Positions 1 to 64,000 are shown, numbered from the stretch's first letter. The stretch is 64,000 bases of DNA from Octopus bimaculoides (GCF_001194135.2 NC_068998.1:12191432-12255431); one strand, 5' to 3'. Made by a program: numbers and translations. The notes: generated by a model from the sequence alone, not told the origin.

Positions 1-88
1 AGTAACTGTCTGGAGACTGTACAAGTCGTTTTAGTTTACATTTCCTTCTTTCCTTTTCTAAGGAAGGATGCAATAAATCTTTAGCGAG
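1..88 (-). CDS. RPS27: 40S ribosomal protein S27 paralogue (copy B), exon 2, truncated by the window edge
   Basis: Reverse complement reads ttctgtttttgtcattgcag|CTC GCT AAA GAT TTA TTG CAT... = [29 protein letters not shown]. It differs from copy A exon 2 at 3 of 88 nt (two synonymous Arg changes, AAC>GAC). Confidence 0.93.
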
Positions 89-318
89 CTGCAATGACAA
101 AAACAGAAGAAATACATGAAATAAAATAGGTAGATACCAGTAATAGAAGATAGCGTGTGATAATAAGCCTAATAAGTAGTACAGAGTTCAGATACTTCCT
201 AACTGATGAAATTAAAAATAACTGCTATACACTATGTTGCAGTTGCAGTTGGCACTCCGTCNNNNNNNNNNNNNNNNNNNNNNNNNNNNNNNNNNNNNNN
301 NNNNNNNNNNNNNNNNNN

Positions 319-680
319 CTCCGTCGAGGGTTCCAGTCGATCCGCTCAACGGAACAGCCTGCTCGTGAAATTAACGTGCAAGTCGCTGAGCACTCCACAG
401 ACACGTGTACCCTTAACGTAGTTCTCGGGGATATTCAGCGTGACACAGTGTGACAAGGCTGACCCTTTGAATTACAGGTACAACAGAAACAGGAAGAAAG
501 AGTGAGAGAAAGTTGTGATGAAAGAGTACAGCAGGGTTCGCCACCATCCCCTGCCGGAGCCCCGTGGAGCTTTAGGTGTTTTCGCTCAATAAACACTCAC
601 AACGCCCAGTCTGGGAATCGAAACCACGATCCTATGACTGCGAGTCCGCTGCTCTAACTACTGGGCCATTGCGCCTCCAC
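319..680 (-). mobile_element. tRNA-derived SINE, family 1
   Basis: tRNA-like head (ggcgcaatggcccagtagttag...ggtttcgattccc) on -; near-identical copy at 18117-18455. Confidence 0.8.
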
Positions 681-1338
681 TATACACTATAGCACAGAGC
701 ATAAAGGAAATCAAGTCAGAACAAAACTAGAGTAAATGAAACAGATACACTGGTAATGAATTACATTTAGATACTAAATTATCAATTCCAATACATAATA
801 GGGTGTGATATATCAAATTAGAGTAGATAGGAGGTTTCTCCTGTAATGAAAATGAACTAAGAAAGCTCAATGGCTAACCAAATTGTTAGAGATAACAGCA
901 AAATTCCTCTCATATCATACTCTATATTCAAAAAGGAGGGACTTATTTGGATAATGTAGTTCTAGATATACTATGTCAGAACAAGAAGACAAAAAGGTTA
1001 CAGTAACAACAACTTGTAATGAAGACTGTGTTGTAAGGGCTTGCAAGATAACCTAACATACAGTAAGTCATAGAATAAATGTGGGAGCTGATTTTCGTAG
1101 AAAGCCTTAACTGCATGTGATCAATAAATTGAGCATTCAAAAAAAAAAAGGGTAACCAAAAATATAGCATATTTATAGGTCATAATAAGAAACACTGCAA
1201 CTCACTTCTACAACTGAGTGAACTGGAGCAACATGAAATAAAGTGTCTTGCTCAAGGACACAACACACAGTTCAGTCAGGGAATCAAACTCACTACCTCA
1301 TGATTGTGAATCTGACACTAACCACTGAGCTATGCGCC

Positions 1339-1388
<50 letters not shown>

Positions 1389-2940
1389 CTCTTTTCAATC
1401 TAGCACACTTATCTACCCACCCACTTTTTCCGCACCTCTATCCCTATTCTTTCTTTCTCTATCTCTTATTTACCTTGTGACTTGACCTCACATTCCTCTT
1501 CTCTTTCTAGATAGGGAAGCTATGTATTCAACTTTTCAGCAAGACATTTACCCCTATTTTTGTATCATACTTTCACATCCCTCTGAGTTGAAGGAGTCTT
1601 GTTTTGCACATACTTGGTAACTTCACCAGTTCTGATGCCATGAAAAAAATGTTTTTAAAATTACCCAGTACATTGTGAAGTGGTTGGCAACAGGAAAGGC
1701 ATTCAGGTGTAGAAACCAAAATTTTGGTTTTGGTCAGTTCAGTGCTATAGTTGAAGACACTTACTCAAGGTCTCACAAAGTGTGACTGAATCCGAAACCA
1801 TGTGACTGGGAAGCAAATTTCTTAACTACAGTCACACCAGTACCTATAGGCACATTTGCACTTATTGTCACTTGAGTAAAACTTGACAAAAATTGCACAG
1901 AAGCTAATCATGTGCATGTGTGTGTGTGTATACATGGACATACGAATGTGTAACTGCCTGCTACCATGAGTCTGCAGTGACACTAAGCAACAGTGATATT
2001 TGGGTACTAGTGGGATACAAGGGTCCTGAAATATTGACTTAATCATACAAAGAGCCCAACAATATCCTTTGTGGATTCTTGATTGTTTGTAAGTTTTTTA
2101 CAAAATTTATTATCTTTGTTCATTTTATTGCAATATATGATAGAAATAATTATAAAATAATAGACTATATATGTTTAAGGCGTATCCATTCCAACTTACA
2201 CCAAACTTGTATCGTTAAGTTAATGTTTCGGGACCCACGTCAAGCCCCTTGTATCATTAAGTCAATTATTTCGGGATCCTTGTATCCCACTAGTACCGAT
2301 ATTTGTTTACATTTCCCATAAACATTTAAGTCTTGTAGTTCATTGGTTTTGACATGTGAAGATCAGTGAAATAAAAAAATACAATACTTTAAAAAAAAAA
2401 GTTGATAACAAAAAAGGCATCTGACCATAGAATATTACTTCCAATAAGTCCCATCCAACCCATGCCATTGGGCCCCTTATCAACTTGCTAAACTGCAGTT
2501 ACACACACACACACAATTCAGTAAGCATACAATTTCAGTAGAGAAAATTCATAGAGGGTTATAGGCTCCCAGGAAAAACAGCTAATAGTAAAACACCTGT
2601 ACAAAGAACCAGGAATTAAAAATTTGCAGGTGGAGTAGTGTACCTCAAAACATAACCATAAGCCGATGAGAGCCCCTATGTGGTCTCTCAACTTTCTAAA
2701 AATAGCAACCAAACCTTTATAGCAACACACCCAATCACATAGGGTACTTGAAGGAGGATGAGACAATATATAGTCTGCCCTGGATGGTACTTTATATATT
2801 AGGTAATGTTTAGTAAGATGGGGTCTACAAAATCAAGGACCACTCCAGCTAGCACAAATCCTTATTATGCTCTATTTTTTTCTTTTTTAAAAAAAGAAAC
2901 GAAAATACATTGGATAATGTCATCCAAAAAATAAATAAAT

Positions 2941-3115
2941 AAGGCGCAGGAGTGGCTGTGTGGTAAGTAGCTTACTTACCAACCACATGGTTCTGGGTTC
3001 AGTCCCACGGCGTGGCACCTTGGGCAACTGTCTTCTACTATAGCCTCGGCCCGACCAAAGCCTTGTGAGTGGATTTGGTAGACAGAAACTGAAAGAAGNN
3101 NNNNNNNNNNNNNNN

Positions 3116-3156
<41 letters not shown>

Positions 3157-3362
3157 ATGTTTGTGTGTCTGTGTTTGTCCCCCCCAACTTCGCTTGACAA
3201 CCGATGCTGGTGTGTTTACGACCCCGTAACTTAGCGGTTCGGCAAAAGAGACCGATAGAATAAGTACTAGGCTTACAAAGAATAAGTCCTGGGGTCGATT
3301 TGCTCGACTAAAGGCGGTGCTCCAGCATGGCCACAGTCAAATGACTGAAACAATTAAAAGAG
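2941..3362 (+). mobile_element. tRNA-derived SINE, family 2, with internal (TA)n/(TG)n
   Basis: A-box/B-box-like head ggcgcaggagtggctgtgtggtaag...ggttcagtccc. Partial - strand copies near 1650-1820, 19050-19160, 22690-22850, 36370-36520, 49930-50100, 53890-54045 and 56660-56820. Confidence 0.8.
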
Positions 3363-4429
3363 TAAGTGAATGAATTACTCTGTATTTAGGTTACAGCAGA
3401 AACAACTACTCACTGAATTAGAGTAACTATCGTAACAAACAAACCTCAAAGACATGTTCAGACTTGTTTAAGCGCGCGCGCACGCACACACACACACACA
3501 CAGGGTTGTAATTTACATACACATGCAACTGCCTTTTGGACAATATATAGCAAACTGCTTTGTATACAAACACACACACGTTCATATTTATATTTAGTAT
3601 CTAGACGCCTGGTAGATAAATAAATGTAAACATAATTATTGACAAACTTGATACCATAGAGAGTAACTTGATAGTACATAAACAAACGTGGAGCCACTAC
3701 ATGGTTCCTTGGCATGCTAGAAATAGCAGCCAAGTCTCCTCACTAAAGAAGATATTGGACAATATAGGAGTGTACACTGTTTTTAATCTTAGGGCTAATG
3801 GTTTAAGCTCACTTCGGGCTAAACAAGAAAGGAGCCTCTATGTGGTCGCTTGACCTACTAGAAATGGTAACAAAATATCACTCAATTCACACCCCAATTG
3901 TCTTCGAAGGAAGGATACATTGCACAATGAGGTAGTCTCTGAATACAAAATGATAGGACAACTGCTACTGGAATCGGTGGTTCTCTACCAGGGTCCATTT
4001 GTTAAAATTTATGCACAATAAATTGGTTATACTTTTACAATGCACCAAATTTTTTAACAATTGTTTTTTTTTTTTTAATACAATTCCAAATATCTAATTC
4101 TAAAAATATAGGATGATATTTTTAAACATGGAAAGGCTATGAGAGTCCACCCAAGTAAAATAGGAATCAAAGGAATCCATTTGTAAAAAATGGTTTGTGA
4201 ACCATTGAACTAGATACAGTACAGACTATCCCCCCCCCCTCTCTATTCATCATCATTTTAACATCTACTTTCCTATGCTTTCATGGATCACATGAGAACA
4301 GATTGGAGCAGACTTTTTTATAACCAGATATCTTCCTGTTGCCAACACTACTTGTTTCCAAGCGAAGTAATAATCTCTCAGTCTAGTAAGCAACAAACAG
4401 CCTGGACATGGCCTACAGGACCATTTTAT

Positions 4430-6620
4430 CAGGTACTAAACCTCAGAGCTTCCACTATTAATGTTGACACAACAGAAAGTAAGACTAGAGAGATTACAGA
4501 CATGCTAGAGTAAGAAGTAGATGTTGTGTGCAAGAGATAAGATGGAGGGGGGGGGCCTTAGCCAGACTCCTCACATATAACAAATGCTTCTAAGTTAGAA
4601 AAGAAATGGGTAAAGTAATTGAGTTAGTAAGAGTATGTGAGAAAATAATTAAGTTTAAACTAATCTTAGACAGTGTGGCACAATAGTGATGCAATCATAT
4701 GCACCTTAACCCTTTCGTTACCAACCCGGCTGAAACCGGCTCTGGTTCTGTAGTACAAATGTTTTGTTCTCATAAGTTTTGAATTAAAATCTTTCACCAA
4801 ACCTTAGTTACAATTTATGTTCCTAATATGTGCTTAATGATTTATTTTACTAAATTCTTTGTTATACTTAAAATAATGGAAAGAAACACAGAGCATCTCA
4901 AAATAAATATGGTAACAAAAGGGTTAAGGACTGATAGACGAGCAAAAGAACCATTTCCCCAAGGTTCTTCAACTGACTATTTCGGTAATTAATGAGTGAC
5001 CTCATCATGATGTTACCTAATATATCTTTAATGGACCTGTGCAGCAGGTGTACATAGAGGCCATTTATGTAGTACAAGTAATGAAAAAGATTAAGGCTCT
5101 TGGAATTCCTCATGGAAAGAAGAGATATGATCAGATACTGAAAATATCTAGCACAGTAAGATATGCACTAATCACAGTCAAACCAGTAACACAGAGAGGT
5201 GTCATACTTCATGAGTGGCACAGAGATATAGTTATCCTTGAGTGAATTCTTTGCCAACAATGGCAAAGCTGATGCTCAAGAAAGATACAACTACAGAGAT
5301 ACTAAATTAATGGGCCAGGTTTAAAAAAAAAACAGAATACCTAAAGCTCAACTGATTAGGAAGAGAATTAGCTTAACTAAGATGCAATTTGGGTTTGAGC
5401 CAAGACATGTACCACCAATGTTCCCTTTCAAGTGAAACAATTGCAGATATAGACTTTCTTAGCTTAGAGTAAACCTAAACACATCAAACCTGCATTGATT
5501 CCATAAATGGAGATCTTGAGAATATCCACCAGTGGACCGTGTCAATCTTGTCTCATCAATAAGAAAAGAGTTTAAGCACTACTCGCATTAAGAAAATACT
5601 ATCCCCATCCCACTCCTCAGAATGAGTGGCACTCAGCAATAGCCCCAAAGGTAATTCCAAATGCCAGGCCTCATTGTCATCAAGGATCTCTCCTAGCAAA
5701 AGCACATCCTTAACGCAGCTAAGATTGCATTCTAAACAATGGCTTTTTCCTTCAGGGCCAGAAAATATTTCAACCCTCAACAATTACTGATACTCTACAA
5801 AGTTCAAGTGACTCTCAATGGAGATCTAGAATGCATGGTGGTGCTGCAAAACAGATATCCTGGGCTACAACCAGGGAAGGGCCATTCAATTGACTGACAT
5901 TAAATCACTTCCAGATGATATGCCTCAGCCCATGGCCTGTAAGCATGCTGTCAACTGTTTTTTTTTTTTCTATTACTACCATAACAACTTCTGTTCCTTA
6001 GACCTGGCTGGCCTTACACCAACTTCACACTCAAGAACTCCACAACTTGTTTCCCTTGTGCTTAACATTAAGGCTTTTGAACCACCATTTCCAGTCATTC
6101 CTACCCAGAACAACACTTAGCACTGGAACCTCTTCCCTGCTCACGTCTATTTCTTCATGTATTGATTTGCAGCAGTTTAAACGAAATACTAACAGCATCA
6201 ATCTCACCAGTTTTGAGTACAAACCTTTCCTCCATAAGAATTAGTGTTCAAGAGAGAAGACTGCACTGGTATGGTCATGTAATGTGTATGAACGAAGATA
6301 GTTGCATCAAGAGATGCTGGTCTCTCATTATGGAGGGAATGTGTAGAAGGTGTAGACCCAGGAAGACGTGGGACGAAGTGGTGAGAAAAGATCTACAGAT
6401 GTTGGGACTCAGAGACGCTGACAGGACTCCAAGACTCTTGTGCTTGTCCTCTACATCCCTCTCCAGCTAATCTTGCGAGCTCGCGAATGCTGGTGCCACG
6501 TAAACGCACCCGTGCCAGTGCTGTGTAAAAGCACCCAGTACACTCTGTTAAGTGGTTGGCGTTAGGAAAGACACCCAGCCGTAGAAACCATGCCAAAACA
6601 GACATGGGACCTGGGCAGTT
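4430..6620 (+). mobile_element. Decayed RTE-clade LINE
   Basis: Endonuclease-like start (TINVDT...EITDMLE...VQEIRWRG), QFGF-like RT fragment near 5385, C-terminal RRLHWYGHVMCM...RPRKTWDEVVRKDL at 6250-6410, then the common 3' tail. It is interrupted by a MITE at 4706-4927. Confidence 0.7.
4706..4927. mobile_element. piggyBac-like MITE, family A
   Basis: TTAA|CCCTTTCGTTACC...GGTAACAAAAGGG|TTAA; copies at 16841-17061 (reverse) and 42879-43107. Confidence 0.85.
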
Positions 6621-8126
6621 CTTCAGTGTATGTATAAATTCATCCATATAATAAATTCTATTATAGAGACCACTTATAACGTCTCGTGGCATTTTGACAT
6701 GATTTCTTTTACTCTGGATGTAGTTCTCGTTTAGCCCAAGGTTTGCTCTGTGTTGGCACAGACCCATGATCAATGGCATTCCAACCATCGCCACTATCCC
6801 TTATTTTCTCTATATACAGTTACTTAGGGCCACATTGTCCTACGTGTCCTTTTCAAAAGAGCGGATGCGATTTGAGGGTATGTGATTGCTTTCCGAGTAG
6901 ATCGAGTAACCAGGTATATAGGTACCCTCGTGTAACAAAAATACTCCTCAATTTACGCGAAAACAAAAACTATTTTATCAACCTACATTATTTGCTGTTG
7001 GATGTCTTCTGCAACACAACCCATCTATTTACACGAAATAAGGCCCCCATACGCATCTTTTTATACAGACATATAGGTCCGCGATGCACTAATGAACTAA
7101 GTAATCGTCAGAGAGCACCATTAACAAACATAACGAAAATTTTTAAAAAAACGTTTTCATATTGTCCTCATATCATTTTTATGATCGTGGTGTAATGTAG
7201 TAAAAAAAAATTTGCTTTTACTTCTTACTGAAAGCAACAGAGAATAATTTAGACATGCTGCACAGACATTTTGAAGAGAGAAAAGAAAAGAATATAGATT
7301 TCAAGAGAAAAGCAAACACGTGGGATAAAGTGGAAAAAACATATGGCGAAACATTACCACAATTAATTTATCAAAGATATACTCGATTTCGTTTCAACAT
7401 CTAAAAATATATATATAAATATAAAATAAATAACAAAGGACAAAAATATTTATGGTCTTTCCAAGAAATTGTCTTATAATAATAGTAATAGTAATAAGGC
7501 GTTCTTTCGAAATAACTATCATAAAATGCCAGTTAATTAAGTAAAGCAAAATATATTTTCTATTTCTCATACTTTTCCAGTGCTCTTTTTTTTTTTTTAG
7601 ACTTACTGTACCCACTACGATTTTTAATTATAAATTTTAACAAAAATAATGAACTGATAACATGTGTGTGTGCGTGCGTAGTTAATAATCAAAATCTATA
7701 TAGCTAATAATCAAAGATATTCTCTATTTCGTCTCTAATAATAAAATAAAAATGTAAAAATAAGAAAATCACTAAAATATTTACGGTCTTTCCAACAAAA
7801 TGTTTTACCAAACAAAAAAAATATAACTAAAATTCAATTAGTTATGAAAAATATATTGGAAAACTTTTACGAACTCCAGTTTAGCAATATATTTCCTAAA
7901 TAACGATCACACTATATATACATATACACATTATAAAATGCTTCTAAAATATTAATTAAACACGCACATGCCAACCAACACATGGCTGATCGAGGCAAGT
8001 TTTCACATCGGAATTATTATCGTCGAAAGACCAGAAGTATGCAAACATATAAAAGTATGCACAATTTAAAGGTATTTGGGAGGGTAAAATATTGATAATT
8101 AGACTTTTAAAAAATGTGAATCTAAC

Positions 8127-8132
8127 CGGCAT
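8127..8132 (-). CDS. RPS27: RPS27 paralogue (copy B), coding part of exon 1 (ATG CCG)
   Basis: Minus strand aaaccATG CCG|gttaga, the same ATGCCG|GTTAG as copy A exon 1. The phase-0 junction fits exon 2 at 88 and implies an 8.0-kb intron (89-8126). Only 6 coding nt, so support rests on this match. Confidence 0.75.
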
Positions 8133-8207
8133 GGTTTATACTTCGCAAGCAAATAACCAAGTTGGATAAGATGAAATTGGACTGCTGTAGTACGTGTNNN
8201 NNNNNNN

Positions 8208-8242
<35 letters not shown>

Positions 8243-9140
8243 AGAAGAGAGGGGGCGGAGTGATATAGTTATATATAAACTGAAAGAGAGGGTAAGAAAT
8301 ATAGTTATATATAAAGTACGAGAGAGGGGAGAGATATCATCATATACAAAGTAAGAGAGGGGAGAGAGATAACTATATACAAAATAAGACAGAGAGGAAG
8401 AAAGAGGGAGAGAGAAATACTTATATAAAGAGAGGGTGAACAGAGATATTATATATAATTTAACAGAGAGGAGGGATTGAGAGATTAGAAAGAAAGAAAG
8501 AGAGAGAGAGAAAAGAAATTTGAGCGAGAAAAGGCGAGATTAAATAGAGAGGGGAGAAATGAGGGAGTAACTGTGAAATTAGAAAAAAAAGAAAGAGACA
8601 GAGAGAAACAGTCACGTATTCAGCTGACAGTTCATTTGCTTTAGTATTATATTTGCTGCACTTTACTCAGAGACATTCCTCTTACGCTAGAAAACGAAAA
8701 ATACTATTCAGAGAACAACTTTGTTTTGGATTTGTACAAATCCTATATTAAAAGTTGATGGCTACTGAAATGTGATTATTCACTTCTTTAGGACTTTAGG
8801 GAGAAATTAGTAGAGACTGAAAATACTTTCTCCTATTTAAACACAAATCCCTTGCTAAGGAGAATAACTAGGATATTGTAACGCTACTTTTTTTACGTGG
8901 TATTTGTGTCGAGGGTGAAGTGTTATCTATGGTTTCAACCCAACATATAAAAAAAAAAACTATTTCGGGGGTTCGATTGCTCTGAAAATAACATCTCTGC
9001 GGCTATTAGTTTGAACCGAATTGAAGTGAAAAAATATAAGCTTTTCTCAACAACACTAACAGTAAAATGTTTTATATGGCACATTCTACCAGTGTCCGAA
9101 GTTTGAAAGTGTTCAGTTACAAAAAAAAAATTAATTTCTA

Positions 9141-9402
9141 ATCTGAACCTTTCCCCCCTTTTTTTTTTTTTTACGGAATCCCACGTTTTAGGCTATGGAG
9201 ATTCCGATTCTGAAAAAAAAATTTCAAAATTTCTATCCCCCCCCTCCGGTTTTTATATAGATCCACACCCGGTGGAAAAAGTGAAAAAAAAAATAGTGTA
9301 GTAGTTGAAATGCACCTTATATGAAATAAATATGAAGGAAAAAATGCGCTTTGGCAAACGGGGTTAGGGTTAGGTTTTGAGTTAGTGGGGAAAGGTTCAG
9401 AT
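9141..9402. repeat. Short-IR-bounded element with TTAGGG repeats
   Basis: Perfect 16-bp inverted repeat atctgaacctttcccc (9141-9156) / ggggaaaggttcagat (9387-9402); gggttagggttagg at 9361-9374. Confidence 0.6.
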
Positions 9403-10079
9403 AACATACAGCCCGTCTCCGCCGATTTGGCTGCAATCTCCAGCGGGTCGAGTGAATTCATAGAAACTCCGTCGTTGGTTCGTTATAATGAAATAAACTG
9501 GAAAGGTGATGTTCACCGTGGGTCAATATGGAGTGTAGGGGAAGCGCGTGCTGAAGAAATATTGGTGGGGTAACATATTTCTCAATAAAATATATATTGA
9601 GTAGTTCAGTCGCAAGGAGGAAAAAGGGAAAATTAATTTGATTTAAAATTAAGAAGCAAACTTGTTGCATGTTGACAAAATTTCAAAATTACCCCACCCT
9701 CCCCACGGTAAAGTATCAATGTTCATAATTAGGAGTTATACCCACGGAAAAAAATGAGAAAGGAAACTATATTAAGTAGTATATTTGCTTTCTATGTATC
9801 TTAGAACAAGGAATAAACAGGTAGATTTGATTTCAATGTTACGGTTTAACAGCCTGAATTTAATTTTCACCTAAATATGCAACACTTGTCACATTCTGAA
9901 CCTAAATTAAGTTCACTGATTTCAATATTCATGATATGTATTTGCTATACGAAGAATAAAAATATCAGCAAAAGCGTATATTTTCAGTTAGATATACAGC
10001 AACATTTAATTAATTATGGAAAAAGATTAATGGCATGAATACGATACTATTGCTGAGAATGAGTCGTTAACTTTATTAC

Positions 10080-10116
10080 TATATATATAAGCAATTCCCT
10101 CTTGAACTTCCTTTCT
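10080..10116 (+). promoter_or_regulatory. RPS27 copy A core promoter: TATA box plus TCT initiator / 5'TOP tract
   Basis: TATATAA at 10084-10090, then TCCTTTCT at 10109-10116 matching the YYC+1TTTYY TCT motif (predicted +1 at 10111), 26 nt before the ATG. This is typical of ribosomal protein genes. Confidence 0.75.
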
Positions 10117-10136
10117 GTACGGTTTAACGGGACATC

Positions 10137-10142
10137 ATGCCG
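10137..10142 (+). CDS. RPS27: RPS27 copy A exon 1 (MP)
   Basis: catcATG CCG|gttagt downstream of the TCT motif; the 2-codon first exon matches the conserved animal RPS27 structure. Confidence 0.88.
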
Positions 10143-10764
10143 GTTAGTAATTTGCTGCTCTGTTTTTTCGTCTGTTTTTGCTTTAATCTTCTCTCATTGT
10201 TGTCAAATATAACAAAGAAATCGTTAATTATTATCTTAATTAGGTAAAACTGCAATATTTAGCGTTATATTTGGTCTTTTGTTATGTTTTTTTCCCCGTT
10301 ATATAAACACATGCGACGTGACTTCCGCTTTATCGAATTTAATAATGGTGTCTGTTTAACAACAAAAACATTTCTCAATTAAAAGTGATATCTCTTTTAA
10401 TACATTTCCCCATTTAACCTTCTCTCAACAAGCTCTTTATATAATTTAATTCTGCAAGTTCTTTATTAAACATGTTTTACTAACTAAGATTACCGTGTGT
10501 GATCGCACACGATCTTGTTAAATAACTTAATTATAACACTTGTATTGGCTTAAAAGCGACCAAAAGGTCGGGAATTATCATATTTTCACTCCATTTATCT
10601 TGTTCTTGAAATCGTTATGTCAAGTCCTTCATTGGAAGATGTAATCTCTTTAAAATTTCTGTCTTTTTAGCAGGTATTCTAAGTGCGTGCTTTTAATTTA
10701 ATATTTCTGAAGACACGCGTGGTGAATGTTTAAGTGTTTAATATTTCTGTTTTTATCATTGCAG

Positions 10765-10873
10765 CTCGCTAAAGATTTATTGCATCCTTCCTTAGAAAAG
10801 GAACGAAGGAAATGTAAACTAAAAAGACTTGTACAGTCTCCAAACAGTTACTTTATGGATGTCAAATGCCCAG
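10765..10873 (+). CDS. RPS27: RPS27 copy A exon 2
   Basis: ttgcag|CTC...CCA G|gtaagt; [36 protein letters not shown], 109 nt. Confidence 0.97.
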
Positions 10874-12107
10874 GTAAGTTAAGTTTATTTATTTTAAGGT
10901 GTATTTTAACACTTGGTAATAAGTTTCAAAATATTTTGGCACAAAACAATCATAAAATGAAACTAAAATACATATCTAAATAACTAATACAAAATTTGGT
11001 GAAGGTAAAGAATACACACACCAGTTGTTTAGGGTTAGGGGTTCATGAGGCAATCTTTCGTTTTAACTCGAAGGCGTGTGCCAACATATCCCATGATTTT
11101 TTGTGCGTTGAAATATCTTGTTGATCTCAAAGTTGAACACACTGTATTTTCTAAGTGTATCCCATTTATATTCATGATGACCATTCAGAAACTAATTGAA
11201 AATGTGTCATATAGTATAAAGTGATTTTGTTAGAAGTCAACGTTTATTCCTGTAGATGAGTCATGAACAAACTGCGGCCCGCGGGATTTTCTGAATTAGC
11301 ACGCTTAACGAAAAATTACCGTGAATTTTTCTTAGTATTGCAACCCGCTTCTCCGGAAAGGTTGCCCATGCTGGCTTTAAATATTAGATATGTAATTTAA
11401 AGTCGCCAGTCTCCTAAAATACATAAGATCTATTTTTGTTTTGCCTTCATTTGTATGTGAATATGAAAGGCACTTTTGTTTTTCTTTAACATTTGTATGT
11501 TTAGCCTTTTGACATCTGATTCAACTGGTCCCAGGATCCAATGTGTCATTTAATTAAAATAATAGATTGTGATTTGAAGTTGATTTCGATTGTTAAATCT
11601 GGATCTATATTTTAGGATTCAAAAATATCCACCATTTTTATTCTTCTAACTGCTCCTTATAGTATAAATGGAATATTTGTTAACTAGGCCAACAGATTTG
11701 TCTTTGCTGCAGATGTATAAAATAATGATTTATTTTTTTGTTGACACAAGACCAGTAATTTTGAAGAGGAAAAAGGTTGAGTACGACTCCCAATATTTAA
11801 CCAGTACTTTATTTATCGAACCCCGAAAGGATGAAAGGCTAAACTGAATTCCGAACATTGGCATTTTATCAGATGTCTTTATGAATGAACTGAGATAAAA
11901 TAAATTTCTGAAGTTAGCGTACAATATTGATTACTTCATATTAATTTTTCGATCTTTGAACAAATAAAATGACGAACAACAAAGATAATTAATCTGTGTG
12001 AAAAATAAAACAAATAATCGTTAATGATCGAAAAAGACCTGACGAAAGAAAATTGTAACTTTCGATTTTGTGTAAAATAAGTTTGATTTAAAGAAATCGT
12101 TATTATT

Positions 12108-12325
12108 AAGGCAGCGAGCTGGTAGAATCGTTAGCACGCCGGACAAATTTGCTTAGTAGACATTTCATCCGTCTTTATGTTTTAAGTTCAAATTCCGCTG
12201 AGGTTGACTTTGACTTTTATCGCTTCGAGATCAATATAATACATACCAGTTGAATACTGCGGTCAGTGTAATCAACTAAATCCCCGCCCATAAAATTTCA
12301 GGCTTTGTGTCTATAGTAGAAAGGA
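12108..12325 (+). mobile_element. tRNA-derived SINE, family 3 (RPS27 intron 2)
   Basis: aaggcagcgagctggtagaatcgttagcacgccgg...gttcaaattcc head; related copies at 24781-24991 (-), 48799-49004 (+), with fragments near 11770-11870, 41560-41890 and 54570-54960. Confidence 0.75.
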
Positions 12326-13165
12326 TTTTAATTATTATTTTTCTGAAAAATCTGTAAGCTGAAATTATACAGGATTTTTATGTATTGGTGAATGCTGTAG
12401 ATACGTTGTTCGTGTGATTGTTGCTATGAATGGGGTGTAAGTTGTTTGAATGCCATTGCAAAGTGTGATATCCACTTTCTACGCGTCTTTTAAATATTAG
12501 TTGGGCTTTCCCTTGAATAAAGACTTTCACTTTCATAGGAAAAAAATACTTTTGGTTTAACGATTTTTAGTAATCACTATTAACGATTATTTGTTTATCT
12601 TTTGATAAATATTGATTCATCAAATTTGCTCTGTTTTATTTTGGTTTTCGAAATGTTTAAGGATCAAAAGGCATTATTACTTTCAAACTGTAAATAATTT
12701 TTCGCTTGGCTTTGACCTGCTAGAAATAAAGGAATCTCACAAATCGCACACACCTTACAATCTTGAAATATAAACTATATTTCAGGTGATTTATTCCTAG
12801 ATGTACTGGGATTGAAAAAGGCAACCGTATAACCAGAAATGTCCAAATGCTGCTAGTTTCATTTTAATTTTATGTAATCTGCCTATATTAACTAAATGTA
12901 AATTTGTGAATATATATTCATTGAAGGGCAGCAATTTGAAAATAGTTTTTTATGTCTACTATTTTAGTATTTAGTCTTTAATGGAGCTGTTGCAGTTCTT
13001 TGGCTTGCCAGCTCTTGTCAAACCGTCCAATCCATGCCAGCACCGTAAATGGACGTTAAATGATGATGATCTGTTGAAGTTGCTTGATAATTGTCATTTA
13101 ACTAATAGATGGTTGTTTTCACATAATTTTGTCTGTGACATTTGAAGTAATTATATGTTGACTGA

Positions 13166-13348
<183 letters not shown>

Positions 13349-13822
13349 TAAACATATTAATAAATTCTGTGCATGAAGATACCATTTGTTGTTCTTAAGG
13401 AGCAGTAGCTCTGAACTGAGAGGCAGTTTAGAATAAATATGATGACATGTTAGCCTGGAAAGTGACATAAAATAATGGTGATGCCTAACCTTAAAGATAA
13501 TATTCAGCAACCAGAAGATTGCAAAAGATCGATATTGTTATGTTCTTACTCCTTCGTTAATAAGTAATTGAGAGAATATTTGTGGTATAAGTCTTCATTA
13601 TACAAGATTCTCTTCACATATAGGGTATATTAATTCATATGTGGTGTATTTTGTCTTTAATAATTATCATCTCTTAAATTAAGGGATATATACGCTCTTA
13701 GCTATAGTATTTACCATCTCACATCCTCTTTGCGACAAAATGTGCATATGTGTATGTATTTACACACGTATTTTGTTCTCTGTTCACAAAGCTGTCTCAT
13801 CTTTCACATCATTGCTTTAACC

Positions 13823-13897
13823 CAAGGGTCTCCAAATTTTTTGGATCATCAACCCCTCATTGATCCCCAGGGATATCGACCACTTTGGAGACCCCTG
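13823..13897. mobile_element. 75-bp hAT (Charlie-like) MITE
   Basis: 14-bp TIR caagggtctccaaa / tttggagacccctg (1 mismatch); 8-bp TSD ctttaacc at 13815-13822 and 13898-13905. Confidence 0.8.
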
Positions 13898-14750
13898 CTT
13901 TAACCCTTTAACATTTAAACCAGCCATATCCGGTCAAAATATTCTATCTGTTTAATGTTCAAACTAGCTAGCCCTGGCCTCTCACATCTATCTTATAGAG
14001 TTTTTTTCATTCTCAAAATAAATAATTACATCAGCGATATCTCAAAGGTACAGGATAATGCATGATTAATTCAATACAAAGTGAATAGATAAGCATTACA
14101 TTTTGGCAGAATAATCTGCATGCTAATGGTTAGTAAGCTGGCCAGATCTGGCCTAAACAGTAGAGAAAACTTCAATGTAATGTAATGTGCCCTAAAAGAA
14201 CCAACTGGTCACAGCACTAACCACCAGATTTAATTGACTAGACATCAATTATCTAGTTGTGGTTGGAATCCTTTTGCTGGGGCTTAAATATTAGCTGCTT
14301 AACTATTGTAGGTAGATTGGATGGGAGTGCATCCATCCTCCTTTATGACTAATTCATTCGTTATTGATCTGTGATATCACTGTGCTTAGTTGTGAACCAT
14401 GTTACAGCTATAGCAAATGAATCTGTCAAAGATTGTACTTGGACTGCAAAGGTGCATCCCTGTAGCCACCCACAATGCTCAGGACTACTTGGGGGGGGGG
14501 GGTCTGAATGAAACTTATTTTCCCATGTGTTCTATTATTCATTTGTTACTGGTAACTAAAGTGCCATGTAAAAAAGAAAAAGCATCCAATACACTCTGTA
14601 AAGTGGTTGGCATTAAGAAGGTCAACCAAGCCAAAACAGACTATGGAACCTGGTGCATCCCTTAGTCTTGCCAGTTTCTGTCAAGCCATCTAACTTGTGA
14701 CAGCATGGAAATTGGACATTAAATGATGGTGTCATTTTGGAATCAAACAC

Positions 14751-15160
14751 CAATGATAAATGATCATGTATGTACTGTTGGGTAAATTTTAGGCTCAGCA
14801 ATTGAAATTAGCATCCTTCATATAAGCAAGGATAGAACAGTACTAATTCAGACAAGCATGTTTGACATTGTTCCTTATTTTGTTGCGTGATGTCTTGCAT
14901 AGTTATATAAGTGCTAGGTCTTTTTTACTTGTATGTGAGATAGTTAATAAAATGTCTCAGTAGTGGTGACTAACTAATATACCTGTAAAAAAGACCTAGC
15001 ATTTATATAACTATGCAAGACATCACGCAACAAAATAAGGAACAATGTCAAACATGCTTGTCTGAATTAGTACTGTTCTATCCTTGCTTATGAAGGATGC
15101 TAATTTCAACTGTTGAGCTTAAAATTTACCCAACAGTACACACATGATCATTTATCACTG
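14751..15160. repeat. Long near-perfect inverted repeat (foldback) in RPS27 intron 3
   Basis: Arms 14754-14928 and 14985-15157 differ by 5 substitutions and one 2-nt indel; pairing extends imperfectly into the short spacer. Confidence 0.95.
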
Positions 15161-15771
15161 TTACAAGTTCATCTCAAGTATTTACAAAAATTTGGCTTCC
15201 AGTTATACTAACTACATCTTTGTACATAAAATATTTTCCTTGATTACATGTATTTACTTGAGTGCGATGATTTTGAATGTGTGATCCCCTCCTCTGTATT
15301 TTGTAGCTAAAGATCAGTAGTAAATTTTCTTTTTAACACTGCTTCTCTCCCATTTTGAACCCGATGTTTTGTATTAAATTTCCCCTCATAATGAGTAAAT
15401 ACAGTTAAATTCTTGCCTTTTTTGCATACTATGCAAGGTCAGCAGATCCTTTCTATAAACTAATACCCTAGGCTTTACCATATTTTCCCACCGTCTTCTT
15501 AGGTCAGACTTGTTTTATATTGTATATTGGAATTTTTTTGATTCTGCATTGAGCATTAGCTTGTCAATGTACATAAGTTCTTGTGGAACACAGTCCTTTA
15601 TTTTTGATTGACTGAGGAGAGAGCTATGATGTATTGCCACTTGCATGCTTGACTGTTAATATATATCAAAGCTACATACAGCCTTTGGAACGATGTTTTA
15701 TTTTGTTACTTTGAAGAGGACTCTACAATAACAACTGTCGTTTAATAATTCTTTTCTCACTTTTTCCCCAG

Positions 15772-15800
15772 GTTGTTCATTCAGAAGAAAACAACATTAA
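15772..15800 (+). CDS. RPS27: RPS27 copy A exon 4
   Basis: ttttccccag|GT TGT TCA TTC AGA AGA AAA CAA CAT TAA = GCSFRRKQH*. The joined CDS is 6+109+111+29 = 255 nt (84 aa). Confidence 0.96.
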
Positions 15801-15831
15801 TAGTGATGACCTGAAGTTATTTATGGTTTAA

Positions 15832-15837
15832 AATAAA
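15832..15837 (+). terminator. Polyadenylation signal of RPS27 copy A
   Basis: AATAAA 31 nt after the stop codon, followed by T-rich sequence. Confidence 0.75.
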
Positions 15838-16840
15838 AGAAATTGAGCCTCATCTCATGTCTTACAGTTTTTACTTTATTACACAAAACCAGTGATTTCA
15901 GTGTTATTTAATATACATAGTAAGTGTTAAAATAGAGTTTCTGACAAAATATTTCGTTTCATTTCCATGTTTCAGTTGAAATTCTGCTATGGTCAACGTT
16001 GCCTTTTCATATTCAGGATCTATAAAACATGGGCTAGTATGTACTCTTCCCAGCAAAAGTATGGCATTTTGCTAATGTTAGAAATTGGTAAACAATAGAA
16101 TTAGCAATTCTTTTTCCTAATATTTCATGACTAAAACCGTTTTAAATTTGATTGCAGAGTCTAGTGTATTGCTTATTAACTTTTTCAATGTGGAATTAAA
16201 TTTCATGGTTATTCCAGCAACGATCTTAAATATCAACCAAAGAATAGAATTGGCATTTTCTGCAAGTGATATTGCCTTAATAAATTTGTTATAAATTGTT
16301 TCATATATGCCATTCCTCAACAAAAGGTAGATTGGTAATGAAATTTTGAGCAGATATATCTGATTTCCATAGCAAAAGAGATAACTAATTTCTGCAGTTT
16401 GTTGATTGGTCTTGGCTATTTCTGACAAACTTGTGCATGAATCATAACATTGTTGGTGTTTATAGAACATTACTATACTATCAGAAATGTAATACAAGAG
16501 AGTGGTAATAAGGAAACGAGCCAGTGTGTGTTGGGGTTGGATAATAAAGATTGTATTTGAATGTATCTTTGTGTGTGCACATTCTCATAGAAATATATAT
16601 TGGTGAATTTCTAAGTAAGGAGGAGGTGTATATTTCTGCGGGCTTGGTCATGCTGAGAGTTTGTAGAAATAAAATTTCTCTTCTTGATTGTCTAAAGGAG
16701 GAAAGGCACATTGTAAAATGCACTGGAATAAATGAGATGATCATATGGCTTCAGCACCGGATTATATACAGCTGGTTTTGGCATAAATAAGAGTTTTTTT
16801 TTTAATTGAGGCAGCGTTTTTCTGTTGAAATACACTGACT

Positions 16841-17061
16841 TTAACTCTTTCATTACCGTATTTATTTTGAGATGCTCTGTTTCTTTCAATTACTTTCAAT
16901 ATAACAAAAAATTTAGTAAACTAACTTAGCTATCATTAAGCTGGTGTTAGGAACATAAATAGTGACTAAGGTTTGGTGGAAGATTTTAATTCAAAGCTTA
17001 TGTCAACAAGACATTTGTACTACACAGCCAGTTTCAGCTGGGTTGGTATCAAAAGGGTTAA
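16841..17061. mobile_element. piggyBac-like MITE, family A (reverse copy)
   Basis: TTAA ends and high identity to 4706-4927. Confidence 0.8.
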
Positions 17062-18116
17062 CTTAATTTTAAATTGTGAAAATAATGTACAATTTAGTAA
17101 AATTACTTTATTATTAAGCTGATATTAGGAACTTCAATAGGTTTTAATTAAAATCACTTTAAAACAGGAAGTTAATATTGAATGAGGAACAATTTAACAT
17201 CAAGAAAGTTAATGTTGCAAGTTCTTTTGACAGCTCAATAGAAACAACTGGAAATCAATACTGGATTGTCAATGAAGCCATTTCCACTTTATTGATGAGT
17301 TTGTTCATTAACATTCAGCTTGGTGAATGAAGTTATAGGCTCCTTAGTTTAACCCCAGGTCAAACCTGATTAGAGGCATTTCGATCCTAACTGCCTCATC
17401 TAGGGAACTCCAGATCAGTGTGGCTATTTTTTAGAGGGTAATCATAGTGTGATTTGGCTGCTATTTCTAGCAGGTTGTACCAAGTAGATACTCTCAATTA
17501 CCAATGAATTTAACATCTCAGGTCCGAATATTTCTTTTCCAGCACCTTTCTAACATTACTATTAGCAGCAATCTTAGCTGGCTTCAGTTACTCATTTTAT
17601 GGCTGGCTAATGATGGTGTTAATCACTCTTTGTCTAAAGTAGGCATGGGTGAACTTACTTGCATTGGGCCAGGCCATAAGAGATTACTCATAAAGCTCTG
17701 TCCACACCACTAACAGGATAATACTGTAGGGAGTACAAGGGGGTGAGTTGGTTGAATTGTTCATATGCTGGGTAAAATGCTTCATGGTAATTCGTCTGAA
17801 GTATCAGTTGAGTTGATTTTTTTTTTTTCTAACCCCTTCAGGATGTTGCCCCTGCATAGCTGTAGCCCAATGACTGGATCATCGTCATCATTTAATGTCT
17901 GTTTTCCATGCTGGCATGGGTTGGAGGGTTTGAAAAGAGCTGTCTGGACTCCAATTGTCTATTTTGATATGGTTTCTATGGCTTGATATCTTTCTGTTGT
18001 GGAGGACACCCCCGAGTGAGAGAAGTGGGCTATTGCACCACAATTAAATAGTGGACAGGCACAAGTGGTGTCAAACTGCGAGGTACGCCATTTGGGCTAG
18101 TCATACAGACAATGAA

Positions 18117-18455
18117 GTGGAGGCGCAATGGGCCAGTGGTTAGCGCAGCGGACTTGCGGTTTCGATTCCCAGACTGGGCGTTGTGAGTGTTTATTGAGCG
18201 AAAACACCTAAAGCTCCACGAGGCTCGAGCAGGGGACAGTGGCGAACCCTGCTGTACTCTTCCACCACAACTTTCTCTCACTCTTACTTCCTGTTTCTGT
18301 TGTACCTGTATTTCAAAGGGCCAGTCTTGTCACACTGTATATCCCCAAGAACTACGTTAAGGGTACACGTGTCTGTGGAGTGCTCAGCCACTTGCACGTT
18401 AATTTTACGAGCAGGCTGTTCCGTTAAATGGATCAACTGGAACCCTCGATGGAGT
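18117..18455 (+). mobile_element. tRNA-derived SINE, family 1
   Basis: Same head and body as 319-680 in opposite orientation, with a short internal deletion. Confidence 0.8.
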
Positions 18456-20273
18456 GCCAACAACAACAGACAATGAAGTAAGTCGTTATAATGTGGGACA
18501 TATCAGTGTCAAGCAAGGCAACACTTTCCTAATGACAACCACTACACAGAGTATGCGGGTTGCTTTTCATGTGCCACCAGCACGGGAACAGATGACTTTG
18601 ACATACATTTATAAAAAAAAGCAAAAGGGTTGCTTGTGGCCCCAATGTCGGGCTTCTCATGCTTGAACTAAAGTATACACTATTTAATCCATTTCTGTCC
18701 ATTTGGTTTGTACTGGCCACACTACACAAAATTCTTTACCGTTTACCGGTTTGCTGAATGCAGCCACTTTATCGCTGGAGTTAAGTGACCCATTCCAAAA
18801 TTTTATACCAGACATCATATCTTGTCACTTTGAAGTCCACTTTTCCATCTTTGCATGTTGGATAAATCTTGTTAAAGTGCATTTACTACGGCCGATGACC
18901 TTTTTGTTGCCAACCCTTACCTGTTTCCAAGTAAGGTAATAATTCTCTTTGACCAGACGTTTTCATGGAAGATGAACGAAGGACAGTAACATTTGTTTAC
19001 AACTATCAAGGCAAAGAGACAGTAACACACACACACACATATATATACACATATGATAGGCTTCTTTAGGTTTCTGTCTACCAAATCACATGGCTTTGGT
19101 TGGCCCAGGGCTATAGCAGAAGACACTTGCTCGAGGTGTCACAAAGTGGGATTGAACCTGGAACCTTCAGAGAAAAAATTAAATCTGTACCTTAATATAG
19201 GATAATTTTATTTTAAGTATGTATACAATTTGGAATAATACATTGAGTCAATAAATAATAGGAGCATTGTTTTCTTTTTTACAATTGTTGTAATCAGAGT
19301 CTGAAAATGCTTATTTCTCTGTAGATTTCTTGGCTGTCTCAGCTTTGGATCTGAATATACTGCATGGCAATCAGTTTTTCTCTGATCTTCATCTAAAACA
19401 TTCATTATTCAACGTTAATATCAGCCATTTATGAAAAGAGAAAGGGAATACAAAAACCAAATGAGAATTATTGTGAATGCGGTTCACACAAGAAATGCAA
19501 GATTCAATCTATTAATATTCTAATCAGTTTGTTTCCATGCTGTAAAACCATTGCTAAAACTAGTTATAAATAGACATGATGACACACCACTCTTGATAGC
19601 AAGTTACTCATGCTGCACCTCCAGCAGTCAAAAGAAATCAGGTTTTTTTTTTTTTTGTCTGAGATGTTGTATATGTGTATGTGAGACAAGGTGTGTGGCC
19701 TAGGTGTTGCATTCATCATTGCAAGATCATGGTTTCAATTCCCAGCCTGGCAGTGCACTGTGTTGTTGAGCGAAACACTTCATTTCATGTTGCTCCAGTT
19801 CACCCAGTTGTGAATGGGTAACCCTGTAATGGATTAGAATTCCCTTTAAGGGGAATGTTGACCTGCCTACCTAGTGAGCAGGTTGGTATTATGGGAAAAT
19901 AAAACAATTCATTTCTACAGCTAAGTGAAATGGAGCTACATGAAATAAAGTGTCTTGCTCAAGAACACAACACACAGCCTGGCCCAGGAATCGAACTCAC
20001 CACCTCATGATTGTGATCCCAACACTCTAACAATGTGCCTTCACACACACATAAAATAATTGATTAAAAGTATTTTTGTATGGATAAAAGCAATAAACAT
20101 TAATTGAATTAAAGACTTGGTATATATGTAGAGTCTGATATTTAAAATGATTTACTTTTGTTGACAGCAATCTTAAAGTTTCTTAAACCATATATCAGTG
20201 AAACTTCAAATTCTCTATCAACACACTTATAGATATGTATATGTATATATGTGTGTTTGGAGACACATGATAA

Positions 20274-20335
20274 AATATACAATAATCCATTACAATATAA
20301 TATACAATAATCCATTACAATATAATATACAATAA
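20274..20335. repeat. 25-bp tandem duplication
   Basis: aatatacaataatccattacaatat repeated about 2.5 times. Confidence 0.85.
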
Positions 20336-20393
20336 TTCATGTTGGTGAAAATGAATTCTAAACAGTTAAAAAATATATATATAAAATAATTAC

Positions 20394-20579
20394 CTCTGTA
20401 AAGTTGTTGGGGCAGACTGAGATGTATTTCCATGGGCCTTGTTGAGACGCTGTCGGCGCTTTTGATGTGCAAGTGACAAAGAGGCACTTCTTATATTTAT
20501 TGGAGTATCGCGATTATTTGACAATTGACGAAGACTAAGGGAAGCTTGCCGAATTGAAGTGTACTGAGTTAGCTCAGAT
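20394..20579 (-). CDS. Alpha/epsilon-sarcoglycan-like gene, cytoplasmic-tail exon
   Basis: ttgcag|A TCT GAG...CAG AG|gtaatt, 186 nt open: SELTQYTSIRQASLSLRQLSNNRDTP...TLQ. It resembles the sarcoglycan post-TM Q-x-x-x-S-I...L-R-x-M/L-S-x-x-R motif, and the phase matches the TM exon donor. The next exon is unresolved. Confidence 0.75.
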
Positions 20580-20770
20580 CTGCAATGTAATGTTTGTGTG
20601 ATAAGTAAAACTAATGGAGTTTTAAGGATGTAGGATTTAGACCAGTGGCTAAACAGACAGCTAATAGGTTAAAGGTAGAGAGATGTACTCTATATATGTC
20701 ATTAGGACTGGCACAAACTATGTGCCATCTGGTTTAACACTGAAAATGTAAATAGTAGGTCGACACTAAT

Positions 20771-21081
20771 TTAACCTCTTAACATACACATTTGTCTTCA
20801 ATTTCTATGCAAAAAATATTTTTTATTTATTCATTTTGAATCTGTGTATAAGGAAGAATAAGTACACAAATTTTTTTGGATCAGTTATGATTTATTCCGA
20901 AGTTACTAATAGAAATGATGGTTAGTGGTAGAAGACAGGAATAACATCACAGATGAAGTATTTCAGGTTAGAAATAAGTGACAGATACCCCAGAGTATAG
21001 TGAATGTATATTTTCATTTAAATATATATTTACTAGATATGTCTGAATGAAAATATACGAGATAATATGTTAAGAGGTTAA
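20771..21081. mobile_element. piggyBac-like MITE, family C
   Basis: TTAA|CCTCTTAACATA...TATGTTAAGAGG|TTAA, perfect 12-bp TIR. Confidence 0.8.
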
Positions 21082-21239
21082 TGCTGATTATGATACCAGA
21101 ATTGCAGGTGCTAGCTCCAACATATTCGATCCACAGCAAAGAATATGTGTAAAAAACAACTTACTATCTTCAATTCAGTTTTTGTGCCTATCCTCACCTA
21201 TAGTCAAGAATGTTGGGTAACAACTGAAATATTGTTCCT

Positions 21240-21600
21240 CTGAAAGGTCTCTGAAGTGACGTTACCAGACAGGATGAGTAGCTCAGAGATCAGGGAGGCT
21301 CTCCAGCTTGAGTTGCTACTTCTCTGCTCTGAGAAGTCACAGCTCTGACACTACAGACATTTTATTAGAATGTCACAGGAAAGAACTGCTAGACAAATTC
21401 TTTGAGCTGAGCTAACCAGCAAGATTCCTCGAGGTGGACCAAGAATGAGATGGTTAGATAATATTCATCGTCTCTGTTGGATATACTTGGGAATTCAGTT
21501 GGACAGTATAATGATGGCTGCTTCTGATAAAACCCCACGAAAGGTATGCCTTAGGGCTACCTAGATGAACCTCCCAGGAATAGAAAGTGGAGAAGATGGA
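21240..21600 (+). mobile_element. RTE-like LINE 3' fragment
   Basis: Frameshifted RTARQIL..ELTSKIPRGGPRMRWLDNI, typical of the RTE C-terminus. Confidence 0.5.
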
Positions 21601-22622
21601 TGGATGGTTGGAAAAATATTAGTGGATTGAATAGCTTTGTAAATAAAAAGAGAAGCATACATTGCCATGTATTTTATACAAGATCTTTTTTATGACAACT
21701 GTTTTATCAGACAGTTGAACCAGTACATGAGTAATATGGCGATGAGCAAAGAGTCTTGTCCCACCTCAAAATGCAATAACTGTGATTGGGTGTTAAACTA
21801 TGAGACAAATAGCTCAATATGGATCATTGTTTCTAAAAATCAAAAAAAATTAACTTACTCTGGTGTCTGACAAATTCTTTTCTCTCTGGAAAGAAGAAAA
21901 AAACAAAACATTTTAGATAACTGCTACTATATATTTTTGTATTTATTTGCAACTTCATAAAAATATACTGAATAAACCATTTGAGATTTTAAAGTGAGAG
22001 AATGAGAGATCAGGACTGATTATTTCTCCCCTAATATAAATTAAATTAGTGAAATTGATTCTCAATTTTATCAAAATTACCTCTCATTCCTAGCACCTCT
22101 AGGCTATTGTTTATTTTCTCCTATTTAATGGTCATCTCCTCAGATAATGTTGGGCTTTGGTGCTATTTTATCTAAAATGCCTTTAACAATTGACCAGGAA
22201 GCAGTGATTAAACACTATACTTTAGTGAGTAAAATTTTGTTGCAGTATATTTTCTTATTTATAGGCATAATTTTAAAGATACACGTTGTGGCTCTTGAAC
22301 ATAAAACAAAAATCATATATGGCTCATCATATGAAATTTGGTCATATAATAAGACACGGAAAAACAATCAAATATATAATGACTGTCATCAACATCATAT
22401 CATTTTCACATCCACTTTTCCATGCTTGCATGAGTCATATGGAATATTACAAGCAGATTCCCTTTCTGTTGCCAGCATTGCAAAGATGTTTTCCCATGGT
22501 TAGACATGTTTACACCGAAGATTAGAACTGAATGGCATAGCTTGCACATTAATTTCATGAGCAAGCAGTTCTGTTGATCGTATCAGCTGGGACCCTCATC
22601 GTCATAACAGATGGAGTGCTCC

Positions 22623-22627
<5 letters not shown>

Positions 22628-22685
<58 letters not shown>
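22628..22685. repeat. (TA)n microsatellite (representative)
   Basis: About 29 TA units. Similar (TA)n/(CA)n/(TG)n tracts at ~1342-1388, 3115-3150, 8208-8238, 37350-37389, 38036-38068 and 44482-44555; several abut N gaps. Confidence 0.95.
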
Positions 22686-22689
<4 letters not shown>

Positions 22690-23000
22690 AAACTTCTTTC
22701 AGTTTCTGTCCAACAAATCCACTCATAAAGCTTTGGTCAGCTTGGGATTATAGCAGAAGACACTAGCTCTGGGGGCCATGCAGTGGGATTGAAACAAAAA
22801 CCACATGGCTGGGAAGCAAACTTCTCACTACACAGAAATGCCTGCACCCATGTGTTATCTAAAATGGGTTGTGAACTATTAGGGCAGGTATATTACCTCT
22901 GCTATATGGTCCACATCACAAGTGGCTGGAAATAGATTTTAATTTCTGTAATAGAATCAATACTAGACTAGAAGATTCAGAAATGCTGAAACATACTCAC

Positions 23001-23179
23001 ATGCCAACTCTACCACAACACATCATGCAGCTGAGAAAGAGAACAACCAAAAGCAATACAGCAGCTGGTATGATGACAAACGTCACAAAATCAGGAAATA
23101 TGTCATGGCAGCGTTCACTGAGACATTTGGGAGGATCAAAATCATCGACGATAGGAAGCACATTATCCAAGAGGATCAT
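23001..23179 (-). CDS. Alpha/epsilon-sarcoglycan-like gene, transmembrane exon (open part)
   Basis: MILLDNVLPIVDDFDPPKCLSERCHDIFPDFVTFVIIPAAVLLLVVLFLSCMMCCGRVG then AT|gtgagt. It resembles the SGCE/SGCA ILP...PP...D-x-x-x-DF-TM-MCC-R-x-G segment recalled from vertebrate proteins. The strong acceptor at 23223 is separated from this frame by two in-frame TGA codons. Confidence 0.72.
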
Positions 23180-23364
23180 TGTTTCACATCAGAGTCACGT
23201 CCAATTAAAAGAAAAAGGGAATCTGAAGAGAAAGAAAGAGAAAAACAGCATAAATTGTCAGAGTGCTTTGATTTTTAATACTCATTTTATACGATCTATC
23301 TTTTATTTTTTACTGGGACACCATCTTGATGGCTTTATTTGAACAAATCAACCCAGGTACTTAC

Positions 23365-23669
23365 TTTTTTAAAGCCTGAGACTTATTGTATCAGTCACCT
23401 TTGTTGAGATTGGATACGTTAGACCAATGAAGCATGGCAAAATAGATTTTGTTTCCTGGAGCCTAATGGCATCTATAAATAAGAGAACCTTTGCTGTTTT
23501 CATCAGTGAGGTGGGAATCTTCAGAGAAAGAGAGGAGAGTGGTTTAACAAGTAGCTTTGATGCACTACTTGTGTTCCTATTTGCCGCGCTCGTATAAACA
23601 GAAAGAATGAGAAACTGCAAGAAGTCATGTAATATATTTCTGTCAAGCACACATCAAATTTCTACTGAT
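23365..23669 (-). pseudogene. Possible degenerate sarcoglycan ectodomain exon(s)
   Basis: Donor gtaagt at 23364 and pyrimidine-rich acceptors at 23519 and 23670. VLDRNILHDFL resembles SGCE MLASEVLGDFL, but every frame contains stops before the donor. The similarity was judged by eye only. Confidence 0.3.
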
Positions 23670-24780
23670 CTGAGAATCAAATATGTATACTTTCTTCAGA
23701 AAGTTATCATCATGATTTAACCAACCAGTTGCTGTACAAATTCACTGACTGGCTGAATAAAGCTTAACAGTTAATTACAACTTTTCTTGTATTTCTTTCC
23801 ACTGTTCTAAACACAACTAATTGGAATCAATAACTTGTAATTATACCAGGGCCAGAGACATGCTAACCAGCTCATTAAAAACTCTATATTAGCCCTGAAC
23901 ATGCAAGCCTATGATTAAAAGTACCCCAGCTTCAACTCTCATGCTTTTTGTAGGTTTAGAACATTATCCAAAATCATCATCATTTAACATCCATTTTCCA
24001 TACTGGCATGGATTGGATGGGTTGACAGGAGATGGTAAGTTAGAGAGTTGCCCCAGACTCCAATTGTCCGTTTTTGCATAGTTTCTATAGCTGGATGCCC
24101 TTCCTAATGCCAACCACTTTACAGAATGAACTGGATGTTTTTTATGTGACACCAGCATGTATCTTTCCTATTCTAAAACTGTGTGATATGAGGGAGATAT
24201 GGATGCTATACCTCATAGTTCTTTCATTATATTTATACATTTTATTCCTATCTTATTCGTCTTCCTTCATATAGCTCAACTACGCCTCAATCATATCTGT
24301 GAAGCTAAAACTCTGACCTAACCACAACTTTGAAAAATATTCCCGTCTGTTTCTGTCAAACATAAATGATTACATATCTCTTTATCATATATTAGGTTAC
24401 CTCTCAATGGCTCAGTTCACGTGGTCATATGAAAGTACTATGGGAGTTCTGATAAAGCTTTAAAAATAATTACCAACAATAGGTATGGAGGTACATTAAC
24501 TGCCAACTTGCCCCTGTTCCCGGGTAGAAATTAAAATGAGAGGAGATAACTCTTTCAGTTGATAACAACACAATTGGAACCCCCAGATGGTGGCCAACCC
24601 AACTGATATCACATGGTGAGCCAATAAAAAATCTTCTATATGCCCACTCGACCCATTAGTATTACCAATCAAACCTCTGAAATTTTCAAAGAAAAGACAA
24701 AGGCATGTTTATTAAGCACATCTATGTAAATTGATTCTCAATTTCTTGAAATTATCTCCCCTCCCTTTGAGTTTTTTTTT

Positions 24781-24991
24781 TTTCTACTCTAGGCACAAGG
24801 CCCGAAAATTTTGGGGAGGCGCCAGTCCATTAGATAGATACCAGTACGCAACTGATACTTAATTTATCGACCCCGAAAGAATGAAAGGCAAAGTCGGCCT
24901 CGGCGGAATTTGAACTCAGAACGTGAAGACAAGACGAAATACCGCTAAGCATTTCACCCGGCGTTCTAACGTTTCTGCCGGCTGGCTGCTT
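24781..24991 (-). mobile_element. tRNA-derived SINE, family 3
   Basis: Well-preserved reverse copy of the 12108 and 48799 elements. Confidence 0.8.
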
Positions 24992-27900
24992 TCCTTTCTT
25001 TGAGTATTACAAACACTTGCTACTATGTTGTTCTTTTCTTTCTCTAATTAAAGAAATTTCCTTAAATTGAAAATATTTTGCACATATCTTTCAGTAACCA
25101 ACCTGCCCTTATATATCTTATACACACTGTTGTTTTTAAACGGAATGAGCCATATAAGAGTATAGTCCAAGATACTGTTTGAAAACTATGCTTTTATTAT
25201 ACAGACTTGAGCTAATGTTAAAAATATCATTTCTCGATTAAACCTCCTTAATTGCTTCCGGCATGCTTGTTGCTTAGTGGAGTGCACTGGATGGCACTGT
25301 CCAATTCACTTATTTAATGCTGCACCCAGATTTATAAATTACAGTTTACAAAAATCTACCCTCTATACAAATTAGTGCCCACCCAGAATTATTCTGAAAC
25401 ACCCCCAGGCACCAAAGTCTGGTGACAGGCCTGGCTTCAGGTGATACAAATTAAATCTTCTGGTTATATCAATCCGATCAATACACAGGTGTCAGCTGAG
25501 AAAGGATTATGGCCGTCAAGTGATATCTACACTCAGACTGTTCTCACCCAGTTGAAACATGATATATGATAGCACGATTGTAGACAAGCATTCCAGAACT
25601 TATTGGGTTGCCAGGACATTACTGAAGTTTGTCTTTGTGCAGTGTTTTTAGTTTATTGAAGGAAGAATTTAACTCATCTCTACAGTTTAAAAGAAATATT
25701 CGCCAGTTTTAGCGCGCTGTTACCAATAACTGTTTATAAACAATTATCATAAACAAAATACGTGATAGAAATAATTAACAACCAAATATATGTCAACTAT
25801 AATTATGTATCCAAATAGATTAGAAACAGTTGGTCAACAATTATTAGTATTTTTTAGTTTTCATCATTCTGTTTGTAATAAGTATTTAAAATTGTGCTTC
25901 TTTGCCATCCCCCACCTTCTGTCCTCTAATGGCTGACTTATTTTACACCTGTTGTATTCTTGTACTTTGAATTAATCTGTTTCGAAAGCAGCCCCTGTAT
26001 TTCTACGACTTCCAATTTGTAGATAGATATTGCAGAGTGAAATTATGTATTGTAGACCAGAGACGTGGACATAACATGGAAAAAGAAAAATTATTTGTGT
26101 TAAAAGTACACCCGTCGTTTCTGAATGGAAATTGTTTAGTTCCAGGTGAGATCTGATCACGCAGATCCATGATCAAACGCATTTCACCTTGTATTTAAGA
26201 TACTTTATTTTTTTACGATAGATTAGGGTGAGATTTGAGAAAACTTTGACCCTTATTTCGAATAGATCGAACAACTACGCAGGAAGCCTTTCGTTAGTTT
26301 TTTTCCAAATAAAAGCTTGTGTACAGGTATATTGTATTTACCCATAGTTTCGTTTAAAGCGAAGGACGTGCAATGAAACTAGAATAGCTCTGAACGTGTA
26401 TTATGCATTATTAAACCAGCTTTCACTCACACAGTGGAAAAAGAAAAGAAAAAACAGTCACAGTTGTCATAATTCAAAAAAGGGGTTAAAGGTAACAAGT
26501 GTCAAAAATTGAAATGGGTGAGTTTTGAGTTTTCCTAAAGAGGCAACAATCAAATCATTCTTCAGATAGATCAATTTTTTAATAGATCAATTTAAATTCG
26601 CAAATACCAACATCTTGTTGATTAAAAATAAGGATCTAACAATTTAAAAACTTTTCTGATAGCTGTCTGTCAATAACCACCACCACCCTGTCCTCCTCCA
26701 TCACCACACATCCACCCACCGTCGCAACAAGTTTCATCAATTATACAATAACAACATTAATTACCAACCAATTTCTAGTTTTAGTAACATATATTTTATT
26801 GAAACCGGAATCCATTCATTAAATAGAGAAAAAACGATGGAATATTTTTTTTACCGAAGTCTTATAGAATAAAAGGAATTCATTCCTTCTTACCAAAATA
26901 TGATTCTGTAAACAAAGAAATAAAAAAGAATAGCTAAAGTAGACCATTATATATAATATTTATCACACTTGAATTTAAGTGAATACAATAAGATGAGAAC
27001 GATATTAATTGTTCGAAATATAAATAGTTTAAGAAGCAATGAAATTAATTGTGGGTTAAAGAAGACGTAAGAATATAAATTAGATATGAAATGTCAAATA
27101 AAATTTTAAAAACCTATGATGACATTCAAAGTTTACATTTATCGATCAGTAAAGGCTTTGATAGTAAACATTCAACTTACTTTTTGAGCATGTATCTAAC
27201 AGGGAAATGTGAAGAATTATAATTCTGAAGAAGTTATTCTTAGTAGAGGTAAAGTAAAAGTTTTAGCAACAGGGAACGTCAGCCATTACGTGTTAAGGAA
27301 TGGTACCGCTTCTCTTCTCCTTGCCTAGCTGCTGCTATTTTAGTAGAAGTACCTATTTTCGCAGAAAGGAAATCAACCACATGAAGATACATCGTTCTTC
27401 ACACATCAAATAATAATAACTCCTGTCAAATAACGAAACTTATCTAGCAGTGGTAGTTAGTTTAAAATGATATTAACGTCAAAAAATATAGAAACAAATA
27501 AATAAATATTGCTGAGTGATAGATCTTCGTTCAGCCATGTCTTTTTATTGTTGTTAAACAATCTTTCAAAAGACACCAAAGTAGTTAGGAAATCTGTTAA
27601 GTCAGAAACTCTTAAATTTTAAAACTAATACATTTCAATAATCAAAGAATTTTATTTCTTGCATTAGCAATAGGTTTAGTTTGAATCTTAGAATCCTTAA
27701 TAAAACCTCTTCAAAAGTTATTCAACTCACAAAGCCATCTCGTACGTGTTTGTGTAATCTACTAAGCTTTAGAACGGTCTAGGAGTTTCTAAACGGCACT
27801 TTTATTTTTGTAATGCGGCCCACCTAATGATGAACCACGTCTCATGCGGCCCGCTTCCCGAAAAGGTTACCTATGCTTACTCTAGAATTAGGGTAGCATT

Positions 27901-30900
27901 TTATAATATATGTCTTCGTTAGTTGAAGTTTGTATTGAATAACGAAATTATATGTATAATCACTTTTCTTTATAAAAATATTAAAGCCATTTATTTGGAG
28001 GCATAATGCAGGATCAAGTATACGGCAAAAACAGAACATTGAGGACATCTTAGATATTTCCAGAAACTTGCTGTAGGAGACTTCTGGCGTGTGAAACCTA
28101 ACTTTTCCTAAATGACGTTCTTTAATATTATTTCATTAGTATATGGTCCAAGACATTAGATACAAGCATAAGAACGTTTTGACTTGCAAGATTGAAGTTA
28201 ATCGTAAGTCAGTCTTTGCTTGTGTGTTTTAAATGAAACATTATTTGTATGTCTGTTTGATAACTTTAATGAACCGCGACCAAGAGGTCAATAGATGCCT
28301 TAAAATATACGTGTTATTACAAAGGCAAAGCGAAATGAAAACAACTTTATAAATATGTATATACACTTCTTGTCAGAAGCGTGGGGGCAGCCCTACCCCG
28401 CTGTGTGTGTGAGAAAGAGAGGAAGATAATTAAGAGAGCAGATAATTTGCTGTTTAATGAAATAAAGATGTTTTAAACTTTAGAAACTTGTCCAAACACA
28501 ATGATAAAGAAAGAAAAATTATGTGGATGCAAAGAGTCTGTCTTGTCTTCTCATTAATAAAGAAGTTGGTGGGGAGGGGCAAGAAAATTCATTAAAATTT
28601 TGTGGGTTGGGGACTGATATCTGTCAGTGTAAGAACCATTGAATTAACTTATTTTTCTTACAATTTTTATGTAGTGTTTTCTGTGCTGACATCCTGTTTT
28701 CAGAAGAAAATTAAATTCTTATGATGATATTCTGTTTCGGCTATTGAAAATGTAGGTCAAGACTTTCACATCAACTCACAAAATCAACATCTGTCGCGCC
28801 AATGAGAAAAGCCTCAATGCAGTCGCTTAATTCTTTAGAAATAGCAACTAAATCTCCATCAAACTATACCTTATCAGCTTAAAATAGAACAAACAATGGA
28901 GGAAAAAGACAAAATGACCACGGCTGGAATGCTTTTCATAAGTTGGCTTGAACAACGTCGACCTGGGTAAACGTTAACGACTGCAACAATATTGCATTGT
29001 AAGATAATTTCGTTCGTTCTCCTCACCGCCTCGATACTTTAAAATCCTTCCCAATACTATTTGAATAGACGCGAAAAATATTTTTATCGTAGTGTTTTAT
29101 AGGCATTCCTTTTTATTTTTAAGCTCGATTTTTTCCTCTATAATTTCTATAGTTTTTGAAATCTGAATAAATCTTACCTCTCTCTTTCTCCTCGAGGTAA
29201 CCATGTATCTACTTTATTGCAAAGCGCCTATTTCTGCCCATCTGCTGACCTCTCATGTGGCACAAAGTCACCTTCCTCAACACCCCACCACCATCTCATT
29301 TGAGGAGGTCTTCTCTTGTAAATTATTTGGTGACCTCACTGCTACTGGTGCCACATAAAAAGCAGCCAGCGCACACTGTAAAATGGTTGGCGTTAGGAAG
29401 GGCATCAAGCCGTAGAAAGCATGCCAAAGCAGACAATGGAGCTCGGCGCTGTCTTCTGACTTGCCAGCCCCTGTCAAACCGTCCAACCCATGCCAGCATG
29501 GAAAACAGACATTAGATAATGATGATGATAATTTACCTCTTCAGATGCATGACGATTGAGTGCCAAATATTTATTAAAAAAAATGAATTTAATATTAATA
29601 CGTTTAAGAATTTTGTCTATTAATTTTGATTAATTTTGCGATTGTAAAAGCACAACTTTAGAATAAACAGCAGTGGTTCAGAAACTTGGATTAAAAATAT
29701 GGTTACATACGAAATGTGTTATTTATCAAGGATAACCTTCAACAGTTTTGAAGTATAAAGTTCTACAGACTTATTTGGTAGACGGTTATTTTCTCTAAAC
29801 ATTTGAATCGGTTTCCTGTTTTCTGGAAGGGTTTGTTGAAAAAGAAATCGGCCATATGATTTAGATTTAATTTTACACCCGCTGCCAACTAAATATGTTA
29901 CAAGGAGATATTGTAAGCCGACCTTCTTATTTACGTATGGTGTAAATGTAGACGTGTTGCCTAGTTATTCAGTAATAAGGAGCCGAGGTAGGGCTAGACA
30001 AGGCCCTAAGCACTCAAAAAATGTTGATGCCACCATATATAAGTAATTCAAAATATATTAAAAATAATAAACCATGAAATAAACTTTGATTTTTCAACAT
30101 GAAACAAAACTAACAGTAAGATGGGAAATAATGTTTATATTTGTATACTTCCATTTGTTTATATATGAAAAGTGTTCTACTTTTATTAGAGTAAAGTTTT
30201 TGAACAGATCCTATGAACACTTCGAAATTATATTTCTGACTATATAAACCACTTCGAATTTTACTTTAGCAAGTTTAAAGTAATTTATTTTGTGCCGTAA
30301 ACCATTTACCATTTCTGTGATGCCCTAAACCTGTGGTTATTTTGCTTTGTGGTTAATATAGCGCCAAGATAGTCCCAAAGAAACGTTGTTTAGGATCACT
30401 GAGAGTTTTCAGTGTTCAGCATCAGTAAAAAGAAAAAAAACAAAAAATCGTTTGATAGAATACCTTGTAGCGTCATTTCTGGCTCTCTGCGTTCAGAGTT
30501 CAAATTACATCGGGGGAACATCGTCTTTCATTTCTTCGAATTGATAAACAAAGTATCAGTTTAGCACTGGGGTAGCGGTTAGGGTTGTAGCGTGGGTTGC
30601 GACAAGACTTGGTGGAAGTTTATATATACTTTTATTGCTACAATTTGTACAAAGCTTCAAGAAATACAGACAGCATTAGTGGTGATCGATTGCGATGATC
30701 AAAATACCCACCATCTTTGCTTCGATCATCTTGGTCCCACGGTAACGACGTTTCGATGGATAAATTAGATATTGTTTAAGCTGTGTGTTGTTCCCATATA
30801 AAATCAAGTTGAACATAATTTATTTTGCTGTATTAGTATGCTTTTTCTCGCTAAAAACCACTGTATTTAAGGCTTCCGTTGATAGAAAGTTCTAGTGAGT

Positions 30901-31950
30901 ACCATGTGAACAAAAAAGTTCTGATTGACTGAAATGGGGTCTGCACGCATAATTAACTCGCGATTTACATGGGGTCGAAATTAATAGCCATGAAATAGAA
31001 CGTATAAAAGACTGCTGTGGACAAAGTTATGGCAACGTTACCAACAGTGTTAAGTATAGTGGTTCATAAGCACGTATTACAGAATTAAATTACTTTGCAA
31101 ATTAGATGCCCTTTCTTTTTTTGCGCATTCGTAATTTGTTTTTGAAAATGCGCTGCTGAATGCTGTCATAAAGCGTTAATTTTCTTTGAATTATATATAT
31201 TATTTTTGCTTTTACCTATCGGTGGCATTTTCTTTCAGCTACATTGTTTAAAGGTGGCGCTCATATGTCCATGTGAAAAGTATGTCATTTCATGCAACGG
31301 AAGCACTTTTGCACAGCTTTTCTGCAACAAAACAAGTCTTGGATGACATTTCATAAAACACTCACGAGAAAAGAAAATGTCAGTACAAACTAGAGAACTA
31401 TTTTCAACCATGATAAAGTTGAAAAAAAGGAATAAACGTAATTGTGTGAAATTAAGTATTACGGTGTTTTCAGAGGACTAGTTCCTCATTGTAATATTTT
31501 GGTGAAGATTTGAGCATAGCTTACACACTCTATAAATGGATATATTCAAGCTATGCGGTCTACTTTCTCAGGTATTGAGTAAAAAAGCTAAGGGCCGAGC
31601 TGAATGAGAAGATCACGAACAACTAACTCGAAGAGAATACAGCCGAAATTACAAGTTTCTGTGATTTCGTCACTTCTACCTCATTTATTGAAGTCAGGAT
31701 ACCTTTCTCGGAAGTTTAAAAACAGAGCATTTCTTGCTATATTGATAGCTTGGTTATCAAACCATAAATATTATATTTGGCTTCCTTCATTCTTAGCAAT
31801 TTAATTATGGAGAGATCATCAAAACTTGCCGGATCATATCGAAATGGTGTGGAAGAATCTGTGCAGTCGATAGCATTGTCTAAAACTAATACTGCTTCTC
31901 ATATTGTCATCTAGTAAAACTTCGTAGAATTACAGTTTTACCATTTGATG

Positions 31951-32336
31951 TGTAGTGGCGCGTGTGACCGCCATCTTGGGAAGTGCCATTGTGCATGTGC
32001 AAGGGATTTGCCGTCAGCGGAAGTACCCGAGTACGCATACGCAATGCAACAGGTGGAGAAAAAGCAATAGTGTTCGCGCTCTTTTCTCTCTAGCAGCGGT
32101 GGCGACAACACGTATCTCTTTTCCATCCAGCAGCGGTGGTGACAACACGTCTGTCCCAACTCGACCCCGACATGTGGTCGAAGCTTCCTTTGGTATTCTA
32201 GCGGCATGCCTATTCACCCAGGAACGAAACGGCTCTATACCAACCTAGAATAAACTATTGATCTGTTGCTACCGTTATACCTCGTGTTGTTGTATTTCTG
32301 GATTTAATGATTAATATAAGAACTGGGGAGAGATGG
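31951..32336 (+). mobile_element. LTR-like segment with PBS-like 3' flank (Gypsy-like, internal region absent)
   Basis: Starts TGTAGT, CpG-rich, AATAAA at 32249-32254, ends ataaga followed by actggggagagatgg. There is no canonical CA end and no TSD was found. Confidence 0.45.
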
Positions 32337-32389
32337 CCAAGCCATCATATCTCATCCAATTCTTATAGATGACTGACAATTCTTTAGAG

Positions 32390-32725
32390 CAGGCATGGTT
32401 ACTTTTTTTCGAGAAGCTGGCTGCATGTGACATGACTCATCATCAGGCAGGTCGCACTGCCAACAAAATTCAAGGTAATTTTTTGTTGGCATGCTATTCA
32501 GAAAGTTCCGTGGGTCACAATTTGCCTATGACTGCTTTAGAGTAGTGCTCTACGACCGTTTTTCAATTGCAGTACACTTATGTTCTTTTCAAAATTCAGC
32601 AGCACACCTGAACTAAAAACATAATTAAACATGGGAACAAAATTATATTCAGGTTACACTACAGCACACCTAGCATCGTCTCGTGGCACACCAGTGTGCC
32701 GCGGCATACCGTTTGCGAAGCACTG
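32390..32725. mobile_element. Two adjacent hAT-like MITEs (32390-32534 and 32543-32725)
   Basis: 8-bp ctttagag at 32382-32389, 32535-32542 and 32726-32733 brackets two elements with degenerate CAG...CTG-type ends. Confidence 0.7.
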
Positions 32726-32995
32726 CTTTAGAGTTTCGTTTTCTAAATGTAGAAATGCCTTGAGCTTTCATATGTCACTCACAACTACCAGCTGTAATAG
32801 AGAAAAGCTCATTTTCAAAACTGGTAAGGATTAAGCATAAACTAAGGAACATAATGAATAAAAACAGATTGAACAATTCCACTGTTTTGAGCATTGAAAT
32901 GGATCCTGAGTAAAATAAATATTTCCAGTGTCACTCACGGATAAAACTAAAAAAAAAAAAATGTGAAAATTGTAGTTTAAAATTAAAGAAAAAAA

Positions 32996-33099
32996 TACAT
33001 TATTTACATTTGACGGATATTTGTCCTCATCTTGTTTGTTGTTAACACAAACGTATTAACAAACAAGAAGACAAATATCCGTCAAATGTAAATAATGTA
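32996..33099. repeat. ~100-bp hairpin, likely a collapsed element with inverted termini
   Basis: Perfect 30-bp arms 32996-33025 / 33070-33099 plus an inner 10-bp pair cttgtttgtt / aacaaacaag. Confidence 0.85.
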
Positions 33100-36000
33100 C
33101 ATAATTCCTCATCTCTTAAATATAGAACTGTAAAGAAAAAATGTTTTTCTATCATTTATGTGNNNNNNNNNNNNNNNNNNNNNNNNNNNNNNNNNNNNNN
33201 NNNNNNNNNNNNNNNNNNNNNNNNNNNNNNNNNNNNNNNNNNNNNNNNNNNNNNNNNNNNNNNNNNNNNNNNNNNNNNNNNNNNNNNNNNNNNNNNNNNN
33301 NNNNNNNNNNNNNNNNNNNNNCACTCTTTTGGTCAGGAACGTGGACCGCTTTTAACGACTTGGGCAATTTGGGATATAGTCATAGGAATCGTTAATTGTA
33401 CACGAAATATTTTAAATTTAGAAAACTGGATTATAGTCGCGTAAAAATTGACCAGCTTAAGGTTATGGACTGTATAAGATATATGATCTTGCAGAATGTA
33501 TATTTTTGGTGACGAAGTATTTTTCAGTTATTGATGCAAGTCTGTATTTACTCTTTGTGACTATAATTTTTTTAAAAATAAATTTTACAGATTTTTTTAG
33601 TGGAGATGAGAAATTAATTAATTTTAAAAAATACATTTCGTTGTTATTTTAAGTAGACGTAAAATCAACGTGTACTGATGGTTAGATGTAAAACTGTACA
33701 TCATGCACTAATATACAAGTCTAGCTTTCTTTTGTCTCCTGCAAAATGTTTCGTCCCTCCAAATCCCTCATTAGTCCTTCCAATAAACCAAATAAGCTAA
33801 CAAATTCAAAAGATAGCGTGCTATAACTTCTTTTACAGGCATATTTGAATATATATTTGTAGTATATTGTCTTCTTTATTGATCACATAAAATTCAACCT
33901 ATTCGATTAGTTGAAACCCATTGAGACCATAGGAATAAAAGCACTTTTAAACAGAGGTAACTTATTAAGGCTTCCATTCTACGCCGCGAACTTACTTCTA
34001 AATCGTAGTTATCTCCCCTTTTCATGGCACTGTCATGAACGAAAGAATTAACGACTTTGGCAACACAGCTGCGATTTGATGGATTCCTGCAGTCTACAGA
34101 TATGGTTTGTAATATACATCATGTATTTTAACCCACATTTTCACGTAGTTTATAATTAAACAGGAAAATACTAAATATTCTGCCTAATTTTTCTACATTT
34201 CCTGCCTTCCATTCAAACTCATGATGTAAAGTATAACAAGCGGATTTTAGGCATATTGTTTCTTTTCTTCAACACTCCCTAAATCTTATTTTAGATTTTT
34301 ATCTTATTTTCTGATTATGTTTATGTCCGTGTATTGACACCGATCTATCGCCTCGCAACCACTGCATCTTCTGGTGGGAATTTTCCACTCTATAGAAATA
34401 CCATTACTCCTTATTGAATAATGCTTATATATATATATTACAAAAATTCTTTTATTAATCTAACACTCTAGGGATACTATCTTTTCTTTATCTTTAAATT
34501 TTTCTCCTTGGAGGTCGAAACGGCTACCGAAATTCTATCGATTGCTGTCTTGAGGTGCCGGAGGAGTTTTCAGAACAAGCTTTGTCTCACCTTAGAGGAG
34601 GCGGAGGAGGAGGAAGAAAGATGATGATATAAACAAAAGGTGATGGAATATTTATTCAAGTTTATTATTATTATTTGTTTAAATTTAATATTGACTTTTA
34701 ATATTTTCCACTGAAACGGAACCACATGGAAAGAATTAGACATGACGCTTCTGTTTATCCCTGCCTCTTGTATCGTTCCATACATAGAATTAGTAACTGT
34801 TTTCATCGGTATGCTGGCATATTGGCGATTTGTTGAAGAAGAAACGCCTCTCCTTACGTGTGATGTTGCCTACGTGCGTCATTTGCCACTAAACACATCG
34901 TTAATTCATAATCAGCAATTCAACAGATAGCCTTTTTGTTTTGCTTTTTTGTTTTTTACTGAAGATGATCAGTCAGCATCATAGACTATTGCGATATTGT
35001 ACTATTTACATTATTTACAGATATTTGTGTGTGTATATCCATACGTATGAATGTATAGAAAAAATACTTGAACGTGTGAATCATGTTACACACATACACA
35101 CACACAGATATGTGTTTCTTCATAGATGTGTTATGCCTGTCAGCCAAGGTTTGGTCATGGCTGTTTCGCTCTTGTCAGGTTCGAGTAATACTGTTGTGTA
35201 TCTATTGAATATAAAAGGCAACAGTAGGAATGGTAGTAATACGTTAGAGAGATGAAGCAGTCAACCAGGTGAAAGAATGTGACAGCCACGCGTACCTGCC
35301 ATGTTCAGCCAATGGAACAGTCGACATCTAGAGAACTGCCGTACCAAAGAAACGAGAAACAATGTATGTGTGCGTGCGGGTGTTTGTGTATTTATATATG
35401 TACAGACATATGGTAGAAAATTGGTTCGTACATTATGCTAATTTAAATAAAAAATCTGTTGTATTTTAACGGAACCCTTGTATTTTTTACTCCAAATTTA
35501 ATTCGTTCTGATATCTAAACTTTGTATAAACCATATTCTGTATTTGTTTTTTGTTTTTTATCTTCCTTCACATCTCCATCAGTCTCGTCACACTCCACTT
35601 CACGTGTGCCCCAGTCTTCTTAGTTATCCTCTCAAATTATTCCCTCTTTTGGGTTACATTTGTTCGCATGGCTGTCAATATTGTTGACAAGATCGTTGCA
35701 CAATAATTTTTGCGTGAGGTAAATGTTACTATAACTTAGAGATTTTCAGGGTCCGTTGCTAAAATAGATTTATTATAAACTGCTCCCTGTGTAAATGTTT
35801 TCTTCAGATGTCACATCAAAGGCATCCCTATCGGCGTAAAAGAACTATTTTCGTAATTAATAAACTCCTATATTTATAAGGAATTGTTCCCAGCACTTGT
35901 ATTATATCCATGATGAAAGAATAAACATCTCTCACAAACAAATCTAATTTATACCAAGTTCCCATTTTACCCTTCCCTATGGATTTATCTATTATCTTTC

Positions 36001-36336
36001 ATTTGTTTCAGTCATTGGACTGCGGCTATGCTGGGGCAGTTTGGAAGGTTTAGACGAGCACATCGACCCCAGTACTAATTCTTAAATCTGGTACTTATTG
36101 TATTGTCTCTTTTGCCGAACTGCTAAGTTACAGGGATATAAAGAAAACAAAATCGGTTGTCAAGCAGTGGTTGGATACAAACATACACATGTCCGTCACT
36201 AAAGGGGTGCACTGGACAGTACTTTCCCCTCACTGTTCAATGGTGTACCCTCAGATTTACAGTGATACACTTATTTCGAAACTTCACTTCAGCATTATTA
36301 CAAATTACTGCCCACCAAAATCTGGCAACGGGCCTG

Positions 36337-36369
<33 letters not shown>

Positions 36370-37344
36370 GACAAGCTTTCATACCATTTCTATTGCCCAA
36401 AATTTAGTCACAAAGCATTGGTTGGCCTGGAGTTATAACAAAAGACACTTGCCTGAGGTGCTGCGCAGTGGGACTGAACTTGGAACCATGTGGTTGAAAA
36501 GCAATCTTCTTAACCACACAGCTATGTGTGTGTGGCTCTGGTTCTGAAACTGATAAATAGCAGTCTAGTCCCTGAAAAATAAAAAAGAATATAAAATTGC
36601 AGCCTTACTGCTTCATTAGGAAAACAAAACAGGCCTTTCTGCCAGTTGATTCTTTTTATTTATTCTGCCATAGTGCTCAATAAATTTGAAAAGCTAAACC
36701 CTTTAGTGTTTAAACTGGTCATATCTGGCCAAAATATTCTACCTTTTATCTTCAAACTGGTTCAATTATTGTTTTTCATAGCTACCTTACAGTCTCAGTT
36801 TTAAAATAATCAATCACATCATTGAAATCTCAAAGACGTGAAATAATGCATGATTAATTTAAAATGTGAATAATAAGCTTTACATTTGACAGAATAATTT
36901 GAATGTTAATGGGTTAAACCCATCTAATTTTATTAAACATGGCAATTTTTCTGCCCCATCTTCAGTTCTACGATGAGAAAGATATGGTGTTTAATTTTTT
37001 TTTTGTGCAGGGGTTCCTTGAGACATGTAATTTATTTTAAGGATTACGCAAGAGTAAAAAGGTTGAGAAACACTGGTGTAGAGTATAAAATGTGGGTAGT
37101 AATATAGTGTGAGTGTCTGAATATGTGGTATCAATTGCCTTATAATTTGAGGAGATATATATACATATATATATGTATGTGTGTGTCTTTTGTTTTCTTT
37201 CTCTTTGTTACCATGAGGAGGGACTCTATCTGATATGTTGGATGTCATTGAAAATTTGCCTTAATAAACTTTGTCTGTCTGATGCAGACATGGAAAAGTG
37301 GATGTTAAAAGCAATGATGATGATAATATATGTATGTGTGTGTA

Positions 37345-37389
<45 letters not shown>

Positions 37390-38033
37390 NNNNNNNNNNN
37401 NNNNNNNNNNNNNNNNNNNNNNNNNNNNNNNNNNNNNNNNNNNNNNNNNNNNNNNNNNNNNNNNNNNNNNNNNNNNNNNNNNNNNNNNNNNNNNNNNNNN
37501 NNNNNNNNNNNNNNNNNNNNNNNNNNNNNNNNNNNNNNNNNNNNNNNNNNNNNNNNNNNNNNNNNNNNNNNNNNNNNNNNNNNNNNNNNNNNNNNNNNNN
37601 NNNNNNNNNNNNNNNNNNNNNNNNNNNNNNNNNNNNNNNNNNNNNNNNNNNNNNNNNNNNNNNNNNNNNNNNNNNNNNNNNNNNNNNNNNNNNNNNNNNN
37701 NNNNNNNNNNNNNNNNNNNNNNNNNNNNNNNNNNNNNNNNNNNNNNNNNNNNNNNNNNNNNNNNNNNNNNNNNNNNNNNNNNNNNNNNNNNNNNNNNNTG
37801 GTGTCTTTTATGTGCCACCCGCACAAGAGCCAGTGGCACATAAAAGACACCATTTTGAGTGTGGCCGTTTTCGTGATATATATATATATATATATATATA
37901 AGGTTAAGGAGGGTATTGGATTTAACCAAACGCAAAGATACAGGTAATACCGAGTAAGTGCTGTATACCGGCTAGTTATCCATAAAATATATTTCTAACT
38001 TTACCATTGTTCTCTTTATCCTTTTCTCTATTT

Positions 38034-38071
<38 letters not shown>

Positions 38072-38755
38072 GTATATGTCAGCTGTATCGTTTGAAGTAT
38101 CAGTTACATTGTATGCATGTATGTGTATATCTAGCATTGGCTATACTAGGTACATGCATACACTAGTAGACACAGCATGGCTGAGTAGTTAAGAAGTTTG
38201 TTTTGCAATCATGAAACTCTGGTTTCAATCCTATTACAGGGCATCCTGAGCAAGTGTCTTTTACCATAGTCATGAGTTGGCTATGTTAAAATGTGACTGA
38301 AATTGTGTCGACAGAGACTGTGTGAAAGCTATTTGTATGGATAGTACATTCAGTTCAAAGATTCAGCTTTGTCTCACAAGCTGCATTATGCTGGTTCTGA
38401 CTGGGGGTTACAAAAAATTGCAAGTACTTGTGGAATACTCAGTCCCTTAATATGCTAATTCATTAGGCTGGTAATTCAGCTGATTGAACAACTGAATATT
38501 CATTGTTGAAACTGGTGGAAATTGATTTTACCTTATTTAGTATTGGCCATGTGAAGTAAAATAGGAGGAATATGGCCTAGTGGTTAGGGTGTTGCGTTCA
38601 TGATTATGTGATTGTAGTTTCGATTCTTGGACTAGGTAGTGGTTGGGAAGCAAGCTTCTTACCACACAGCCACATATACTAATCAAAAGTACAACCCACT
38701 TAGCAGAGAGTTGACATGATTTAAGAACTTGTTTTGTCTTTTCAATCTTTTACAG

Positions 38756-38902
38756 TTGATCAAGAAATAAAGCAGCAGTTGTAACCAACCAACTTTCCTG
38801 AGGAGTTTGACTGGAAAAAAACAAACACAAAACAGTGTTATTACTGCAGCAACCACACAGTGTGGTCAGATCACAAACTAAGGCAGCAACTAATTTATTA
38901 AT
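38756..38902 (+). other. Probable 5'UTR exon of the CCDC142-like gene
   Basis: Strong acceptor ttgtcttttcaatcttttacag and donor aat|gtacgt, 171 nt upstream of the acceptor at 39073; stops occur in all frames. Confidence 0.45.
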
Positions 38903-39081
38903 GTACGTACATTATCTTTCAAATTACAGTTGTTTTTATCCCATCTCTATATGTTATAGCTTCAAACCAGTGTGTATTATATCTGATAAGCTCTATGTTT
39001 AGTTGTTGTCGTTTATGTTTAGCTTGAGTTCTGAATTTTTTGTTTAATATTTATTTTTTTTTATTCTTTACAGTTTGTAAA

Positions 39082-40699
39082 ATGTTAGAACCTGTTCACA
39101 GCATGAGAGGGAAGCTGCCATCACTTCACCGGATTGGTAAAACAAAATGCATTGATGAGGATGAACCGCCACCAATCCATGATCTCAGTTTTGATCCGGT
39201 TCCATTTGCACTTCTTGAAGACAATCGCTTTGATGTCAGTGATGCAGAAGAAACACTTCGAGCTCTACGGAGAGCGTTCTGTATAGTTTGTCCTGGAAGA
39301 CATGCTTGCAAACGATCATTTGATCATTCTGGCTTGAACATCACACATTGTCGTGATGGCGTTGGGCTGGGGAAATATTATCTTCAGCTCCAAAAGATTA
39401 TGGAGAAGAGGGCTTGGCTAGAATTTACTCATGATTGGATGTACCGAGTGAAATCCACTTTGCTTTTCATACAAGAACTTGAATCCATGGTCTATACTGA
39501 ATACTGCACACTGTATGATATTATGCACAATAACCAATTACCACAGGACATTGAGAGCAAACTTTGTGGTTTGAATTCGATATGTGAAGATTTGCGAGTG
39601 CACAGCAACCACTGGAACAGTATCCAACAGAGAATCCGAACACAGCAATGGATGCAGCCATTACTAAGTAGCGTTTACTCAGAGTTGAAAATGTTAAAAA
39701 AAGTATTTTTTCAGCTACAGGATGCCACAATATGGTGGATTCACAAATTAATTGAAATTGGTCTTGTAGTATTTTCTCACTCTCAGATGAGTCATGTTTC
39801 AAATGAAGTATTTTGGAGTGTTGCTCGCGGTCTGGAAGACTTCAATTCTATTGTCACAAGTGCCAAACTGAATGCCTTTCACGACAATGAAAGTATAATA
39901 TTCAAGGACCCTAATTTAATGGCTATGTGGAACAGTATTATGATAAATTCTAAATTTCACAATTTATCTTCCCTCATTACTATATCACCCATTTCTTTGA
40001 ATCACATTTTGAATTGTTTCGCAAACCAAAGGTCGCGCTATGCCACTTTTGACACACATCGATTTCTAACGAAAAGCGATGAATTCATCGACAACTTAGA
40101 TACAGGCACACTTCCAGGGTTTGTCTGGAATGATTTGTCTGCCAATATCATGAGTGCAGTGTCATCTGAGTCCTTTGAACATCAAATTGGTAATGGCAGT
40201 GCAAGTTTGAGCACTGTCATATTAAATGTGAACTCCTTAAAAGCTCCTGATCTTTCTGTTTTAATGTCCCCACTGACTGACTTCGTCAGAAGGGAACAAG
40301 ATTTTGCTGAAAAATTTCTAAGTGTCATATGCAATTCAACAAATTTTTTACGTTATGATAATACAAATAATTCTTCAACAAAGGACAACAAAGGTGTCAC
40401 TACAAACCGGTTGACAGCTCGCAGATTTTCTGGTACGCCGGTTCTCTCCAGAACAGATTCACGTCGTAAAACTGTTTCCTGGGGCGACACTGCAAATTCT
40501 TCTATCAAATCTCAATTAGTTGCTACTTATTTGGAGAATATATGGCAGAACTTTGGTAAAAATTTTGAACACCTTATATACGAACCAGCCTGGAATGGTG
40601 AGAGAAGTTTAATGAGGACAGATGTCGGTTCCTTATTTCTGGTTAACGACACATTAGTATTAATGTTATGTCGAATGATTTATCATGGCATCGTTAAAG
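39082..40699 (+). CDS. CCDC142: Coiled-coil domain-containing protein 142-like, coding exon 1
   Basis: Acceptor ttctttacag at 39073, ATG at 39082 (MLEPVHSMRG...), 539 codons open to AAA G|gtaagt. The ORF-track tail after 40699 is intron. Family call comes from downstream exons. Confidence 0.85.
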
Positions 40700-40902
40700 G
40701 TAAGTTCTGTCTTGAAGTACAACTTTGCTACTATTCCTACTTAAAAGATGCTTGTCTGTGTGAGCGACCAGAAACTTGCTTAGGGGTGAGCAGGCAGCAG
40801 GGGAAACCTTCAGAGGAAGAACTGTCAAGTAAATGTTTTGGCCTGTTCTAAGGGAACTGGGCCTACCTAGGTAGTGACTCCCAGATGTTCCCCTGCTGGT
40901 AT

Positions 40903-41123
40903 TTAATCCTTTAGCATTCAGATTTCTTTGTATTGTTTATTTATTCACATTGTTTTTAATTAATCACGCATTATCTTGTAGTTACAAGGATTCAATGGTG
41001 TGTCTGCATATTTTTAAAATGACTTTGTAGGATAGGTGTGAGAGGTTGGATCTGATTGGCTTTAACATAAAACAGGTAGAATATTTAGGCCAAATATGGC
41101 TGGATTAAATGCTGAAGGGTTAA
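40903..41123. mobile_element. piggyBac-like MITE, family B
   Basis: TTAA-(T)CCTTTAGCATT...AATGCTGAAGGG-TTAA; reverse copies near 13900-14131, 36695-36917 and 51370-51592. Confidence 0.75.
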
Positions 41124-42878
41124 ATACCACCTTCAGTGGGGGTTGAACTCGAAACCTTTGATGAGCTTATTGCTCAGCCATGCAGAACTGCATGAACTTG
41201 CATTGTCTCAAACTGGGTTTTCTTCCTCCTATGTTTAGTGGCTTGCTGTATACCTTTCAGTTCCATCTGTGTGTATTTATGTATGTGTGTGTTTGTGTGT
41301 GTGAATCAGTGTGTGTACACATAAATGTATATATGTGCATGTCTGAGTCTCTATCTTCTTGTCTATACACCCATGTGTATTCATCAATGTGCCTGTGTTC
41401 GTGTATGTTAATGTGTTTCTGTGTGTATATCTATCTATCTCTTCAGATGTATTGTGTCTGTGTAAGTGTGTATGGCTTTTATATTCTTGTTTCAGTCATT
41501 AGACTGCAGTCATATATTTGAGTAGAAAGGATTATTATTATTATTGAATGTCAGAAAAGTTATAGAAATGGTTAAATATTGAACTAAATACTTTGTGCAT
41601 TTTGGATATATCTGTTTACATTTTGAGTTTGAGATCCTGCTGGAGTCAAGTTTGCCATTTTTCAGCCTTTGTGGATTGGTGAATTAAGTATCAGTTGGAT
41701 ATTGGAGTCAATACAATTGAGCACACTCTTCCTCTCTTCAGAATTTGTGGTTTTATACCTATATTAGAAATCATATTTGACAGACCTAAGACTGTGAACT
41801 GGTCAGTTTGTTAGCATATCAGACAAAATGTTTAGTGGCATTTCTTCTGACTCTTTACATTCTGAGTTCAAATTCCACTGAGGTCACTTTTTTCTACGCA
41901 AAGGAGTTTTTTTTAACCTAATATTTCATCATCAACATTTAATGTATGTTTTCCATGCTGGCATGGGTTGGATGGCTTGATGGGAACCGGCAAGGCCAGG
42001 GGTCACATCAGGTTCCATAGTCTGTTTTGGCTTGGTTTCTGTGGCTGGATGCCCTTCCTAATACCAACCACTTTAAGACTGTAGTGGATGCCTTTTATGT
42101 GGTACCAGCACCAGTGCTTTTTACCTGGTACCAGCACCCCAACTAATGCTTTTTATGTGGTACCTGGGTTTTAGGATCTCAATAGTTACACACCATTATA
42201 TATAGCTTTATCTACTTCAAGTTCCACTTTTAAAATCATTTTATTTCACACATTTTCTTGAAGTTTCTAAATTCATATGACATCATAATTTCTAACATCA
42301 TTATTGTTTCTGTATGTTATATCCCTAATAAATGTTATATCTTCTCATTAAGTTAGGCCTCATGTTAGAAATAATTAAAATCTTATTTGCTGTATCCTAG
42401 ATCTTTTCCCATCTGGCTCAGTTATACCACTGCAAATATTGGCACAGAAAATTCACACAATTGCTGCAATTGGATGCTGGGATAACTGTAAGTAAATAAG
42501 CTGGATTTTTTATTGTTGCTTTTGTTTTTCCCTAATTTAAAATGATCTATGCTGAACTTAGACTTCAACTTTCCATAAAAGCTTTATTAAGTATTTAAAG
42601 ATCTTGGGTTTTTATTGATTTCAATTATTATCTTATAAGATGTTCAGTCATACAGACACCATGGAAAATGTATTCATAAAGTATGTCTGAGATATACTTA
42701 GCACATCTGTGGGGAATAACATTGCAGCAGTTGAATTTAAACTCTTCTATGATTCCTTCATTATACTCTACTTGGACTGCTTAACAATGGAATACTGTAC
42801 ATGTTCATGGTACTTGTTTGTAGTTGGTTCAACTAACCCATTCAATGTAAATGTCCTTGATGAGAATAAAGTGTAACT

Positions 42879-43107
42879 TTAACCCTTTTGATACCAACCC
42901 AGCTGAAATCGGCTCTGGCTCTGTAATACAAATGTTTTGTTTTCATAAGTTTTGAATTAAAATCTTCCACCAAACCTTAGTCACAATTTATGTTCCTAAC
43001 ACTAGCTTAATGATAACTAAGTTATTTTACTAAATTCTTTGTTATATTTAAAATAATTGAAAGAAACACAGAGCATCTCAAAATAAATACGGTAATGAAA
43101 GGGTTAA
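42879..43107. mobile_element. piggyBac-like MITE, family A
   Basis: TTAA|CCCTTTTGATACC...GGTAATGAAAGGG|TTAA. Confidence 0.85.
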
Positions 43108-43681
43108 TGTTGATACATTGGCTGTGAGCCCTTCTTGTGGTTGGTTGGTTGGTTGGTTCTCTGTCAACTCCTTCAGTTGTGACTTCAATACTAAAAATAT
43201 GAGAGCCTTTATGTGGCGACTCAACCGTCTGGGAATAGCAACTAATTCTCCCTCAAGCCACACCTTACTGCCTTAAAAAAAGGGTAAGTTTATACTGAAT
43301 ATTGTAGTTGTAGATATTCCTTAATCAGATGAAATGGTCATGGCTGGAATGCCTCTGATCATAGGTCTTCTCAATCAAGGTTAATCTGGGGCTAAATAGT
43401 AACAAGCATTCTTTTTAAGACAATACTTAAGTATTTGAGTATAAATACCTGTTTTTATGGCAGAAGTAAATGTCTAAATTTGTAGAACTATCTCACCCAT
43501 ATCAGCATAAAGAAATTGATGTGAAAACTGTTTATTTATAATTGCTGAAATTATATATGTTATGGGGGTCATAGATAGTCATGTCTTACTTGTCTAACTA
43601 ACTATACTGTATACCGGTATAGATGTTATAACAGTCCGATGTTGGATTACAACAATATATTATCTTTTTGTCCTTTTAAAG

Positions 43682-43840
43682 GTGTTTGTAAAGTTGAAGG
43701 TTTAAGGACAGTGGATAAATGTTATCCCTGTCCGTTAGGTAATGGAGACTACAGCACAAAAACTGGATTACTCTTGAAAGACACATATCAACCATTATTA
43801 TCTTCACTGGAAAATTGTATTCAAAGTTTAAACTCAACAG
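43682..43840 (+). CDS. CCDC142: CCDC142-like coding exon 2
   Basis: cttttaaag|GT GTT TGT...ACA G|gtaagt; VCKVEGLRTVDKCYPCPLG...SLNST, phase 1-1, 159 nt. Confidence 0.82.
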
Positions 43841-44508
43841 GTAAGTGTTTGGAATTATTAATTAGAATTACATTTCAGGTTGTTTCAGAGAGCGTAAAGG
43901 GATGGTCTAATAGACTACAGGGCAAATGGACAAATGGTTGGTGCTTTGTGTCTTGTCACTGTTTAATATCTGTGATCATGACACTCACTTCTCAATAATT
44001 GTATCCAGCCATCTAGCTCTTTGAAGGTATTACTATTAGAAGCAGTGGCAGTATTGGAATTGACAAGTATTAGTTCGTCTTTTTCATTGTTGGTCAACAG
44101 TTTGGCAGAGACGGTAACTTAACTATCTCCACTGTGCCTGGGTTGTTTCTAGAAGTAAGTACCTAACCTTAAATACACGTACCACTTCTCCACTCATGAA
44201 TATGCCATGAAGGAAAGACAAGTCAATACATTTGCAGCATCCATGGAGCCACAGAGAGTACCAGATATCATTTGAGCATAACTGTATATATCTGGATTTT
44301 CTGTAGGATTTTACTCCCCTAACCTTTTTTAGATACTCTGTAAGTTACCCCACAGGGCAGCAAGGGTTTATTGTTATAGTGGGCATAGTTTGTGCTGAGC
44401 CAGTCCCACACTGTCATCCTACTCTCTCTACTGGATGCAGTTTAAAGTCATACTCAAGGCAATTTACAAGTATATATACCTGTGTGTGTGTGTATATATG
44501 TGTGTGTG

Positions 44509-44559
<51 letters not shown>

Positions 44560-45506
44560 AATGCTACCTTCATAAAATTGAGTACATTTTAATTTTCCTT
44601 TTATATGAATGCATTTACATGTTTTGGTTTTTGAAAAACCGTATCAAAAATATGTACTAAAATGGAATATGTAGAGAGAAAAGAGCTATTAATATAATTA
44701 AATTTAAATTAAAATTAACATTCATAGTTTTATGATTTAAAAAAAAAAGATTAACTTTCATGTAAAATTTTTCATAGCCAAGGCACTTAACTGTCAGGCA
44801 TTCAGGTTAAACTTGCTGCAGAAATAGACCCTATTGAAGTACTGCTTATCACTGCAAATATTCAAAGTATTGCATATTTGCTGGATGTTTTTTTTTTCAT
44901 TAGTTGTTACTGGTAAATTCAAATATTCTTGTATGTAAACTGTGGTATCCATTCGGGATTAGAAATATCTCTTCATCACATAACATTTTTTTACTACCTG
45001 TGGGAAATAGATACGTATAAATTTAACTTAAATTTGCAATGATGGAAAACATAAAATAGTTGGTGAGAAGAAGGGAAACTCTAAATGAAATACCAAGCTT
45101 TCTCTTTCTCAATACTCTTCTTAACAAAACTGATGCAATGTAATTTCATCATAGGTCCATACATTTTGATTGATTAAATATTTGGACCATTGAATTACAA
45201 GTTCATGATTTCAAATCCTGTTAGAGGCATTGTATGATAACTGTTGACAAGATACATTGCTATAGCTAACCAGAAAGTAATAGATAATGTGCAAATATCC
45301 TCAATAAATCTTTGGTGTGGAGAGAAAGTATTTCGTTCTTAAAGAGATCTTGTATAATAACATTCTTGTTAAATAAATATTGTGACGGATTTTGATGAGG
45401 TGTTATTTAGTTAGGAAATATGTTGAAGAATTGTTTGTTTTCTTGATGTTATTTAATTCTTTTCTGGGGGATAATAATTAAAAAGGAACTTTTTTTTTTG
45501 TTGAAG

Positions 45507-45682
45507 GGCCTGAGTCAACTTTACAGAAGTCTGTAACGGACCCAACTCAAATATTGTCCCTTTTCACACGCCTTCAGACCACAGCATGCATCGCATTATC
45601 ATGGTGCTATTCCAAGACCCATGAGTTCCTTGCTAGTTGGTCGATTGGTTCGTTCATTCTTGTCACACAGACAGACTTAAAG
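45507..45682 (+). CDS. CCDC142: CCDC142-like coding exon 3
   Basis: ttgttgaag|GG CCT...TTA AAG|gtaagc; PESTLQ...SWCYSKTHEFLASWSIGSFILVTQTDLK, 176 nt. Confidence 0.87.
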
Positions 45683-45920
45683 GTAAGCTTTAATATGATA
45701 ATCTAAAACAACAACAAAAAAATTGTAACGAATTTCCAGCTCGTTTCATTGCATCTCTGAGCTGGATGCTTTTCCTGTTCATTTAGCTTAGCTGTCAAAA
45801 CTTTTGGGGAAGTTACCTATGATTGTCTTATGCATTATGAGATGCACAGTTAATCTACTTCAATGCTTGTATGATATTTTCATCACTAGTTTTTTGATTT
45901 TGTTTAATTCTATTTCATAG

Positions 45921-46070
45921 ATACTGTCTGATGAAACAAAGCGTGCTGTATGTATAGCCCAGACGTTATGCACAAACCTATCGTTGTATAACTCATTGCA
46001 CAATGCCTATATACACTCTGCTCTCACTGAGGTCTATCATGAATTAGAAGATATCAATTCCCAACTCCAG
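45921..46070 (+). CDS. CCDC142: CCDC142-like coding exon 4
   Basis: ttcatag|ATA CTG...CTC CAG|gtaaat; ILSDETKRAV...EDINSQLQ, 150 nt, phase 0-0. Confidence 0.85.
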
Positions 46071-46716
46071 GTAAATATATGACACTATCGATACATTGTT
46101 AACACACATGATTGTTTATATATATTTTAGACACTAAAATTATTTTAAAGTATATATTTACTCCACCTTTTATTTTGACCTGATGATAAATAAAATTTAA
46201 ATATTCTGTCTGCTTCAATATTAAGATATTTTTGAGTACTTCTGCATTTATGTGTACCTTCAGTTATTTGTGTGTATATAAAGGTTCGACCCCTTTGCAC
46301 ACTGCCTCATGAAGGTCACTGCTAGCTCTCACTGTGCATACAACCATGTGCTGCTATCTGTTGGTGTGCTACAGTACTAGTCCTGGAACTTTTTTTGATA
46401 CCACTTCGTCTATCTATCTATCTATCTATCTGTCTATACACACACACACATTATTGATGTTTATCAGTGAAGGATGTAAACATTGGAAGAAAAATTAATA
46501 AACCAGTGCTACAGAACAAAAATACCCTGTAGTATTTGTTCTGTCTTATTGTACAGACACTCTTTTGATTCTCATCTTTGTCATTGCAGTGAACCAGTTC
46601 TAGGTTTGTTGAAAACCCTGTTAACCGACAATGGTTTAAATATGTGATATAAAAAAATAAGCATGTCATTTATGAGGTCTTTTAGTAAAATCTATTTTTT
46701 AAAAATTTCTTTTCAG

Positions 46717-46828
46717 TCCTTATCTGGTTCAGTAATGAAACTGTTTTCTGAAAATTGTGGGAAAATATCGAAGCAGTTTTTCCAGAACAATATGCCTGGA
46801 GGCAAGATTTGGAGGAGTAAAAGTGTGG
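46717..46828 (+). CDS. CCDC142: CCDC142-like coding exon 5
   Basis: cttttcag|TCC TTA...GTG G|gtaggt; SLSGSVMKLFSENCGKISKQFFQNNMPGGKIWRSKSV, 112 nt. Confidence 0.87.
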
Positions 46829-47867
46829 GTAGGTTTAATGGTAAATTGAAAATTTACACTGTTTTTTAATTGTTTTTTGTAAGTTACAGAAATGGTAATA
46901 AAGTATTTCAAATCATCTCTATACATTTCTGAGTTCAAATCCTCCTAGGATTGTCTTAGCTTTGAAGTCCTGCATAATAATCATCATCATCATATCATTT
47001 TTCACCATGCTATAATGTGTTTGACATGTTTTACAGGCTTTCACCACTCATCTTTGTCTTTAGTCATTAAGCATATACAAAAACAGAGATAGTTGACTAA
47101 CTTTGTGTGTTTTTAGAGCTGTTTTTTACTTCTATTTCTAGCAATGCTGCTATTATCCTTGTACTCTTTATTATATATATATATATATATATATATAATC
47201 AGTTTTGTACAGCAGTTGATTTTCTGAACTTAGAAATTTGTTGTATCAATGCTAGAAATCATTATTTAACAGTAATTATTTGTGTCCTTATTTAGTTTCA
47301 TGTATTGAATTTATTTAGACTTCTGTAGCCTGTTTGGAATTTCACCATGTTTATTTCTTCCTCATATCATCTCATCCAGTCCTGTCTGGAATCATGTTGT
47401 GTTAGACGACTCCATTCTTTATCTTTTGCCTTCACCACCACCATTATCATTGTTGCTGCTGTTGTACAGCTTTCTGTCTGTTGCTTCCCTAGCATTTGCG
47501 TTGGACACTATTGAAATCAAGTTGATATGGTTATATCTTCTTTCTCCATTCTTCCCAGTGTTGTGCCAGTATGTCCATCATTGATGATATAGAAGTGATT
47601 CAGATCACAGTTGGTCAGTGTTTGTTTGGATGTCTTCCAAAAGAGGAGCTCTTATTTACTTCAAAACTAAATGGATTCTCTTGGCATCTGACTTCAACTC
47701 TGCGCTGGAGGAGTGATGAAAGATGACAAGAATTGCCTTACATTTGCTCAAGATCATATGTTCGTAGGATTAATTGAACCGACTTCAGTACATGGTTGCT
47801 ACATATGGACAATCGATAAAAAGAGTGCAGTGAAAATGCTGAGAGGAATGGAAAGTTCAACATTTCA

Positions 47868-48057
47868 GACAGTTCTTCTGGAAAAAAAAGTGACAGGAGA
47901 GAAATTAATAAGACCTAGCAAAGTTTTACATCCTCCAAGTTAAAAAAAAAAGAAACCAAAAAACAGGCTGCACCTGCAGCCCATTTAACATAGAGATTAT
48001 AAAACTCTGCTGTCTCATTAATTTCTCTCCTGTCAACTTTTCCCTGAAGGACTCTGT
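47868..48057. mobile_element. Degenerate MITE with ~45-bp imperfect TIRs
   Basis: gtgacaggagagaaattaataagac pairs with gtctcattaatttctctcctgtcaac; the right end is CTG|TA. Confidence 0.5.
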
Positions 48058-48580
48058 AACGACCGTACGACCAGGAGATGGTGACGAGGAATGGCTCCTT
48101 TTAGCGCACCGCACGGTCGATTGATTGGATTGCACCCTGGCACAAGATAGAACAAGAGACAAAAATACGCCAGTACCAACTAATCAGAGTGGTTGACACA
48201 ACAGGGTCCAAAGATGTGGCTGAAGACTAGCTGTTATCTGCTACGTCCGCACTCATGTATATATAACAGAAAGAGAGAGAAGCATGCTCTATAACTCTGT
48301 CCAGAATGTTGGATTGTTTTGCTTTCCACAGCAAGTTCACTGCACTCTATTTTTATCAATTTTACTAAATAATACAAGTGTTGCTGACACCGACCAACAC
48401 TGGTCTTTTGGATGATCATATGTTACATAATGTAAATCCATTACATTATTGAACATGCAGAAATGAAAAACAAACTTAGTTCCTTCAAAATTTGAAGTTG
48501 AGATTAACAAAAACCTTAGAAATAGTATAATTTGAAACCAAGTTTACTTTCATTCACATTTTATGCTTAAATCTTTTCAG

Positions 48581-48758
48581 ATTACACCATTGAACAACAG
48601 GATTATATTGAACACGCACTGGAAACAATACTGGAACCTGTTGTGGAGGGTGTCAGTAAGCTGAGAGTGACGTCCCAACTGAGTGTTATCTCAATGGCAA
48701 CTGTAGCCATGTGTGAAGCTTGGACTGACTTCATTTTGAAGGAGAAAATTAAATTTAG
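48581..48758 (+). CDS. CCDC142: CCDC142-like coding exon 6
   Basis: cttttcag|AT TAC...TTT AG|gtattt; YTIEQQDYIEHALETILEPVVEGV...CEAWTDFILKEKIKF, 178 nt. Confidence 0.9.
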
Positions 48759-48798
48759 GTATTTAATTATTATTGCTGTTGTTGTTGTTCTTGTTGTT

Positions 48799-49004
48799 AA
48801 GGTGGTAAGCTGGCAGAACCTTTAGCACACCGGGCGAAATGCTTAGCAGTATTTCACCTGTTGTGTTTTGGGTTCAAGTTCCGCTGGGGTCGACTCTGAC
48901 TTTCATCCTTTTGGGGTCGATAAATTAAGTACCAGTTGCATACTGAGATCAATCTAATCAACTGGCCCCCTTCCCTCAAAATTTCAGGCCTTGTGCCTAT
49001 AGTA
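48799..49004 (+). mobile_element. tRNA-derived SINE, family 3
   Basis: Forward copy in CCDC142 intron 6. Confidence 0.78.
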
Positions 49005-49194
49005 CTATTTTATGTTATAAATATTGTTTCAGTGAATTTATTTTTGAGTATTAATGGTTTAATATATGTGTGAGCAATCAATATCTTGATTGTTTGACAT
49101 TTTCCAAGATGCTATAAATATGGGCAACAACAAAATTATATTATTGTCTAATATTTATATAGACAAGACAAACTTTATACATATCATATATATA

Positions 49195-49356
49195 TGAGTG
49201 GTTGGCGTTAGGAAGGGCATCCCGCTGTAGAAACTCTGCCAAATTTAGATTGGAGCCTGGTGTTGCCATCCGGTTTCACCAGTCCTCAGTCAAGTCGTCC
49301 AACCCATGCTAGCATGGAAAGCGGACGTTAAACGACGATGATGATGATGATGATAA
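49195..49356 (-). mobile_element. RTE-tail / (CAT)n-ended short repeat family
   Basis: ccatgctagcatggaaagcggacgttaaacgacgatgatgat tail. Other copies near 13005-13070, 14560-14730, 17880-17990, 23965-24160, 29315-29530, 41920-42175, 51985-52300 and 53060-53211. Confidence 0.7.
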
Positions 49357-50212
49357 TATATGCCCTTCTTTGATTGGAACATCAACCTCAAAACAAAATA
49401 TGCTGATTGTTTGGGGTTCTTAGAATTTTATACAATATATTTGAGTGAAATCTTAACAGTCTCATTGGTTCTTTTACAAAGCTAGAAACAGGGGCCTGGC
49501 AGACATGCTTATCTAAGGCATTACTGTTTTCCTGAGACCATATATTCTGGTTGGGATCCTTCCAGTTGGCTGAGGTTTGTATGACTAAACCACTTGTGTG
49601 CCTGCAATTCATATGAATTTCCTGGAGCTCAACTCATTTTCTATTTCCTTGGATCATTCCTCAAACTCTTGCTATTGCAGACCCTCACAACCATCCTTGA
49701 ATTTTAATGATTAGATTTGAACTTGCAATACTGTTTCAACTGCTAACCGTTCAACTATAAAATAGTAGAGGTGAAAGCTGTTGGCCAATAACTAGACTTA
49801 TGCAAGCAGTTGTGTATGGTTTGTATACCCATGATGCCCTTCCTGCCGCCAACCCCCACCTGTTGCCAAGCCAGGTAGTTTTTTCCCTCTCTCACTCTCT
49901 GGGAGAGAGGCACAAGCACATACACAGACATATATACACACACGGCAGTAACTTCCACCTACCAAATTCAATCACAAAGCTTCGGTCGGCTTGGGGCTAT
50001 AGCAGAAGACACTTGCCCAAGGTGTCACGCGGTGGGACTGAACCCGAAACCATGTAGCTGGGAAGCAAGCTTCCTAACCACACAGCCACGGCCGCACCTA
50101 CAACCACACCCAAATGTTTATCCTTATTAATTTTCTGCCAATTTCTGTTATTGCTTTTATTTGTTTTTGTACTTGAGCCTTTTTATTAATAAAACTGATT
50201 TCTTCGCTTCAG

Positions 50213-50418
50213 TTTACATGGTGCTCACCAACTTGGTGCAGATTTCAACTTTGTCCGAACGTGGCTAAGCAGTGCAATCCGAAACAATGAAGTCAGACAG
50301 AGTATCACCCAACTCTCTGTTTTCAGCTATTTGAATGGAATTGTGCTTTTACTCCAAAGACAACCGAAAAAACGAGCTTCTACTCGCTTCACCGACCCTT
50401 GTGCTAATGATGATATCA
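50213..50418 (+). CDS. CCDC142: CCDC142-like coding exon 7
   Basis: cgcttcag|T TTA CAT...ATC A|gtaagt; (F)SLHGAHQLGADF matches the CCDC142 FSLQGALQLKQDF motif, ...LNGIVLLLQRQP, 206 nt. Confidence 0.9.
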
Positions 50419-53400
50419 GTAAGTAACCTCACCATCTTTATCATTATGATGATGATCGTCATCATTATGATGATGATTGTCATCATTATGATTAACACTA
50501 TCATGCTGATCATCATTATGGCCATCATTGTTTTAACACTTGTCAAGGGTTAAATAAGTTTGTAGTTCAACATATTACCACTACTCTTAACCGTGTGTCA
50601 TCTAGTCTCCAATATCTAAAATCCAGAGATCTGTTTTCATCATTTCTTCTTCTCTGCTGTGACTACCATCCATTGTAATTTTTTGTGGATTTCGTTCCTA
50701 AAACTTGAATAGTCTGTCACAGAGTTACTCATTTACAGATGAATGTGTTGGAGCAACTTGAAATGAAGTATTTTGCTCAAGAACACAACTCTAGGAACAC
50801 AATCTAGGAATTGAAACCACAATTTTGTGATCATGAGTGCAACACCCTAACCACTAGGCCATGTGCCTTCTCTAGCCAAAACAGAACCTCAAAGATGAAG
50901 TTTCCTTCTGGGGTCAGAAAATATTTTACTGCTGATTAGTTGCAGGTTCTCTAAAAAAGACCAACATTGCAGTAATTCTTCATCTTTGAGGATACTTCTG
51001 TTACACACAAAAACATCTTAAACTTTATTCAGAGGAAGACCTCTGACTAATTAACAAAGATTTCCTTCTGATCAGGCTACAACCACTAAGATCAAGTACA
51101 ATTTATTCTCAATGCATTTTCTTCCACTTACTACAACAGCTCCTGCTCTTCTGGACTAGCTAGCCAAATACTATATCTGACCCTCAGAACTGGCACTAAA
51201 CATTTTGCTCAATCATTCTCACACTGCACTGCAACTGTGTTCATTTCCAAAACATCTTGCACTTTGCTAGTTCAGTCAACTAGTTCGTTAAATAGGCAAC
51301 AGTAACATAGCCTGGAGATGCTGAAGTCCAACAGAAGTCAGTAGATTTGTCCATCCAGCAATGGAAACATTATACCTTTAGCATTTATACTGGCCTTATC
51401 TGGTTCAAATATTCTATTTGTTTTATGTTCAAACTGGCCAGATCTAGCTTTTCATGCATATCCTACAATGTCATTCTAGAAATAAACACTCGCATCATCA
51501 AAATTTCAAAGCTATGAGATAATGGAATGATTAATTCAACAGAATGTGAATAAATAAGCATTACATTTGACAGAGTAATCTGAACGCTAAAATAATGGTC
51601 ATACAATTGACTCTACAAGATTTATCACACTTGTGTGAGAAAATAAGTAGGTGCAGATATTGCTGTATGAATGTCACAACTTCCCATTATCAACTCATCC
51701 TGTAAAAATAAATAAATCTTTTGTGCTTAGACAAAATAGAACTCAGTAATAACTTTTTTTTTTTTCTTTTACTTATTTCAGTCTTTGGATTGCGGCCATG
51801 CTGCGGCAGAGCCTTGAAGGGTTTAGTTGAACAAATTGACATCAGTAATTTTTTTTTTTCTAAGCCTGGTCTTTTTTTTTTTTGTTGAACTGCTAAGTTA
51901 TGGTGATGTAAACAAACCAACACTGGTTGTTAAGCAGTGGTTGGGGACAAACACAATCATAAAGACACTTGCGCATATATCATTATCATCATCATTTAAC
52001 GCCTGGCTTCCATGCTGGCATGGGTGGGACAGTTTGACAGGAGCTGGCTAGGCAGAAGACTGCCCCAAATTTCTGTGACTGCTTTGGCAGGATTTTTACA
52101 GCTGGATGCCCTTCCTAACACCAGCCAACCACCCACCCACCCAGCAGAGTGGACTTAGTGCTTTTTATATGGCATAAGCACAAGTGAGATCAGTTTTGGC
52201 AAGGTTTTTACAGCTTGATGCCCTTTCAAATGCCAACCACTTTACAGTGTGGACTGGATGCTTTTTAAGTGGCACCTGCACTGACAGGGTCACCAAGTAA
52301 CCTGCAAGACAAAAATCTTTTGAGAAGGAACGGGCATTGGAGGAAGTGATCTTGTATCAGATGATGAAAGATTATAGTGAAACAGAGAGACAAAAACAGG
52401 TATCTTGCTGTAGGAGAGGTACAAAGTTACCCAGCTAGAGAGAGAGAGAGAGAGATCATAAATGAGGACAGACATAGGTGTGCTGCTGCAAAAGAGATAC
52501 ATGGTTATCCAACCTGGGGGAAGTGCAGGAGAAGAAGAGAGAGAGAATGTGAGACATCAGGATAGAGATGGTGGCAAAGTGCCAGGCACACTCACAAGGA
52601 ACAGGAATCAGAATATAAATGGGATGGTTGGGTAAAGGCAGAGAGAGATATAGATGATGGCAAGTGCCAGGGTATACTCTTGAAGTTGAAGGTTATAATA
52701 TGTGGCAGGATATTGCCAAAGAAGTGTGATTAGATTGTGGGGAGGGAAAGTGAGTGGTGAAAACCTGAGTATATAGAGTGGTGGTGGTGGTGATGGTGGG
52801 GCTACCGGATAGCAATGATACAGAGAAACATGGCCGTAAGGACAGGGTTGGGGAGTGAGAGGTAGGCATAGTGCATGAAGGAGGAAATGTGAGGAAGAGA
52901 AGAGATGTAGATTGGTTTGTTGGGGTAGAGTGTGTGAAAAGCTTTCTTGTTACATGTGGGTGGAACACAGATCAGGAGCTAGCAAAAAGCAATGATACAG
53001 TGAGACAAGGCTGAGAGGACAGGATTGAGGGGTGGGAGGTGTGTGTGTATGTATGTACAATTGGCATTGGGAAGGGCATCCAGCGATAAGAACCATGGCA
53101 AATAGGGCTGGAACCTGGTGCAGCCCTCCAGCTTACCAGTTCCAGTCAAACCTTCTAACCCATGCCAGCATGGAAAGTGGACGTTAAATGATGATGATGA
53201 TGATGATGATGCACATCATGTGATTGACCAGTCTATCAAATGTTATACATCCCTGGTCACAATGCACTTTGCATCATTTTAGCTTTTGAATGATGTCACT
53301 GCTGGCAAGGCGAGCAGGCCAACATTTCCTCTGATCAGAAAGCCAGTCCACCCAAGGGTTACCCATTTACAGCTGAGTGGACTGGAGCAACATGAAATGA

Positions 53401-53616
53401 AGTGTTTTGCTTGGTCTGGGAACCAGACCTACAATCACTAGATTGTGAGTGTAACACCCTAACCACTGGGCCACACATTTTCACATATACATACATATAT
53501 ATTTTTGTTTTTATTTTTATTCTCTTGTTTCCCTTTATACTTCCTGTATCCATCCTTTTCCAAAATAACTCCTTATATTGAACTCTACTAATCCCTCCAG
53601 TTAACTCTCTCATATC

Positions 53617-53664
53617 GTCTCTGATGAAGGGATATCCCTAATATCCCAGAAACAGCTGTAAGAC
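53617..53664 (+). ncRNA. Minimal type I hammerhead ribozyme motif (Penelope-like element associated)
   Basis: GTCT-CTGATGA-A-GGGATA(TCCCTAA)TATCCC-A-GAAA-C-AGCT-G-TA^-AGAC: both catalytic boxes, 6-bp stem II, 2-bp stem III with palindromic AGCT loop, GUA triplet and 4-bp stem I. There is an A.A mismatch at the base of stem II. Confidence 0.65.
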
Positions 53665-54114
53665 TACCTTTGTCTTTATAAATATCCTATAAATTCCACA
53701 CAGCCTTGGCTTTGATGTCTCATTATATTTAACATATACATGCGCACACAAGACTCGCATTAGACTCCTCACTCGTATTATTATCAAGAGTCTAACTACG
53801 GTCCTCCCTTAGCACTTACATAGCCTTACCTGCCATCTTGGGTCTTCTGAATAACATTACTTTTAAATCCTTACATATATATACATATGATGGGTGTCTT
53901 TCAGTTTCTGTCTACTAAATCCACTCAAATGGCTTTGGTCAGCCTAGGGCTATAGTAGAAGACACTTGCTCAAGGTGCCATGCAATGAGACAGAACCCAG
54001 AACCATGTGGTTGGGAAGTAAACTTCTTACTACACAGTCACAACTGTGCCTGTGAGTTTTTTTTTTGTGTTTTTTTTTTTAATAACTTTTTTTTTTTAAT
54101 ACTTGTGTTGACAG

Positions 54115-54317
54115 GTTCGGATACTGCTGACAGCAATACGGAGAGTAATCATCGGGGAGCTAACTGTGAAAGTTCTACTGAGACAGAAGTGACAAACGAT
54201 GAGAAAGACATATGTTCCGTATCAAACACAGATGACTGGCTTGCACTGAGAGTGTGTGGTGGCTCTCGCACTTGGAAATTTCCATCTTGTTTCAATATAC
54301 AACGTGAAGACACTTAA
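54115..54317 (+). CDS. CCDC142: CCDC142-like last coding exon
   Basis: gttgacag|GT TCG...ACT TAA; ends NTDDWLALRVCGGSRTWKFPSCFNIQREDT*, matching the CCDC142 C-terminal WLALR...W-x-x-P-x-C motif. The joined CDS is 2802 nt (933 aa) with all phases consistent. Confidence 0.88.
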
Positions 54318-57300
54318 TCAATGTTGATAATAGTATTTTTACAGCTGGACAAAAAAAAAAGATAACTTATTTTACTATGTGTAAGAAGAAAAAAATGGGG
54401 GGGGGGGAAATGAGTGTTTTTTTCACTTTGTATATACTAATTATGTAATAGTGTTGTTTTTATGGAACTCTTATTTATTTCTCTCTCAGAAAACCTAATT
54501 CACTTGTGTGTCATTTAAAAAAAAAAAAAGAAGTATTTTTTATCTATTAGAGAGTGGAAAGCAAGCAGGATTGAAAAATGGGGAACTCCAGACTAAATGC
54601 TTTACAGTATTTAGTTTTTGTCCCTTTAACAATTGTTAAGTTGAAATCCCACCAGGGTCAATTTTGCCTTTAAAATAAGTATCAGTTATATACTGGTTGA
54701 CATCAATTGATTATATCCCTCCCTTACAAATTTGTGGCCTTGTGCCTGTATATGAAATCCTTATTTTATAGTTAGAATGTTCTGAGTTGGCATAAATATT
54801 AGAGTACCCAGACTAAAGGCATTATACCATTTACTATTTTGTTCCTGTGTGCTCTGAGTTGACTTTGCCTTTTATCTCACTTGGGTTGATTAAAATAGGT
54901 GTTAGTAAAATATGTACTGGAGTTAGTTTTGTTGGTTTGACTTAAGCCTTTGCGCCTAAGCAAAAACAAAAAAAAATTTTTTTTCTTTGTTCTTTTTAGA
55001 ATATTAGCATTGAATACCATAAAAACTGATAAACTCCTTGTGAGCGAAATCCACGACCCAGTTGTAGCTATTTCAGTTCACTTTATGCTGCTGATGTTTT
55101 TGAGAAAAGCATGAACATCTCTTAAGTCTCATCTCATCCCTTATTCCCTATGAATCTGAACCCCTTGTGCCTATGTAAGAAATCGGTATTTTATCTTTAG
55201 AGAAGTTTAAAATTATATTTTATTTATTTATTTATTTAAAAGTGAAAAACCAACACGTTATGAGGTTGTTGGTAGTGTTGCCGTCGGTTACCAGAAATCT
55301 GCTCTGATTGAGCTGAATGCATAATATATATAAACAAAGGTATCTGGCAGACAGATTTATACATACCACATAATAATTATTGTTCACTCATAAGCCATCA
55401 GCTGTACTCCCTTAATACAAGCAGTATTCTCCTGCCTTTAAATCTGGTGTTTGATTTAACCAAACCTCATAATGTGGATTACTTTGTAGCTGCGACCTTC
55501 ATGTCTGCTGTTGGATCTTGTTTCTGTGTTGAAAACAATGACTAACTTAAAGTAAAGATTCCAATGATGTATTATCAATTCGTGTCTCTTACATAGACAG
55601 TATCTTGTTGGTTGCTGTAGTAGCCATCATGTAATATACATACATCTCTCATTGGTTGTTGTCTTGACTGGTAATATAATATTTTACAGATGGTCTCTCA
55701 TTGGCTGCAGTGTTGGCAGGTCATGTACAGAAGTACTCTCTCATTGGCTTCTGTTTTAGCAGGTCATATGACACACTTTAGAAGCTCCCTTGATGACCAA
55801 ACAAATTGGTTGGTACATAAGTATTATATCAAATCTTTTGAATTTTTGAATCATTTAAAAAAAAAAAAAAATTTCATTTCACTTACACACATTATTTATC
55901 TACCAATTGCACATGCTGTGTATGTATGGTGAACAACTGTCCTGTTATTTGATTTTTTATTAAATCCCTGACTAACCCATTTACAGTTTAGCAGTGGGTG
56001 TTATGTGAGGGCCGAGGACCGGCTGAGTTGAAGAAGTTGATGGCTTTTATCCTGTCAGTGACACTACACTATATCCGTAGTCGAAATTCTTAACTCTCAA
56101 TGACCCAGATCAGTTAAATGAAAAAAGGCACTATATTGTGGTATTTAGTTCATCACTAAAAACAATAACAACTGGAATTCAACTCATTTTTTTAGGAAAG
56201 TTATCTGTGATAGACTGGCATCCTTTCCAGAGAGAGGTTTCTCTCTCACTGTATAGTATTACAAAAACTGAAATTGAGCACTGGTGCAGAGGAATTTTTG
56301 AAAAGATTAACTGTAATGGTTGGTGTGATTTCAATATGAATCAGTTGATAGGCGCCTATTGAAATTTAAATTATTAAGTGAAGTAAACAAGTTACTTTGA
56401 CAGAGCTCATGTCTTTTCAAGTAACACTCTTGAGAGGTGTTTTTTTAAATTATTTTTTTATAGTTTATTAAGAAGGAAAGGCAGCACCCATGCAGATCCT
56501 TCGAAATTGGTGGTAGAAAGAGAGGAGTTATTCTCGGACTAGAGGATAACTGGTTAGAATATATGCAACTGGGTGGGCTCTGCTAACAGCACCCATAGAC
56601 CAGGTGGTGGGTGTTAAACTAGTCATTAGATTAATTCTACCACCGCAAGACCAGGTACAGTCCACCCACTGGGCTTCCGCACAATTTCCATCTATTCAGT
56701 TGCACTGCCAAGGCTTGTGTTGATTCGAGCCTGTGGTAGAAGATATTGGATCCAAAGTGGTGCAGAGTAGGACTGAACCTGGACCCATGTGATAGTGATG
56801 CAAATTTCTTAACCACACGGGTCATTGAGATATACTACTGAATGGTGCTTACTCAGTATTGGGCTGTGTCAATTGAGAATGAAGTGTCCTTGCCATAAAT
56901 ACATGATAATAATATCTGTGACGGGATATACACTTTTGAGCCTTAGAAACAGTGTCCCTCTTACTGATGAGGGTGAATGAGGTGGGACACAACTGTTAAG
57001 TAAATTTTGGTCCATGGCCCTTTTTTGTTTTTTTTTTGTTTTTTTTATTTGATCTGATCTGATCTCATGGCGTGTGTGTATTAGAATGACTACTTACTGA
57101 CAGTTTGGAAATTAATTTGTTATGTAACAGCGAAGAAAAGATTTTTGGGGGTCTGTTTGTCAGTCATTTACACTTATTTATTATTAGTTTGTTAACCTAT
57201 TTATTATAATTTCAGTGTTGATTTTGGTAACAATTTGTAAAAACAAAATCTCCACTGCAATTGTGCAACACTTTTTAAACAGAGAGAATGAATGTTTAAA

Positions 57301-58833
57301 CAGACTGATTACTGTTAGATTATATTAATAAAGATAATCATCACACCTCATACTGCTAAATTTCCTTCTTACCATTTCTTATCTGTTTTTTATTGTTGTC
57401 TTTTTATATTTTCTTTTTTCTTTCCCCTGTTGTTGTTGAAGGTCCAGGTCAACTTTCTTCAAGCAGGTCTGTGACCAAAGCTTATCAGCCATGACTGTGT
57501 TCTTCCATTTTTTAAAGATGTGGTTTGAGTGAATTCACTGCTATTTTTAGCATGTTGTGTAACCATGTAGAGCCTCCATCTCCTTTATGGCCTTTTCTTT
57601 CTCTTTGACCTTATATAATGTGTAAAATATCAATATATAGAAGAAAAGAAACTCTTGGTCTTTTCCATCTTATTCAAGATTAAGGAGAAAGTTTGTCTAG
57701 TTTACATCTGCACAGCTCATCCTGATTTGAGTCAATTCCTACTTTCTCTTAATTACTGCTCTCTTAGGAGTGCCAATCATAAGACTAAATGTGAGAAAGC
57801 CAAAGAGAAATCTGCATATGCAGAGACACCAAATTTCGGAGTGCACTTTGAGTTATGAGTGTAGCTAGGACAGTGGAGCTGCATTATAAAAAAAGAGAGA
57901 TTGCAATCTCAGAGAAGAACAAGTGTGTGTGATTTGCATATTAGTAAGAGATAACGATGGTATCTAGATTAAGTTGAAGTTCATGGATATTAGTGAAGAA
58001 GAAGGAAAATTGTTCAGTTCCTAAAGCTAGTTTATCAGGATGAAGAAAATAATGTAACTGAAGAATTCACAAAGTGAATGTTTAAAAATGCTGAAAAGTT
58101 TCACTGGAAAATGAAACATGGTTGGATGACAATGTAATGAATTTGAGAAATTACAAATCTATGCAGAAGGATAGCAATGCTAAAAGTGAAGATTTAATAA
58201 TTTACATTAACCCTAATTTAGTATTGAAACTGTCCATATCTGGCCAAAATATTCAACTTGTTAGAACTCTATTCCAGAACAATGAAATTGCAGGAAAAAG
58301 TCACAGTTATGCACTTTATATGAAACAATGCTCCAAAGAAAATAATTCTTATTTTTCTCAAAAGGTTATTAATGAATAGAATAGTTTGCCAGTCGTCATG
58401 TAGTAAATGAGAGAAAGGGAGCTTCTAATAGGTTACTAAAGTTTTTGTCACTTTTCAAAGAGAGAAGGACAGTATTAGGAAAGATAGGAGCTGGTCAACC
58501 AGTAGTTCTCAAATTGTCCAACACAAAGTCCTGTTCTCAAATGTTAGAGATAAATTGTTATCCTCTCTCTCTTTAGAAATGAGAGGACAAAAGATTTTGC
58601 ATCCATGTAATTCTCCTTTCTTTGCCATGGTGTTTCCATTATCTTTTACTTGTTCCAGTCAATAGACTGTGGCCATGCTGGGGCACCACATTGAAGAATT
58701 CTTTTAGTCAAATGAATTGACCCCAGTACTTATTCTATCAATCTTTTTTGCTAAACTGCGAAGTTATGTGAATGTAAACATACCAACACCAGTTGTCAAG
58801 CAGTGGTGGGGGATAAACACAGACAGACATACA

Positions 58834-59300
58834 TACAGGGTGTCCCCCCCCCCAAAAAAAAATATACTCACACTTTAAATAATTCAATGACTTAGAAACA
58901 AAATTAATGGTTCAAATTTACAAATACATGGCCAAAAAATGCACTCACTCTTTAAATGACAATAAATGCATTGCTTATTGACAATGATCAATGGTGAAAT
59001 GCAAAATGGATAAATGCATTTTTATAAATATTCAAACTGACGACCACGACTCTTCAAACACAGCTGATGTCACGGACCAATTAATTTGAAACCGTTACGC
59101 ATCATTTTATTTGGAACTGTGAGATATTGTCTTTTGATTTCCTCTATCAGCTGGTTTTGAGTGGTAAAACTTATCTTTGAGATATCCCCATAAAAAGAAG
59201 TCCACTGGAGTGAGGTCTGGTGAATGTGGAGGGAATTCAACACTACTTCTTTGCCCAATTCCTCTATTTGGAAAAGTTGCATTGAGATAGATCTGTAATG
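58834..59300 (-). mobile_element. Tc1/mariner fossil, 3' part
   Basis: YLNATFPNRGIG...FPPHSPDLTPVDFFLWGYLKDK motif; terminal TA|CAGGGTGTCC at 58834. Confidence 0.85.
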
Positions 59301-60474
59301 GACTGTGGATGCCTGGTGACAAGAATGGATCTTTAGTACCATATCACACAGCTGATATAATAAAGAGAAAATGAAGAGTACATATAAGTGCCAGAGGGGA
59401 AAAAGAGACACAACTGTATAAGAATGGTTAAGAAAACATTTATTGATATGTTAAATTCAAATTACGACAAACGTAAATAAACAAACGAAGTTTGCTTTTA
59501 GAAGCGTTGAGATGTCTTAGAAAGTTAAAGAAGTGATTTTAAATTCTCAATCACACCTACACTTTTCTCTGCAAAATAGGGGTAGTTTATCCTGTTCAGG
59601 CTATATTATTAGCATTTATTGATATGTTAACATGTGTGTCTGTGTGAGCATCATGTATACAGAATAATAGACAGGCCATCATGAGAACAAAGTGTATGTG
59701 TGTATAGATGTATACGCATGTGTTAAGAACATTTAAGGATGGCAATGAAGAGGGAGACAGTGAAAGAGTCTGTAGCCATTGGAGAAATTCATAGCTACAA
59801 GAATAATAATACCAGTTTGTAGTCAATAGTACATGGTAGGTGAAATACTGTATCAAGAAGTCGTGGCCATGATGCTGAGCCAGTTACAGGTGTATGTCGT
59901 ATGTGAAGTCATGGCTGTGATGCTGCTGCCTGGGTCATTTGATACAGAAGTTAATGCTGTTGATCCATTGTGAAGTGTTGGAACCTGGGTGAGTTGCTTG
60001 TTGCGCTGTGTACAAAGAGAGATGATATTGACAACGTTGAAAAGGACATGATGGTGGCGATGAAGAAGGAGGTTGCTGTAATGCTGTTGGACGAAGTTGG
60101 TGAGTTTCAACGTGGTTGTTGTGGTAGTGGTGTTGTCACTGGAATGGGTTGTCTTTGTGGTCAGTGGCTAGACCTTAAAAAGTCTGGGACCAAAGACCTC
60201 AGAAAGAGGAAAAGCTGAGTTTTTATAAGGAGCTGTAGGCTAAAAACAGGGTTGTAAATAAGTTGTCCCACACGATCGTATTTAGGGCCTCTGACTGGTT
60301 ATATATGGCAAATTGGCGTGACAGAGTAAGAGACAAATTGCGCCAATACCATTCAATCAGAGCAGTGGACACAATGGGATCCAAATAGTGGCCAAAAGTT
60401 AGCTGTTCCCTGCTACGTTCAAATGCATGTATATATAATAAATGGGAGAGAGGAATTTCACCCGAGTCTATGCT

Positions 60475-61270
60475 AGAGGTCCTTATGTCATGGTGGTAGT
60501 GAAGAAATGCTCTATCTTACTGAAAGGAAATCTCTTTGTCAGCAAACAACTCTTTGACAGATGGAACAACGGATTCCTGCAGCAAATTTAGGTAAGCATC
60601 CCCAGTAACAGTTTGGTCAAAAATGAATGGCCCTAGGATATCCAATACTGATATCCCACATCACACTGTAACAACTGGTGAGTTCAAATGGTGTTCCATT
60701 TATATGAAGATTTTCAAGAGCCCAGTAGTTGCAATTATGTTGGTTAATTGAACCATTTAACTTAAAACTGGCCTCATTTGCCCAAACAATTTTGGATATA
60801 AATGCTGCATCTTCCTCACATTTGCCCAGGTACCACTCACAAAATTGAACTCTCCAGTCAGGATCATCTTCATTGAGAGCATAGATTAATATCAGAGTGT
60901 AATATTTCTAACCAACTCACTTTAGAATGCAATGGGCACTTGATTTGGGGATTCCCATCTCATGAGCCATTTGTCGTACAGATTTCTGTGGGAATTGACA
61001 AAGAGTTTCCAGCAATTGTTCATTTTTGTGGCGCCGGTTGATGACTGTGGTCTTCTTGAATGCTTCTTATGGACAATAAGCGTAGTTCCATCTGATTCAA
61101 ACTTATCTCATATGCAAGCAATGGTGTGTCGCGTTGGTGGATCTTTGTTTAAATGTCCTCTAAATTGTCTTTGGCCTTCCATAGCACTTTATGATAAATT
61201 TTCTTTCTTCAAAACTTATTCACACTTCTGCCATTACGAAGAAAGGGTCCTTACAGCGCATACCTGATGG
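60475..61270 (-). mobile_element. Tc1/mariner fossil, 5' part of the same transposase
   Basis: Frameshifted SFEERKFIIKCY...DPPTRHTI...[60 protein letters not shown]...FQ*DRA. Confidence 0.8.
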
Positions 61271-61277
61271 AAATCTC

Positions 61278-61607
61278 GGCGATCTTACTAAGTATCGGCC
61301 TTTTCCATAAAAAGTGTCTTCAGCGATCTTTACCAAAGATTGGCCTTTTCCGTAACACCCGCACGATCTTCACTATGGTGTTACGGTTAGTGTTTAGGGT
61401 TAGGGTTACGGTTAGGGACGCAATTCCCTAACCCAAACCCTAACCCCTTCAAAAGAAATCGCGCTCTCTGTATCTCTTTCGCTGTTATGACGTCGTTTCC
61501 GTTTCTCTCCAACACTTTTTACGGAAAAGGCCGATCTTTGGTAAAGATCGTCGAAGACACTTTTTACGGAAAAGGCTGATATTTAGGACTCGTACCGTAA
61601 GATCGCC
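61278..61607. mobile_element. Palindromic MITE-like element with internal telomere-type repeats
   Basis: Ends GGCGATCTTAC / GTAAGATCGCC, imperfect arms of about 80-90 bp with a duplicated ccttttcc(a/g)taa subrepeat; TTAGGG-like run at 61381-61417 and CCCTAA run at 61426-61447. No TSD seen. Confidence 0.7.
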
Positions 61608-61846
61608 TTTTCGGTAATTTATACCGATAAATATGCCAGCTACCGAAATTTACAGCAGCTTGGCTTATATTCCCCGAACGGTAAACCATTCACAAAACTT
61701 TGTTAACCCTAAAACCGGCGTTTGCACAAAGGGGTGGGTTACATCTCCGCCATGTGCGCATTTTTTTTAAAGCAAATGTTAAGTCCTCGCACCTACAAAC
61801 CTAGATGATCTGATGCCAATTTTGAACCCTTGACCAAAAATAAATG

Positions 61847-62025
61847 GGTACTACTAAAGCAGCGCGGACCCGAACGCGCTAGCTAGTCTTGAGTGGTCGA
61901 TCCTAACCCTAACCCGCGTGTGCAAATGAATACGTGTTTAGGGTTAGGGTTAGGATCGACCACTCACGACTAGCTAGCGCGGACGCCCGACTGCGCGTTC
62001 GGGTCCGCGCTGCTTTAGTAGTACC
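61847..62025. mobile_element. Merlin-like MITE with telomeric repeats
   Basis: Arms begin GGTAC (fits the Merlin GGNRM terminus); 8-bp TSD aataaatg at 61839-61846 and 62026-62033. The ~69-bp arms differ by one substitution and a 16-nt indel. Confidence 0.8.
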
Positions 62026-64000
62026 AATAAATGCTTTATTTTCTACTTCACCTGTTTATAAAGAATAATTTAGCCAATAAAAACTTTAATGAATGGTGGT
62101 AATTAGAAAAGGAAGAATGTTACTTGAAACGAAACGAAAAAACACTGATTCCAAGCGATAAAAATAACAAATACTAAAAAAAATTGGAAAAGATATCTTT
62201 TTTTTAAAAAATTTATTCTTGGTGTCTCATTTAAATATACACAGTTCAGGCACTGACAAATGGTTTTGTGTACCAAAAATTAGAGTATATATATCAAGCG
62301 ATGCGTAGTCACTAAATTTCCGTTGCAGTGAGACAATTTAAAAGATTTAACGAAAATATTTACTTGCGAAGAACGAAGTTAGTATTTTACTTTCGTACAG
62401 ATGAAAAAAAAAATCCTTGATATTTTCTCAAGTGCTTATTATTATTAAAAATAATATATATGTATAATTCATTGTTTTAAATATTTATTTATAGAGTTTT
62501 TACACAAGAGAGATGTATAAAAACGAAGTTTTGTCGCTCCCAGCATAATATTCGTATCTTTTGGCGGACTATTCAAAGTTGATTATATGTCTCCCGTCTA
62601 ATTTCAAGTAAGGTTTTATTATTTATTATATATTTAAATGATACATTATATATTGAACTGCATTAAACCCACTGTTCATTTCTCACAAAACTTGTTTCTT
62701 TGATAGGCTATATTTTGGTTATAAAACCTCAAGAAATTCAATTATATGCCTATTTTCTGCACACACATGTAAATACGTTGGTATGTATTTTCATAACACT
62801 TGATTTAAATCACACACACGTTTTTTAAGTATTATATAAATAAAATCTTTGTTGCAGATAAATTAAGACAAGTAACTTCATAAACTATTTTATAAACTAT
62901 CAAGGATCACTTTATAAAACTCGTTAAATCATTTTTAAATAAAGGAAGTCTTTCCAAAACAAAATAGTTCCTAGACTAGTTTTAGTTACGAAATCTAAAG
63001 AAATTGCTGTAAGGAGTTCCAGAAATATATAATTGCTAGGTAATTTAAAATAATGCCGCAGCCCCCCCTAAAGAGATTTACAAATGTTGGTTTTGTAAAT
63101 TTTATCTCAAAAATCTCGAAAACTAATAAGAATTGTTTGATGCCATCGAATTATAGAGAAAGGGTTGCAACGAAATTAACCATTTAAAAAACAAACAAAA
63201 AACCCTTCGGAAATGACAAGCATAATCGACCATCCCCAGTTCTTCGCTTACCATATTTACTCGTTTATACATCGTTCTATTTTATATTTGATTTTTTTTC
63301 TTCTGAAAAACAAAAAAAAAAAAAAGAAGAAAAAGACTAGGATGCGACTTACACACGGAACAAAGCTAATATGAAGTTTAAATATGAGGGGGGAAAAACT
63401 TGTGTACCAAGATTTAACACTAAATTTGGGAACAACTGACACACGAGTAAATATGGTATATAAATATTTCACCTGGCGTTCAATTCTTCTAATTGTTCTA
63501 GACAGAATTGATAATAATATTTTCTATCTTAATTCATGGTATATTCTAAGATAAATAGTTTATTATTCACAAAAACTGTCAAACTCTGCCTCCCTTCAAT
63601 TGTCAAAAGACGGAACCAGTTGCGTCGTGCTTAGTTGCTTAACTGTCTGTTGTGGTATCTCTGTATGTTTTGAAATTAAGAATTTTGATGATCTTCGAGT
63701 TTGGCAAATTTTTAAAAACAGCCATGACAATCTAAGACACGTTAGTTTGTTTTTTTTTTGGTGGGGGCATTATATACTTAAAAACTATAGGAGAAGCCTT
63801 TTCAGTCAGTCAAAAAAAAAAAAAGTAAATATTTTCAGGTGGAACGGCTGTTTCGCAAATTTTGTTTACTAAAAAGGTAGTCCAGAGCATTTCCAAGGGC
63901 ACCATGAAAAAAATCTGAAAAATTCCTGTCAAAATGGAAAAATTCCAACTTGTTGGTGCTTCCTAAGTCTGACGTCTGCATAATTTTGAATAATAGAAAA

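What the first reader, a model, noticed from the sequence alone, without database searches (positions are those of the whole stretch)
1..10142. Hidden second RPS27 gene, head-to-head with the first
The first 88 nt on - are a splice-intact RPS27 exon 2, and 8127-8132 carries ATG CCG|GTTAG identical to copy A exon 1. The start codons face away from each other about 2.0 kb apart. Intron 1 is 622 nt in copy A but 8038 nt and TE-filled in copy B, and intron similarity survives only about 22 nt before the acceptor. Of the three exon differences, two are synonymous, which suggests purifying selection. Vertebrate RPS27/RPS27L are a known paralogue pair; this looks like an independent local inverted duplication (inference) and a candidate for ribosome heterogeneity.
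Basis: partly seen in the sequence, partly recalled or inferred. Interest (0 to 1): 0.78.

Follow-up and report, generated by a model that had tools for sequence, protein, structure and literature searches.

The report
Annotated second octopus eS27 (RPS27) gene
The window does hold the 5' part of a second, intact ribosomal protein S27 gene lying head-to-head with the first, but public databases already annotate it as one of three clustered octopus copies whose coding exons stay nearly identical, so it is a tidy but fairly ordinary gene-family case.

Summary
Window 1-88 (-) is the first 88 nt of a splice-intact eS27 exon 2, and 8127-8132 (-) is ATGCCG|GTTAG, identical to copy A's exon 1.

The window is Octopus bimaculoides chromosome CM046618.1. 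DNA left of the window holds the rest of exon 2 plus exons 3 and 4, all open with GT-AG introns. The product is an 84-aa protein that NCBI already lists as XP_014769526.1 (UniProt A0A0L8HTN6), so the gene is not hidden.

A third copy, C, lies 28 kb further left, beyond a dUTPase gene. The A/B head-to-head pair is also present in O. sinensis and in Argonauta hians.

Copy B has its own 3'UTR, which is conserved between Octopus and Argonauta. Even so, the coding exons of paralogues within a lineage (dS 0.14-0.34) are much closer than positional orthologues across genera (dS 0.68-0.86), and paralogue introns cannot be aligned. That pattern indicates an old duplication, exon-limited gene conversion and strong purifying selection (dN/dS 0.01-0.07).

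Mis-assembly is excluded. All three gaps are non-coding and are spanned collinearly by the gap-free O. sinensis locus.

Protein-level ribosome heterogeneity is weakly supported. B and A are identical in O. sinensis and apparently in O. vulgaris; only O. bimaculoides B carries N29D.

The parts
1..88 (-). Copy B (eS27 paralogue) exon 2: the first 88 of its 109 nt. The last 21 nt, exon 3, exon 4 and the TGA stop lie left of the window (L001 18133-19949).
   Evidence: AG acceptor and GT donor are present. It is identical to NCBI model XP_014769526.1.
89..8126 (-). Copy B intron 1 (8038 nt), rich in repeats. It contains assembly gaps 262-318 and 3099-3115.
   Evidence: It is collinear with the 12,281-nt O. 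sinensis intron at 84-93% identity. It cannot be aligned with copy A's intron 1 except for the last ~20 nt.
236..679 (.). O. bimaculoides-specific repeat insertion in B intron 1. It holds gap 1 (262-318). A related copy lies at window 18116-18454 (87% identity).
   Evidence: Its flanks abut at O. sinensis L004 22127-22137.
2944..3351 (.). O. bimaculoides-specific repeat insertion in B intron 1. It holds gap 2 (3099-3115) and a (TA)n run.
   Evidence: Its flanks abut at L004 18242-18256. The two sides of the gap are contiguous in a related copy at L004 5404-5809.
7968..8048 (-). Alternative first coding exon of NCBI isoform X1 (MFAYFWSFDDNNSDVKTCLDQPCVGWH). It is probably not a conserved coding sequence.
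   Evidence: Two 1-nt indels break this frame in O. sinensis.
8127..8132 (-). Copy B exon 1 coding part (ATGCCG = Met-Pro), followed by the donor GTTAG.
   Evidence: The same exon and flanks occur in O. sinensis B. ATGCCG|GTAGG occurs in Argonauta B.
8133..8197 (-). Copy B 5' flank: putative 5'UTR and core promoter. It includes ACACGTACTACAGCAGTCCAATTTCATCTTATCC (8164-8197) and is unrelated to copy A's promoter.
   Evidence: It is nearly identical in O. sinensis. Similarity to Argonauta B is weak (8-9 of 500 shuffles reach the score). The transcription start was not determined.
8198..8403 (.). Gap 3 (8198-8207), an (AT)15 run and a 33-36-nt GA-rich tandem repeat in the A-B intergenic region.
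10037..10136 (+). Copy A promoter and 5'UTR: GAATACGATAC box (10037-10047), TATA-like CTATATATATAAG (10079-10091) and pyrimidine (TOP-like) tract CTTCCTTTCT (10107-10116).
   Evidence: It is conserved in O. sinensis A, Argonauta A and copy C (0 of 500 shuffles reach the score). It is absent from B.
10137..10142 (+). Copy A exon 1 coding part (ATGCCG).
10765..10873 (+). Copy A exon 2.
13212..13322 (+). Copy A exon 3.
15772..15837 (+). Copy A exon 4: coding 15772-15800 with TAA stop, then the 3'UTR up to AATAAA at 15832-15837.

Best explanation
Copy B is a real, intact and selectively maintained paralogue of the small-subunit ribosomal protein eS27 (RPS27). It belongs to a three-gene cluster on O. 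bimaculoides chromosome CM046618.1. The order is C (-), dUTPase (+), B (-), A (+), and the cluster spans 52.6 kb.

Shown:
- All three genes keep the ancestral four-exon structure (6/109/111/29 nt) and canonical splice sites.
- The A/B head-to-head pair also exists in O. sinensis and in Argonauta hians, so the duplication predates the split of those octopod lineages.
- B carries its own 5' flank and its own 3'UTR. The 3'UTR is conserved between Octopus and Argonauta although the introns are not.
- A and C share a TATA + TOP-type promoter.

Inferred:
- The coding exons, with 20-90 nt of adjoining intron, are repeatedly homogenised among the paralogues by gene conversion (concerted evolution), on top of strong purifying selection.
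- This explains why exon 2 of A and B differs at only 3 of 88 positions while the introns share nothing.
- B is transcribed from its own promoter and spliced across the 8-kb repeat-laden intron 1. It contributes an eS27 protein identical or nearly identical to that of A.
- Retention is most likely through dosage or divergence in expression pattern rather than a different protein activity, as was shown experimentally for mouse Rps27/Rps27l.
For: Identity and completeness
- Searches place the window in GCA_001194135.2.
- Searches give exons 3 and 4 of B, which are open, with a TGA stop and GT-AG at every intron.
- One search shows the exact 84-aa product is XP_014769526.1 / A0A0L8HTN6.
- Pfam Ribosomal_S27e scores 103 bits against a cut-off of 24.5.
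- The protein aligns end to end with solved eS27 chains.

Third copy and synteny
- Searches give C and the same gene order in O. sinensis.
- Searches give head-to-head A/B in Argonauta, next to the same 131/132-aa neighbouring gene.

Age
- The B 3'UTR of Octopus against Argonauta gives a local score of 71, against a shuffle maximum of 23 (0 of 500).
- It is the only non-exonic block that aligns between the two B loci (253 nt, 70% identity).
- A versus B UTRs are not similar.
- Synonymous site 243 is G in all three B genes and A in all A and C genes.

Concerted evolution
- CDS differences are 8-15 within Octopus and 17 within Argonauta, against 28-37 between positional orthologues.
- dS is 0.14-0.34 within a lineage against 0.68-0.86 across genera.
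- Both Argonauta copies share the derived G58A. Their exon 3 plus flanks is 94.8% identical over 155 nt.
- Linked sites 46 and 67 are shared by ObiA and ObiC but not by their O. sinensis orthologues.
- Paralogue introns cannot be aligned, although orthologous Obi/Osi introns are 84-93% identical.

Selection
- dN/dS is 0.01-0.07 in every comparison, including B against B across genera (0.013-0.018).

Precedents
- CDS-limited gene conversion of ribosomal protein paralogues is described in fungi (PMC6993855).
- Expression subfunctionalisation of Rps27/Rps27l is described in mouse (PMC10313321).
Against: - No transcript, junction read or peptide evidence for B was available here. Expression is inferred from conservation and from the existence of NCBI isoform models.
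- B's 5' flank is only weakly similar between Octopus and Argonauta (8-9 of 500 shuffles reach the score). It is no better conserved than the neighbouring intron between the two Octopus species, so a functional promoter is not demonstrated.
- The gene conversion signals rest on small exons and few sites.
- Conservation of splice-proximal intron sequence could be selection rather than the edge of a conversion tract.
- N29D in O. bimaculoides B hits a residue that is Asn in 126 of 131 homologues. This could signal relaxed constraint or a sequencing error.
- The octopus 80S model 9EHO carries the sequence of copy C, not B. That says nothing for B.
Confidence: 0.8

Rival explanations
1. One reading: a fairly recent local inverted duplication in the Octopus lineage. 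The exons are kept alike by purifying selection alone, and the introns were simply overwritten by transposon turnover.
For: Paralogue dS is only about 0.2-0.3. B's intron 1 has gained lineage-specific repeat insertions. The two genes lie 2 kb apart in inverted orientation.
Against: - The same head-to-head pair is present in Argonauta.
- The B-specific 3'UTR is orthologous between the genera, with 0 of 500 shuffles reaching the score.
- Orthologous introns at dS about 0.08-0.14 still align at 84-93%. Introns of paralogues at a true dS of about 0.25 should therefore still align, and they do not.
- Synonymous sites behave close to neutrally between orthologues, so selection alone cannot hold paralogue dS down.
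Confidence: 0.08
2. Copy B is a non-expressed or non-functional copy. Its open reading frame looks intact only because gene conversion from the active copy A keeps repairing it.
For: Conversion among the copies is evident. No expression data were available. N29D alters a nearly invariant residue. B's promoter differs from the TATA/TOP promoter of A and C.
Against: - Parts that show no sign of conversion from A are still intact in three species: exon 1 with its donor, every splice site, and exon 4 with B-specific synonymous states and a TGA stop.
- B's private 3'UTR, including the AATAAA region, is conserved between genera while introns have decayed beyond alignment. That is expected only for a transcribed, selected mRNA.
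- NCBI's pipeline produced several isoform models for the locus.
Confidence: 0.08
3. Copy B specifies a functionally distinct eS27 protein that builds specialised ribosomes (protein-level ribosome heterogeneity).
For: O. bimaculoides B differs from A by N29D, and C differs by H84Y in both Octopus species. The solved octopus ribosome model 9EHO uses the C sequence.
Against: - B encodes exactly the A protein in O. sinensis. Two consecutive O. vulgaris accessions also carry the A sequence. A conserved B-specific protein function is therefore not supported.
- Gene conversion keeps erasing differences between the copies.
- In mouse, the eS27 and eS27L proteins proved interchangeable (PMC10313321).
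Confidence: 0.05
4. Assembly artefact: a mis-placed second haplotype of copy A, or a scaffolding error across the gaps.
For: Three N gaps lie in the region, and the exons are 96% identical.
Against: - Intron lengths and sequences are entirely different.
- There are 12 CDS differences between A and B.
- The same arrangement is present in the gap-free O. sinensis assembly and in Argonauta.
- The sequence on both sides of every gap is collinear with O. sinensis.
Confidence: 0.01

Closest known systems
Vertebrate Rps27 / Rps27l (eS27 / eS27L) paralogue pair
   Same: Both are retained eS27 paralogues of 84 aa with near-identical proteins. [quoted passage not shown] Retention in mouse is explained by subfunctionalised expression (PMC10313321).
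   Different: - The vertebrate pair are ohnologues on different chromosomes, with highly diverged coding DNA and three fixed N-terminal differences (K5R, P12L, R17K).
- The octopus copies form a 53-kb local cluster and show low paralogue dS (concerted evolution).
- All octopus copies read K5, L12, R17.
- The origin is independent. That paper found no invertebrate among nine sampled with more than one copy.
Concertedly evolving ribosomal protein gene duplicates of fungi (and plants)
   Same: Paralogue dS is far below the divergence of introns and flanks. Homogenisation is confined to coding sequence and is interpreted as repeated gene conversion that helps retention (PMC6993855; PMC4679983 listed).
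   Different: - In fungi the duplicates are dispersed (whole-genome duplication or retroposition), and cDNA donors were proposed.
- Here the copies are linked, two of them inverted 2 kb apart.
- Similarity extends 20-90 nt into the introns, so genomic-DNA donors are at least as likely.
- Animals usually keep a single functional copy per ribosomal protein family.
Processed ribosomal protein pseudogenes / retrocopies
   Same: This is the commonest kind of extra ribosomal protein gene sequence in animal genomes.
   Different: Copy B keeps all three introns at the ancestral positions and has an intact ORF under purifying selection. It is not a retrocopy.

Membership tests
eS27 (Ribosomal_S27e, PF01667) | Match to the Pfam family profile above its gathering score | tested here: met
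   B scores 103.4 bits, A and C 105.1 bits; the cut-off is 24.5. The match covers profile positions 1-55 of 55.
eS27 (Ribosomal_S27e, PF01667) | Four zinc-binding cysteines (CxxC...CxxC) and the usual ~84-aa length | tested here: met
   C37, C40, C56 and C59 are present in A, B and C. The protein aligns end to end (1-84) with human, rabbit and octopus eS27 chains in solved ribosomes.
eS27 (Ribosomal_S27e, PF01667) | Incorporation of this particular copy's product into 40S subunits | not testable with these tools
   PDB 9EHO (octopus 80S) models eS27 with the copy C sequence. The A and B products cannot be told apart without proteomics or paralogue-specific expression data.
Functional (non-pseudogene) paralogue | Complete ORF, canonical splice sites and dN/dS well below 1 on its own lineage | tested here: met
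   the gene is intact in O. bimaculoides, O. sinensis and Argonauta. B-versus-B dN/dS is 0.013-0.067.
Functional (non-pseudogene) paralogue | Evidence of transcription and correct splicing | not testable with these tools
   No RNA-seq access. The indirect evidence is the conserved private 3'UTR and NCBI's multi-isoform model.
Vertebrate RPS27/RPS27L ohnologue pair | Origin by whole-genome duplication (copies on different chromosomes) and the diagnostic K5R/P12L/R17K differences | tested here: not met
   The three copies lie within 52.6 kb of one chromosome. All have K5, L12 and R17.
Concertedly evolving paralogues (gene conversion) | Paralogues within a lineage are more alike in CDS than positional orthologues between lineages, while flanks retain orthology | tested here: met
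   (CDS differences 8-17 against 28-37). (dS 0.14-0.34 against 0.68-0.86). (3'UTR orthology of B; promoter orthology of A).
Concertedly evolving paralogues (gene conversion) | Statistically supported conversion tracts (for example GENECONV) with population or multi-species sampling | not tested
   Only site patterns were inspected: sites 46/67, site 84 and G58A. The exons are too short and the taxa too few for a formal tract test.
Processed retrocopy | Lack of introns, poly(A) remnant | tested here: not met
   Three introns at the ancestral positions.

The most novel reading that the evidence does not exclude
Octopods independently built a long-lived three-paralogue eS27 system. B has a private promoter and 3'UTR, A and C share a TATA/TOP promoter, and the exons are held together by gene conversion. 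This system would be subfunctionalised in expression (for example neural versus other tissues, or developmental stages), in parallel with vertebrate Rps27/Rps27l.

The few protein differences would also be used: Y84 in C, which is the sequence modelled in the octopus 80S structure, and D29 in O. bimaculoides B. It would be a natural invertebrate replicate for testing why ribosomal protein paralogues are retained.
Probability: 0.3. Interest if true: 0.5.

Novelty: already known. Interest (0 to 1): 0.3.

Why it matters
The gene itself is already in RefSeq and UniProt, so there is nothing new to annotate. Two modest points remain.

(1) Animals normally keep one functional gene per ribosomal protein, and a recent survey found no invertebrate among nine sampled with more than one Rps27 (PMC10313321). 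Octopods, with three linked, intact and conserved copies, are therefore an independent case of eS27 paralogue retention.

(2) The cluster is a clean small example of exon-limited concerted evolution between linked paralogues, two of them inverted, in an animal.

Anyone quantifying octopus eS27 expression, designing qPCR primers or modelling the octopus ribosome should know that three nearly identical genes exist. They can be told apart only by their UTRs, a handful of synonymous sites, N29D and H84Y.

Tried and rejected
- Intronic snoRNA or other RNA as a reason for retention: Rfam gave no match at gathering thresholds on the window, L001 or L003, and there are no tRNA or tRNA-like genes.
- Transposon protein domains in B's intron 1: the two ORFs of 110 aa or more there (6393-6794, 6773-7195) have no Pfam hit.
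- Extra conservation of B's 5' flank between O. bimaculoides and O. sinensis as evidence of a promoter: identity there (88-91%) is no higher than the intron background of 88.6%. The two species are too close for this test.
- NCBI isoform X1's 27-aa N-terminal extension as a real alternative protein: the frame is broken by two 1-nt indels in O. sinensis, so it is treated as a prediction by-product.
- A shared bidirectional promoter for A and B: the ATG-to-ATG distance is 2.0 kb here, 14.5 kb in O. sinensis and 3.1 kb in Argonauta, and the two 5' flanks are unrelated. The idea is not supported.
- Literature search for prior description: papers matching 'RPS27' and 'octopus' concern Rps27a as a qPCR reference gene, not eS27 paralogues. 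The octopus ribosome preprint does not mention eS27 paralogues.
- Not achieved: copy number in squids, cuttlefish and Nautilus, and whether Argonauta has copy C. The tools give no taxon-directed search of eukaryote genomes.

Full report
**What is in the window.**
Copy A of eS27 (RPS27) lies on the + strand. Its coding exons are at 10137-10142, 10765-10873, 13212-13322 and 15772-15800, and every intron is GT-AG. It encodes an 84-aa protein that is 82-100% identical per exon to human RPS27.

On the - strand, window 1-108 matches A's 10745-10852 in 104 of 108 positions. Positions 88-1 read [29 protein letters not shown] behind a ttgcag acceptor.

The 12-mer CATGCCGGTTAG (start codon, Pro codon and donor) occurs only at 8122-8133 (-) and 10136-10147 (+). 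About 0.14 matches are expected by chance even with one mismatch allowed.

**Source, and the part beyond the window edge.**
A protein search returned 'S27-like isoform X1 [Octopus bimaculoides]', which carries the same SPDSYF variant. Its encoding contig places the window on chromosome CM046618.1 of GCA_001194135.2, where record position = window position + 12,191,431.

Locus L001 extends 11.8 kb left of the window. It contains the last 21 nt of exon 2, exon 3 (111 nt) and exon 4 (29 nt, TGA stop). All are in frame with canonical splice sites.

The resulting 84-aa protein is exactly XP_014769526.1 / UniProt A0A0L8HTN6, named 'isoform X3'. The gene is therefore complete, but it is also already annotated.

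Isoform X1 uses an alternative first exon (window 8048-7968). Its reading frame is not preserved in O. sinensis.

**Assembly gaps.**
None of the three gaps touches an exon. The gap-free O. sinensis orthologue (L004) is collinear with the whole O. bimaculoides B locus at 84-93% identity.

- Gap 1: the flanks of the O. bimaculoides-specific insertion that contains it (window 236-679) abut in O. sinensis.
- Gap 2: likewise for the insertion at window 2944-3351.
- Gap 3: it lies in (AT)n / GA-rich low complexity, 66-75 nt upstream of B's ATG.

**A three-gene cluster conserved in octopods.**
The exact-sequence look-up revealed a third 84-aa copy, C, ending in ...RRKQY (XP_014769504.1). It lies at record 12,154,653-12,161,321 (-) and is separated from B by a dUTPase gene.

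O. sinensis has the same order: A, B, dUTPase, C, then a YrdC-domain gene. All six genes are intact.

In O. sinensis, B encodes the same protein as A. Two consecutive O. vulgaris accessions also carry the A sequence.

Argonauta hians carries a head-to-head A/B pair next to the same 131/132-aa neighbouring gene, on two haplotig-like contigs.

**Old duplication with young-looking exons.**
CDS differences:

| Comparison | Differences |
|---|---|
| Obi-Osi orthologues | 4-7 |
| Octopus paralogues | 8-15 |
| Argonauta A versus B | 17 |
| Octopus versus Argonauta positional orthologues | 28-37 |

NG86 dS is 0.14-0.34 for paralogues within a lineage and 0.68-0.86 for orthologues across genera. dN/dS is 0.01-0.07 throughout.

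Taken alone, this would suggest separate recent duplications. The non-coding flanks say otherwise.

- B's 3'UTR aligns between Octopus and Argonauta with score 71, against a shuffle maximum of 23 (0 of 500). It is the only non-exonic block that aligns between the two B loci.
- A's promoter is conserved between Octopus A, Argonauta A and copy C (0 of 500).
- A-versus-B flanks are unrelated.
- Synonymous site 243 in the short exon 4 is B-specific in all three species.
- Paralogue introns share only 20-90 nt next to the exons. Yet orthologous introns at dS of about 0.1 align at 84-93%.

Several site patterns point to gene conversion:

- Both Argonauta copies share the derived G58A, and their exon 3 region is 94.8% identical over 155 nt.
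- Linked sites 46 and 67 are shared by ObiA and ObiC only.
- Site 84 is shared by OsiA and OsiB only.

The best reading is an ancient duplication followed by recurrent exon-centred gene conversion plus strong purifying selection. This is the pattern described for fungal ribosomal protein paralogues (PMC6993855).

**Function.**
B belongs to Pfam Ribosomal_S27e, keeps the four zinc-binding cysteines, and aligns end to end with eS27 chains of solved ribosomes.

The single A/B protein difference in O. bimaculoides, N29D, hits a residue that is Asn in 126 of 131 homologues. Asp occurs only in the two O. bimaculoides B isoforms. Since O. sinensis B has Asn, D29 is a species-specific change, a polymorphism or an error, not a defining feature of B.

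The octopus 80S structure 9EHO models eS27 with the copy C sequence. Its paper does not discuss paralogues.

I infer that B is transcribed from its own promoter, which differs from the TATA/TOP promoter of A and C, and that it supplies essentially the same protein. Retention would then be through dosage or divergence in expression, as was demonstrated for mouse Rps27/Rps27l (PMC10313321). Expression itself could not be tested here.

**Verdict.**
The gene is real, intact and independent of the vertebrate pair. It is not hidden, not a simple recent duplicate and not one of only two copies, and it is a weak candidate for protein-level ribosome heterogeneity.
- Novelty: already known as an annotated gene.
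- The cluster's concerted evolution, and its status as an invertebrate case of eS27 paralogue retention, appear undescribed in the searchable literature. They are of modest interest.

Noticed in passing
Left of the window: L003 10001-16669 (CM046618.1 12,154,653-12,161,321, - strand): A third intact eS27 gene, copy C (XP_014769504.1), whose protein ends ...RRKQY instead of ...RRKQH. It shares copy A's TATA/TOP-type promoter and is conserved in O. sinensis. Its sequence is the one modelled as eS27 in the octopus 80S structure PDB 9EHO.
   Followed up: partly
L007 6484-6945 and L008 6628-6942 (Argonauta hians): In Argonauta copy B, the tiny first coding exon with its donor (ATGCCG|GTAGGT) and about 35 nt of upstream sequence is tandemly repeated, 5 times in L007 and 4 times in L008, in units of about 85-145 nt. 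This gives several potential alternative first exons.
   Followed up: no
window 39040-40851 (+): An uninterrupted 603-codon ORF whose first Met is at codon 15 (MLEPVHSMRGK...). It is not low-complexity in appearance and has no Pfam match. It may be an intronless gene or a very large exon of an unannotated or lineage-specific gene.
   Followed up: partly
window ~19389-23179 (-): A called gene for a 131-aa protein with no Pfam family lies immediately downstream of copy A. The same neighbour is present in O. sinensis (131 aa) and in Argonauta (132 aa), which made it useful as a synteny anchor.
   Followed up: no
window 236-679 and 2944-3351; related copies at 18116-18454 and at 19061-19165, 22633-22848, 35995-36189, 49959-50089, 53897-54051, 58642-58837: Short (~400-450 nt) dispersed repeat families have inserted into B's intron 1 in O. 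bimaculoides since its split from O. sinensis. Both assembly gaps in the intron fall inside these insertions.
   Followed up: partly
window 8208-8403: An (AT)15 microsatellite followed by about 5 copies of a 33-36-nt GA-rich tandem repeat lies in the A-B intergenic region. The orthologous interval is about 200 nt longer in O. sinensis, and the whole A-B spacer is 14.5 kb there against 2.0 kb here.
   Followed up: partly
window 33163-33321 and 37390-37798: Two further assembly gaps (159 and 409 N). The second is flanked by long (TA)n-type simple repeats, which produce spurious ORFs at 37173-37947.
   Followed up: no
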